64,000 nucleotides of DNA. Source: Schmidtea nova (lineage: Eukaryota). Within the stretch, counting starts at the first letter, position 1. Each line of letters opens with the position of its first letter. Below the pieces are notes generated by a model. That model was not told the origin of the DNA and did no database searches. It worked only from the letters and a program-made list of their open reading frames with translations. The stretch spans positions 20,398,001 to 20,462,000 of the forward strand of contig CM097884.1 of NCBI GenBank assembly GCA_044892505.1, given 5' to 3'. The translations under genes were made by a program, and so were the position numbers. Below are positions 1 through 64,000 of this stretch, one piece after another.

Positions 1-49
1 GTGCATTAACCATTCTCGATATGTAGTAAATGCTTGCATAATTTTAGCC

Positions 50-622
50 ATGAACCCAATGCAACAGCTTGAGGAGATACGCACGTTATTACTGGACAAT
101 GCAAGACACAACAAGAAGGTCGACGCATGTTTGGCCGAACTGGAGGCTAAAGGATTCTCCAACACAGATGCACTCCAGCTGATGACCAGCCGAATGGAGA
201 AATTTCGGGCCCGCTGTCGCGAAATGGAAGCTACATGGTCTGATAAGGAAACAGTAGACCGATTGAAGAAACAGAATCAGCTACTGATGCAACAAGCCGC
301 CGAAGACGCAATGAGATTGCGGGCGTGTCGTGTCTCAATGCGAGAGCAGGAGCTCGTGAATCAAAAACTACGGGTAGATAGTGGCATCATCTTGGCCATA
401 CTACCTAAATCTTAACCTCCACCTCAGGAATTGTTCCCGGTGAGAGTGGAGGAAGAAATCACAGCATCAGCGGCTCCGATCAAGTCAAAACGTTGGAGGC
501 CCAGTAAAGGAGCAAGGGTCAGGAACAAGCGCCGTCAAGAAGCACGAGTATTAGGCCAATTGAGAGTAGAGGCCTCGAAACTTGGTGATTTGAACATTGA
601 CTTGACTAGTGCACGTTTTTGA
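50..622 (+). pseudogene. ~190-aa coiled-coil protein with basic/arginine-rich C-terminus, interrupted by one in-frame TAA (413-415); cassette copy 1
   Basis: ORFs 50-415 and 431-622 are in the same frame. Copy 2 reads through this position (DSGMISAVIPKLSRPTQELVPVRVEEE vs DSGIILAILPKS*PPPQELFPVRVEEE). No known family recognised. Confidence 0.7.
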
Positions 623-849
623 GTTGATCTTCTAATAAATGTTGTTTTATGCTGTAATTACAAGTATTCAATTAGGTTACTTTTGTTTGTTTGAATGAGG
701 ATACAGATAATAATAAAAGCGCTCAAATAAATTAAATGATTAATAAATGAATCACGAATTAGCGAAAATATTCAAATGGAAATCTCGTATGGAAAATCCA
801 CAGTGATAGAGCAGTTAATTTAAAGGGACAAAAATGGGCATTAAACCTT

Positions 850-1063
850 CTATCGGTAGCCCTTGGACCCAGGAGATATTCGGTCAATCATAGTTTCGTA
901 TTGACGACGCTCACTGATTGCGAATACCCACCCACTTGTTACAGTACCAACGTTACATAGTGACGGGTAACAAGATGGTTATTTCAATGTTTTATGTGTT
1001 GAGTTGTTGATGAGAGCCATAGCAACGTCAAGGTCATATTGACGATCAACAACCCACCAATAG
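850..1063 (-). ncRNA. Unclassified multi-helix structured RNA element, copy 1
   Basis: Closing helix 850-859/1054-1063; arms 877-890/915-926, 896-899/904-907, 935-942/967-974, 1003-1010/1046-1053, 1026-1031/1039-1044; four compensatory pair changes versus copy 2; G-U wobbles favour the minus strand. Confidence 0.6.
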
Positions 1064-1202
1064 CTAAAGAAAACTTGTTACGGTGACCCATCTATCTAAA
1101 CTTTATGCACTTCATTTATATTATAAAAATTAAATAAATTCTTTTATCTCCCAAACAGTTTGACATCAGTCCGGCTTCGAGCTGTACTGATGGAAGTAGT
1201 CT

Positions 1203-1251
1203 GGGCGGATCGCTGATTGGTTCGTGACTGACCAGCCCATTTTGCGCCAAA
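1203..1251. promoter_or_regulatory. Compact promoter-like cassette (GC box, Y/CCAAT box, E2F-like site)
   Basis: GGGCGG 1203-1208, CTGATTGGTT 1213-1222 and TTTGCGCCAAA 1241-1251 form a GC-rich island in AT-rich DNA. Confidence 0.35.
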
Positions 1252-4238
1252 GTTTTTACAATTGAAAATATTATTATAATGTGAAAAAGAAATTTTTTTA
1301 AAAATTTAATTTACTCAGTTATTCAGAAAAATTATAAATGAAAAAAGAATCAAATTGTTAATTATAAATTGTAAAATTATTTTATTTATAAAAATATCAA
1401 TTTATAATTTACCTCCTCTAAAAATTATAAATAAGCTAAAAAACATTCTTTGCATTATATTGCATCCATATCATTTATTAACACCATCTATAACTAATAC
1501 CGTACAAAAATTCATTCATTTACTAACACATACACTACATTCTTTCATTCAATAGCATCCATCAGCTCCACACATCCAGAAAATTCTCACAAGCACTCTT
1601 TTCAATCTCACCCATCAATGAATTACTTATTTCACAACATTCTATTCAACATACAGCCACTTATAATCAGCAGCACACATCCAGATAATCTCCACAGGCA
1701 CTCGCATAATCACATCCATTGACAATTGCCTATTGTATAAAAATCTCATTTTTTACACACAAAAACTACAGAGAAAATTTGCAATAAAACTGAACATAAT
1801 TATGAATATAAACTTGTACATCCCAACATCGTAACCCACAAATCTATCCAAGTAGCATATTTAACAATCTACATCAACACAAGTTAATCCCTCTCGCTTA
1901 TTATTACATTCACCCATAGCATAATACATCCATAACTGCATGAAAAATCAACTCATCCAACATCCAACATCCATAGCCAACGTCATACATAAGCAATTCA
2001 TTCTCAATAATACCCTATAAAACATAATATCTGTTTTATTAGAAATAATACTACCATAATGTACTAAACATTTCAGTTGTAACCTACGCCACCCAATACA
2101 TACATTCACACATCCACCATAACGAAGTAGTTATATTATAAGTTTCCCTTTTAGTTATAAATTTGTATGAAAACGAAAATCGGCACTCACATTTCTATTT
2201 GGTTAAAATACCTTTACAATAAAACCGGGTTTTATAGAAGAATATAATTAAAAAGCCGAAAATATATGACATTTTTATTACCCAATTACAAGATAATGTA
2301 GATGACTTACAATTTTCAAATTCTTTTTTATTATCTTGACACAAAATCATAGGAGAAAAATCTTGTGGAAATGAGATCTGTAAATCGACGATTGTAGATT
2401 GATGCTGGGAAAAATCCAATTATGGAACGCCGAAACGTAGATTCCTTTGACGTTCATTGATTTCAGTAATAAATTTCGATTGTACGAAGAAAAATAAAAT
2501 CCAATTTTAGCAAAAGTGCGATAAATTTCCGAATAGGATAAAAATCGAAATTTTCCATGAGGCGAATGAAGAGCGGATGGGCTAGTTGGTGATCATGATT
2601 CACTGCGAGTTGCCAAAAGGAACGCATAGAAATCGTAACGTAAACTCCATAGAAAAACCCATGAAAATATGATAAATTGCAGAAATCGAATAAAACTTTG
2701 GTAGACAATATACACGACAGATATAAAACAAAAATAAAATTGATTGTGACCATGTAAATTTGCACTTACGATGTTATTGGAGGAGAATCGAGTCGTTCTG
2801 TAGTTACCTTGGGAATTCTAGCTATCTAAAAATAAATATAATCGATAAATTTTGGGTTTATACAAGCACACAAATTAGAATTAAATATGGAATAATATAA
2901 GGGAAAAGAAAAATTCAAATAAGTTATATAAAAAGAATATAGAAAAATAAAATAGCAATAAAAGAAAGATAAAATAATAAAATAAAAATAAAATAATCGG
3001 AACTTAAAAGTGATTGCCGACGAAAAACCCCGAATTTAGACAATAATTTACAATAAATAGAATTAAAGAAGAATAAATTAAAAATAATCCAAAACCCTTA
3101 ACTGTAGTGCAATACTATCAACCAGCATAAAAACTAAAAATGTCTTCCAAAGAGAACAAATGCGTATAAAACTTAATGGAACAAATTTTATCGAATTAAA
3201 AAGGAAAACACAATAAAATAAGCTTTATTTAACATTTGAATTGAATAAATTTTAGCAAGATCCAAAGCATTACATAACCACTCATCATGAAAGTCCATGC
3301 ATAGATAGAGAGATGAAAGTTCATCTGAGAGGCCTAGTAAAATCCCAGGATGGCCTATTGAACGAAAAATCCGAAATTATTTTTTAACTTCTAAATAATT
3401 TTTCTTTTCATATCAAAAAGTGAAAATCATAACATTAAGCTATGAAATGTTAAATTCGCTTTGAATCGAAAAATCCAGTGTAAAATGGAAAGAACCAATT
3501 TTGGCGATTGCAGATTTGGATTCTGAAGCTGTAGATTGAGCGATAGAAGCGATGGGGCTACTAGAAAATTGAATATTAACACTAAAAACCGAAAAATGAG
3601 TATCACTTACCATCGAAATTTGTACTAAGAAAAAATCCGTTCCTATAAATAGAAATTGTAAATTGATATGTATTATGCAATCTAAAGATGCTATATTATA
3701 AATTAGCCAATAGAAATTTAGAAATCTTTGCTTACCATTTATACCTTCGGCCTGAGAACGATTAGGATCCGATTTCCTAACATAACATTTGATCTAGAAT
3801 TTGAAAAATAAAATTTACCTTCGTAATCTTAGCGAAATATATAGGGTAAAACGAATACAATACTGGGAAAGTCTACACCGTTGCCGTTACTAAGGCCTCG
3901 TTAAAAATTTTAAATTATAAATGTTCAAATTTTATTAATATCTCTCACACCACTAGGTAAAGGGGATTAGCCAAATTTAGTTAAATCTTTAATATAAAAA
4001 ATATACAAGAATTTTGAAGTTATAAATTTCGACAACTAAATTAGAAAACGGTGAACAAATAGATTTTTCCCCGAACATGATCTTCTTTTTCACATCCAAC
4101 CCCGAATTGAGGAGTGATGGCGTGGAGATTGTGATTGCCCAGGTTGGTGATTGTGTGAAAAAAGAGATTTTCATTTGCATGTTTTGATATTCAATGCTCG
4201 CATAAACGCGTTTTGAAAGTCCTATACTCATTTCAGAA

Positions 4239-4790
4239 ATGAATATCGAACAAAAGTTAGAGGAAATTTTTCGAATGACCGTGGAGAATGCTAAGCATAA
4301 TCGACGGGTCGATAAGTGCTTCGCCGAATAAGAAGCGATGAAATCGTCGAAAACGGAGGCATTGCGGAATGACTTCGCGCATATAGAACTTTCGAGCCCG
4401 TTGCCGGGAGATAAAGGCAACGTGGTCTAACAAAAAAATTATTGATAAACTCAAGAGTCAAGTTCAAATGTTATTACAGCAAAATTTTATTACTCTATGA
4501 GGTTACGAGCTTGCCGGGTAAACATCCGGGAAAATGAGGTTATCATCTCAAGATTATAAATGGATAGTGGAATGATATCTGCCGTGATACCCAAATTGAG
4601 TCGGCCGACCCAAGAGCTAGTTCCAGTGAGGGTCGAGGAAGAAATCTTGGCACCTCCAGCTCCGGAGAAACCAAAACGCTGGAAACCCAGCAAAAAGGTT
4701 AGAGCGCGAAGGAAGCGCCGACAAGAAGCGCGTCTAATAGGACAGTTACGCAAATCGTCGATCGAGACAATTGATATTACACTTGTGTGA
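4239..4790 (+). pseudogene. Decayed paralogue of the 50-622 coiled-coil/arginine-rich ORF; cassette copy 2
   Basis: MNIEQKLEEIF..NAKHNRRVDKCFAE*, RCREIKATWSNK, MRLRACRV and RWKPSKKVRARRKRRQEAR align to copy 1; contains stops and frameshifts. Confidence 0.75.
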
Positions 4791-5038
4791 TAACATCTTA
4801 TTTTTATTGAGTTATCGGTGTTAATTTGATTTATAAATTTGTAGCTCGTGTATATTATATTAAATTTTCTGTGATTATGAATTATTTTCTTTTATGGCTG
4901 GTATGATGGGAATGAATATATGATTAAACAGGTTTCATAAGAATCTTAAGGGTAAAATATTGACAATTGAATTCATCCGTGTAAACGAATAGAAGATATT
5001 GGAAAAACATCGAAGGGACGAAAAGGGCATTAAACCTT

Positions 5039-5251
5039 TTATCGGTAGCCCTTGGACCCAGGAAATATTCGGTCAATCATAGTTTCGAATTTTCGACGCT
5101 CACTAATTGCGAATACCCACCCATTTGTTGCATTACCAACGTTACATTGTGACGGGCAACAAAATGGTTAATCTAATGTTTTGTATGTTGAGTTGTTGAT
5201 GTGAGCCATAGCAGCGCCAAGGTCATGTTGACGGTCAACAACCTACCATAA
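5039..5251 (-). ncRNA. Unclassified structured RNA element, copy 2
   Basis: Homologous to 850-1063 with the same helices preserved by compensatory or wobble substitutions. Confidence 0.6.
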
Positions 5252-5256
5252 CGATT

Positions 5257-6040
5257 CTCAGACAATATAAACCTTTATTTATTATCACAGTTAGTTACAG
5301 GAATTAAAATAACACCATCGATTCAACACTCAAGTAGGCAATTATTCGGAGCTTATTACAACACTTCGTGAATAATAGCTCCAAGCGTATAATAACCAAC
5401 TACTCTTATAATCACTAGCCTCTGATTGACTCAACAATTGGGTAATATTATAAATGTGTTTATTACTAATAAGAAGTCGGTTGGTATCTGACTCCGGTGT
5501 TCTTTCGTTCACAAAATAAATTAGACCCAACACAGTAATCTTTATTTATCAACTCAATCACAACAATTTAAATCACAAAAAGTTACAATATTTGACTGCA
5601 CTCTTCTGCGTTAGGGTAGAAGACCCAATGGGATATCTCCCTTAATGTTACGCAAGAAGATCTAGTAAATTCAAATTCTATCTTTAGTTTTCTCTTAGAA
5701 TTTCCTCCTCTCGCTTCCACTAGTTTGCTTAATTTTCTATTCTCAAGATTTATCTTCGACTATTCTGGCCTTCTCAAAACTGGCTTCGACCAACTGGCGA
5801 GTACTGCAATTTTGACTTGCTTTTTATAGATATTTTTCGATTGGTCCTGTTACGCCTTAATGGATCTGTCAATTCGTTAATTAACTGGGCGCTGCCGCTA
5901 AGTGGGTTTTCCTGGGACGTTCTGCAAATAATCAAATTATTAATAAATTTATTGATGCCCCGGGTTTCCCATTAGGTAATTAATTATTTTAATTAATTTC
6001 TAATTTCTTAATATTTCTTTCTGGGGATCCCTTTTTAATT
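5257..6040 (-). repeat. Unclassified dispersed repeat, subfamily B
   Basis: About 5480-6040 matches 55500-56130 in reverse (ctgcactc..tgcgttagggtagaa.acccaatggga.atctccct); the terminal module is shared with 10070-11110 and 31000-31950. Confidence 0.65.
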
Positions 6041-6054
6041 TTATATACCAATAT

Positions 6055-6282
6055 TTGAATTCGTCTCACCATTTGGTATCTTCCCATACCAGTCTGGTAA
6101 AGTACAAAATGAAATATTTAAAATCATTGAAATATCCAATTATTAAAAATTGTGTGCCAATTGATAATGGAATTAAAGTAATGGCTCCTAATGTCATCAA
6201 AACAGATGAGAAAATACTTCACAAGCGTAAAGAAAGCTACATCATCCATCTCGATATGTGCTTTTCTTGGAAAGCTATTTAA
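6055..6282 (+). mobile_element. Possible Penelope-like GIY-YIG C-terminal remnant
   Basis: HLVSSH..IDNGIKVMA..HKRKESYII resembles the H..F.IL..R..KEAI tail of PLE endonucleases; weak. Confidence 0.3.
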
Positions 6283-6852
6283 ATCGAGAAGAGTTTTTTT
6301 AAAGAAACGAACTTTAAATTACTATTACCAAAATAAGTTTTTTTGTTATTAATAAATATGGAAGTCAAATAATTTTGTATTTGTTTTTTAAAGAATCGCA
6401 ACTGAAGCTAGCAAGTTGGCAACTTATATCAAGAACTACATAATTTCCAGTAGATTAATTTTGCATGCTAACATTATGTGAATAGTGAACATTGATTTTT
6501 TTAATAGAAGACTTTAAATTTTGTCTATTATAATGATTATTATTGTGTAGCTTTTAGCAGAGGTAAATCCCTTGATGGATTGCTTATCGAAGAATTAGAA
6601 TGCTCAAAGTTAACGGGAAAGACACCTTGAAATAATAATGCACTTGCAGAAATGGCGAGGGTGGGATCAGTTGATTTGGATTTTAATGGAGTCTTCTATG
6701 ATTTATATTGGTTTCGATGAGACCGTGTAACGGCATTGCACTTGTTAGCACACTATATAAGCACTATATGAACATCGACTTTCTTTAATTTAAAATTTTT
6801 CAAAAATTTTCTTTTGAATAATCTACGAATATTAATGTATTATTTATACTAG

Positions 6853-6993
6853 ATGTTAGGCATATATTCCATAACAAAAACAGCTCTTATAGGCATGGTT
6901 AAAGTGCTTTCTCAAGAATTAGCAAGTGATCCATTAAAAATTCGAGTGAATGGGATTGCTCCTGGAATTATCAAAACAAAATTTAGCAAAGCT
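6853..6993 (+). CDS. DHRS4: DHRS4-like short-chain dehydrogenase/reductase, internal exon
   Basis: MLGIYSITKTALIGMVKVLSQELA..IRVNGIAPGIIKTKFSKA contains the catalytic YxxxK; AG/GT boundaries; upstream exons were not found in the window. Confidence 0.9.
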
Positions 6994-7039
6994 GTAATAT
7001 AAATCTGTAATTATCATTAAAAATTTTCAATATAAATAG

Positions 7040-7095
7040 ATAATCGAAAATGAAACTATGCACGAAGAATTCATGAAAAATTTACACTTGAAAAG
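7040..7095 (+). CDS. DHRS4: DHRS4-like, penultimate exon
   Basis: IIENETMHEEFMKNLHLKR, flanked by 46-nt and 47-nt GT-AG introns with consistent phases. Confidence 0.85.
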
Positions 7096-7142
7096 GTATT
7101 TAATGTATTTTTTATTATTTTTGATAATCAAATTTATTCAAG

Positions 7143-7257
7143 GCTAGGCACGGGCGAAGATTGTGCAGGTTTAGCTGCATTTTTAGCTTCTGATGACGCT
7201 GCCTATATTACTGGTGAAACTATAGTTGTTGCAGGAGGTCTTTCTACAAGACTATAG
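7143..7257 (+). CDS. DHRS4: DHRS4-like, last coding exon
   Basis: RLGTGEDCAGLAAFLASDDAAYITGETIVVAGGLSTRL* matches the DHRS4 C-terminus (RLGEPEDCAG..ASYITGETVVVGGG..SRL). Confidence 0.9.
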
Positions 7258-7359
7258 ATATTTTAATAAATACTTTATAGATTACTTTGTAATACTTGAA
7301 AGTATAAAATTGTGACAAAATAGATTTAAAATAAACTTCAATCACAAATAAAAATATAA

Positions 7360-7484
7360 TCAATTTTCTTCTGAATTGTCTAACATTGGCATTTCATCAT
7401 CATGTGATATCGATAATCTGTTATATTTATGTGCAGTATTGATTTTGCTGTGTCTGATTCCGTAACCGAAGTAGAGGACAAAAC
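7360..7484 (-). CDS. SLC7A14: SLC7A14/CAT-like transporter exon 9 (last)
   Basis: GFVLYFGYGIRHSK...DNSEEN*; phase-1 acceptor joins exon 8 (WLGIG|FVLYFGYG). It falls below the ORF-track cutoff. Confidence 0.9.
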
Positions 7485-7619
7485 CTAAAAATTTATTTAT
7501 AAAAACTGATTTAACATATTCAATGGAAAAAGGTGAAATTTGTGTGTTGATATTAAAAAATGGTTTAAAAATAGAGATAATTAAACAAAATATGCTGGAA
7601 ACTTTAATTATTTTTTATA

Positions 7620-7915
7620 ACTAAGTAAAATACACGCTTGAAAAAGGCTGTGGCGAAAATTCGGGTAAATTTTTAAACAATTTGTTTTTGCCTACGTACC
7701 TTGAAAATTTTCTCGTGCATGCTAGTTGCAAGAAGACCAGAAAGAGTAATATTATGGAGCACAATAAAACATGTAAGAAAAGCATTGATATTTCCAATTT
7801 CAAAATATTGTATAGGGGTTTTAAAAATGATTATGAACGTGTTAATTGCGAGGCTTTGATGATAAAATCATTTAATCATAAAATAAACAAAATGCAATAT
7901 CTACGTGTATTTTGA
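7620..7915 (+). mobile_element. Penelope-like GIY-YIG C-terminal fragment
   Basis: EHNKTC..ISNFKILYRGFKNDYERVNCEALMIKSFNHKINK is homologous to 23267-23450. Confidence 0.75.
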
Positions 7916-8206
7916 GAGTTTTTAATTATTTTTACTCGAGTCAATCATAGTTTTATTGGATTTTGCACGTAATCACTAATAAGAGTATAAATAGGATTTA
8001 CAAAGCTGTATGATTATATACATCGTTCAAAGTAAAAAAAATTTTTCGTTCGAACTCCTTGCATCCAATATTAATATTGTCATTCTGAATTGTTGAATAT
8101 GGAATAGAACAATAAAGGTTAAAAAATATTTTAGACGGATGAGGTAAATAAGTATAGCTAGTAATGATAATAATATTATTTTAAAATGATTGTTTCTTGT
8201 TATCAG

Positions 8207-9789
8207 TAGTGGCGTAGCCAGGTTTCAACACCAGGAGGAGCGAGAAGATTAGAAAAGGCCCCACTTACCAAGATCAAAATAACTCATTTAATTTCAGTTA
8301 ATTATATCAATTGGGATACAGTTTTTACGCATTTATTTTTGCATTTTAAATATAAAAATAAAACACCAAGTCACCAACACCCATAAAGTTGCAATCAAAA
8401 ACAATAATGTTTAGTAATATCATAATGTGTTATTGTATTTGTATATCAGAAGAAACCAGTTACATCAGCCTTTTTCGCCTAGGCTTCATTTTAGCAAAGT
8501 AATCAATTACTTCGTTATAATCCACTTCACTAGCAAACTGTCTTTCAATCGTCATCAAAGCTAAACCTGACAACCTGTCTTCGCCAATTGTAGAACGTAC
8601 GTATGACTTAATGAGTTTGAGTCGGCTGAACGATCGTTCCGTGCTAGCACTGTTGATTGGCAAGGTTAGAAAAACGGGGTACAATGTGGACAGATTAGGA
8701 TAAATGTAACACATGTCATTGGCGATCATGAATTTCAGTACATTCTTGATGGTCATTTGACTCATTTCTTCGTCACTGGAATTGTCCTTATTATTAATAA
8801 TGATTATTTCCTTGTGCAGGTCTTTAAAAGAAAGAAACTCTTGAACAATTTCAGTTTTACTTTTGATGACGTCAGAGTACATCTCTGCCAGATAATATAA
8901 TTTGGTCACATTATCGGCGTTTCTAAAATGCTTTGGATCTAAACTAAATTTGGATTCCACGTTGTTAAAATGCTCAAATTTCTTAGTTGTGCTAGTGACA
9001 CTAGGTAGGTTTCAACCATAAACTGTTTTCGAGAATCAGATAGTCTTTCATCCTGTGGCATTTCCTCATGAAATCTCTTTCTATGCCGAACTCTTTGTTG
9101 CTTATAGTCAAAAGTAAAATCACATTTTTTTGCCAGCTCAGTTGCTTCATTCTTAATCTGTTTGAACTCAGATTCAAATTCACTTCGCATGTTTTTCATA
9201 TCGTTTTGAAATAGTTGAATCAAATGAGAAGCTGTTGCCAAATCAATACTACTTCTCTGCAAATATGTGGACAGACTGAAAGCCTTATTTAGCATTTTTT
9301 CCCATAATATTAAAATAACTAAAAATTCGTATGTATCAAGTGTTACAAGAATACCCTTTGCCTCAGCCACCTGTTTAGCAGTACAGTTTTTTTACTCACC
9401 ATCCACAATTCGTTGCAGGGCAACTAATAATGCTGGTAAATTCTGCAAGACTGCATCTACTGCTGATTTCCTGGATGCCCATCTGGTTTCGCAAAGTCTT
9501 TTTAAAGTTAATTCAAACGATTCTATATAATTGCATTGCTCTTCTTTTAATTTGGTACTTGGATAAGGAAATGTTAAACTATCGAATTTATAGACGGAGT
9601 GAACACAGTTTTTAACTTTTTATGTTATTGGAACGATTGAAATAAATAAATACAGCTTTGTGACTTGCAAAATTGGAAATTGAAATTATTGAATAAAGTA
9701 TTTGTTTTATTCTTGAAAAGGCCCAACATTTTGAAAAATGGTCTCAGGTGGAGCGGCCGCTCCCCCTGCTCCCCCTAGCTAAGCCCCTG
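8207..9789 (-). mobile_element. Internally deleted hAT DNA transposon (ZMYM1/THAP12-like transposase C-half)
   Basis: 8-bp TSD GTTATCAG (8199-8206 and 9790-9797); imperfect TIR tagtggcgtagc/caggggcttagc; LCETRW motif and dimerisation domain LPINSASTERSFSRLKLIK; frameshifted. Confidence 0.9.
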
Positions 9790-10069
9790 GTTATCAGCAT
9801 TAATTATATATTAAATAGCTAGTCCGATTCGCACCGCTGAAATCGGATAATTATGTTTGTTTATATGGCCTTGGATGGTTTTAGAAGATAAGAATAAAAA
9901 ATATGCAAAATATTTTTTTCAAAATATTAAATTATAAATAACTGTTGTGGCATCAAAACAATTTATTCAAAAAGTTAGAATATTAAAAATTTCCTAGTGT
10001 ATTATATTACAAAGGCAGCTTAATACTGTTGAAGATACCTAAATTAAAAATAATATGAGAAATAAATAA

Positions 10070-11110
10070 AATTACCTGGGGGAAAGTAGTCATCGCGAAG
10101 GACACGATTGATGGAAACTTGGAAAAGTAAACGGAAATAAAAAGGAATGAGAAATGAGAAAGAAGAATCAAACAAAAGAAATTAAACAGAAAATCAAAAC
10201 AAAAGTCAGCACTAATTAATTAGTGCAAAAGGAAAAGGAATTCCAAAATGGGTAAAAACAAAATAACAACAATAATCTTATCTCGACAGCTTGTCAGAGA
10301 TAACGAGAAAAAATAAAACAACCAGAAGCGGCAAAATGGAAAAAGCAGAAATTATTTTGACAGCTGTCAATGATAACTCTGCTTGCGAGAAAAACCAAAG
10401 AATTATGTGGAGGAAAAATGGAAAATTAGAGATAAACTTAAGTACCACAAATTGACGAGGTATAAAAGGAGGAAGCACAGCAGAAGCAGAGAGAAATTTA
10501 GACAGAACATTGACGAGAGAAAAATTACGAGAGAACATTATCAGAGGCAGAATATTAGAAACGATTTAGAGGCGGAATATTGGCGGAAAAATACGTGTAA
10601 CAAAGGATCAAAATCAGAGAGAAACAGAAGACAACCCGAAGATAATTATTGAAGAATTTGAAGAGAATTGTAAAGAAACCTGAAGCAAAAATTAAAGATA
10701 AGCTTAAAGAAGAGCTGAGAAGAGACAGAGAAACAAAGGGATAAGCAACAGGAGCTGATCCAGTTAATAATTGAGTAAAGTTCGGTGTAAATCCAATTCA
10801 AACCAAGAAGGCAACCAGTTAAAGTATCAATTGTGATACCCCTCAGTGGTGAGTGATTGTTCGAACCAAGATTATACAAAAGTGCTATTCAAAACCATCG
10901 TGTCGTAATAAGCACTGTATAATCAGTTGTTAGACTGTTGATTTTTGGTCAATTCAGTGTTAATGAAAATATTTGTGATATTCACAAAAGTTTTCAGTGT
11001 TGATTGTTATTATGGATCAATTAAAAGGCACGCTTTGGAGTCAGATATTTGATTGCTAACTTTTATCATTTCACCAACAACCCAGAATACAACAATACTA
11101 ATAAATAAAA
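10070..11110 (+). repeat. Unclassified dispersed repeat, subfamily A
   Basis: Homologous to 31000-31950 in reverse (atcttgacagcttgtcagagata; gcacgctt(t)ggagtcaga; tttcaccaaca); A-rich decayed coding-like body. Confidence 0.65.
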
Positions 11111-11949
11111 TATTAACACTATTAAATGCAAAGGGCATAATATTAAAAAAGATGCTATTTAATGTAGAAACTGTCTGGAGTGACAACTACTTCGGACAAC
11201 GATAAATGATCACTATTTAAAGTGTTATGGAATATACCATATTGATTTTATGGTTAATGAAAAAGAAACNNNNNNNNNNNNNNNNNNNNNNNNNNNNNNN
11301 NNNNNNNNNNNNNNNNNNNNNNNNNNNNNNNNNNNNNNNNNNNNNNNNNNNNNNNNNNNNNNNNNNNNNNNNNNNNNNNNNNNNNNNNNNNNNNNNNNNN
11401 NNNNNNNNNNNNNNNNNNNNNNNNNNNNNNNNNNNNNNNNNNNNNNNNNNNNNNNNNNNNNNNNNNNNNNNNNNNNNNNNNNNNNNNNNNNNNNNNNNNN
11501 NNNNNNNNNNNNNNNNNNNNNNNACCATACATAAAAACTCATTATAGACGAATTGTTATTTTAATTATATATTTAGTAATAATTACTTTACAATTATTAT
11601 AGGTAAAAATAAATGGTTATATACGTGCCCTTTTTATCATCAAAATTAGGAGTAAAATTCAAATATTTATATGACCGGGTCGTTTTAATATAATAAAATA
11701 AAGTATGAAGTACAAAAAGATTTATTATTAAACTCAAACATTAAACTGAAGATTATAAATCTTGAAACATAATTAATTTATTTTTGTAAATATTTATCTA
11801 ATTTCGATTAATTTATATTTTTGTGTTTCGCTTCTTCTACCATGCCTTAGATTTATGTAAAGGATACATTATTTTTTGACTTTTTCTCTCAGATAAATTT
11901 ATTTAGCTTAGATACAATCTCCTCAAATGATAATGGTTTCTTATTGATA

Positions 11950-12790
11950 TCGACATTGCTTCTGATCTCTCATCTTCACAATCACTACCGGTTTATATTT
12001 GTTTTTCACCATGGTCATTTAAACACATATCTCGTCTTATTGATGTCTGAAACACCATTATATCTTAATCACATTTTATAAATTCATCAAGATTGTAATT
12101 TTATACGCAAAGCATCTAAGCAAAACTTTCATTATTTTCTGTGAAATCTATCCGATTATCTTACCATAGAAAACCCGCCTTTCTAAAATAATTACTTATT
12201 GTTTCAATCGTTACTATTTCCTTTGCTTAGGATATCCAAAGCATGACATCGAGGACATTTGTACCCTTTGTTAGTTCCAAAGCAGATTTTAAAGTAGCAT
12301 TAATAATTTTATGTCAAGTTTTAAAATTTCTTAATAATTCCTTGATCAAGGGTTTTCAAAACTGCAGTCACCATAGTCAGTAAAATTCTAATGCTATGTT
12401 TAAGATGTTATCAAATAGGGGGTGAGCTGGACAATTAACAATAAAATGTGCCTGTTCTTCTTCTGCATCTGTTTGTTAATTTCTTGAAGCCATTCAAAAA
12501 AAATAATGAATTTATCCACGATTTTTTGTTTTCTTTCCACAGTACCGGAAGTCGTTTTAATCCCAGTTTTTTGAAACATATACAGATTCGAAATTGTCAA
12601 TTACAAGAGATTTCAATTCCTTTCAATCCTTTCATACATTTCAAAACATGCACACAAACAGTTAGATGAAGAAATAATTTTTTTATCTGACTGCACCCGA
12701 AACATACAGACCTGGGAAATAGAAACGCGGGACATGCAAAAAAGTCTACTTATTAACTTAAATCGTTTATAGAAGCCATGTACATCAATG
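11950..12790 (-). mobile_element. pogo/Tigger (TIGD-like) DDE transposase relic
   Basis: Across frameshifts: CFKKLGLKRLPVLWKENKKSWINS..FEWLQEINKQMQKKNRHILLLI and TAVLKTLDQGII. Confidence 0.8.
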
Positions 12791-13031
12791 ACAGCAGCAA
12801 TTCGTGATAGTATTGTGTGTGCAAACTATGTAAAATAATCAGTAGGATATTCATTCCATATTTGTTGAACAGTTCAAAGTAAATGAATTTAATAATAATA
12901 TATGCATATAAACTATTAAATAATATAGGTATGCATAAACTTGTAAAATTTGAAGAAAAAAATAGAAATTTTGTAGATATCCAATATTAAACAGGTGAAG
13001 AGTTGATTTCTGTAATTTTAAAAAATGATAG

Positions 13032-13198
13032 AGTAATGATATTGCAATAAAGGCCAAAGAACAAATGTGAAGCAGTTCAGAGTATATTGCGTAATTCAAT
13101 CACTGTGTTAGTTATTGCGCAATATACATAACTATTTAAGAGTGATCACTCTGTGTTTTTAGTAAATAAATCTTTAGATGGAACCGATTGTTGTAACT
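13032..13198 (+). repeat. 5' LTR (AGT...ACT termini)
   Basis: Direct repeat of 17480-17646; contains AATAAA near 13165. Confidence 0.97.
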
Positions 13199-14380
13199 GG
13201 CGACCACGCCGAAAATATTCACACGATGACGACTCGAGGAGAAGGGAAAAAATCTGCAAGAGACGTACTACCAAAACGTGCTCAAGAACTCTTGGATATG
13301 GAAATTAGAAGATACGATGGCAGATGTACCAAAGAAGCTGAAAAATGGATACATGCAATTGATGATTGGATCGCTAGAAATGACTTAAAGAGGACAGAAG
13401 CATTCGATTTTCTCCTTTGCGACGAAGCGGCTACGCTGTGGAAAAATTTCAAAACAGAAAAAACAACAGATAAAGCAGCTAAAGAATGGTTTTCCGAAAC
13501 ATTTACTATTAAATTGACTATTTTAGACAAGATTAAAGAACTTGCTGCAATTAGACAAGATGAAAATGAAAGATATGCAACCTTCGAAATCCGGGTATTA
13601 AAATTAGTGGATGAAGTTATTAATTCAGGAATGAGGGTAGAGGAAATTTCCAATGAAATTATAACTGGACGAGTCAGAGACAGAAGATTAAAAGATGCGC
13701 TAACAATGAAACCAACGATGACCGCAGAAGAACGAAATCAACTGGCCAAAATTTACGAAAAAGTGGAATCAAAAGAAAAGACGGAAGAAATTGTGGTAAT
13801 AAAAAAGAGTAGTTACGCAGAAGCAACAAGGAGAAGGAATCCAGAAACGTTTACCAGAGAAACAAATGGAAGTAATGGCAATATATTAAGAATCCAAGGA
13901 AATTACAGAAGAGAGAATTTACCAGATAATTCTTATAGCAGAAATAACGAAATAAATAATACAGTCGAACGGAATATGCAGAGAAGGACACCAACGGTTT
14001 CGCTTAAACACATCGCCAAGAGATTATACAATCGATCTAGAGGCCTTCCTGATCCAAGAAACGGCGAATTACAGTCAGGTCAATGTTTTTGCTGTGGAGA
14101 ATATGGGCATAGAAGATATGAATGCCCACTAAAAGATAAATGTTTGATATGTGGTAAGGGAGGACATAATTTTCGTGATTGTTATTTATTAAGAAAGAAA
14201 GAACAGCAGAACTATGAGAACAAGAAAATTATATCTTGTGTGCATGATGAAGAAAACGGAAGAAATTACTCGGATGATGCAGAAACCAGAGAATCAATTA
14301 GTGATTATGCAATTCATGATGTGGAAACTGAAAAAAACACGAGGAACTCTATTGCATACATTTCGTCAATGGGGTTGTAA
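13178..14380 (+). CDS. gag: Gag with two CCHC zinc knuckles
   Basis: CFCCGEYGHRRYEC and CLICGKGGHNFRDC. The true start may be the Met at ~13226, because the first ATG lies inside the LTR. Confidence 0.92.
   Translation: MEPIVVTGDHAENIHTMTTRGEGKKSARDVLPKRAQELLDMEIRRYDGRCTKEAEKWIHAIDDWIARNDLKRTEAFDFLLCDEAATLWKNFKTEKTTDKAAKEWFSETFTIKLTILDKIKELAAIRQDENERYATFEIRVLKLVDEVINSGMRVEEISNEIITGRVRDRRLKDALTMKPTMTAEERNQLAKIYEKVESKEKTEEIVVIKKSSYAEATRRRNPETFTRETNGSNGNILRIQGNYRRENLPDNSYSRNNEINNTVERNMQRRTPTVSLKHIAKRLYNRSRGLPDPRNGELQSGQCFCCGEYGHRRYECPLKDKCLICGKGGHNFRDCYLLRKKEQQNYENKKIISCVHDEENGRNYSDDAETRESISDYAIHDVETEKNTRNSIAYISSMGL
13198..13208 (+). promoter_or_regulatory. Primer-binding site TGGCGACCACG, probably tRNA-Arg(UCG)
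   Basis: Overlaps the last LTR base; complementary to a tRNA 3' end CGUGGUCG-CCA. The tRNA identity is inferred from typical metazoan Arg-UCG acceptor stems. Confidence 0.7.
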
Positions 14381-14398
14381 AGAAAGAAAATCGGAATG
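14332..14398 (+). promoter_or_regulatory. -1 programmed ribosomal frameshift signal (A AAA AAC plus pseudoknot)
   Basis: Slippery heptamer 14332-14338 in the gag frame; the pol frame opens right after TGA 14329-14331; 6-nt spacer; stem 14345-54/14367-76 and second stem 14359-65/14392-98. Confidence 0.8.
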
Positions 14399-15576
14399 AC
14401 AGAGCAGAAGGAATGAGGTATGTAACATCAGATGGAAGAGAATGGAGCAAGATGATGATAAATGATGTTGAGATTGAGATGTTGTGGGATTCTGGAGCTT
14501 CGATTACAGTGATGAATGAGGAAACGTGGAATAAAATTGGTAGTCCACGGTTAAGCAGTAGTGAAATCAAAATATGTGGAGTTTTTCCAGGAACTCAAAA
14601 ACCACTGGGATGTACAGAAGCAAATGTTTATTGGCACAATAAGATGAGGAGTATCAAAATAATTGTTATTAAAAATATTTTTCCAGGTTTTATTGGTGGG
14701 GTGGATACTTTGAAAGCATTTGGAGTGCAGTTGATGGAAATTAACAATATTGAATCCGAGACAAAAATTAGTAATTATACTGATGAGGAGAGAAGACAAA
14801 AAGCAAAAAATGAAATGGGAAAAAATGAATTGCCGACAATTAACAAATTATTAGATGAATTCGGATCAATATTTATGGCAGCTAGATTTGATTTAGGATT
14901 CACAAGAATCGTTGAACATGAAATTAATACATCTGGGAATCCAACAATGCAATTTCCAAGACGACAACCGATGCATCTAGAACAGAAAATTGACGATATG
15001 ATAAAAGAGTTAACAAAAGCTGGAGTTATAAGACGCTGTAAAAGTCCATGGAGCTCCCCATTAGTCGTAGTGGGGAAGAAAGACGGCTCAATAAGAATGT
15101 GCGTAGACTATCGAGAGCTGAATAAGATAACAGAAAGAGAATCTTTCCCTATGCCCAACATATCTCAATTACTCGATAACCTATCAGGATCTAAATACTT
15201 TTCTTCTTTAGATCTTGGACAAGCATACTATCAGGTAGCATTAGCAAAAGAAGCGCAAGAGAAAACGGCTTTTAGTTCCAAAGAAGGTCAATTTTGTTTC
15301 AATCGACTTCCGTTTGGACTATCAACGGCTCCAGCAACGTTTCAGCGATTAATGCACACGATGTTAGAGGGTATATTGTTTAATGGAGCAATTGTTTATT
15401 TAGACGATATTCTTGTATATGGCAAGGATCAGTCTGAACATGATGAGCGATTACGAGAAGTTTTTAAAAGAATACAAAAAACAGGACTAAGAATAAATCC
15501 GGAGAAGTGCGAAATTTACAAAACAAAATTAAAATTCCTTGGTTATACCATCAGAGACAAATTCAGAGAAGATTAA
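14332..15576 (+). CDS. pol: Pol part 1: aspartic protease and reverse transcriptase
   Basis: LWDSGASITV; SPWSSPLVVVGKKDGSIRMCVDYRELN; YLDDILV. Confidence 0.95.
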   Translation, partial: KKHEELYCIHFVNGVVKKENRNDRAEGMRYVTSDGREWSKMMINDVEIEMLWDSGASITVMNEETWNKIGSPRLSSSEIKICGVFPGTQKPLGCTEANVYWHNKMRSIKIIVIKNIFPGFIGGVDTLKAFGVQLMEINNIESETKISNYTDEERRQKAKNEMGKNELPTINKLLDEFGSIFMAARFDLGFTRIVEHEINTSGNPTMQFPRRQPMHLEQKIDDMIKELTKAGVIRRCKSPWSSPLVVVGKKDGSIRMCVDYRELNKITERESFPMPNISQLLDNLSGSKYFSSLDLGQAYYQVALAKEAQEKTAFSSKEGQFCFNRLPFGLSTAPATFQRLMHTMLEGILFNGAIVYLDDILVYGKDQSEHDERLREVFKRIQKTGLRINPEKCEIYKTKLKFLGYTIRDKFRED

Positions 15577-17470
15577 GTCAATTACAGAAGCGACGAAACC
15601 GCAGTGTGCTAAACAACTTCGATCATTTCTGGGTTTGACAAATTATTATAGACGATTTGTTAAAGATTACGCTAAAATAGCAGCACCCTTACATGCAGCA
15701 GCTTCAGGTTGTGATAAAACAATCAAATGGTCAGAAAATTGTGAAAACAGTTTTAGTCAGCTTAAAGAAGCCTTAACACAAGCTCCTATTCTTGATTTCC
15801 CTCGTATAGATCGGAAATTTATTTTGGATACTGATGCCAGTTTTGAGGCTATTGGAGCCGTTTTGAGTCAAATAAAAGAAGACGGTTCAGAAATAGTTAT
15901 CGCATACGGTTCAAGAAATCTGACGGCCCATGAAAAGGGATACTGCGTAACCAGGAAAGAATTATTAGCGTTACATGAATATGTTTTATATTTTAGACAG
16001 TATTTATACGGGAAAGAATTCGTGGCCCGAACAGATCACAAGGCTTTAGTATTTATGAACACAAACAAAAAAGCAATAAGTCCACAATTTCAGACATGGA
16101 TGGCTAATCTATCGGAATATGACTTCCAATTGAAATACCGGAAAGGTGAAGAACATGCAAATGCAGATGGATTATCAAGGATCGGGGGTAGTTTGTGTGC
16201 ACAATGTCAGACAGCACATGTACAACATAAACAAGAAAGATCAAGGGTAAGATACATCAATTTGATACAAAAAACACATACAATGTTGGAGATTATGGAA
16301 GAACAGAAGAAAGATAAATTGTTCCAGGACGCGATGGAAATTCTTAGGAATCAGATAGATGTTCGAAAGGAATCGTTTCAAAATAGTTTTTTATTCAGAT
16401 ATAAAGATCAGTTAAAGATATCGGATGATATGCTTGTATTGGAAAAGGACAAAATAGATCTAGTGGTAATCCCAGAAAGCTATCAATCTAAATTAGTGAT
16501 TAAAATACATGAAGATTTATGTCATGTTGGAACTAAGAAACTGTTTCATTATTTGGAAGGGAATTTTTTCTGGCCGAAAATGCAAGAAACCGTTAAAGAG
16601 ATAGTAAAACGATGTGTCACTTGTGCAAGAAGGAAAATAGACCAAGGAAAGACAAAGGAAATTTTAATTCCACACGAAAGTTCTGAATTTCTAGAACAGA
16701 TTGTTATGGATGTTGCTGTCATGGAGAGAACTTCAACAGACAAAAGGTATGTTATCGTTATTATTGATAGGTTTAGCAAATTAGTAAGTCTAACGGCTAC
16801 AGCAAACCAAGATGAAAAAACTATTTTAAAGACGCTAATGAACAATTGGATTTACAAATATGGTAAACCTCAAAGTATATTGACGGACAGAGGGCGAAAT
16901 TTTGAAAGCAAATATTTGAAGGAAAAATTAGAACAGCTGGGAATAAAGCAAGAATTCGCTACGCCGTATCAACATCAGTCGAATGGCCTAGTGGAAAGAG
17001 CTATCAGAACAATGAGGGATTTACTTGTGACTACGATGAAAGGTGGCTGTGCTGAAAAACAGTGGCACGAACTGCTGCCTCGAATTGAATTCAGTATTAA
17101 CGCAACTTATCAAAGTGCTACAAAATTTTCACCATTTGAGATAGTATATGGACGGAAAATAACATTACATGCTAATTCTAGACTCAAACATCAAATACGA
17201 GATATTTCAGAAGAAGCACAAACGAATAACAAGCAAGCTGCTCAAAAGATGAGGAAATTCGAGGATGACAAAAGAATTAAACGACATTTTGAAGTGGGGG
17301 AGGAGGTACTAGTACGACGAGAACCACATAGAAGAAACAAAAATGATATTCAATATGATGGTCCATATAAAATTCTTAGATTTGTGTCAGATCACCAAGT
17401 TGAATTGCAATATCCAAATACAACGCGACACCGACGAATCGAATGGTTAAAGAGATGGCATCAATCTTAA
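15539..17470 (+). CDS. pol: Pol part 2: RT connection, RNase H, integrase (frameshifted relative to part 1)
   Basis: LDTDASFEAIGAVLSQ, KELLAL, TDHKAL, ADGLSR; HHCC motif; DD35E (MDVAV, TDRGRNF, NGLVERAIR); GPY motif; no chromodomain or env. Confidence 0.95.
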   Translation: MVIPSETNSEKIKSITEATKPQCAKQLRSFLGLTNYYRRFVKDYAKIAAPLHAAASGCDKTIKWSENCENSFSQLKEALTQAPILDFPRIDRKFILDTDASFEAIGAVLSQIKEDGSEIVIAYGSRNLTAHEKGYCVTRKELLALHEYVLYFRQYLYGKEFVARTDHKALVFMNTNKKAISPQFQTWMANLSEYDFQLKYRKGEEHANADGLSRIGGSLCAQCQTAHVQHKQERSRVRYINLIQKTHTMLEIMEEQKKDKLFQDAMEILRNQIDVRKESFQNSFLFRYKDQLKISDDMLVLEKDKIDLVVIPESYQSKLVIKIHEDLCHVGTKKLFHYLEGNFFWPKMQETVKEIVKRCVTCARRKIDQGKTKEILIPHESSEFLEQIVMDVAVMERTSTDKRYVIVIIDRFSKLVSLTATANQDEKTILKTLMNNWIYKYGKPQSILTDRGRNFESKYLKEKLEQLGIKQEFATPYQHQSNGLVERAIRTMRDLLVTTMKGGCAEKQWHELLPRIEFSINATYQSATKFSPFEIVYGRKITLHANSRLKHQIRDISEEAQTNNKQAAQKMRKFEDDKRIKRHFEVGEEVLVRREPHRRNKNDIQYDGPYKILRFVSDHQVELQYPNTTRHRRIEWLKRWHQS

Positions 17471-17479
17471 GAAGGGGAG

Positions 17480-17646
17480 AGTAATGATATTGCAATAAAG
17501 GCCAAAGACCAAATGTGAAGCAGTTCAGAGTATATTGCGTAATTCAATCACTGTGTTAGTTATTGCGCAATATACATAACTATTTAAGAGTGATCACTCT
17601 GTGTTTTTAGTAAATAAATCTTTAGATGGAACCGATTGTTGTAACT
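17480..17646 (+). repeat. 3' LTR, preceded by polypurine tract AAGAAGGGGAG (17469-17479)
   Basis: Direct repeat of the 5' LTR, followed by the GATAG TSD. Confidence 0.97.
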
Positions 17647-17812
17647 GATAGAAAAGCTGAATGGGTCCAATATGATAAGGAAAAGTATGGAGTTCATACT
17701 CTTATTAGGAATATCCCGAGTATTATCTCGGAATATTGTCACTCCCATCTTATCATTTAAGCGGTGATTATACACAGTAATAATGATTTGTGCCTTTTTA
17801 ACATTAACTTAC

Positions 17813-17995
17813 CGATTCCCAACCAAACTGAGAATCTGGTCCAAGTTAGATATGAAAGGCGTACCATGAGCATTACATTGAAAATAATAGCACAACTTGG
17901 AAACAAAGGAACAAAGGGAACTTTGAAATGAAGTTTATCAAGTGATATCTGATCTTGAGTTTGAATCGACAACCACATTATACAAAGAAGTAAAC
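17813..17995 (-). CDS. SLC7A14: SLC7A14/CAT-like exon 8
   Basis: GLLLCIMWLSIQTQ..FKVPFVPLFPSCAIIFNVMLMVRLSYLTWTRFSVWLGIG (CAT C-terminal domain); phase 1/1. Confidence 0.93.
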
Positions 17996-18045
17996 CTAAA
18001 ATTTCAAGAAAATGACTAAATAATTAACTCTAAAATAAAGAATAC

Positions 18046-18246
18046 CAAACAAAAATACTGAAAATAAAATAATAGTAAATGCGTTCTTTTCCAATAGTAA
18101 ATGCTCTCCGAAAAGCGTTGTGCACGCAAAGCCAAATGATAAAATCCAAATTATTATAATGACTAAGACTACTTTCTTGAACTGTTTTTTGATTTGATCA
18201 ACAGGAGTCGTTATAGATATTGATATCTTTTCAACTTTTGAGTCAT
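18046..18246 (-). CDS. SLC7A14: SLC7A14/CAT-like exon 7
   Basis: Open, hydrophobic (VVLVIIIIWILSFGFACTTLF..FTIILFSVFLF); AG/GT ends; 50-nt intron to exon 8; phases fit. Confidence 0.85.
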
Positions 18247-18399
18247 CTGAAAAAATAAAATTTTATAAAAATTTTATTTTTTATTTCCAAAATCTTTTAC
18301 GAATAAAATGAAAATATTTTTTTATTTATTCATTTTTTAAAGTTTTTTTCCACTGATTAAAAATAAAATCTAAATGTAAAATAATCATATAAGGTAATT

Positions 18400-18702
18400 A
18401 TTGTTAGATACAGGGAAAAAAGTAGAAACACCAGTTTAATTCTAGTTTTCTGCAAATTGTTGCTACTGAGATGTCTTTGGTTGGGATAACCTCAAACTAG
18501 TTTGTATTTCGGTCCATTATTGTCAGTAAATATTTGTGTTTTTTAGTGGTAATCGACCAACTATGTCTCTAACCCATTTTTGAGGTGTGGCGTTTTGGTC
18601 TATAAAATAATTTGGGATGTTTGGTTTTGAGTTGATAATTCAATTTATTGTTTGTGGGTTTTCGGGGGTATAGCAGTAATTGTTGTTTGGTTCGTTTGAT
18701 GC
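18400..18702 (-). mobile_element. Retroviral-type (rve) integrase relic
   Basis: WVRDIVGRLP and KYLLTIMDRNTN*FEVIPTKDISVATIC across a frameshift. Confidence 0.65.
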
Positions 18703-18889
18703 CATTGTAAAAGGCAGTTATTTACCCTCTGACTCATCGCAGAACAAAGACATATGAGTCATCGATGACTCATAACAAAGAACACGAGCCACCCCTACCC
18801 CACCCTCTGGATGACTCATAAATGACGTAATTGATGACTCATTTCAAATTTTAAATTTTAATTTCCAAAGGTTAAATAAAGTCAAACCT

Positions 18890-19390
18890 TCAAATAAGGG
18901 TATCATTCGGAAGGTCTTTGAGAGTTCTATACAATGGTTATACCCTCAAAGGTTTATGGATGATCATGAACCTTCAAAGGGTCTAAGACCTTCAAATTTT
19001 TTCAAACCCTACAAGTTATATATCATTCGAAAGGTAATTGAGAGATAAGTATGATGGTTATACCTTCGAAGGTCTATGGTGGGTGCTCAACTTTCAAGGA
19101 GTCTGAAACCTTCAAAATCTTTCAAACGCTACAAGTTATATATCATTTAAAAGGTATTTGAGAGGTAAGTATGATAGTGATACCATCGAAGGTGTGTGGT
19201 TATCATATCCTCAAGAGGTGCAAGGTTTAAAAATTTTAAAAAACTATACAGGTATCAAACAAAATGTAATTGAAGGGTGAGCATGATGGTCATTTCCTTG
19301 AAGGTCAAAGGGTTCAAGGTTCAAAACTATATAATATAGGTATCAAACAAGGGGTAATTGAGAGTTGAGTATGATGGTCATACCCCTGTG
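18890..19390. repeat. Degenerate ~120-bp tandem array (4-5 copies)
   Basis: Recurring tatcattc.aaaggt..ttgagag...gtatgatggttatacc motif. Confidence 0.8.
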
Positions 19391-19677
19391 TGTGTTAGTC
19401 AGATAACAATACGCATTGCACGCGCGTGAAACGCGCATTGTAACACCCCGNNNNNNNNNNNNNNNNNNNNNNNNNNNNNNNNNNNNNNNNNNNNNNNNNN
19501 NNNNNNNNNNNNNNNNNNNNNNNNNNNNNNNNNNNNNNNNNNNNNNNNNNNNNNNNNNNNNNNNNNNNNNNNNNNNNNNNNNNNNNNNNNNNNNNNNNNN
19601 NNNNNNNNNNNNNNNNNNNATAAAAATTTAAACAATAAAAACTAAATTTCGTAATTGTAAAATTTATTAAATAACAT

Positions 19678-20094
19678 TTACGCAAATCTCGCATTGTCAA
19701 TTCTCCAAATTGGAGTTATAACATCTTTTGTGTCTATTTTATAACCCTGAATGATTATAGTAATGAACCAATGTTCTTGATCCTCGTATTCGATAGATTG
19801 GAAAGCATCATGGAAACAAGTTTTTCTGTTGTTGATATAAATAGTTTCTTTGCAACTTAAATTGTTATTGATTTTGAATAAAAATGTATTTAGAGCAACA
19901 AAATCTTCTTTATCAATAATTGCAGCTAAACTGTCATGCAATGACTTTGTTAATTTGACCGGATATGACAAACGAAATGGTATTTCTTGTACCAAGAAAT
20001 AAATTTTGTAATCGTAATACATTTGTACTGGTTTCACTTCATTATTGATTTTTCTTTCTTCACTAATGTCATTAGTTGATTTAGGTGCTGGCAT
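19678..20094 (-). CDS. 138-aa hypothetical protein inside the Polinton-type element
   Basis: Uninterrupted ATG-to-stop ORF starting just inside the right TIR; no family recognised. Confidence 0.55.
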   Translation of the reverse strand: MPAPKSTNDISEERKINNEVKPVQMYYDYKIYFLVQEIPFRLSYPVKLTKSLHDSLAAIIDKEDFVALNTFLFKINNNLSCKETIYINNRKTCFHDAFQSIEYEDQEHWFITIIIQGYKIDTKDVITPIWRIDNARFA

Positions 20095-22316
20095 TTTATA
20101 AATTGTGACAATATCTTAAAAATGTCTTTGTGTTCTATGTTATGAGTCATCGATGACTCATATGTCTTTGTTCTGCGATGAGTCAGAGGGCACATAACTA
20201 CCTACTCATTATTATTTTATTTGTTTGTTGTTTGTTGCATAATAATGAATTTGGATAAAGAATATGGTCTACTGTGTTCGACCAAAAGTGTCACTATCCT
20301 TTATAGCAAAATAAAAGATATTATTATATTATTATATATATTATATATTATTATATTATATTATTATTATATTATTATTATATTATTAAAATTATCCTTT
20401 ATATCCTTTATAATTAGTTCACATTGCTTACAACCTCCATATTTAGTTCTTCTATGAGCAGCATGAACTATATATTCTCAATTATATTTAAATCCGTTCT
20501 TTAACGCTGCTTTAAAAGCTCGTTTCTAAAAGAACTGATCGGAGACAGCTGGATGTATGCAAATGTGTGTTTTAAACGTGTGCTTGCTTGTGCGCAATTA
20601 CACTGAGTAAACTTATAAATTAATTATTAACTAAACAAAATAATAAATACTCAACTACTTTTATTAAATAAATGCAACAATAAAATACTTTTGGTATGTA
20701 TAACACATCGAAATCTGGGAAGTGCTGTAAATGTTCTAAGGAAATAAATATAATTTTAGAAATAAATTTTTATCTTTAATTAAGTTATTTTTGCATTTCC
20801 GGATGGGGTGCATGACCGATATATAGTGCACTCCAAAATCTTTTATAAACTAATAGGAAGGTTAATATAAGTTTTTAAACTAATTGTGATGTAGAAAAGA
20901 GATAACATAATAGTTAAATAAATGTCGCAATTTGGTTTTTTCAATTTTTTATTAATTCTGAAATTGTCCGTGAATTATGTTCAATGAATATTAAATAAAC
21001 TTATTGTGTTCCAGCCAACCCTATGATAGTGTTAGCCGAATTAAACAATAATTTTTAAGGGTTAAGTTTTTTAAGGGGATCATAGTTTTAGAAATTAATA
21101 ATAAAACTGAATTTGGTGGGCTTTGGTTAACGACTTTAAGAAAAACCAAGCACGCACAGATATTTTCAAATTGTCGTAAAAAGTTTTTTTGTAAAAAATA
21201 TCATATAAATTTTTTTTGGAATTTTTTGATTGATTGAGAATGAAGTAATAAAATTATAATCATAATGATTTTCATATTTTAGTAATTTTTTTTACATTTC
21301 ATTACATACTCAAATCTAAATGGCGAAAAAATGTATAGAAAAACCGTTATATATGGAAGAATATATTAATTTTTTAAATATTTTTTCCAGTTGTAATTCA
21401 AAGTCATTTTTAATAGGAAAGATAAAAATATTTTCTGCATTCTCATAAAAATATAACCTCTGACCGAAACAAATAAAAAAGAACCGATTGATACCATGAA
21501 AATTTTACAAACATCACAATATAAGTCATCATTACATCAAGTATCAATTAATACAAGAGCTAGCTTTTATGGAGGCCGCACAATAAACTCACGAAGGCCG
21601 CAGGTTCCCCACCTATGGCATATATGGTCTCCAAGTTACATCACACTTCTACCTTATCTGGAAATAATTCACCGTATTTGTAACTGCAGATAATGCGTTC
21701 TTTTGTTTTGAATGCACTATTCAACAGCGAAAGTCGTTTTTCAGATAATTTTGAAATAAAAATGTCATTTTAATTAAAATTAAATTATTTTCAAATTTTA
21801 AATAAAGTAATAATAACGATACATAAAATAATGTTGAAACAGGAATAGTTATTCCATGTGATTGATAATTAAAGTGGCAAAAATTAAATTTTCATTTAAC
21901 TTTTCAATTTTGCCTAGATAATAAATTTTTTTCAAGTTTGATATAGAAATATCGCGTACTTAACAATCAAAAACACAAAATAAATTTTAGCTGTAGTCAT
22001 ACAATTATGAAAATTATTGATATGAATCTTTGATTGATTTATGATACGTACTGATAAAAATAAAGTTTTATTGTGATATTCGATGCGATTTCAAATTGTA
22101 GCCGCATTTCTATATTATTTGGCTCTCACCATTTCAATTTAAAATTTAAAAATAGAAAGTATACAATTTTTAAATAAATTAACAAAATTTCTGAATTTAT
22201 TTTAATGATAAAAAATTTGAAATTAATCTAAATTTTGGCCGTGAAAAATATTTGAATATTTAATTAAGAAATATATGAATTAAAGAATTAGTTGTAAAAT
22301 AAATAGAAAAATTTAC

Positions 22317-22372
22317 ATTTTGTGGATATGGGATCCTTATCAACTGAGTCTTCTAATTTGATGGAGTGAGAA
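22317..22372 (-). CDS. SLC7A14: SLC7A14/CAT-like exon 6 (56 nt)
   Basis: ttttag|..|gtaaat; an open frame (NSHSIKLEDSVDKDPISTK) that reconciles the phase-2 end of exon 5 with the phase-1 start of exon 7. Confidence 0.65.
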
Positions 22373-22893
22373 CTAAAAGAAATAAGTTAATTTTTTAATT
22401 AAAATGTAAAACATTAATACTGTTTTTTAGAATTATTTTAGTTATTGAATTATAATAGCTTATAAATGTCGTTATATTTATATGATTAGGGTACATAGTT
22501 AAAAATAAAAATATTATCTTGTTTAATTAACTTTTACTTAAGGAATTACGCTTCTCTTCTCTCTCAAGTATCAATCTAATACTATTAAGATAATTTTCAA
22601 CTATTAAATGGTAATTAAATATAATCACGTTTCGAGAGAGAATAAAATAGTCTATTTTAGTCGCTTTAGATTTCTCCAAATAGATTAAAGAATATCTTTT
22701 TGTTTACTTATTGTTTTTTACATATTTAATTTTCTTTTCATTATTGATCGAAAATAAAAATGTTTCAACTTAATGATAAGTTATAAAAATAACTAAGATT
22801 TTCTTAAGGCTTTCATTGATTTATGCCACTTAAACAAAAAAAGAAACTTATTTTAGATATAAAAAAACCTCAACTCAGTAAGTTCAACATAAA

Positions 22894-22932
22894 CGCGATA
22901 TATTTCGATTGTATAACAATCTTCGTCAGGCA
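22894..22932 (-). ncRNA. Minimal type I hammerhead ribozyme of the Penelope-like element
   Basis: UGC-CUGACGA-A-GAUUG/CAAUC-GAAA-UAUA-UC-GCG, about 335 nt downstream of the PLE ORF on the same strand. Confidence 0.75.
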
Positions 22933-23266
22933 GCAATCAGGACAATCAATAATAAAATAGAAAATATGCTAAATTTAAACAAATTAATCAATAATAATCG
23001 ACTCCATACTATATCAAAATTTTAATTTAAAAATTTAATTTATTTTATTTTATTTTATTACACAAAAAATTTTTTAAATTTAATTAAAAACAAACATTTT
23101 ACATAGAACAACATACATATTATTTTAAAAAATAAAATAAAATTTAATAAAATTTTAACAATCAACATAAAATTTACAAATTTAAAAATTTAAAAAAATT
23201 AAAATTTTTACAAAAAAAACAAACATAATTATACCACAAACATAATTCGCAACATTCAACCTTCGG

Positions 23267-23990
23267 TTACTTAAACACATTCAAAATATCAGTGGAACGG
23301 GCAACTTGATCATTTATTTTTGGATTAATATATCTAATCAACAATGCATCACAAGTTCCTCGTTCCCAATAATTACTTAAACCCTTTGAAATAATTTTAA
23401 AATCAGAGATACCTATTTTTTTACTGACACATTTCCTAAAATGATCACTAATATTAGTCAATCCTTTTGGTCGGCAATGCTCAAGAACTCGGGTGCAGAG
23501 ATGACGGGCAGTCTCTCCAATGTATGTGGCATTACACCCATTACATGAAAATTGATACACGAGCTCAGAACACAAACCAATTGGCGTTGGACATTTACTA
23601 GTGAACATACTGCTAACTTTGCAAGACGTCGAAACAATCCTAAATTGATCCTTGTCTATATATTTTGAGAATCTTATGCTTAAATTCTCTGAAGCCCTCA
23701 GAATAAGGCAATACCAACACATATTTCGGCTCCGTGCGATTAGATCGATTTTTGTCACTTTCCGAAATTAACATCAGTACTTTCATCAATAGGTACCTCA
23801 GATTCAGACATACGCATACCAACATTATCAGATTTCAACATTAACTTATCCACGGTCACTTTTGTCATTTTCTCAAGAAAAGATTTAGAGTAACCGTTTT
23901 TAAGTAGCAACTCAACCAATACATCAATACTTTTTACTGAATTCACAAACGTGAATTCTGAGTTGGTGTTTTTCTATAATTAAATCATTG
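23267..23990 (-). mobile_element. 5'-truncated Penelope-like element (RT thumb/linker and GIY-YIG)
   Basis: LVYQFSCNGCNATYIGETARHLCTRVLEH; upstream LLKNGYS and VLPYSEG segments are frameshifted. Confidence 0.9.
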
Positions 23991-25129
23991 CCACGTTTTT
24001 TTGATTATTTTAGATAAATAAAATACAATTTTTTACTAACTAATCTATGCTAAATAAACAATAATTGTTTCATATTCTATTAATTCACAAAATATATCTT
24101 ATAAAAGCTAAGTCTATTAGACTATTCTTCAATTAAAATTATACGATCCAATTAATGAAGAGGTTCATATGAAATTAAAAATTTGAAAACTACTTATATG
24201 TTTTGGGTATGAAATCCAATAATTACGTCGGATTATTTAACGAATAATAGTATGATATCTGTTACAAATGCTCTTAACTTCACAATGATTGAATTTATGG
24301 GACTGTTCATAAGGCGTTTTATTATGCCTTAATATGATATGCTTGTCGAGTCTCAGGATGACCAGTGATAGATTTAATAATTCACACAGAAATTCAAAAG
24401 TTCGTTCTGTCGTCCGGTAACAAAATAAAGCTTATGCATATCAATTTCAGTTCATTTACTATTGAAAATTATAAGGAAGNNNNNNNNNNNNNNNNNNNNN
24501 NNNNNNNNNNNNNNNNNNNNNNNNNNNNNNNNNNNNNNNNNNNNNNNNNNNNNNNNNNNNNNNNNNNNNNNNNNNNNNNNNNNNNNNNNNNNNNNNNNNN
24601 NNNNNNNNNNNNNNNNNNNNNAACAAAATAAGCATAACAATAAAAAAATAACAAAATAAAAAAACAATTTTATTAAGTGAAAAAATTTTTGATTATAAAA
24701 TAATCCTCGTTAATCCCTTATTTGGTAAATAACTGGTATTTTCATTCATGTCTGCTCTTTTTTTCTCCTGAATAATCTTCTTTTTCATTGGAAGTAAATG
24801 TAATTAAAATCAATTTTAAATTCTAAAATCGGTTTTTTAAATGTTTTTTGTTAAACTTTTGATCACAAAAATTTTAAAATATAAAAACTCTAAAATTAAA
24901 TTATTTTAAAGTTTTTTCAGAATAAATATATTTATCCTTTTTAAAATTAAAAATTTTTCTTTTATTGTCTGTATTTTACATTTCAATTTTCCAATCCTTT
25001 AATATTTAAATTTTAAAATTAATTTAATTTTATCTCTTTGAGATGCCCATATATTCTCTGTATTATCTTTTTTCTTCACCTTTTTTCCTTTTTTCCTTAT
25101 TCACTTTCTTCTTTGTAGAATCTTATGTT

Positions 25130-25620
25130 TTTTAACAAGGTAGTAAGTGAGCAATTTCGCTAACTTCCTCTTTAGAGTTAATCTTTGGGTGATTGTCTCT
25201 AATGAAAATAGCTTAAGTCTTTGATTTTTTTCGTCGTTTTCGTTTGTTAATATCCTTAATGGTATTAATTTTTCTTTATTTTTTTCTGACATTGGTGTAG
25301 ATGTCTATATACAGATGACTTTCAACCAGGATCAATATGTTCTTTAATTCTCTCATACAAAGTCCGAAGGGTGCTTCCGATGTAAATCTTTTCGCATTTA
25401 TTACACATGATGCTATAGACAATGTTCTTGCGAAAGCATATTTTCTTTGGGGTTTGGCAGTTTTCCATCTTACATGTATTTTCTCTTTTTGGGTTGTTTG
25501 CCAGGCCTTGCCTCAATATCTTAGATCTATGTGCTAAACGAATCGGAAGACCAGTGAGATTAAGTTCTTTGATGATCATAAAATTGATTCGGTCATTGAT
25601 GAAAGGAACTCAAAGGTAGA
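25130..25620 (-). mobile_element. Penelope-like fragment with a Cys-rich linker (Neptune-type) and GIY-YIG
   Basis: CKMENC..KICFRKNIVYSIMCNKCEKIYIGSTLRTLYERIKEH. Confidence 0.85.
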
Positions 25621-25908
25621 AATATTTTTTTCTTTTTGTAGGTCTTTTTACCTTCTCTGGTTGAATTTTATTTTTCTGGTTTACGATTCCCACTTCAAAC
25701 CTACCAATCCTAGATAATACCAAACCTTAAATTGAAACCAAGAAACGAAAGCGTATTAGCGCCTAGAAAAGGAGACGACAAAAGAAGATGACTTTCATCC
25801 AGGAACTCACTAGTTAACTAACTGAGCTTATTTCGGGCTATCTGGATTCGTATGAGTATTCATTTTTTAAAATTTAATTAAAATTTATTTATTTATTTTT
25901 TAATGATA

Positions 25909-25911
<3 letters not shown>

Positions 25912-25945
<34 letters not shown>
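25912..25945. repeat. (TA)n microsatellite
   Basis: Direct reading. Confidence 0.95.
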
Positions 25946-25949
<4 letters not shown>

Positions 25950-26465
25950 TTTTATTTATTTTATTTTTAAGACAATATTATTTTATTTGTTTTTCTGTTT
26001 TTTGTTAAATTTAATTTTATATACTACACTAATTTAATTTAATTTAATTACTTTATTAATTACATTTTTTGTTTCCTCTTAGTATTTTTTCTTAGTATTT
26101 CCTGTTATTATTTTTATATTAATTTCGGTATTTTCTTTTTATTTAAATATTATTCCATTTCATTATTTATTTAAATTGTAATTAATAATATTATTCATTT
26201 TATAATTCTTTTAACTTATTTATATTACCATTTTTATTTATTTTTTTCATTTTTATTTTCTTCCTTTCTAATTATTAATATTTATTTCTTTCTATTTCTT
26301 ATTATTAATATTATTATTCAATAAGAAACGGATATAATTATAATTTAAACGAAATTTTTATGTCCTGGTAATTGAAATCATATGATTCAATTATTTGCAT
26401 TGTTTTTGGTGTTTTTCTCTTTCATTTTTATTGACCACATTTTCCTGAAAATAAGAGATTATTAA

Positions 26466-26694
26466 CCCTTAAATGCATTGTGATGGAAATTTCCATCGTA
26501 CCAAATATTTAAATATAATTATTTATGATTAATGACAGCGATATATTTTTTTAGTCTGGCAATAAGATAAACAGTCTGTCTATGGATTCAAGTTAAAATA
26601 AAAATAAAATCTATGTTTTTGTCTGTTTTTTGTCAATAATAAAAAACACCATAAAACATTTTTAATGCAATACAAAAAATCATGCATTTAAGGG
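26466..26694. mobile_element. piggyBac-type MITE (229 bp)
   Basis: TTAA on both sides; 13-bp perfect TIR CCCTTAAATGCAT. Confidence 0.85.
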
Positions 26695-26851
26695 TTAACT
26701 GAATAATTTAAAGTATCCATTGATCATAATTTACTAATATTGTCATAAGTGCTATTTCAAATCCTTACACTCTTAAAGTGGATTAAAATAATTTTTATTT
26801 AAACTAAATTAATACTAATTAATCACATAAAAATATGAAACATTTTATATA

Positions 26852-28120
26852 CGTGGTGCGCCCAATAAGTCGTGAGACTAATATTGAAATAATAATAGTA
26901 AAAAAATTGATACAGACATATTTAAACTTCAACATATATAAGTAAAGAAAATGTATTTTGTTTTAATAATCCTTTATTGTTTAAGTATATTTTTGCGAAC
27001 ATTCGAAAAATGCCACTGGAAACTATTCAATACCGTAGCGTTATTCGCTTTCTCTTTCTGAAAGGAAAAAGAGAAGAGGTTCTTTCTGAACTGAAAGCTG
27101 TTTACCAATAAGTGTGCCCATCCACAGCAACAATTTATCTTTGGTTCAATTACTTTCAGAGTGGTAGAACCTCCGTGGTGGACGAAGAAAGATCTGGAAG
27201 ACCCTCAGATATTGATGAAATAATAACGCAAAAGCTGCAGACAATCGTGCAAAGCGAGAGAAAAATAACGACGAGAGAGCTCACAACCCATTTAAATGTG
27301 AGCAAAGGCACTGTGCATACTCTCTTCACTGAAAGTGGTATTCGAAAACTATGTTTCCGTTTTGTGCCACGCTTCTTAATGGTGGAAATGTGACAACGAC
27401 GCTTGGAATGCTGCTTGGAGAATCTGCAGATCAGGACCAATGTTGGAGACCGTTTCATTGATAATATCATCACCGTGGACGAGACACCGTTGTCCGTTTA
27501 TGTCCCCGAATCTAAAAGAGAGTCTCAAGAATGGAAACTGCTAGGAGAAAGCAGCTCACTGAAAATACGGTCCTCAACTTGCCACCGAAAGGCTCTCATG
27601 CTGATGGTGTTTTATTCTGACTGACTGCTGAATCCGGCGTGAAGATCAATAGTTCTTACTACTCCAACATCGTGCAGCAAGCAAGGAAGGCAAGACGCAA
27701 GAGCAGAGTGTGTGATCTCTATTTCTACACGATAATGCTCCCATCGACACCAGCAGCGTTTCCATGGCCAAAATTGAGCGTTGCGGGCTCAATTTGCTTC
27801 CCCATCCACCATACAGCCCGGATTTGGCTCCCACCGATTTTTTCCTGTTTAACCATCTTAAGAAGCATCTGCGGGGCCAGGTGTTTGCCAACAAACATGA
27901 TTTGAGAGCAGCCGTGGAGAGTTTTCTGGGAGAAAAGCCTCCAGAATTCTTCAAAAACGCCTTCGAAAACCTCGTTATTCGCTGGGAAAATTGTGTCAGT
28001 GCAGAAAGAAATTATTTTGAGAAATGATGCCTATTTACCATGCTTGTTCTAAATACAAAGATTTGTGTTGATATCTTAAGTCTTTATATATTAGTCTCAC
28101 GACTTATTGGGCGCACCACG
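26852..28120 (+). mobile_element. Full-length mariner (DD34D) transposon with a pseudogenised transposase (27010-28027)
   Basis: 33-bp perfect TIR CGTGGTGCGCCCAATAAGTCGTGAGACTAATAT; TA TSD; ITVDET, HDNAP and YSPDLAPTD motifs; several stops and frameshifts. Confidence 0.95.
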
Positions 28121-29334
28121 TACTTCATGCATTAATTTAATTATTTATCCTTGTCGGTATCGTAAAATTTATGCATTTTACTGTAATCCAACTTCTAAAA
28201 TACCATGTAATTGTTATTATGAATTAGTTATGTTAAAATATAAAATTTTATAAATTCTTTACTTGAATTTCTTTATTAAATGATCAATCCATACCAAATT
28301 ATAAATATTCTTTCATAAATTATTCTAAATAAAAGAAAACTTTGTTAAATAATTATTTAAAAGTGGACAGTTTTTCAATCTATAATATAATTTCCAAAAT
28401 ATTTTACTGACAAAAATGTTATAATGGATTGGCTTTTTTTTTAAAACTGCAAAGAATACATCAAAATATCCTGTAATATTAATTTTATATTACAAATTCA
28501 TCAACATGCATAACTATAGTTTTACCAGAATATATTGAATATTTTAAATTGTTTTCTAAAGACATTGTAGTAAGTAACAATAAATATCATCAAAATGATA
28601 ATTATGCAAAAACAAACCATTTCATTATCCTAATTAATTGATAAAAACTTATTGAATTTCGTATTTCTTTCAAGTACTGATGATTATTACTTTTTAGCAT
28701 TGATCTATACCCAACTTTATCAATAATTTACAAATTTTTCATTATTTTCACAATTTTTTTATACACATGCAACTTGATTATAAAAATTTGAATCCAAGAA
28801 AATAACGACAATATAAATTATAATAAATTTATCAAGAATTTACTGCATTCTAAATTTACTAAATATTACATACTGACTGGACTGTAACATAAATTTCCGA
28901 ACCACAAAAATAGATTTTATATATATTTTCATTTCATTTATTCATCTTCATTTTGGTTTAATATCTTTTAAATATATCACAATTTTACTTTAGATAGTGA
29001 AAATATTATTTCGATATTTACTAGTAATACATTATAATGAAATAAAATTATCATAAAATTAAGTTTATTTAGATTTTCGGCCTAAAACAAAAAATAACCG
29101 TTTAGTCAAATGGAACATCAAATAAAGACACTCACATATTAGCAATAAAATTGTGTATTTTCATAAATTCGTCCAGAAATTAGAATTTTATTAATTTTAT
29201 ATAATTAATATAAAATTTTATAGTAATTATCATTTTTTATTATTATTTAAACTGTTAGAATATATAAAATACGCATTCCTTCAATTAATACGTATTTATC
29301 AGAAACTATGTTAACATAAATTATTGAATCATAC

Positions 29335-29559
29335 TTGTTATTATTAATACTAATATTATCACAGTCATCTTCTTGTGGAGTATATCTCAACAATAAAACA
29401 CTGGTGCATACCAGACTGTATGCTAGCAATGTTCCGATTGACATCATTTCCACAAGTTCACCCAAATCAAATAACATAGTAAAGAAAGCAGTTAAAAATC
29501 CAGGAATCAAAGTCGCGAAAATTGGTACTTCAGTTCGATTCCAAACTTGACTCAAAAAT
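29335..29559 (-). CDS. SLC7A14: SLC7A14/CAT-like exon 5
   Basis: FLSQVWNRTEVPIFATLIPGFLTAFFTMLFDLGELVEMMSIGTLLAYSLVCTSVLLLRY; the 3' donor is chosen by phase fit. Confidence 0.9.
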
Positions 29560-29787
29560 CTGAAAAAGAAATAAAAAGTTACGATAAATTATTATTTTTA
29601 ATTTTTCTTTTTAGATCAACATTAAACAATGATTATAAAAGTTAATGAAGGAAAAGGAAAAGTATAAGCAATTGATTCTATTTGGACAGATTGGTATATG
29701 AAAAAAGTGCAATGAGTAGCAATTTTATTATTTTATTAATTTTACTATTTGAAATTTATGTTATTTTCAAACAGAATTTGTTCTGTA

Positions 29788-29871
29788 AATAATAATAATA
29801 ACAATAATAATAATAATAATAATAATAGTAAAAATAATATAATATTTAAAATAATAATAAGTATAATAATT

Positions 29872-29953
<82 letters not shown>
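29788..29953. repeat. (AAT)n microsatellite tract
   Basis: Direct reading; it explains the poly-N/poly-I ORF at 29749-29982. Confidence 0.95.
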
Positions 29954-29954
<1 letters not shown>

Positions 29955-29982
29955 TAATCAAAAAAACATGACAATGATTTAA

Positions 29983-30754
29983 TAATAGATAAACGCCAAC
30001 TAAATATATTGTACAAAAATGCAATTAATTTAGACTGAATAACAGTCATCATCAGGCTATGATCAGGATATTCAATAATAAATCGAAAACACTAAATATT
30101 TAAACAAATTAATCAATAATAATCATCTTCAAAATTGTATCAAAATTAAAAATTTATTTCAAAATAAAATACATAAAAATTTTTAATATTAAAAAAACAC
30201 AAAAAACATTTTTTTTAAACATAAACATAAAAATCAACCATTTAAATCAAAATTTAAAGACTTAAGAAACACAAAATTAAATTTTTTTTTTAAAAATAAA
30301 AACAATCTCCAACGCAAACATAATTATACTAAAAACACAATACACAACATGCAACACCCATTTACTTGAACACATTCAAAATATCCGTGGTACGGCAACT
30401 TGATCATTAATCTTTGGATTTAAATTTCTAATCAACAATGCTTCACAAGTTACTCGTTCCTAATAATTACTCAAACCTTTTGCAATTATTTTGAAATCAG
30501 AGACACCTATTTTTTACTGCCACATTTCCTAACATGATCACTAGTATTAGTCAGCCTATTTTAGCAGGCAATGCTCAAGAACTCGGGTGCAAAGATGACG
30601 GGCAGTCTCTCCTATGTATGTGGCATTGCACTCATTACATGAGAATAAATGCACGAGTTCAGAACACAAACCAAATGGCGTTGGACATTTATTAGTGAAC
30701 ATACTGCTAACTTTGCAAGACGTGAAAACAATCCTAGTTGGCGTTTATCTATTA
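29983..30754 (-). mobile_element. 5'-truncated Penelope-like element with 20-bp inverted ends and a degenerate hammerhead (30021-30057)
   Basis: GIY-YIG segment 30360-30720 is homologous to 23267-23640; TAATAGATAAACGCCAACTA is inverted at 29983-30002/30735-30754; CUGAUGAUG-ACUG/CAGU-C-UAAA. Confidence 0.85.
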
Positions 30755-30999
30755 ATAATAATAATTATTATTCATTCAATTTGTCAACCTTAACTAATTA
30801 TTTATTTTCCTTTAGAATTTAAAACAATTCACATAATAATATTTTCAAAATATATAAGCACACAAGATTATCTTTTTCCAATAAGTGATATTTGATTAAA
30901 ATTTTTCGCTAAAAAGTACAATTTTGAAAGAATTTTTCCAATAAGAGTCCATATTTTACTTTATTCAACTGACTGAATTTTCTAAACAAATTTGGCTTA

Positions 31000-31950
31000 T
31001 TGTAATACTTTTATCCTTTTAATTTATTGGATGTTGGTGAAATTAAATTTACCAATTAATTCTCTGACTCCAAGCGTGCTTTATTTGACCCACAAAATAA
31101 CAATTTTCAGACAATATAAACCTTTATTGAGCTGACTACAGTTGGCTACATAAATTACAATGACACGCCCAATTCAATACTATAACAGGCAATTATAAAG
31201 CGTTTATTACAACACTTCTTAAGGAACAGGACTATTGGATAATACCTAAAATTTAACAATCACCTACTACTGAGTTAAATTCAACAATTAGCAAATTGAT
31301 TTTGGTTGTTCTCTTGCTTTGACTTAATAATTTATCGAATAGTTTTCGATTCTTCTTATTTCAATAATTCTTGTTTTGCTACGTTCAATTTAATCTCTTC
31401 AAATTCACGTTTTCCAATAATATAATTCTAATTGACTCAATAAGTTTCTTTTCAATCTGCATCATTACAATTTCAATTTCTCCAAATTTTCTAATTTGAA
31501 TTCTCCAAAATAAACTCTCCAATCTGACTTCTCTTCAATTTGAATTCTCTTTCATCTACTGTGGCTTTTCCATTTTTTAGCTAGTCATTCTTTGGTACTT
31601 GATACTATTGTTTTTCCAACTTCTTTGCCTCTAGCATACTCTAAACTTTCTTCATGGCTCTTGCATTATCTCTGACAACAAATGCCAATTCTTTTATTTT
31701 TGTTTTTTCTCTTTTTCCTCCACACTCCTGATATCTCTGACAAGCTGTCAAGATATGAATTTTCTTGTTTTTTTTACCCATTTTATAATCTTTTTTTCCC
31801 ATTGAACTTAATAATTATCAATAAAATTTTCTTGCTTTGTTGATAGATTTCATTTTTTTTGCTAATACTTTCTCATTTCTCAATTTTAGCCCTTTCTTTT
31901 CCTTCTTCCAGTTCCAGAACATCGACTCGTTTACCTTGTCAAACTCTCCC
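31000..31950 (-). repeat. Unclassified dispersed repeat, subfamily A
   Basis: Reverse homologue of 10070-11110. Confidence 0.65.
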
Positions 31951-33233
31951 CAAATTATTTTATTTATTTATCATATTATTTAATCTTATCATTTGAGTAT
32001 CCTCAAAAAATTGAAATTCATCCAATTTTAACAACATTTACTGTATTTCGTGAAATATTTAGTTAGTGTTGTTTTAATAAGCAAAATTAGTTTAACGAGA
32101 AAATATTTAGTCCGTCCGAAACAGTGGTTTCCAAACTTAAACCTTTTTCAAAACCCTCTTTTTAAAAAATTTACTAAACGTCTCTTGGAAATCTACATTC
32201 TTTAAATGAACAAAAAGATATATGAATCTATATTTCTACCTACGTCCTAAGATAAAGTAAAGAAAGATGTTCTAAACAAGTCACATTAAAGCTTGAAATT
32301 ATAAAATTATTTAACAAAATCACAAAAATGAATGCGCCAGTAGGTAATATATAATATACAATTTGCTAAACTTTTCTCACGGAAAACTTTGAAATATATT
32401 TCATCGAATTCGGGAAAAATCAAATAATAAACCCATTAAAATTGACCAATTCATCAAATATTTAAAACGATAAAAATGTTTATATTTATAAACTATAATG
32501 AGATCTAATTTCCGTTTCAGACAATTCCAATTATTATAAAAAGATCAAGTGATTTGGGAAATTAATAGTTATAATCAATTATAAATATGATTTGATTTTG
32601 ATGATTTTGTTAGTCTCAAAATTATAAATATATTGAAATAATAAATATATGGAGCATTTTAACAAAAGCCGCTAGGTTAATGATTATGTTAATCCTCCAG
32701 TTGACTAATTATTATTAAATTCTATTGGAATATTATGAAAATTATATTTATATTTTAATACATAAAAAACAAAAATGACATTGAAATAATTAAAAACAAA
32801 CGTCAATCCAAAATTATATTAACACAATATATTTCTAAAAACATCAATCTCCTTTTTAGGTGCTTTTCAATTCAACATTCCAATATAAACCAATAAATAG
32901 ATATTAAACTGAAAAGCACTTGAAGAATAGAATGATATTCTCGAAATTTATTGGGTAATTTTGGATTGGCGTGTTTTTAATAATTTCAGTGCCATATTTA
33001 TTTCATTCTGTATTGTTATATAAATATAATTATCATAATACTCCAATAGCATTTAATAATAATTAGTCATCTGGAGAATTAATTATATTTTTTATTATTT
33101 TTTTGATTATTATTTTGATAATTCTTCTTCTTCTTCTTATTCTGAGGGCTTCAAAAAAATTAGGCATATATTGTTTCTGACGTGGTTTTCAATAAAATTA
33201 ACATTTTTATAGATAAATTAAGTAAAAACATAC

Positions 33234-33589
33234 TTAAATAAAAGACCATCTGATGCCATAGCATAAATAATTCTAGGCAAAGGAAATTCACTGCCCATTA
33301 AACTAGCACTCATTCCAGCCACCCCACCGAGTCCCACTATCCATTTTGCCCAATATAAACCTCGTATATCAAAAGCTTCAGTAATTGGACTTGATGTTTT
33401 CAAATTTCCAAAAGGCACCATCATTGTCAAAACAGTTGCAACACCAAAATAAAATGTAAAACAGACCAACAAAGTCAACGCCATTGCTTTTGGAATACTT
33501 TTACTTGGTGATCGAGCTTCTTCGCCTGTTGTTGCTATCACGTCGAATCCAACATAAGCATAAAAACATGTTGCTGCCCCTGATAAAAC
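33234..33589 (-). CDS. SLC7A14: SLC7A14/CAT-like exon 4
   Basis: VLSGAATCFYAYVGFDVIATTGEEARSPSKSIP...FPLPRIIYAMASDGLLFK. Confidence 0.95.
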
Positions 33590-33869
33590 CTAAATGAATT
33601 TTTACGTTATTACAATAAAACATAAAATGACTTATTTTAATTAATTTAAAGAATATTTCAAATGATTTTAGTGTTTGTTATTTATTTAGGAACACATCAT
33701 TTCAATATATAAATATAATTTTAATTTGCCACAGATCTTTGGTTATCAGTCATTTTTGGCATCTCTTTCTTTATCGCTGTAACGAGTTTCAAATTAATTT
33801 TTTAAGCTTAATCATACCAAAAATGAGAAATATTTTGATAATTATTTAATAAAAAATTATGACCTTTTC

Positions 33870-34500
33870 TATTTGTTTAGATTATGTAAGAATGTAAAAA
33901 ACTCCTGTTGAATATTTAATACGTGACCCAGAGACTCATCGTGGTATGATTTATTATAAAAATAAGTGGTACGATCAGGGTAAATGTAGATTTTCAGATA
34001 ACATTGGAATAAAAATATTATGTTATCGACAGAATTTACAAGAGCTTCAACATTTATAATTAATACAGCCAAATTTCCTGAAATTGAAGTCATTAGAAAT
34101 CCCTCCTTTTTTGGTTATTGCAAAAGCTGTTGAACTTGCTAAAACAATAAATATTGCAGAAAACGAATTCAAGGCTTCATGGGATTACAATCAATGCAGT
34201 GGCTCAGGTAGGGTATGAGTCTCCCGGGGCGATCATTAAATGGCCGCCTCCATACATTTTCACAGAGCTGTTTACTCTTAAAACTAGAAAAGCTGCCCTG
34301 CTGTTGCAATTTTCCGAATTGAATTCGGAAAACTCTGTTATCTACAAATAATAGGTACCCTACCTCATCTATCTGTAACATAACCGTCGTTAAAAATAGG
34401 AAAAATTTGTCTTTCGTCGCTTCCATCGGTATCCACCTCTTTTTGTAATGAGGTAGCATAAAGCACATGGTCAACTCGAACAAAATAGGGAACATCTGAT
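33870..34500 (-). mobile_element. Possible piggyBac transposase relic
   Basis: RWIPMEATKDKFFLFLTTVML and YP....DESL resemble PGBD4-type motifs; heavily decayed. Confidence 0.35.
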
Positions 34501-35145
34501 GAAACTTTGACTTTACCTATTCTAAAAAATCAACCAAATTTTCGAGTAAGTTGAAAATATTTGTATCCATAGGAGCAGCATTTTATGAGTCAAAAATCAG
34601 CATTTCTTAAAATAATTGGTTATTGTTAAGCCCTTGCTATTTGTTTAAAATTATATAAATACTCACAATCATAATCTGTTTACTTCGATGTTTTAATGAA
34701 TTTTATGATGTCGTAAAGCAATATTCACATGAATGTTTTTACTTCATAGACGAAACAGAATTATTTTAGAAACTTCTTCCTCCATACACAATTCTTATGC
34801 CCCCAAAACAATTTATCAACTTAAGAGGTAAAGATAAATCAAAAGAAATCAATTATTACATAACATGACTGTGTTGGTGACTTCATTTTAGAAAAACAGT
34901 TTATTATACAAAATATTGACAATATCGAAAATGATTGACTTTAGGAATTTGGTAAATATTCATATAAACATTTCAGCAATTATAAATTTCTGAACGTATT
35001 AGTAAAAATATTTTATTTTGAAATTAGTATTTCGAAATAATAATAATAATAATAATAATCATTTGAAACAAACAATATGCATATCAACGTATATCAACTA
35101 TAAACATATTTCATGACAAATTGAAAATAAATAAATTGATCATAC

Positions 35146-35354
35146 TCCATGAACACCTTTTGGAAAAAACTTTTTTTTGGTATTCCAATTTGATAATTTA
35201 GATTCAGCCGCACCAGCGACAATAATAAAAATTGCAACTGCCGCAGTAAGAAAATTGAAAAATGTTGTGTATCTGGCCGATTCTTTAACGCCCGCTGCCA
35301 ATATCATTGTCACAGATATTGTTAGAATGAATCCCAACATATCAGGCAATGCAT
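35146..35354 (-). CDS. SLC7A14: SLC7A14/CAT-like exon 3
   Basis: ALPDMLGFILTISVTMILAAGVKESARYTTFFNF...FFPKGVHG; phase 1/0. Confidence 0.92.
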
Positions 35355-38097
35355 CTGTATTATTGTAAAATTTAATACAATAACAATACAATTCAATATA
35401 ATATAATAAAAAAACAATGCANNNNNNNNNNNNNNNNNNNNNNNNNNNNNNNNNNNNNNNNNNNNNNNNNNNNNNNNNNNNNNNNNNNNNNNNNNNNNNN
35501 NNNNNNNNNNNNNNNNNNNNNNNNNNNNNNNNNNNNNNNNNNNNNNNNNNNNNNNNNNNNNNNNNNNNNNNNNNNNNNNNNNNNNNNNNNNNNNNNNNNN
35601 NNNNNNNNNNNNNNNNNNNNNNNNNNNNNNNNNNNNNNNNNNNNNNNNNNNNNNNNNNNNNNNNNNNNNNNNNNNNNNNNNNNNNNNNNNNNNNNNNNNN
35701 NNNNNNNNNNNNNNNNNNNNNNNNNNNNNNNNNNNNNNNNNNNNNNNNNNNNNNNNNNNNNNNNNNNNNNNNNNNNNNNNNNNNNNNNNNNNNNNNNNNN
35801 NNNNNNNNNNNNNNNNNNNNNNNNNNNNNNNNNNNNNNNNNNNNNNNNNNNNNNNNNNNNNNNNNNNNNNNNNNNNATGTAATGTAACATAATATAATAT
35901 AACATAATATAATATAATATATCATAATATAATGTAAAGTGATATATTTTAATTTTTATATAATATAATATAATATAATACAGTTTTGCAATTGCAATTC
36001 AACATTTTGGAAATCATACTCGACAATAATGTTGAATTTGTATTAGAAAACCTGTATTATAGTGAAGTTAGAAATGGTAAGCCTTTCTCAGCGGTGTTAC
36101 TTTCTATGAAATATTTCGATCTTAAAAAGATTCTGATCACTCCAATGCGAAATTCTTTCCATTTAACTTATCAATTTTTCTTGTGTATTTTTCTTTCTGA
36201 AATCAGACTTCAGCTAAACTTAAGTGCATGATTCAAAGTAATCTCGTCAGTAGGGGAAAGTGAGGAGTTAGGCACAAGCCATTCATCACAGAAACCATGA
36301 ACCCCTCAAAAAAGAAGTTATACAGTAATGTGTATTCATTACGTTGTACTATATGTTTTATGTAATTGTTACATAATACTTTATACATTATGGAAACGTT
36401 ATGTTAGAAACGTTTGTTATGCGTTATACTTTATTTAACAAACAATACGTTTCATGTTACGTAATTTATTACATAACATGTTAAATACCATATACTCGAT
36501 TATATAATCCTTTATTCGTTATGCAATGGCTTAAAGATTACGTGAGTGATTATATAATACTAAAAAATTATTATTACCCTTATTTATTTTTATTTTTATT
36601 TTCAAAATTTTATCAAAAATTATTAAAATTATTAATTTTTTTCAAAATTTTTTTAAAATCTTAAAAATTAAGTAATATTTTCAACAAATACATGAATATG
36701 TTAAAGTCACAAACAAATTAGATGTATAAACGGTCGACTCCCACAAAAAATACTCGGAATTAAATATCTATTGTACCGATCTACTGAGAATTGAATGGCG
36801 AACAAAAAGGGTAAAAACGTAAAAACATGAAAAAATGGTCTCATCCAACGAAATTTTACACGTAAATAGGGAATTTCCAAAATTTTTTAAATGGTCAGAA
36901 TCAAATAATTTTTATACCAATCTACCGAGAATTGAATTGCGAACAAAAAAGGGTAAAAACATAAAAACGAAAAATTGAACTCATCCGACCAAATTTATTT
37001 ATCAAATCTTGTCTTTTCATTATAATTGTGTTGGTTAATTAAAATTTTAATAATAAGTATTTCATGTGATAAATTTATTACTAATTACTTAAGATCAATT
37101 AGTTTTTTATTAAAAAATAATTAATTTTTATTATCATAATTATTCTAAATTGATTTTGTTTTAATAATTGAAATTAAAATTAATTTTAAAATAATAATAA
37201 TAATTCACTGAAAAAAACTTTTTAAAGGGAAAATAAATAAATATTTTGGTTAATTTTTTATTTCCAATTATATTCAATTATATTCAGTAACGAGTATCAA
37301 AACCTTAGTAGCAGAACCTTGGTAGAAGAACCTCTTTTGTGATGGTTTTTATCCGCAAAAGCTTTATACTCATCCGATATTTTATGGATAAATAAGTGTG
37401 TGGGGGAGATTTATAAATCTCTTTTAAAAGAAACGATATACTTGGCCCCGTGAATTACACCATTTTGAATATGGATGTTAAACGGAATAGATCTCAATTT
37501 TGTTTTATTGAATGATTTAAAGACGATTGATCATGAACTAATGATAGATAAATATCTAAAGGGATAAAATCAAACTGATGGTAAAGTGTTTTAAATGATA
37601 AAACTTATAAAGAAAAAGTTAATTAGGATGGGTATTTCTTAAGGGTAAGATACTGAGTATTATTAAAATGAAATTATAAATGTAAAATATATTGAAAGGT
37701 AAGAATTCAGACGAGGAATTTTATTTAAAGAGTTATTTCTTATGGAAGATACATTCAGATTGGGGAATTATAAATGGGAAGTCAAGTAAAATGATGTTAA
37801 TCCTATAATTGAAAATTTTATTCAGAGTGATGATTTATTGGGGAAATTAACAATGAAAAATGAATTTATTGAAAATATTAATTTAATGGTTTTAATAAAT
37901 TACATTTAAATTGCTGATTTTTATGGAATGTGTTTATTTTCATCGAATTTATAAAAAATTACTTGTAGTCGATGTTCATTTTTTATCTAAAATAATGTAT
38001 CCAATTTAGATGTCAATAGTAACCAGTCAGCCAATCAAATTCAAGTATTTATCAAAAAAAATATTATAAATACCACATCTTTGAAAATATAAATCAA

Positions 38098-38556
38098 ATG
38101 TTGTGCAATATAAGTTATAAAGTAAATGTTTAGTTCGCGGCATGATATTCCCGGGCGGAAAACTCTAACAAGTTGTAGATAAAAGCGGAAAGTATCCCAT
38201 TGTATTTTTCAGACCAGGGAACTGTCGGATAATGGGGTGTAAACAACCGTTGGTAATTGTCAATTACAATCACTCACCGTAACTGTTGACATTTGATTGA
38301 GAATTGATTTAAATGAATTGACAAGAAAAACCAATTGTATTTATGAACCAGAAATATTCTCCGGTTTGATAGTGCTGAAATTTAATCATTATGTGTTAAT
38401 GTATTTACCAGTGGCAAAATAGTTATTCATGGAATAAAAACTTCAGAATATCATGCTTTGTTTGATGAAATTGTAAATTTCATAAAATCAATGATTATTG
38501 AGCCTATACTGATGACAGATGCAGAATTTGTAGAGTTTTTGCTTGATATTGAATAA
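38098..38556 (+). pseudogene. Intronless, divergent TATA-binding-protein-like gene inside the Polinton-type element
   Basis: Across 2 frameshifts: IVFFRPGNCRIMGCK, YEPEIFSGL and VNVFTSGKIVIHGIK, matching both TBP half-repeats (LIFSSGKMVCTGAK, YEPELFPGL, LIFVSGKVVLTGAK). Confidence 0.8.
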
Positions 38557-39846
38557 TTGTTTTTTAAAATATAAATTTCATTACAATTTGTTTGTTTTCA
38601 ATTAGAAATTATATTAGTTTTCCTGGAGACTTTTTATTATTTCAACTTTGAAATTCATGTTTAATTAATACTTTTGTTGTAACTTTTAATTAAAATAATA
38701 ATATTACAATGTAAATATTTTCTATTAAATTGTTTTCTTTTTTTTAAAACTTATATTTGTAATTCCTATTTAATTACTTCTATTATGGTTAAATAATTTC
38801 TATTTAAAATAATATTACTATGTAATTAATTTTTATTTTATTAATTTAATTTTTCATTTAATTGATTTCTTATTAAAATTTCTATTTTTAATTCTTATTT
38901 AGATATATCTTTATTAATTTTTAAAACGAATTATATTACTGTAAATAATCTCTATAAATTTTTAATTATTTTTAATATTTTATTCAAAGTAGTCAACTTT
39001 ATTCTAAAATTTGATATATTAATTTAAAATTTTTAAAATTAATTTTAAAATTTTAAAAATTTTGCATTTAACTAACAATTTAATTTAAAATTATCCTGAA
39101 TGTATTCGTAATTGATCCATTGTTTTCTTTTAAACTTATCCCTTTTTTAATTTTAAGAAATAAATTATCTATTTTCTTATAAGATTTATATCAATTTAAC
39201 TTTGATTGATGTTCACCATCTAGTTCATGAAAATATAGTAGTACCCAGTAAATAACATTTCTTATGTGATGGTTTTAGAGCATCGAATTTGTGTCAATTT
39301 CTAGTAATACTCATGTATTGAGAGAGTATATACTTGAATTTATAAAGTATCTAATTAGTTGTTTTGTTGGAACTAATTGCTAGTTATTTGATTAATAGTT
39401 GATTATTTAATTATTTGGTATTGATTGATTGATGGGTAGTTATTTTGTAACTGGTTATAAATTTGCAAAATTATCAATTCTATATTGAATGTAGTTATCT
39501 TTTAATTCGAATTTATTACATTTGTTTTCTTATTTAATGAATTTTATTTGATTTTTTAAAATTATTTTGTACAATGTCAATAACTTTATTTGATCTTTCA
39601 TTGAAAACTTACTCATTTTATTTTTTACTAACAAATAATTGTATAAGTGCAAACCAATTTTGTTTGATTTTGACCACTGAGTGTTGTTTTTATTAAATAA
39701 ATAATGTTTACATGTTTATTATAGGAAATTTAATTAAAAATATAATTAATTATTTAAGTACTAACTAAAAAACTTAATTTATTTAAAAATGTACAAAGAC
39801 ATTTATTAGTACGTGATTAGTTGATTGATAGGTAGTATATATTAAG

Positions 39847-41536
39847 AACAATGTTATTTTGATGACTAATTGAAAATTAGTGATTGTATAGAACTATTTT
39901 TTAGATTTTGATGGTAAGTTTATGTGTGTATAGTGAATTTATAGTTTATTGGTATCAGGTTAATGTGAAGAACTTGTTATTTAATGTGTATAAGTAGTTG
40001 GTTAGCGAGTACTTGATTTGTTTGTTAATTGATTTAGAGCTATTAGTTTGACAGTTCAATACCAAAATATAACCGTCATTACGCCTACAGAAATTTATTC
40101 CCGTGTGTATCAATATATTTTCAAGCGTTTAAGGTGTTATGCTTGGAATTTAAACTTTGGATTATAAAAATTATGTGGAAAATTTAATTAAAGAATTAAA
40201 TTTTGTTTGTATTAATTGTTAGTCCTTGATTGTAAAAATTTGAAAATGTGTTAAAGTAATAGTATTTTTAATTTTATATTAATTATTTTTTAGTTTATTT
40301 GTTCGAAGTAGTTCTCAAGAAGATCGAAGAACTATATCCAAAGGTTAAAAATAATCTCGATTATTGCGCCCCTGAGTTGTCGGTACACAAAATATACCAT
40401 TATATTGAGATCAATATTGAGGAGTTGCTCAAAATGCATTATGATATGGTGATTGGGGCCACATTTCCTAACATGATCACTAGTATTAGTCAGCCTATTT
40501 TAGCAGGCAATGCTCAAGAACTCGGGTGCAAAGATGACGGGCAGTCTCTCCTATGTATGTGGCATTGCACTCATTACATGAGAATAAATGCACGAGTTCA
40601 GAACACAAACCAAATGGCGTTGGACATTTATTAGTGAACATACTGCTAACTTTGCAAGACGTGAAAACAATCCTAGTTGGCGTTTATCTATTAATAATAA
40701 TAATTATTATTCATTCAATTTGTCAACCTTAACTAATTATTTATTTTCCTTTAGAATTTAAAACAATTCACATAATAATATTTTCAAAATATATAAGCAC
40801 ACAAGATTATCTTTTTCCAATAAGTGATATTTGATTAAAATTTTTCGCTAAAAAGTACAATTTTGAAAGAATTTTTCCAATAAGAGTCCATATTTTACTT
40901 TATTCAACTGACTGAATTTTCTAAACAATGTTATTTTGATGACTAATTGAAAATTAGTGATTGTATAGAACTATTTTTTAGTTTTTGATGGTAAGTTTAT
41001 GTGTGTATAGTGAATTTATAGTTTATTGGTATCAGGTTAATGTGAAGAACTTGTTATTTAATGTGTATAAGTAGTTGGTTAGCGAGTACTTGATTTGTTT
41101 GTTAATTGATTTAGAGCTATTAGTTTGACAGTTCAATACCAAAATATAACCGTCATTACGCCTACAGAAATTTATTCCCGTGTGTATCAATATAATTTCA
41201 AGCGTTTAAGGTGTTATGCTTGGAATTTAAACTTTGGATTATAAAAATTATGTGGAAAATTTAATTAAAGAATTAAATTTTGTTTGTATTAATTGTTAGT
41301 CCTTGATTGTAAAAATTTGAAAATGTGTTAAAGTAATAGTATTTTTAATTTTATATTAATTATTTTTTAGTTTATTTGTTCGAAGTAGTTCTCAAGAAGA
41401 TCGAAGAACTATATCCAAAGGTTAAAAATAATCTCGATTATTGCGCCCCTGAGTTGTCGGTACACAAAATATACCATTATATTGAGATCAATATTGAGGA
41501 GTTGCTCAAAATGCATTATGATATGGTGATTGGGGC
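39847..41536 (+). repeat. A-B-A duplication: 613-bp direct repeats (39847-40459, 40924-41536) flanking a 471-bp copy of 30519-30989
   Basis: About 2 differences seen between the A copies; B appears identical to its source; junction microhomologies GC and AACAA. Confidence 0.9.
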
Positions 41537-41639
41537 TGACATCAAGTGTGTTGAAAATTGCGTTGTATGTAAAGATTTAATGCGAGTTTCATGTACCAAT
41601 GAATGCGCTTGTTGCCATGACTTTAAACGACAACAATAA
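41376..41639 (+). CDS. Small ORF or exon with a Cys-rich C-terminus inside the Polinton-type element
   Basis: CVENCVVC...CTNECACCH; no ATG start (follows a TTTTAG acceptor-like site); a truncated duplicate lies at 40299-40459. Confidence 0.4.
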   Translation: MFEVVLKKIEELYPKVKNNLDYCAPELSVHKIYHYIEINIEELLKMHYDMVIGADIKCVENCVVCKDLMRVSCTNECACCHDFKRQQ

Positions 41640-44024
41640 GTACATATTTTGGTTACCAAAATGCGAAAGGCATACTATGATGACGTTTACAATACAAATT
41701 AATTGTCAAAGATTTTCTTGAATAAAGAATAATTTTTAAAATACATTGTTGTTTTTATCTTTTTTTATGAATTTTTATTGTTGGTCGTTAAATTGTGAGT
41801 ATTTTGGTATATAAATTATTGAATTCTAACCATTTTAAAAATTTTGGAAATTCCCCGAGTCGACCCTTTTAATGTCTAAAGTTTTGTCGGATGATACCAA
41901 TTTTTCATGTTTTTATTATTTTACCTTTTTATGTTCGCAATTCAATTCTCAGTAGATTGGTAAAAAATTATTTGATTCTGACCATTTTTTGATTTTTGTA
42001 AATTGTGGGAGACGACCGTTTTTACATGTAAAATTTGGTCGGATAAGTTTAATTTTCCATGTTTTTATGTTTTCACTCATTTTTGTTCGCAATTCAATTC
42101 TCAGTAGATTAGTATAAAAATTATTTGATTCTGACCATTTACAAAATTTTGGAAATTCACAAGTCGACCCTTTTTACGTGTAAAATTTGGTCGGATGAGA
42201 CCAATTTTTCATGTTTTTACGTTTTTACTTTTTTTGTTCGCCATTCAATTCTCAGTAGATTGGTATAAAAATTATTGAATGTTGAGCAAATTTTTATTTT
42301 TTGTCGGCGAAGAAAGATTTTTCATGATTTTACTTTTTGACCCATTTTTGTTTTCCATTCAATTCTCAGTAGATTAGTATAAAAATTATTGAATTCTAAG
42401 CATTTCTTTGATTTTGGGAAATTGTGGGAGTCGGCCTTTTTACATGTGAGTTGACCGTGGACTTTAACATATCCATGTATTTGTTGAAAAATTTAATTAA
42501 TTTTTAAGATTTTGAAAAAAACTTTGAAAAAAATAATAATTTTTGATAACATTTTGAAAATTAAAATAAAAATAATTTTCCCCACTGTTACACAATCAAT
42601 TGTGTAATGTTTAAGGTGTTATGTAATTTATATAATTTATCATAGAGGAATATATTATATATAAAGTATTGTGTAATAAATTGCACAATATGTAAAGTGC
42701 TATATATACATATATTACGTAAAGTACGACGCGATGGATTTGTAATGGTTTCGTAATATGTAAAGTGTTTTGTAACATTTACGTAACATATTAAGTGCTC
42801 CGTAACGATCGCACAAAACTACACAATTTCTTCTTTTGGGGGGTGCAGTCACGGTTTCTGGGATAAATGGCTTGTGCTAAACCGCTCACTATGCCCTACT
42901 CTCATCGATGATCCAGAATGATAAAACATTTTTGAGATTGTATAATTAAGAATATTTTATATATATTCTTTTTTTTTTAATTTAAAATACTGTTAATAAA
43001 ACACTTTAAATTATATTGTAGTGGTTAGTTTGATGGTTTGATCGAAATCTATATCAATTTTATATGAAACAACCCTAGCTAATAGTGATATGTGATTCTC
43101 GTAAGAAAATGCTACCACTGACATTCGATTCAGTCATCCGATTCTAAATATTCCTCAGTAACAACAACCATATAAGCAATCCGCAAAAATTATCAAATCC
43201 CAATAAACGAAATTTAGAATATTTTAATTGAAAATTTTAATGAAAAAACTTCATTAGAATTTCAATTCAATTTCCAACTTTTACTTTTATAAAAAAAACT
43301 ATTATAAAGCTTTATTTTGCGAAATAAATTTTTAAAGCTGTTTTTTAATTAATTTTTAAATTAATTTGACTTTTTTGTAAATAAGTGAATTGCACTTGAT
43401 ATCTTGTTTAAATATTGAAAAATTATGAGAAAATAAAATTTTATATGCTTTCGTTTTGATTTAGAAATTAAAGTGTAGTTATTTCAGTTATATAAATTTA
43501 ATAATTATTCATAATTGATATGATTTATTTTAATTCAAAATACAGCTAGTAAAACTCGTTTGGCTAATCTTTATATATTACATTTGATGATGAGGTGAAA
43601 CAAAAGGTAATTGGAGAAGTCTATTGCTCTTGTAACAGTAAGAGATGCGAAGTATACTAACTTTATAGAATTCAAAACATCCGAAATTGTTTATCAACTT
43701 TATGCGAGCTTAGGTTTCTGTATTTGTGAATTGCTGAACACATGTAGCTAAATATAACACATTTCTTAAAAAAGGAAAACGGCTTTTAGTTAAAATTTAC
43801 AGGCTAAACCAATTGAATTACACACTTGATAAAGGCTGTGCCGTGTAGAAGAAATTTGATCTATAGTCATACAATTATGAAAATTATTGATATGAATCGA
43901 ATTTAGCACCCGAAAATTAACAAAGTACAAATAAATTTGTTTTCTTAAAAAAATTTCATCAAATTTTGTTGAACAATGTTTTCATTAACGGCATTTTCAA
44001 CAAAAACTATAATTTTAAACATAC

Positions 44025-44261
44025 TAGTTAACGGGACACGACCAATCTGAGTCTCAGTGAAATTTGATATCCTGTGGTCTAACAAGTAATCTATTGCACC
44101 GCTAAGTGCCCGCGCATCTGCTGCTGTCCCGATCATGTATTCCAGGATCAAATTCCAGCCAATAATAAAGGCAATAAATTCCCCGACAGTATGATATGAA
44201 TAAGAATATGCAGAACCAGTAGTGCGAGGAACCCTTGATCCGAACTCTGCGTAACATAGAC
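44025..44261 (-). CDS. SLC7A14: SLC7A14/CAT-like exon 2
   Basis: [54 protein letters not shown]; the TTGSAY and GTAA.A.ALS motifs are SLC7A14-like. Confidence 0.95.
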
Positions 44262-45327
44262 CTAAAACAAAAATTCAAATTATTGCATGAAACTTAATTA
44301 TTAATTCTCTTATTTGTTAAATATCACTGTAACAATATATTTTATAACAATCCTTATAATACGGAACGGTAGAAAACATTAGATTATGTAAATTAGATTA
44401 TGAATAAATTGATAAATTCTTTTTTTCAAAACCAAAGCGATATTCAGAACATTTAAGAGATATTACTCAAATTAAATCCATTTATTTGTGAAAGTAGACG
44501 ACATAAAAATTTATCCTAAATGATTTATCATTGACATATTTTCATCTGTACATCGGGTTTAGCTTTCAAGTGTACTTTCATGATGATTATTGTTATTTCT
44601 ATAGTTTGAGGGAACCACATTTTAAGGGCGACAAAGCCTTAGATACTTTAATATTTTATGAAGCGATAAACAAGCGATAATTATATAAATAATGTATTCA
44701 TAGATCATTTTTCAAATGCAAACATTTTATATTGAAATAAATATTAATAGATGATTTCCATATCTTTAAATGGCATAGCCCTAAAAATAAGCACGAAGGA
44801 TACAATTTAATGTAATTTAAATACAATCACAAACAAAAATTGTGATTTTGGTAGACTTTTCATATAATTAAAAAAAATAAATATCATTCAATTATTAATT
44901 TCACTCACGTAGGTATTGGACATGACACNNNNNNNNNNNNNNNNNNNNNNNNNNNNNNNNNNNNNNNNNNNNNNNNNNNNNNNNNNNNNNNNNNNNNNNN
45001 NNNNNNNNNNNNNNNNNNNNNNNNNNNNNNNNNNNNNNNNNNNNNNNNNNNNNNNNNNNNNTCTAGAAAATTATTAGTTTAATCGCATTAAATAATATTA
45101 TTATGAACTGCAATTAGGTAATAACACTTTCGAAGGTACAATCATATTTAGAATAATAAATAATAACAAATCATATATGATAATAAAATTATGTACACAA
45201 ATAAATAAAAAATTTATTATAAATAAAAAACTTGTCCTTGACGCTTTTATATATTTCTTTAATTATAGATTGAGTAACAAATATACTCTGAATAAATAAA
45301 AGTTAAAAACAAGACAACGACATAAAA

Positions 45328-47438
45328 TTAGTGAGAAGTATGACTTGGTTTTTGAGAGACTAATGCTTCGATATTTGGTTCTATGGAACTAACAGCAATT
45401 CTCACTGAGTTCTTAAGGTGCTCATCAGATAATTTACTTCGAGTTTTATTCTTCATATGCTTCATTCTTGAAAAAGATTGCTTAAAAATATACGTACTTC
45501 CAAAAAGCGATGACATAAATATGGCATGGTTGTGAAACGAAGGATATCTTTCTCTAGAAAGATATTTCTTATAGTCCAGTAAAGGCACATTATTAATTTT
45601 TTCTCTAAGTTGAATATCAGCTTGTAACTCTATGCACTCCATTTGGAAATTAGTAGGTGTAATGTTTATGTCGGCTGAAAATGGAGTCGCGAATATAATA
45701 AAATTTTGCTCATTTTTTCGGAAATCTTGAAATCTGCTTTCAAATTCGCGTATCAAATCATCAAGCAAGGCTGCATATTTATCGTTGTTTACAGGGCGGT
45801 GCTGATCCGACGTTTTAAAATGTATAAATTGTTTGCCTTGATTTGAGATTGACACAGATTCAGTTTTTTTCAAACGATGTTATATTTTGAAAAATTTTAC
45901 TGATCAGTTGATTTTTACCTTGAAGACGCATGTTTAAATTATTTAAAGGAGAGGTTAAATTTACTAAAACTACCAAATCTGTGAGCCAGTTTTTATCGCC
46001 AAGCTTTGGCACAAATTTTGTTTTTGGTTCCATAAATGACTTTATTTCATTTCGTAAATCATAAAATCTTGTGAGCATTTTACCTCGACTTAACCATCTC
46101 GCTTCCCTATAGTCAGCGTCCATATTTTTAAGAAATTCCTGGAATTGGCGATAATTTAAACCCTTATTTTTTTATAAAGTTTACACACCTGATGACATCC
46201 CACATTACGTTACCCATCTTTAAAGCTTGTGCGCATCAATTTTCTTGGTATACTATGCAGTAATATTTCATCATTAGTAAATTTTTGGAAACAATTGCAT
46301 CGTCTTCTATTAATTTAACAAGTCCGTTTGTTTTACCTATCATCGCCAGGGCACCATCAGTAGCTGTACCAGATATGTTCCGAAGGGACAAAGAGAATCG
46401 CTTCAACGTATTTTTCACTGCTTCGTATAAATATCTTGATTTAGTTGTGTCTTTAATTGGCCATAAAGAAGCCATTTCTTCATTGATATTATATTCATTA
46501 TCAATACCTCTAATAAAAATTGCCAATTGAGCTGTATCAGTAGCATCAGTACTTTCGTCCACCGCCAAAGCATAAAATTTAAAATAAGTAACTTTATTCT
46601 CCAAACTTTTTTTATAGAATTTCCTATTTCAGCAATTCGTCTGGCTATGATTTGGTGCGATAAACTGATTTTGAAAAAAATCCTCTTTTCTTTCAGGGCA
46701 AATTATATAATTGTCACTTTCTCCATACAAATCTTAATAACTCACAATCGACATATGGTTTTGATTTTTTGGCAATCAAGTTCGCAATCACATAGCTAGT
46801 TTTTTACAATAGAATCGGTTTGAGTTGTTACGCTTTTAAAATTTTTTTTTGTTCAGGTAATGGACTTTTTTCAGTTCCACGATATTATCTTTACGACATA
46901 TTTCTTGATACACACTAAATTTCGTATCATGCTTTGTCGTGTAATGTCTTTTTAAATTGTAGTCTTTGAAAACTGGCACAGTATCCCTAAAAATCAAGCA
47001 AAGGGCGCTATTATTTGCTTCGACAAAAAGTATTCATCAGTCCACTTTTCATTGAATAATCTTTCCTTTTTGTTAATTTTTCTTCTTTCTGCATTAGTTT
47101 TCTCTTAAGACATTTTGAAACCTAGATTTGAATTAAAAAGAAAATAGATGTTAAATTAAAATACAATGATTTATATTATAAATTTCTATTTGATTATAAA
47201 TTTTATAAGTTTGAATAAACACAATTATTTTAAAACGATTTTATGAATCTCTCATCGCTAAAGAAAGTTACTAATTAAAAAATTCGTAGCTTTAAAATAA
47301 GTAGCATAAGAAAATTTTATATAAAAAGACATTAATAATATTTTAAAAACTAATAAAGTTCGTAAGTTTACAAATGTGTTTTGGGCCACATTTACAGCAG
47401 TGCTGGGCCACATACGGCCCGTGGGTTGGACAAGCCTG
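45328..47438 (-). mobile_element. hAT-Charlie/SPIN (GTF2IRD2-like) transposon, decayed transposase 45328-47113
   Basis: LAVDESTDATDTAQLAIFIRG, EARWLSRGKML and LFGSTY..SFSRMK; 5' end CAGGCTTGTCCAAC at 47438; the 3' TIR was not seen (gap at 44929-45061). Confidence 0.9.
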
Positions 47439-48785
47439 CTGTAAAGATTTAATTTAAATTTTAATGTGTTTTTTGAAAATTATTTAAAAATTTATAAAGT
47501 GTATTAATATGGTTTTTGGTTTAGTTAAAAAAACGTTTTTTTATAAATACGACAATCTGAATTTTAGTTGACACAAGTGACTTTTTGAATGAATTTGTCA
47601 ACAGAACGAAGTGCATTTTTGACACAAAGATTTGCTTTTTCAGAGTAATCTGTTTATTTACGGTAGGAAAATTTGTTGATCGAAATTTTTTAGATCGCTA
47701 TTTGAGCTAGCGAAAAATATCACAAAATATTCTAACATAATTTCAGTTGAAATAAAATGAAATAATTTAATTGGTGAATAATAGCAATATTCACTCGACA
47801 CACAATTCAAATTTAATTAATGCATTTCTAATACTGGAAACTCGTAATAAAAATTAATAAACACACGTCATGTCGTGAATATGTTACACATTACAGGAAA
47901 TAAAAATTTTAATATTTTGTTGAATATTTTAAAGTTTTTATTATGACTATTAACTTACATATTTAATTAGCAAATTTTTTATGGTAAGACTTAGATATTT
48001 TGAGACACCTAAAATTATAATCATAATTTTAGAAGATCATTTAAAAAATCATTATAAATTAATAATGTCTAACTTAATAATTAATAAAAATAAATAAATG
48101 ATTAACTTAATGCATTTAAAAGGGCTAAACTTACTTATTATGATACACAAAAAGTATTTAATTTATAAAAGGTACTTTACTTCTAAAATGTTTTTAGTTA
48201 CCCTCTAATAAATAAGTCTTACCTTTTTTATTCATCCACTATCACTCTTATCAAAAATATTTTATCTTTATTTTCTTTGTTTACGATTAAACGACATATA
48301 AAGATTCATTATCATTTCTCCAATGACAATAAATCCACAATTGCTAGTCACATAGATAAAGGTTATTCCGAAAATGTGTGTTTGGATTTAATTTTAAATA
48401 TTGATTTATCGTTATTGGACAAAAGGAATATTGAAAACTATTTAAACAAAAAACATAATACATATGCATTAGGATTTAATAACTGGACCAATATCACATC
48501 TCCATAAAAATATTGTTTAATTTTTCAATTAAATAANNNNNNNNNNNNNNNNNNNNNNNNNNNNNNNNNNNNNNNNNNNNNNNNNNNNNNNNNNNNNNNN
48601 NNNNNNNNNNNNNNNNNNNNNNNNNNNNNNNNNNNNNNNNNNNNNNNNNNNNNNNNNNNNNNNNNNNNNNNNNNNNNNNNNNNNNNNNNNNNNNNNNNNN
48701 NNNNNNNNNNNNNNNNNNNNNNNNNNNNNNNNNNNNNNNNNCACTAATATAATTAACAACAAACGCCAATCCAAATATATATTTT

Positions 48786-48826
48786 GCACAATATATTTCG
48801 AGAACTTAATTCTCTTCATCAGGTGC
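48786..48826 (-). ncRNA. Minimal type I hammerhead ribozyme
   Basis: GCAC-CUGAUGA-A-GAGAA/UUCUC-GAAA-UAUA-UU-GUGC. Confidence 0.85.
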
Positions 48827-49259
48827 TACCCAATCTTACATCGAAATATAAATCACATAAATCGATTTATTCGAACAAATTAGTATTAATTTTTAAAATA
48901 AAATATATATTTTAAATTCTATTATAGTCAAAAAATTTATATCGATTAAAAATTTTTAAATTTAAATAAATTAATCTTAAAAATATAATATTCTTTTATT
49001 TTTATACAAATAAATATTTTTTTAAGAATAGATTATAAATATTTTCATATTTATAAACAACAGAATGATTGAAAACGAAATCCATAATCCCCAATTGAAA
49101 ATGCTCTAGTACTCGAGTTTTAGAGCATTTTCAATTGGAGATTATGGATTTCGTTTTCAATCATTCTGTTGTTTATAAATATGAAAATATTTATAATATA
49201 TTCTTAAAAAAAATATTTATTTGTATAAAAATAAAAGAATATTATATTTTTAAGATTAA

Positions 49260-49501
49260 CCCTTAATGACCTGAATTAATTTTTTTTTAATTTTAAAATT
49301 TTTTTTTGGATAAATCTATTATTTTATTAATATTTAAGATTATTTTCTATATTATTTATCAAAATTTAATCTATGTTACGAGAAAATCCGTGTTGCCATA
49401 TGGCAACGCTAAGCAGTCATACTGCTATAAGGGTGTTAATTTTTATCATGGTTAGAGCTATTGCGCGGCGTTGCCATATGGCAACGCTAGGTTAATATGG
49501 G
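49260..49501. mobile_element. piggyBac-type MITE with two GTTGCCATATGGCAAC palindromes
   Basis: TTAA duplication; CCC...GGG ends; absent from the left arm of the fold-back. Confidence 0.8.
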
Positions 49502-49606
49502 TTAATTTATTTAAATTTAAAAATATATATTTTATTTTAAAAATTAATACTAATTTGTTCGAATAAATCGATTTATGTGATTTATATTTCGATGTAAGAT
49601 TTGGTA

Positions 49607-49647
49607 GCACCTGATGAAGAGAATTAAGTTCTCGAAATATATTGTGC
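49607..49647 (+). ncRNA. Minimal type I hammerhead ribozyme (mirror copy)
   Basis: Identical to the reverse complement of 48786-48826. Confidence 0.85.
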
Positions 49648-52600
49648 AAAATATATATTTNNNNNNNNNNNNNNNNNNNNNNNNNNNNNNNNNNNNNNNN
49701 NNNNNNNNNNNNNNNNNNNNNNNNNNNNNNNNNNNNNNNNNNNNNNNNNNNNNNNNNNNNNNNNNNNNNNNNNNNNNNNNNNNNNNNNNNNNNNNNNNNN
49801 NNNNNNNNNNNNNNNNNNNNNNNNNNNNNNNNNNNNNNNNNNNNNNNNNNNNNNNNNNNNNNAGTATATATAAGAAATAACTGAAGATCCCAATAGGATC
49901 TCTTTTAAAACTTGTAACGAGATAGCTGGGGGTATTTGCATATAAATACGAATTCCTCTCTCTCTATGTGTGTGTTTGTATTACAATGTTTAAATGAAAA
50001 ATAATTTTATTAAATAAAAACAAATCAAAATACTTTTTTATGGACGTGATTAAGAAGTTTATTGACATCAGATTATTCATTATATTATTTCATTTTTATT
50101 TTCTGTATTTAATATTTTTCAATGACTTTATTTTATTTTGATGTCTAAAGTAAAAGTTTTACGATAAATATTTTGTCTTTTTCCTTTTCCTTTGACGGGG
50201 ACAAATAAACCAAAAAATTAAAGCCTCAAAATTAACGAACATACAATAATGATATAATTAAGTGGCCGATATTCCTAATGTTTAGAATTTTACTCTCTTA
50301 CCTTTATTAACATATTGATCCTTATCATCATTTTTAGATTGAATTTCAGATTTTTTATTAAACCTCGAGATTCTTTAAAAAAAACTCTTTCAAACTCTTG
50401 TATTTTCCAGGTTCAGTTTCGATGCCTTACTAATTCCCCCTTGAATAATATTGCTTCCTTTTAGATAATGACAATTTGTTTCAGAATTTACTCAATACAT
50501 CTATGTCCTAATAACAGTCTTTTTTGCAACTTTTGTTATTGTTGTTGTTATTTTGCACTTGTATATTCATATTTTTAGATTATTAAGTGTTGTAAACATA
50601 TAGTTGAATGTATATTGACAACGCAAATGAAACATTTTAACCAATATCATACATTTTGCTATTTTTGATAGTATTTAATGATTAATAACTGTATAATTCA
50701 TGCCTATTTCCCTGAAATCAGTCTAGTGACGTGGATCTGAATAAATAAAAGTCATCCGAAATGAATTTTTAAGAGGGTTAACAAATTTTGGCTTTGACCC
50801 ATTTAAAAATAAGAAATATAAATATCTAAGTGACAAATTGCAAATTAAATAGAGTTCTTTTATTTTCATTTTGTTTTTGATTTAAAAAAACCAAAATCGA
50901 AAAAAATGAAAGGTGACAAAAATTAGAGATTTTAATGATAATTCAAATCAAACAGGGAAGTACTGAGACAAATTAAACATTCTGGGTATTTCTAAATTAG
51001 AAATTATATATTGTTATAATCGACAGTGCATTGGAAATAAACTATTCAAAAATAATGTCATTTTTTAACAGACAGGATAGAATGGTTAATTTTTTTTGTC
51101 ATATTTTATAGACACAGGATAGGAAAGGGTTAACTACTACAAATGCCAAAAGAAAACATTATTAAAAAAATTTAATAATGTTAAAAAATATTAAAAAATA
51201 TTATAAAAAATATAAAAATTTAATTATTGACTAAGATTATTTACAATCTATTTTAATAAATAATTTTCGATTTATTTAAAATTAAATTTTATTATCTATA
51301 GAAATTTAAATAAAGAAACAAAATCTGAAAATTTTTGCGCAAATTTTGAATAAATTTAAAAATTAATGTCTATTAAATCAATGTCATCACAAATGAAATG
51401 AATTGCGTGCTCACAATTAGACAAGGTTACCATTCTGACTAGATTGGTCAACATTTTATACTAGATTCTAAATAAACAAAATATAGTTTTAAATAATCAA
51501 TACCAAACAATCAACTAATTTAGGTTATTTTGAAAAAAAGACATTTTAAATGAAATTTTGACGATCAATGTTTGAAAATTTGCTGTAAAATTAAAAACTA
51601 ATCTTTTCTTGTCAAATTACATTTATTAAAAAAGGGTGTTCATTTTGCTATAAGGCGATATAAAGTAATATATCACAAACAATACATAAAACATAACAAT
51701 TATTCTAATAATATATATATATATATATATGTGTGTGTGTTTTCAAAAAATCCAATATTTGTTATTTCGATTTTTACATGTTAGGGAATGTTTTGAATTT
51801 ATTTTTTAATAGTAAAGTGATAAAATCAAAATTTCTTATTAAAAATGTAAATAATTGTCGTCGGGAGCTAACCTCACAGCAAGCTAATAATTGAAAAATA
51901 ATTGAATATTGTTCAAAATTGTATTGAATATGACAAAGTATGTTATAGAATTTGGATTTGGATTTGAAATTGGATTGAAATATTTGATGGCATAGAAATT
52001 TGAATTGTTGGACAAATTGGCCTGGTTGAAAGTCGTTTTTACTGTTGCTGCTGGTATTAATAAAGAAAGCCTCGTATTTTAATATATTTATTTAAATACA
52101 AATTTGAAAAACTCATTCTTTTTCTTTTTGTTATTTACACAAAATTAAAATTTTTAATTTAAATCTGAGGCACTACAATAATGAAGGATTCTGGACTAAA
52201 AAAATATGTAGTTATTTGTATGATTGCTAAATTAAAATGGTTCAAATCATATTTTCATAAATGTTAATAAAAATAAAAATAATAATTATCATTATATTTT
52301 GTTATCATTTTATAAAATAACATCATACTTCTATGCCCAATATTTTAAATAATTTTTAATAGTTTTATCATTAACGAAAATTTGTCACGCATTTTTGAGT
52401 AATAAACAACTTGCTTTCAATTTATACGATAGCCAATAAGAACGCACACAGATTAATGTAGAATTTATTTGCTGACTATTTTAAGACGCTGATGTTGATA
52501 AAGATGACATCATTAAAATAACAAAAAAATACAAAAACTAAAACTCGAATTTGACAAAAAAAGAAAACACCATTATTATTTTACATAATTTTTGTTTTAT

Positions 52601-52920
52601 TTATTAATGTATTGTTAGATGAAAATAAATTAAAGATTTATTTTGTGATAACCACAAAAATGTACTGGTGTGTTGTCAGTTAATTAAAAATTGAAAAAAA
52701 TCTAATATATTGCAATAGTGAAAATGAAATAAAAACGTGATTGGTAGCATAATTAAATAATTGACTTTAATTCTAGAAACTAACTTTAATTGAAATTTGC
52801 AAAATCAATTAAGAAATAAACTATTTTTAACAGATAATATTCACTTTATTCCATTTTGCACATTTTCCTCTTGTATGAATCACGAAAGGAGGTTTCAAAA
52901 AACATTGGCAAAATAATCAA

Positions 52921-53560
52921 CTAAGGTAATGGTGTAGAACATGCAGCTGAACTTTTAATTTTCTCAGCATTTAATTTTATTCTTCTTATGCTTGATTCAT
53001 TTATATTATGTCTCCTAGCTAATACAGATAATTTTTCGCCATTTTCTATTGCCTTAACAATGGCTAATTTTACCTCCAATGTTAAAATTTTTCTTTTTCT
53101 AGCCACGTTCAGTTTATGGGATTTAATACAACTGTAAAAAAATATGATTTAACATAATATTTTAAACAACAAAAAATTTTACTTTAAAAAAACTGTTATA
53201 TAGTCAAATAAAACAAGAGAAGTTGGTGTAACATTCACTTTAATATAAATCGCACTAAAATAGAAAAACTTTTCCTATCTTTAACGGGTAACTCCAACAA
53301 TGTATTACGTAAAATTATTAAAAAATTAAAGTAAATTATTCACACTTTAACACGTCTTTACATGAAGTTTCGAAAACAAATTACAAGTTACATCACACAA
53401 TTTAAGGGGATTCACTAAATTTTATGTGTATATTGTACGAAAAAAGAGAAATGGAGAAATATGTACGCGCTGCTGCGAAACGCTTACCGCGAAATGCGAA
53501 ATTTTAGTGGTAAAAACAAAATCGCGCAACTCCGAAAACGCACAGTTCGAGGGATTATTG
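52921..53560 (-). mobile_element. 5' fragment of a Tigger/pogo element (CENP-B-type HTH)
   Basis: RKRKILTLEVKLAIVKAIENGEKLSVLARRHNINESSIRRIK; TA|CAATAATCCCTCG terminus at 53560. Confidence 0.75.
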
Positions 53561-55499
53561 TATTTGTAAAATGTAACATCAAATTAAAATTTATTTAGTG
53601 CTAAATAATAGAACAATTTCTACATTGACCGCAAAAAATCGATCCAATATTTTTTTATTTATTAGCGATACATTATGGCTCCACCGTCAGGGAATCGATT
53701 GCACAGCCCTCTTGCTACGTGGTAGCAATCGCAATTAATACACCGTCGAACGTTCTAGTATTAGAGCATATTAATATTGACTGAAATAAACTTTAGATTT
53801 AGAAAAATAGGTTGATAATAAATTTATAATATTAGTAATGAAAATATGCTTTTCTTAGCGAATTAGAAACTTTTAAGCAAAATGAACAAACAGCTGAAAC
53901 AGGGGTTAGGGCGTGATTTTAAAAAAATGGTATAAAAATTTACTCTCACAAAATTATGATCTCTATTTAAAAAAGTTCAAAATTAAAACTTCATTTTAGA
54001 TTTTCCATTTTCTGTAATTTTCTCTGAAAAATTAAATTTAAGAATAATTATACTTTTAATAATTATTCTTAATATTAATAATAATAATAAATAATAATAA
54101 TAAATACTAATAATAATAATAAATAATAATAATAATAATAAAATAATATTTTTATTATTTTGATATTAGCAGAGTTTATGAAAATATAGTAATAAGGTGT
54201 TAAACATTTTCCGCAATGTTTATTTCTATGAAATATTTCGACTTTAAAAAATCTTAATCACTTCAATACAAAATTCTTTCCAATTGACTTCTTACATCTT
54301 GGTGAATATTTGCTTTCTCCCGATAATATTGTCAATAATATTCTAATATTTCATTGATTATTTGAAATATTTTTTATTATCAAAAAGTCTTCATTATTTA
54401 CACAAATTAATTTTATTAATAATAAAAATGCCGAACAAAATCAGAGATGTTACAGAATAAAATTACAAAGGTCGCTGAGATAAAATGTTTAGAAAAAAAT
54501 TAAAATGGCAAAGATTCGCAAATATTTAGCTTAATCAAAATTAATTTGCATCTTAGATCTTTGGTTTAAAAAAATTCTATAATAAAATTCTATAATTTTT
54601 GATTATCCTAATGCCACAGCAGTACTTGAAAGCCGTTTTCTTTTGGAGAAATATTCAGATATCCTATTTTTTATTTCCGTAGAAGCAAAATGCCCCCAGC
54701 AATGATAAGAGAAAAAAAAGCTAGGCATAGAAAGCCAAACTAGAACAGAGAAGCTATTGTTTAATATTTTTTCTAAAGAATTTTTTGCGAAATATGGACT
54801 GCGAAATGTAAGTGCCTATTTTTGATGTCGACCATTCATTGTACTAAATCAAGCTGAGAAATTCAAATAAAAATAATTTATTTTTAGTATTTTGTCTCGC
54901 ATATTGAAGCCAATGTGCTGCTTCAATTTCAAGTACTGAATTTCAAAATTACATTGTTAAAAAACATTAACAGAAACATCTCATAGAACCTCTAGTAGTT
55001 AAACTCGTAATGCCAACCTACACGAAATAAGCATTTATAGTGCATGAGTGGCGATTACGCTCCTTATAATATATAATTCATATTCGTTAATGCGAGAATA
55101 TACAATTAACCATGTAGAAATTATTCTAAATTCAACTATTTTTAATTCAATTAATCACTTATCTGTTATTCTAAGTTAGTGTTTCTCAAACTTTTTTCTG
55201 TCTATGGAACTCTAAAATTCCAATTTTTCCCCCCAGAATCCAATTCAATGTCAAAAATGTCAAAAGATTAAATAATGTTAATAAACTTATTGTTGGGGTT
55301 AGGTTGAAATGGTGCAAATAAAATGAGAGTGCCCCGGGGATTGAAGGAAAATCAGTAAAAAGGCTGAAAAGCGTTAAATTCACAATTAATAAATAAGTAC
55401 AAAAAAATTAATTAAAAATTTGAAAAATTAAAAATGAAGATTTAACGGGGGAAATTGATATTTACGGATGTCAAATGGAGTTACGAGTACAAATATGAT

Positions 55500-56130
55500 A
55501 AAAAAGTCAATATGGGGTCCCCAGAAAAAGATATTCAGTAAATATAAATTAATTAAAAATTAATGAATAATTTATTAGTTCTGTAGAAAACCCTAGTCAA
55601 GGAGAAGCCCGAGTTAATGGGAGATCCGGCATATAGGAGAGCCCGAGCAAAGGGAAACCCGAGAGGAAATCGAATTACCAAAAGCGGGGATCAAAAAATT
55701 CAAATTAGAACAAATTATAATTAATAAAATTCCAATTACGGAAAGTCATAATCGAATTTGACCACAAGTTTGGAAAACATAACCAATTTTTTTGACAAAT
55801 TGGTAAACTATGAAAGCGGCAAGAAAAATAGCAAATTGTCAGTTGGTTGAAGAAAGATTTAAAGAATTGAGTGAGGAGCTAAAAGTCAAAAGGAAGCTGA
55901 AAACGGTAATTGAAAGTTATAAAGTATCAATTTATCAATTTTCCTGCGTACCAGAAAGGGAGATCTCCCATTGGGTTTTCTACCCTAACGCAGAGTGCAG
56001 ATAATAGAATAACGTTTGTGATTGAATGGGGAAATAAAAATTTATTGTGTTGGGTCTAATTTATTTTTGTGAAAGAAAGAACACAGGAGTCAGATACTAG
56101 CTGACTATTCATTAATAACCCAACATTATT
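55500..56130 (+). repeat. Unclassified dispersed repeat, subfamily B
   Basis: Reverse homologue of about 5480-6040. Confidence 0.65.
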
Positions 56131-59100
56131 ATAAAACTTTTCGTGATTTTATAAATTTAGAACGAACTTAAAACACTTCAGCACAACTAGCACGTTCGTT
56201 ACGATTTATTTTATGAAACATATCTGAACGCAAAATTGACAAAAAATTAAACAAAAACGGAAAATATCAGCTCGCAAGACTTAAAAACTGTCAATTACTG
56301 GTGTCAGAGTTCATAATCCCATGGAGTCCCATTTGGGAATAACTGAAATATGTAATCGGACTCCGCGGAACCCCATTTGTGTTCAAGTGTTATCAGCTAT
56401 TACAGTGGCACATTATACACAGCATGGTCGGTCTATGACGAAAAATTGAAACAGAAAATATATTAAAATGCCAAACGATGCGTGACAATATCCAAAGAAA
56501 ATATAGATTTTTTTGATCTATAAAAAATGTTAAAATTCCTATTCAATTGTAAAAAAAAATAATGATGACCTGAAATTATAAATTGACATGAAAATTGTAA
56601 TCCAAGTGTGGCACTGACAAAAAATAACCATTAGAAATGCAATATAAAAATTAAAGTTATTGAAATTTGTTTCACCGCACATCAACTTGTGATTTGAAAT
56701 AAATTTGGGAAATTTTTAATGTCTCTAATCTGACAGGAGAATCCAAAGTGAACTTTATTTTTAAGGATTTAGTTTGTTAAATATAAGCATATATTTACGA
56801 TAGGAAGTAATGCTATGCATTCTGAAAAGGAAAATAAGAATTTATTTAGCACTAAACATACCAGAACGATTAAAAGACCGCTTTTTAGACTTTATTTAAA
56901 AATTTTAAATTCAATGTTTTCGCTTTTACTCAACTTTTTAATGACAACTTTTTTATGATAATATATATGTATTTAATTTTTCAACACCTATCTCTCTTTT
57001 TCTTTCGTTTATGTTGATAATCTTCTGCACTCTACGTTATCTACCGTGAGCAGTCTTTTATTATATAAAAAATATCCGTAGGTTTAGTATTCATTTTACA
57101 GCACATTTCTGAAGAATATTGTTGAATATCTTTCTTTTCTATTGAGGCTGTTAATAATTTCCTTTCTCTTGAAATATTTTAAAATATATTTTTATTAGTT
57201 ATTTTTTAATTGTTATTTAATTCCTGATAGTAAATTTCTAATACATTTCTGATACAGATTTCGAGCATTAAACAAATAAGATGATTAGAGCTAAAATTAC
57301 TGGTTTTATTCTATATTTTATACATTGTCCTGGCAAGCGTAATTATTTTCAAATTTTTTGATTTTATTGGTTAAATCAGTGATTTTCAACCTTTTATGTT
57401 ACTTAAATCCATTTTAAATCAATAAACGTTTTTCGCACCCTCTCAAAAAAAATAAAAAACAATAAATCCCAATTTTATTTCGATATTAATTAAAAATGTT
57501 TACTGAAACAGTCCAGTCTGAAGAAAAAGGAGACCCTTATTCATGTTTTTGTAATACGTAGCTCTATGACCAATAAGAAGACAATTCTTTAACATAAAAA
57601 CTTAAATTTTAACTATTATATAGTATTAAAGGATGAAAAGAATGACTGATTTCAAATGAAAATTTTTTTTATTTTGTAATAATATGGTGTATATTTTTAT
57701 AATAGAATATTGTTTTTATACTTGTAAAAATAATTTATTTGTATATTTATTCAAATGTAAGTGCTATAACAAGCGACTATTTAATTTTTAATCTAGAAGT
57801 AGCACAACAATGGCATTTCTGTAATATTTCCCAACAGAAGTAATTTAACCATTAATAATTGCACAGCTGATTGGCAAAATTGAAATTGTTTCCCAAAATT
57901 ATGTTTTATTGGAAATTGGCTAAATAGGAAATTTATCGACAAAACTAATTTATTTATGGTGACTATAATAATGCATTGTGAAAGGGGCAATTTTACAATT
58001 TCTAACGTAAAATTTCAAGCACAAAATTTTCAAAATTAATTAAAAAATATCGGTAGTTCATTTATTTTGTTTAACTACTTTTTTCAGTGAAATGTTAATT
58101 AAATCTATCTTTATATTTAACAATATTTCATATAATATTTATTAATATAATATTTATATTTATATTTAATTTCTAGTTTCTATTATTNNNNNNNNNNNNN
58201 NNNNNNNNNNNNNNNNNNNNNNNNNNNNNNNNNNNNNNNNNNNNNNNNNNNNNNNNNNNNNNNNNNNNNNNNNNNNNNNNNNNNNNNNNNNNNNNNNNNN
58301 NNNNNNNNNNNNNNNNNNNNNNNNNNNNNNNNNNNNNNNNNNNNNNNNNNNNNNNNNNTTTAACCATAGAGTTTTACATATGTTTGATATGCTCGGCATA
58401 TTCAAGTCTTTTACGTACAATATGTACTTCATATTTTTCCAAAATTATTTGGAATTATCTCCGGAGTCAGCATATGATAAAAATAAATTTGGATCGTAAA
58501 CGTGTAAAAAAACAATTACAAAAAGCATAAAATTGTAATATATTGCAAAAAGATAATAACAAAAGATTCCTATTAAAAATCAGAAACCGTACTCACCACT
58601 GTCACGAGGAATGGGAGTTACTGATACACTTAAAACTTTTGTTTTATTATTCGAAGCAAGTTTCTGAGTAACCCAAATAGGTATTTTCCGGTTATGTCGA
58701 CTTCATCAAAAAATGAACAATTTCAATTTTAAAAATATTTTAAACCAATTTAGGCAATAANNNNNNNNNNNNNNNNNNNNNNNNNNNNNNNNNNNNNNNN
58801 NNNNNNNNNNNNNNNNNNNNNNNNNNNNNNNNNNNNNNNNNNNNNNNNNNNNNNNNNNNNNNNNNNNNNNNNNNNNNNNNNNNNNNNNNNNNNNNNNNNN
58901 NNNNNNNNNNNNNNNNNNNNNNNTAACTTACAATTTCTGTTTGTTTTCTTGTCAAACTTTGGATCAATTTTTAACCCACTTCCCGATATCCAATCGATCT
59001 GAAAATTTGCGAGCAGACTCGTGGTGGCCCACAAATTATTCCATTGAAAAATTGAAAAATTTTGAAACAATGTGATTTTTCAATTTACTGTTGCCAAGAA

Positions 59101-61510
59101 ACTACCAAACAATGAAACAACAATAAAATTAACCGAGAACATGAGAAAAAGAAAGAGTTACATTAAAAACTTGTTNNNNNNNNNNNNNNNNNNNNNNNNN
59201 NNNNNNNNNNNNNNNNNNNNNNNNNNNNNNNNNNNNNNNNNNNNNNNNNNNNNNNNNNNNNNNNNNNNNNNNNNNNNNNNNNNNNNNNNNNNNNNNNNNN
59301 NNNNNNAACATTTATTAAATTAAATTAAATAAAATACTACAAGAATAGTATTTTATTAGTGTCTGATTAAATTTGATTAATTTTGGAATTTNNNNNNNNN
59401 NNNNNNNNNNNNNNNNNNNNNNNNNNNNNNNNNNNNNNNNNNNNNNNNNNNNNNNNNNNNNNNNNNNNNNNNNNNNNNNNNNNNNNNNNNNNNNNNNNNN
59501 NNNNNNNNNNNNNNNNNNNNNNTTGCCTAAATTGGATTAAAAAGATTTTTAAAATTGAAATTGATCATTTTTTGATGAAGTCGGGATAACTGGAAAGTAC
59601 CCCAAATATTTCTACAAATGTATTTGTTTGTTATTGACTAAAATTCATTACAAATGTATATCTCCAACATACCAGTAGCATAGATAGTCACAGTATGAAT
59701 AGATAAGATCAATGCTCACAATTCGCCAAAATAGCAAAAATAAATTTTCAAAATGTTTTATATCAATAGAAATTTACCAGCAAAATGAAGCGTATAATAA
59801 ATTATTTGAAAATATAAAAGGAAAATATCAAAAAAATTACATTATTTAAAATAGTTTATTTCAACCATTTCCGTTGGCGGTACTTTATTAGTACCGTCAA
59901 ATTATATTATTTTCTGCTGGTCAAAAAACACTTCAGAGAGATTATATCGAAGATTCATGTTAAATAAATAAAAATTATCTTTAATTTTTAAGTCGACCAA
60001 TAAGCTATGAACTCTTCCTCACTCAAAAAATAAATAAGAAATAACAGAAAATCTTCAAATATTTTTGGCTTCGTACCCAAATCTTTGATGGTAGATTTTC
60101 CACGCATTTTCAAATAAATTTTTAAATAAATATACATGTATTTTTAAATTAGTTATATTTATAAAAATATAAAAATAAAATTTAATTAGAAAATGTTATA
60201 AAAATTTGCTCTAAGTCAAAAATACTTTTAAATCTGAATGATCATTTATTAGTATAAATTATTTTTACAAATTAATCGTGCATATCACTTTGAAGACCAT
60301 TGCTCTACGGTATATATTTAGCCTATATTTCCTACTTATATGTTCTTATTATTTTAACCAAATTGCTCTCACAATTAAAGTTTATTATTAATGGGTAGGG
60401 TTAAAATTTTTATTGTTTGTAGTATTATGTTCATTTTGATAATAATATTGTATTTATTGTTGAGTAAAATTCTGACAATTAATGCAAATAAAATGTATTG
60501 TTGATATTGCATAATAGCAATGCATTCAATATTAATATGAATAATAAATATCCATTTTTGAATTCGATCAAATTTTACGAAAAAAATAGCTTTTTCTTTG
60601 AATAGCAATTATTTACACCTTTCTTGCACTTTATTTTTTTTCAATTTAAACTCAAAATATCACAAGATAAAATTATAATTATAATCATTCTTATCATTTT
60701 GGTCGCTGTTACAAAAAATTTTAAATCAATAAATAGTGTGAAATGTATAATTTTGTTTCTTGAATGCGATTACTTTAATATTTTTAATAAATTTTTGAGT
60801 TTAAATAAATAAATTTGAAAAAAATTGTATAAAATAAATTATTTTTACATAAATTTAAATTATTTAAGTTAAAAAGCACTTCAAATGCTTAAACAACNNN
60901 NNNNNNNNNNNNNNNNNNNNNNNNNNNNNNNNNNNNNNNNNNNNNNNNNNNNNNNNNNNNNNNNNNNNNNNNNNNNNNNNNNNNNNNNNNNNNNNNNNNN
61001 NNNNNNNNNNNNNNNNNNNNNNNNNNNNNNNNNNNNNNNNNNNNNNNNNNNNNNNNNNNNNNNNNNNNNNNNNNNNNNNNNNNNNNNNNNNNNNNNNNNN
61101 NNNNNNNNNNNNNNNNNNNNNNNNNNNNNNNNNNNNNNNNNNNNNNNNNNNNNNNNNNNNNNNNNNNNNNNNNNNNNNNNNNNNNNNNNNNNNNNNNNNN
61201 NNNNNNNNNNNNNNNNNNNNNNNNNNNNNNNNNNNNNNNNNNNNNNNNNNNNNNNNNNNNNNNNNNNNNNNNNNNNNNNNNNNNNNNNNNNNNNNNNNNN
61301 NNNNNNNNNNNNNNNNNNNNNNNNNNNNNNNNNNNNNNNNNNNNNNNNNNNNNNNNNNNNNNNNNNNNNNNNNNNNNNNNNNNNNNNNNNNNNNNNNNNN
61401 NNNNNNNNNNNNNNNNNNNNNNNNNNNNNNNNNNNNNNNNNNNNNNNNNNNNNNNNNNNNNNNNNNNNNNNNNNNNNNNNNNNNNNNNNNNNNNNNNNNN
61501 NNNNNNNNNN

Positions 61511-61763
61511 TGGTTACTGCTGCTATAAACAAGGAAAGAGTCACTGACGGACCAGCGATATTAGATGAAACCTGCCCCACTACCACATAAATACCAGCTC
61601 CTAAAATGCTCCCAATTCCGAGATTTGTCAAATCAAAGGTAGTTAAACATTTTGATAAATCACTAGTAGAAGATTCTCTGTTTAAATTTGTGATATGTTT
61701 TCTTCGAAATAACGTATATCGTAGATTACCAATTGAACTTGAACAGTCTTTCCAACAAGTCAT
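61511..61763 (-). CDS. SLC7A14: SLC7A14/CAT-like exon 1 (3' end lost in an N gap)
   Basis: MTCWK..LFRRK..DLSKCLTTFDLTNLGIGSILGAGIYVVVGQVSSNIAGPSVTLSLFIAAV. Confidence 0.95.
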
Positions 61764-63144
61764 AATCCGATATATCTAAATTTAGAAAATAATCATTTTC
61801 AAAAAAAAGTCATAAATTTATGAAATAATTATTGATGAAATAATTATTGATGAAATAATTATACATTGAAACTAATTATTTAATTTGAAAATCATAGTAT
61901 TACTTGAATAATAGTATTACTTGAATAATTATATTGAACTATATGATTCTTAAAAAATTCAAGTAAAAAAATTAGTAATTAATAATTTGCAAGACAAATT
62001 TTGTATTTGTCAATCATTCAACTGATGTAGTAAAACATTCAAGGCTATTTTTAAGAAGGAAGTCACAAATTTTAAACTAATCTTTCGATTAGTTTATTTA
62101 GGAGAAAAGGTATTTATAACTTTAAAATGTTTTTAAAATTTTGAAAAATAATATTAAAGTGTCATATAAGTCAATGATAATAAATTACAATGATAATAAA
62201 TTACATTATAAACTATTTATTAAAATATTTTAGTTAATTGTTCTCATTCAAATGTATCTGATTTAACTGATGACTAAATGGGAAATAAAAAGCAACTAAA
62301 ATTTAATGGCTGATTTTGACCTGATCGTGATGTGGAGTAAAGGAATAAACTTTGTAGATAACTTCGGTCTGTTCATTTTCGGCATTTGCTAAAGTGATGG
62401 ATTCTTCATTGCCAACTCTTTTGCCACGTAGACTTGGTGCAAAACATATTTTTGCAGTTTTACAGCTCAAATTTCATTACGCACAATTAATTCGCCAGCT
62501 CATTCTTTGCTTCATTACTCATTTCAATCAACTGTGTAACGCTTTTAAATGATGTTTAATTCGAAAATCCGATATAAAGTTTCTTTTTAGTTCGTTCTTC
62601 CTGTAAATATTTCAATTTTTGTGCACTTAAACATCAAAATTCTTATTGAGATTATAAACATCGGTTACTTTGATTGAAAATAATATTCGTAAAATGATCA
62701 TGTCGGTAATATTGCGACTCTTCGTTGTTCTTATTGTTTGGCTGGTACATACGTAAAATAAATATAAAAACGAACAGATAATTAAAAACGAAAAAATAAA
62801 TAAAGGAGAATTAAAACAAAGGAATGGTAAACAAAAAAAACAAATAACTCTTAATAATACACAATTAAAACAAAAATAAAGTGAGAAAATTGATTATGAA
62901 AAGTACGAAAGTAATCGGAATTTGAAAACAATAACCAAAATTAGAAAAATTAAATAAAAAATTAATAAGTAGGTAGATGTGTGGAGCCGGGAACAAAGAC
63001 ATTATGACTCATGCGTGGGCGGGAAAAAAAGAACAAAGACCCCCCCCGGGGGGGGGGGGTAGAAAAAAATTTTTTTTTGATGAGTCATAATTTTTTTTTT
63101 TGATGAGTCATCGATGAGTCATAATTTTTTTTTTTCAAAAATTT

Positions 63145-63314
63145 TTTCGTGCCAAATTTTTTTTTCAAAAATTTTTTCGCGCCAAATTTTTTTTTCAAAA
63201 ATTTTTTTCGCGCCAAATTTTTTTTTCAAAATTTTTTTTCGCGCCAAATTTTTTTTTTTCAAAAATTTTTTTCGCGCCAAATTTTTTTTTTTCAAAAATT
63301 TTTTTCGCGCCAAA
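63145..63314. repeat. ~31-bp tandem array, each unit centred on TTTCGCGCCAAA (5 perfect, 1 variant)
   Basis: Direct reading; explains the low-complexity ORFs at 63114-63371. Confidence 0.95.
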
Positions 63315-63612
63315 TTTTTTTTTTTAGACAAATTATTTTTATTTTTTAGACAAATTATTTTTATTTTTTAACATAAATTTTTTAACAAAAATTTTTAACA
63401 TAAATTTTTTATTTCAAGTCAAATTTTTTAACACCAACTTATTTTTTTTTTTTATTTTCGAAAAATTTTTTATAGGACAAAATTAGAGTCATCAAAAAAT
63501 ATTTGCAACAGGTGTGCAAACTAAACAAAGACATTTTTGTATGTGTGCATGTTTAATTAATTATTATTTGTCAAGTATGAAGCTTTTGCACTTCAAAACC
63601 ATCACAGAAGAG

Positions 63613-63704
63613 GTTCTGCTTCCAGGGTTCTGATCGCAATGTTCTGCTTCCAGGGTTCTGATCGCAATGTTCTGCTTCCAGGGTTCTGATACTAAATGTT
63701 CTGC
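63613..63704. repeat. 28-bp tandem repeat x3 (GTTCTGCTTCCAGGGTTCTGATCGCAAT)
   Basis: Direct reading. Confidence 0.95.
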
Positions 63705-63734
63705 TACTAATTATAATTATTATTATTATCTTTC

Positions 63735-63935
63735 AAACTAAACAAAGACTTTGCAACATGCGTGCAAGTTAACAAAGACATTGCAACACACGTGCGAGTT
63801 AACAAAGACATTGCAACACACGTGCAAGGACTTTGCAACACGCGTGCAACATGAACAAACACATTGCAATACACATGCAAACTAAACAAAGACACATGCG
63901 TGCAACACACGTGCAACATAAACAAAGACATTAAA
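63735..63935. repeat. Degenerate ~30-bp array (AACAAAGACATTGCAACACACGTGC)
   Basis: Direct reading. Confidence 0.85.
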
Positions 63936-64000
63936 AAGCCAAAATTTATTTATAAATATATCGTTGTGTACGTGTACAAAATTTAAGTTCAAAATTATTT

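Follow-up and report, generated by a model that had tools for sequence, protein, structure and literature searches.

The long terminal repeats (LTRs) of a giant, Burro-type Ty3/gypsy retrotransposon in Schmidtea nova hold a gene of their own, which is likely the second exon of a transcript that starts inside the LTR. The gene is old, under selection and encoded by the element, and its product is a conserved basic coiled-coil protein without an assigned family. That the LTR and the gene are real is hardly in doubt. Two copies are present in the window, i.e. the whole 64,000-nt stretch of DNA analysed here (contig CM097884.1, positions 20,398,001 to 20,462,000), and both represent 3' ends of LTRs of this element. 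An earlier note on the window paired the reading frame with a structured RNA downstream, as a protein and its cognate binding site, and held the parent element to be unidentifiable. The parent has now been identified, and the cognate module is not supported as stated. What, then, does the protein do? The reading favoured here, at a probability of roughly 0.4, is that of an RNA-level regulator of the element that would act in trans.

Two LTR ends in the window

Two reading frames and two basic motifs are found in the window, all on the forward strand. The LTR-encoded gene of copy 1 (50-622, 190 codons, lineage B) has an in-frame stop at 413-415. The gene of copy 2 (4239-4790, lineage C) is decayed, with several stops and frameshifts, and has an acceptor AG at 4235-4236. 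As both frames are interrupted, the ~190 codons ascribed earlier to each copy describe the family and not an open frame in the window; the frames themselves and their basic motifs are there. The Arg/Lys-rich motif is at 488-547 in copy 1, where it is predicted to be helical and is the protein's most conserved segment, and at 4674-4733 in copy 2.

Copy 1 is part of a solo LTR of 5,585 bp. The 3' part of this LTR fills positions 1-1059 and ends in CA at 1059; its TG start lies upstream of the window, at G000:C3:20393475 (L031:5475). The 3' end of an intron of ~3.7 kb occupies positions 1-47, with the acceptor AG at 46-47. The solo LTR has the 4-bp target-site duplication ATAG on both sides, on the right at 1060-1063, and the span first proposed for the feature, with its end at 1063, takes in these four bases. 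Positions 1064-5248 are the 3' 4.2 kb of an older LTR, that of copy 2, which is collinear with other LTRs and whose 5' part begins near L031:4424; a matching target duplication was sought for it and none was found. The copy 1 LTR appears to have inserted into the older copy 2 LTR.

Each LTR ends in a structured terminus, at 823-1059 in copy 1 and at 5013-5248 in copy 2, where it represents a second haplotype. The two are 89% identical, and the terminal element is a real repeat. In copy 1 it has hairpins near 876-928, 932-981 and 998-1059, is likely R-end/U5, and contains the hexamer ATTAAA at 840-845, a candidate polyadenylation signal. The spacing between frame and element is likewise real, measuring 200 and 222 nt after the stop codons instead of the 230-250 nt first given.

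Elsewhere in the window, positions 13021-17647 are taken up by a distinct, compact Ty3/gypsy-like element. Its 179-bp repeats are 97% alike, and the domains of its three long frames were named by eye. Frames at 8460-9391, 23267-23767, 33218-35955, 45328-46628 and 60864-61775 resemble hAT transposases, a GIY-YIG remnant and amino-acid transporter exons. A shorter LTR of the family described here is found ~13 kb upstream of the window (L032:3957-7319).

The parent element

The right edge of the terminal element is sharp, at the same base in 30/30 best genomic matches. Sequences past it are unrelated, except in 4/30 matches that run into a primer-binding site. In 5' LTRs this site starts 10 nt past the LTR end and is complementary to the 3' end of the host tRNA-Pro(TGG). 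Genome-wide there are 2,147 exact junctions of LTR end and primer site, and 8,302 matches to the exact LTR-end pattern, a lower bound for LTR ends. A SINE, MITE, ribozyme or tRNA-like end was considered for the repeat and rejected, since a primer site comes after it and it forms the end of an LTR. LTRs of the family are 4–5.6 kb long, with the reading frame and the folded RNA in the last kilobase. They start with TG and end with CA, have 4-bp target duplications (AAAC and ATAG), and flank internal regions as pairs (a 4.1-kb pair at 98% identity and a 3.6-kb match at 99.7%).

One element, L050, has frames for Bcl-2 (scoring below the Pfam cut-off), a fusion glycoprotein, protease (PR; RVP), reverse transcriptase (RT; RVT_1), RNase H and integrase. 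RING, ankyrin, TRAF-MATH and BIR accessory domains are present in others (L047, L048, L037), and a Gag with a zinc knuckle is found in the family. Planarian Burro, in the available text of its description, has the order Bcl-2-Env-PR-RT-RH-IN and RING, TRAF-MATH, BIR and ankyrin cargo (PMC6431247). The element matches this description in domain order and cargo and is called Burro-type on the strength of that comparison. Kilobase LTRs and thousands of copies are also shared with Burro/GYPSM1, as far as that text goes (PMC6431247). The elements here differ in that the cargo lies in several frames and many lack RT. The copies examined have several shorter frames, as against Burro's single polyprotein of ~4,900 aa; decay, the edges of the 10-kb stretches or a real split could each account for this.

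Most sampled elements (L329-L367, L037, L047) are without RT; their RING, protease-ankyrin, TRAF and BIR cassettes are 94-99% alike. A minority has gag, env and RT-RH-IN. There is here a large non-autonomous family that keeps accessory genes.

Several further features of these elements may be mentioned. In two of them (L034, L046) a purine tract is absent just before the 3' LTR, and the flank at this place looks like the LTR-end/primer-site junction in reverse complement, so that the plus strand may be primed in an unusual way. Some frames (L046:8406-9230 on the minus strand, L037, L207) encode Cys-rich products of 206-275 aa that begin with a hydrophobic stretch and have no Pfam match; the frames are situated near the 3' LTR or inside inserted elements, and the products are possibly secreted. 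LTRs of the family are often inserted in one another (L060, L103, L117), and several elements contain nested gene blocks that we take to be Polinton/Maverick-like (L036, L041, L207-L208). The tRNA-Pro(TGG) pattern has 1,106 matches genome-wide, and a tandem array of these tRNA genes with a 308-bp period is found at G000:C1:459.61-459.66 Mb (L163).

A spliced gene inside the LTR

In lineages A, B and C a pyrimidine-rich AG stands 0-3 nt before the ATG. Exact loss of the sequence from a GT donor to this AG is seen in four loci. Three of them (L197, L198, L201) were among 5 matches in a pattern search for A-type starts that lack the acceptor, and the fourth (L218) was among 30 examined of 201 B-type matches; one intron-loss element has the loss in both LTRs. 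The donors are ~740-970 nt into the LTR. Three different donors were used among the four loci, and each of the three reads GTAAG or GTAAA in other LTRs. As far as genomic copies can, these losses show a multi-kilobase GT-AG intron that lies inside the LTR and ends just before the ATG. Intron-less copies are rare, and thus the RNA that is copied would normally keep the intron.

In 14/20 distinct LTR starts a TATA box, followed 31 nt later by an Inr-like motif, is present at LTR position 538-610. This pair of motifs is conserved and lies 130-350 nt upstream of the donors. In copy 1, motifs put the promoter at L031:6012/6043 and the likely donor at L031:6357. An order of promoter, intron and reading frame within the LTR is very probable from these data. 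With the start inside the LTR, every LTR that bears the gene, a solo LTR too, would make it as its first product.

A reading frame in U3 was the first choice and was demoted after the intron-loss loci and the TATA/Inr-like motif were found. In that arrangement the main start would be near the terminal element, the intron and the frame would belong to U3, and the gene would be expressed from the 3' end of a long transcript. Intron loss would be equally possible from a 3' copy, and the jump in conservation at the left edge of the terminal element, where divergence is 6-12% within the element and 41-49% in the spacer, could mark a start. Retroviral R is only 15-250 nt long according to the accessible text of a review (PMC12789967). 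However, the promoter-like motif upstream of the donors is conserved, and no common TATA was seen by eye before the terminal element, so that the U3 layout is unlikely.

The gene and its product

The product has 184–190 aa and is intact in many natural copies. A protein search of the genome gave 5,232 candidates; 150 were scored, with 84-100% identity. Frames that start with ATG and have at least 175 aa are present in 21/30 copies of lineage A, 22/30 of lineage B and 5/30 of lineage C, the samples of 30 having been chosen by similarity (for B, the copies nearest to copy 1). In an unselected sample of 30 LTRs the gene is present in four, all intact, two of these being duplicates.

Within lineages, dN/dS is 0.12 for A, 0.20 for B and 0.18 for C (46 intact copies), with codon-bootstrap ranges of 0.07-0.17 for A and 0.09-0.22 for B (6 copies each). 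L064 and L089 were omitted for irregular ends; dN is lowered because only intact copies were used and because those of lineage A were picked by protein similarity. Synonymous sites between the three lineages are saturated. The frame is thus old and under purifying selection, and neutral evolution, which the earlier note had named as refuting its proposal, is excluded.

Further lineages extend down to 38% protein identity. Among eight lineage representatives, mean identity is highest in the Arg-rich helix (77%), in keeping with the conserved basic motif first noticed, and reaches 73% in a Cys/Trp block at residues 48-66; most other segments are 25-57% identical, with the C-terminal tail the lowest at 25%. 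In L326, a very divergent gene lineage, the terminal element that follows is only 73% alike over 100 nt.

Are there relatives elsewhere? A profile search of 1.84 billion proteins gave three matches, of which two, P0001 and P0003 (E 2e-5 and 3e-4), are credible homologues from outside this genome. Both retain the Cys and Trp, the residues of the zipper and, in the basic motif, the Pro/Arg; they have fewer arginines and a different C-terminal tail. The third, P0002, was dropped as a repetitive chance match. P0003 represents a fusion in the database of a calponin-homology domain with the homologue, and is likely a mis-joined gene model over an LTR. A Pfam search with the gene product gave no family. 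Word-index protein searches gave no match for the reading frame, only itself for P0001 and none among longer proteins; searched viral contigs gave no match, and an atlas feature search with P0001 returned nothing beyond generic coiled-coil clusters. These searches yielded neither a host homologue nor a known domain for the product.

LTR fragments that hold the frame also form tandem arrays, at G000:C1:610.30-610.41 Mb (L272-L274) and at G000:C2:408.22-408.58 Mb. One array is built of 1,483-bp units that contain the terminal element; the 190-aa frame is intact in 5/5 whole units of L272, and there is no match to the LTR start or promoter; another, with units of ~1,257 bp, has open 184-aa frames. 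The arrays may be satellite, amplified gene or small-RNA source.

The protein is basic, and a membrane segment is not apparent. A model of a natural relative (pTM 0.27) has four helices, of which helix 153-187 covers the basic motif, and a 30-residue, low-confidence, Pro-rich linker that separates the zipper from the basic helix. A parallel dimer over residues 7-111 is predicted with a score of 0.35, as against 0.00 for the best of three controls; the runs share at least 61% of contacts, with pLDDT of at least 59. The mark used for the dimer score is reached by 21/30 solved pairs and 0/23 single chains in a microbial benchmark, and by 17/29 eukaryotic pairs, with only 1/7 among those without an older solved relative. 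The protein is predicted to form a coiled-coil dimer.

Foldseek comparisons with viral structures and the PDB gave no match at E up to 0.001, a fold test limited by the pTM of 0.27, and PDB sequences gave only a weak match to a fibrinogen coiled coil (E 0.06). Likeness to Rev, Rex, Rem, Tat and N was sought with Pfam, PDB sequences and Foldseek, and none was found in sequence or fold. Outside the coiled coil, conservation of a leucine-rich export signal was not seen; matches to the CRM1 export-signal consensus classes are consistent only at coiled-coil positions. The basic run presumably can also be read as a bipartite nuclear localisation signal.

The terminal RNA element

The terminal element, 237 nt in copy 1, is the end of the LTR. 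Rfam gave no match over it at E up to 5. Folding of the whole element is modest (z -1.8 and -1.5 for the plus and minus strands of copy 1, -0.7 for the plus strand of copy 2); for single hairpins, z is about -3 in copy 1 and lies between -1.6 and -2.1 in copy 2. Divergence between lineages is 6-12% in the element, 34-40% in the reading frame and 41-49% in the spacer.

In a 50-copy alignment 96% of cells pair. There are two compensatory pairs, each representing one haplotype change, and a third such change was seen by eye in an older lineage. Pairs with a change (four) are not above shuffles (418 of 500), and RNAalifold found no covariation. The 15 differences between the two haplotypes break 0 plus-strand pairs, which was matched by 1/20,000 random placements. 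Singleton changes are even over stems and loops (78 in 124 columns and 68 in 105, respectively), and hairpin 2 is poorly kept in L326, the most divergent copy. A conserved fold of the plus, transcribed strand is supported by these comparisons through few independent events, and to that extent the structured RNA proposed earlier is borne out.

The hexamer at 840-845 was compared across 138 copies, with ATTAAA in 98, AATAAA in 15, AAGAAA in 13, AGGAAA in 6 and others in 6. ATTAAA and AATAAA are enriched poly(A) signals in planarians, according to the accessible part of one study (PMC5068929). Poly(A)-tailed copies were sought within 28 nt after one anchor, and none was found. The terminal fold is best read as an R-end/U5 signal used by all family members; its location is that at which LTRs in general carry their cis signals for integration, priming and 3' processing.

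Linkage of gene and fold

Is the gene tied to the terminal element? Seen from the gene, the linkage is strong: the element lies downstream in 85/90 loci with the reading frame, at a distance of 195-265 nt in 80 of these, and also in 19/24 distinct loci from a divergent-copy search. The linkage exceeds chance. Seen from the element, the picture is different. Only 4/30 primer-site-linked LTRs have the frame and 26/30 have the element without it; among LTR ends taken in genome order, 13/30 are with and 17/30 without the gene. The coupling claimed earlier therefore holds in one direction only, and since both parts belong to one LTR, 'physically coupled' means 'in the same LTR', which is all that the adjacency reflects.

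In four gene-less LTRs the intron block is ~170 nt from the terminal element, as against ~940 nt, as if the region of the reading frame had been deleted. Another long cargo frame in its place was looked for and rejected, as only frames of 49-92 aa were found among 60 loci. The gene as a mark of autonomous elements was also rejected because env and RT do not track gene presence: they are found together in 2/10 gene-less and 1/9 gene-bearing elements, with 3 of the 9 disrupted and one further stretch dropped for uncertain gene status. The two gene-less elements carry env and RT-RH-IN. Gene-less LTRs dominate the primer-linked sample, and env and RT are found in 2/10 such elements; in cis, therefore, the gene is dispensable. 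The sharing of the terminal element with gene-less LTRs likewise makes the fold a family-wide LTR-end signal, with the gene optional in cis.

The RNA is 85-97% identical across proteins that are 38-83% identical. With the RNA nearly constant across diverged proteins, no cognate co-evolution is visible. A constant RNA, shared with gene-less LTRs, fits one common target or no relation.

Possible functions of the protein

The preferred scheme of RNA-level regulation would operate as follows. Transcription would start ~570-640 nt into the LTR, with TATA at -31 relative to an Inr-like TCAG, and the transcript would comprise a short non-coding exon, then the intron, the reading frame and the spacer, followed by the terminal element. 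Spliced mRNA would be short, with its end near this element; the RNA that is replicated would usually retain the intron and read through the element. After entry into the nucleus the protein, as a dimer formed through residues 7-111, would bind element RNA by its basic helices; once bound, it would favour long unspliced or read-through RNA, in the manner of Rev, Rex and phage N. Either the terminal fold or conserved blocks of the intron could be the target. Specific binding to the adjacent fold, the core of the earlier proposal, is putative and rather unlikely.

Replicated RNA must keep the intron and read through the LTR end, which favours a switch at the RNA level. A gene that is selected, optional in cis, probably first after the promoter and expressed from spliced RNA only, with a product predicted to be a dimer that has two basic helices, fits a nuclear trans-regulator. 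A CRM1 adaptor in the strict sense is disfavoured, as no export signal is conserved. An extended form of the scheme would be an independently evolved counterpart of complex-retrovirus regulation within an LTR, with a spliced early gene and a switch, through protein and fold, to intron-retaining read-through RNA. It would entail 4-5 kb of transcribed R-U5, and solo LTRs, in their thousands, would supply the protein, a dimer with an Arg-rich motif, in trans to gene-less relatives. The extended form is a possibility, although not a likely one.

Could the protein act on DNA? A DNA or chromatin transactivator, or an anti-silencing factor, might boost the LTR promoter by positive feedback; its basic helix would bind DNA or represent a nuclear localisation signal, and the terminal fold would be unrelated. 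The predicted parallel zipper and basic helices recall bZIP-like factors, but bZIP proteins are not known to have a linker between zipper and basic region such as the low-confidence, Pro-rich one of 30 residues modelled here, and neither Pfam nor fold searches gave a match. The likely position of the gene directly after the promoter suits a transactivator, on which gene-less LTRs could free-ride. BURRO RNAs rise on loss of SMEDWI-2, a PIWI protein, according to the available text of one report (PMC8532177), and thus anti-silencing would pay. On balance a transactivator deserves a minority share of belief.

It is doubtful that the gene is host-modulating cargo, comparable to the IAP, TRAF and Bcl-2 modules or MMTV Sag, with the LTR only an expression cassette and the fold an ordinary U5, priming or integration signal. 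The family has many host-modulating domains, gene presence is independent of RT content, and the fold is common to all LTR types examined; however, the best-conserved segment is a helix of nucleic-acid-binding type, and the searches for a host homologue or known domain were negative. A particle-associated, non-specific nucleic-acid chaperone or tether for packaging or strand transfer across the long LTR, of which LINE ORF1p and caulimovirus P3 are examples, would suit the long coiled coil, Pro-rich linker and basic tail and the very long LTRs to be copied, but is improbable, as Gag already has a zinc knuckle and gene-less LTRs are the majority of the primer-site-linked sample.

Relation to known systems and significance

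The nearest functional parallels to RNA-level regulation are HTLV Rex/RexRE, MMTV Rem/RmRE and HIV Rev/RRE. According to the accessible text of a review (PMC12789967), these share with the LTR gene a product made from spliced RNA, an Arg-rich motif, an oligomeric protein (predicted here) and intron-retaining RNA as the usual replicated form; as with RexRE, the structured RNA here is in the LTR. The differences are the absence of homology and of a conserved export signal, the long coiled coil, a gene situated wholly inside the LTR and dispensable in cis, and RNA binding that is putative. As the tests for homology and an export signal failed, the gene is not filed as a member of the Rev/Rex/Rem group, although by analogy it may work like Rex/RexRE or Rem/RmRE.

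MMTV sag is located in the U3 of the LTR. It is likewise an accessory reading frame in an LTR that is expressed from spliced RNA. Here the LTR contains donor, intron and frame together, all of them probably downstream of the start, and the product is basic; the sag product is a type II membrane protein from a singly spliced RNA, as stated in the available text (PMC12789967). Plant Ty3/gypsy elements carry additional reading frames (Grande gene23, Retand, PvRetro13) that are also conserved extra genes without known function; some products are nuclear or SMC-like, and a role like that of retroviral accessory proteins has been proposed. In the portion of the source at hand (PMC7264820) these frames belong to the internal region, most of them lying between pol and the 3' LTR, and are often antisense, whereas the gene described here is sense and in the LTR.

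A literature search gave no report of a Rev/Rex analogue in Ty3/gypsy elements and no relevant precedent for an LTR-encoded gene or an intron in an LTR. The accessible text of the Burro description mentions neither a gene nor an intron inside the LTR (PMC6431247); the original Burro papers, including the primary one, their supplements or Repbase may already note the reading frame. The new part is the LTR that holds a spliced accessory gene.

LTRs are usually treated as non-coding control regions. In this family, kilobases of LTR are likely downstream of the start and contain what appears to be a spliceosomal intron, together with a gene that is under selection and whose protein family has no name. 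With intron and gene within the LTR, a solo LTR could be a complete expression unit, present in thousands of copies. The splice sites can be read from the copies with exact intron loss, and RNAi and RNA-seq are feasible in planarians. Should the protein control splicing, read-through or export, it would constitute a Rev/Rex analogue outside retroviruses.

Follow-up and report, generated by a model that had tools for sequence, protein, structure and literature searches.

Tandem predicted double E2F sites near the terminus of a highly abundant Polinton-type element

A spaced array of E2F-type sites lies just inside one end of a very high-copy Polinton-type element that enters the window (the whole 64,000-nucleotide stretch of DNA analyzed here), and it probably belongs to this mobile element, not to the neighboring host gene. 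The array itself is real, and we infer its function from its letters: it may be part of a promoter or enhancer owned by the element, at which E2F/DP would act with neighboring factors, linking element activity to cycling cells. A probability of about 0.5 is assigned to this reading. The features on which it rests are collected in Table 1.

Table 1. Positions of the features discussed, numbered from the first letter of the window
Feature	Position	Strand	Basis or remark
Probable start codon, amino-acid permease	61761..61763	-	ORF; acceptor-like site 12 nt upstream
Candidate 6-bp target-site copy	62962..62967	+	Flank sequence; opposite end beyond window
End of very high-copy Polinton-type element	62968..64000	+	Runs past window; depth step, loose contig ends
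Terminal motif AGTAGGTAG	62968..62976	+	Common to right end of sibling
Terminal motif cluster	62992..63121	+	Two AACAAAG, four TGASTCA, one GGGCGG, C8G12 run
TTTGAA hexamer (CHR/LIN54-like), one per array unit	63134..63296	-	Six of six units
Six-unit minisatellite (the array)	63145..63314	.	Five double E2F sites and one mutated; T9-11 and T6-7 runs between
Predicted double E2F sites, exact TTTCGCGCCAAA	starts 63175, 63206, 63237, 63270, 63303		Variant TTTCGTGCCAAA at 63145
28-bp tandem repeat	63612..63705	+	Inside element; related solo fragment 37293-37370 (minus)
30-bp tandem repeat region	63741..63929	+	Five AACAAAG, all three CACGTG of the window
Sibling non-autonomous element, 1.5 kb	18709..20206	.	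In transporter-gene intron; TIRs ~80 bp
Intact 138-aa ORF of sibling	19678..20094	-	Starts ~33 bp inside right TIR; AATAAA just past stop

Re-reading of the letters bore out the preliminary description of five exact sites and one variant in this interval; of its spacing of 31-33 bp, the values 31 and 33 stand and one distance is shorter, successive starts being 30, 31, 31, 33, and 33 bp apart. TRF delimits a tandem repeat at 63123-63325 with a period of 33, 6.4 copies, and 95% matches. At no more than one mismatch, TTTCGCGCCAAA has seven matches in the window, six of them within the array; the shuffled window gave a mean of 0.27 matches and at most 2. The E2F consensus TTSSCGC (PMC5716687, in part) is found on both strands in five of six units and on neither strand in the first, and the 12-mer is indeed the DHFR E2F site as had been stated, appearing as an EMSA probe in PMC3205837 and as a Transfac entry in PMC2784457 (in the accessible parts of each). 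The A/T tracts said to separate the units are present between them, and A/T runs of at least 10 number six in the element's 1033 bp versus two in the remaining ~60 kb of the window, where TTTSSCGC also occurs twice. Strict helical phasing at the noted spacing of about three turns is not supported, as T-run lengths differ within and between copies and any phasing is loose. Two further candidates were rejected, namely a hairpin role for the array (its single strand folds no better than shuffles, z -0.99) and a gene in the 85-aa frame that crosses it, which is low-complexity.

Since the array copies are tandem and come from one seed (effective n = 1), the fair statistic is that of the seed: a random 31-bp unit would hold the double site TTTSGCGCSAAA with a chance of ~4e-6, before correction for the choice among many motifs. 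This low value argues against a neutral passenger, that is, a chance E2F-like 12-mer multiplied by slippage and spread with the element, of no consequence even if bound; so do tandem pairs of the motif at no fewer than 120 metagenome loci in at least 53 sequence clusters, recovered in a scan made without a control motif. In favor of such a passenger, the element end is rich in short tandem repeats (units of 22, 14, 28, and 30 bp), the spacing varies, as do T-run lengths from copy to copy, one array copy has lost its site, and the related sibling element has no E2F site. On balance, a neutral origin is considered somewhat unlikely.

Variation among copies of the element bears on the same question. 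There are 69 variant places across the mapped contigs, 40 of which were listed in detail; among these 40, nine substitutions fall in the array in other copies, all in spacers and none in a CG core, and they consist of A/T boundary shifts plus one C>T in a TTCAAA. All eight G>A places tallied in run X1 lie outside the array, and among the 29 other variant places up to six C/G changes in X1 are possible, if the tallies share thresholds. Indels in the T-runs are common among copies. The preliminary description had proposed conservation of the CG core among copies as a check; with no core change among 40 of 69 variant places, the outcome leans weakly in its favor, weakly because mutations fall most readily in spacers, no methylation pressure acts on CpG, and only contigs of at least 80% likeness were mapped. 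Intact CG cores would be expected also without selection, since homopolymer spacers mutate fastest and CpG is undepleted in the window (observed/expected 1.0).

Assignment of the array to a mobile element relies on contigs from four of the five listed sequencing runs (X1, X2, and X4 from organism A; X5, a soil metagenome), which were mapped to 61520-64000 at a likeness of at least 80%. Summed contig depth, which is inflated by overlapping contigs and is not a copy number, ranges over 12-62 in most bins of the flank and reaches 3e5-1e6 beginning with the bin that contains 62968, with a terminus-to-flank ratio of 22,600-23,800 in all three organism-A runs. Just before 62968, contigs diverge into unrelated flanks, 185 of them in X1 and 94 in X2 (agreement 0.4); one sharp end is therefore shared by insertions that number, at the least, many dozens to hundreds. 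Dispersed copies with a sharp end and unrelated flanks, a feature by which Polinton/Maverick elements are recognized, are thus present at this element. The contigs of the soil metagenome X5 include element pieces on 63096-64000, some of them free of differences over 79-106 letters, and the single-copy flank was absent. In the flank, ~15 clustered differences at 62788-62879 separate the window, matched by X2, from X1 and X4; this segment is a low-copy repeat that received the element insertion.

Polintons are defined by AG- or AGT-repeat ends, TIRs, and 6-bp duplications (PMC8097293 and PMC3014272, both in part). The terminal motif AGTAGGTAG occurs only twice in the window, at 62968 (+) and 20206 (-), and its start matches (AGT)2 at five of six positions, reading AGTAGG where vertebrate Polinton/Maverick ends read (AG)3 or (AGT)2. 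Further apparent likenesses are an AG-starting short-repeat end and, in the sibling, inverted ends, a near-perfect candidate 6-bp duplication, and a predicted virus-type replication accessory gene. In contrast, the sibling's TIR of ~80 bp is far from the 584 bp of the Anolis Polinton, vertebrate Mavericks are mostly low-copy while the copy number here is very high, and no core gene is seen (comparisons from the accessible parts of PMC8097293, PMC3014272, and PMC6431247). The visible 1033 bp of the element hold no credible gene, only low-complexity or repeat-derived frames, with no polymerase, integrase, ATPase, protease, or capsid ORF among them, and the element end has no Rfam match. The ends thus appear to be of Polinton type, and the element may be a Polinton; the label "Polinton-type" was chosen over Polinton because the sibling's left end is degenerate, its duplication is mismatched, and no core gene is visible. 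The array had been placed inside a Polinton-type TIR; its position in the end of a high-copy element with Polinton-type ends is supported, and a place within the TIR itself is less secure: the array lies 178-347 bp inward of the terminus and may be subterminal, since the TIR of the sibling spans only ~80 bp.

Relative to single-copy depth, the array bins reach 38,000-71,000x in X1 and ~900-1,500x in X2 and X4, with the terminus at ~23,000x in all three. Array-bearing copies may therefore be a small fraction of the total, the depth being compatible with library bias as well as with a real difference. In X4, 61 contigs have loose ends at 63012, and joints that skip parts of the array occur; there are therefore subfamilies with other interiors. 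No contig spans the array, and its normalized depth differs ~50-fold between runs, as would be seen if the array were an assembly or sequencing artefact of homopolymer-rich DNA. However, array-like contigs are found in all four mapped runs, including the independent soil metagenome at low depth, and X4 contigs of 92 and 84 letters cross two to three units. The lengths of the runs may be imprecise, but the units exist; an artefact is exceedingly improbable.

Several other repeats mark the element end. The C8G12 run at 63040-63059, 72 bp inside the terminus, could form a GC hairpin and varies among copies (G>C at 63048-63049). The minus-strand solo fragment related to the 28-bp repeat is 85% identical over 59 bp to 63574-63632 and carries neither terminus nor array.

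Elsewhere in the window, the sibling element has TIRs that are identical at 72 of 80 positions and unrelated beyond, and its flanks, CATTGT and CATTAT, match at five of six positions as a candidate six-base target duplication. Its right end reads AGTAGGTAG and its left end is degenerate. As its 1.5 kb are too short for core genes and part of it is masked, it is regarded only as a non-autonomous derivative. AP-1 and TCF/Sox motifs are present in it and an E2F site is absent; the core AACAAAGAC-TGASTCA occurs in the 62968 end and in both sibling ends, with the central base of the palindrome switched in the sibling. The sibling also contains a 120-bp tandem repeat at 18901-19200 and nine TTTGAA hexamers, eight of them on one strand.

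For the 138-aa protein encoded by the sibling, a search of 1.84 billion representatives gave 31 homologues at E ≤0.001; the protein falls in no Pfam or PHROG family, and no Atlas match, no named or longer homologue, and no relative in viral contigs was found for it. Its structure model (pLDDT 92) matched best, among 48,161 chains, ASFV CP312R, a DUF2815 phage protein, Enc34 SSB, and T7 gp2.5 (Z of 7.8, 7.7, 6.8, and 6.5, respectively; rmsd 2.6-4.2 over 98-124 aligned residues), and it gave 36 matches to viral models at E ≤0.001, mostly from giant viruses; a Foldseek search of the PDB gave no match at that threshold. The ORF is therefore predicted to encode an ssDNA-binding OB fold of T7-gp2.5/giant-virus type, with the proviso that Z values below 8 may reflect a common fold alone. 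The predicted fold likens the protein to the T7 gp2.5, Enc34, and Nucleocytoviricota-type SSBs (PDB 1je5, 5odk, 4klk, 8hw5), from which it differs in sharing only 5-17% identity and in belonging to no Pfam or PHROG family. SSBs of T7 type have been described for Nucleocytoviricota and mriyaviruses (PMC10962738, in part), and a Polinton SSB is not mentioned in the passages searched of PMC11071308. A virus-type replication helper would fit a self-synthesizing element, and the sibling is possibly a helper-supplying mini-element whose protein belongs to a nameless family of at least 31 clusters. The position of the ORF start, ~33 bp inside the TIR, suggests that the element ends may act as promoters.

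The visible 1 kb of the 62968 element contains four TGASTCA, eight AACAAAG, and all three CACGTG motifs of the window, which we take to be AP-1-type, TCF/Sox-type, and E-box sites, respectively. In the scheme favored here, an element-owned promoter or enhancer, slippage would have amplified the block a short distance inward of the terminus of an abundant Polinton-type element, host E2F/DP would bind the double sites held nucleosome-poor by A/T tracts, and bZIP, HMG-box, and bHLH factors would act together at the adjoining motifs. Lifting of Rb-type repression at G1/S would then render the element end active, timing element-gene transcription or element copying to cycling cells with a high dNTP supply, comparable to the adenovirus E2 promoter; factor binding, promoter activity, and cell-cycle timing are the steps that we infer. 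This scheme is favored because five of six units have the DHFR-type double site and the AP-1-type, AACAAAG, and CACGTG motifs share the same 1 kb, because the AP-1 palindrome beside AACAAAGAC is kept in the diverged sibling family, and because the nine listed substitutions in the array spare the CG cores and the sibling gene starts so close to its terminus. It is weakened because the sibling family is without an E2F site, such that these sites are not needed by all related elements, and because the visible part of the element holds no gene and the array-carrying share of copies may be small. In addition, the silencing of planarian Polintons is reported to be lifted upon differentiation and not in stem cells (PMC8532177, in part), which, if the host is a planarian, would count against a stem-cell version of the scheme.

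The same sites could be bound and yet repressive, with E2F/DP and Rb or DREAM/MuvB silencing the element outside S phase or in the soma, and thousands of copies may in addition act as an E2F sink. A TTTGAA hexamer accompanies the sites in all six units; the one change listed within this hexamer turns that of the third unit into TTTAAA, which is also a CHR motif (PMC5716687, in part), and DREAM peaks in C. elegans also lie on H3K9me2-marked repeats (PMC8552245, in part). In canonical E2F/CLE or CDE/CHR arrangements, the CHR hexamer stands 4 nt downstream of the E2F/CDE site (PMC5716687, in part), whereas here a spacer of 9-10 nt, or of 5-6 nt when measured to the reverse-oriented 8-mer, separates the two in all six units, and the canonical DREAM composite was rejected as a description of the array. 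Moreover, TTTGAA is common (2.6 per kb of window), and a hexamer within 20 nt on that side accompanies only 8 of 401 metagenome sites among the matches listed. Repression by way of the array is distinctly improbable.

Arrays of this kind are not limited to the window. The metagenome scan for tandem TTTCSCGCCAAA pairs, already cited, used a motif without a control motif, and with that limit, such arrays recur in eukaryotic repeats; their sites, among the matches listed, comprise 313 of CCG and 88 of GCG form. The largest cluster (44 of the 120 loci listed) is plant-like in look. Neither AACAAAGAC nor AGTAGGTAG was found near the array at any of the 120 metagenome loci among the matches listed, flanks being examined for 80, and the terminus and interior of the element have no blastn or tblastn link to these loci. 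Among the matches listed, 16 ORFs lie near metagenome arrays, seven with Pfam matches, and a recognizable transposon (copia) was present at only one of the loci checked for ORFs. Viral contigs gave no match to two array patterns and four to the terminus pattern, none of which was terminus-like on inspection. Three observations concern single loci: a seven-locus family (L016, L040, L070, L110, L113, L119, and L124) carries two E2F sites with a TATA-like box after them; L040 and L070 have a long ORF of unclear family 1.2-1.4 kb from the array; and a copia-type pol frame at L084:3-3668 (-) includes a Dam-like adenine methyltransferase domain (E 1.4e-8).

A close functional analogy is offered by the MITEs of Brassicaceae, which amplify E2F sites that E2F is reported to bind in vivo and for which a benefit to transposition has been proposed (PMC5950925 and PMC7329337, both in part, citing Henaff 2014). 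In both cases, one transposon family multiplies an E2F motif to high copy number. Unlike the MITEs, the present array lies in an animal genome, at Polinton-type ends, with the GCG form of the site set in long A/T tracts and adjoining AP-1, TCF/Sox, and E-box motifs, and the terminus and interior of its element have no blastn likeness to the 120 listed metagenome loci, which include plant-like arrays. The element may work like the Brassicaceae E2F-MITEs, and nothing suggests membership among them. In adenovirus, sites for host factors are present in the ITRs, and E2F sites in the E2 promoter (PMC2794291, in part), so that there, too, a protein-primed linear replicon has host-factor sites at its terminus and replication genes driven through E2F sites; the adenoviral E2F sites, however, are in an internal promoter and not in a six-fold terminal tandem array, and no gene is visible downstream here. 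The mammalian DHFR promoter has the identical 12-mer, and TTTGAA near each site recalls CDE/CHR elements, from both of which the present case differs as a tandem array in a mobile element in which the 4-nt spacing is absent.

The neighboring host gene encodes an amino-acid permease; it is spliced and lies on the minus strand of this AT-rich eukaryotic DNA. All four downstream exon frames match AA_permease families and the first coding frame has no Pfam match; we take the permease to be of the cationic transporter type. The distance from the array start to the ATG at 61763 is 1382 bp, in agreement with the ~1.4 kb given in the preliminary description, and this proximity could be read as host co-option, in which the insertion places the transporter under E2F control. 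Also compatible with co-option, flank-to-element contigs in all three organism-A runs reach 21-22 letters into the element, less than the 31 letters of the bridging rule, such that presence of the insertion in all three samples is only suggested. The insertion is nevertheless one of at least hundreds. The acceptor-like site before the ATG resembles the remaining acceptors of the gene, and the 1203 nt that separate the transporter ATG from the element contain 21 ATGs. The transcription start is therefore probably elsewhere, which suggests that the ATG exon is preceded by an intron or a trans-spliced leader; this evidence is suggestive, as a crude scan gave six acceptor-like sites in the same 1203 nt. 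In Arabidopsis, transposed E2F sites are rarely near promoters and RBR1 is said not to regulate the neighbors, the latter statement resting on a paper listed as retracted (PMC7329337, in part), and an upstream motif proved a poor predictor of a gene's regulation (PMC10558129, in part). Given the great number of insertions and the acceptor-like site before the ATG, the influence on the neighboring transporter proposed earlier is unsupported, and co-option is very unlikely.

The rest of the window is itself repeat-bearing. An LTR retrotransposon at 13021-17647 has 179-bp LTRs that are 97% identical and frames for gag, protease, RT, RNase H, and integrase. Long inverted arms mark two further elements of foldback or MITE-like kind, one at 48773-49660, with a central palindrome of 98-bp arms at 49017-49212, and the other at 58680-59601. 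Near-identical direct repeats of at least 300 bp are present at 30519-30818/40458-40757 and at 39847-41223, next to which a cysteine-rich, unexplained frame occupies 41349-41639.

Neither E2F arrays nor a T7-type SSB in Polintons is reported in the literature searched, which consisted mostly of non-subscription main texts. Transposon-amplified E2F sites are already known from plant MITEs, and here they would be found in the end of a Polinton-type animal element. Should the array turn out to be neutral, it would show only that matching a consensus close to a gene, when the genome is rich in repeats, does not amount to host regulation. A broader proposal is rather doubtful as a whole: a Polinton family would have spread a host-cell-cycle switch (tandem E2F/DP sites, possibly with DREAM, in nucleosome-poor DNA) in hundreds to thousands of copies, with copying tied in time to cells that cycle or to germ/stem cells, an E2F sink across the genome, and siblings supplying a viral-type ssDNA-binding protein in trans. 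The switching-on of Polintons and their route into the germ line are poorly known, and perfect E2F sites repeated at the terminus of so abundant a family offer a directly testable answer. Many such arrays could titrate E2F/Rb, and the plant MITE case of amplified E2F sites would extend to virus-like animal elements.
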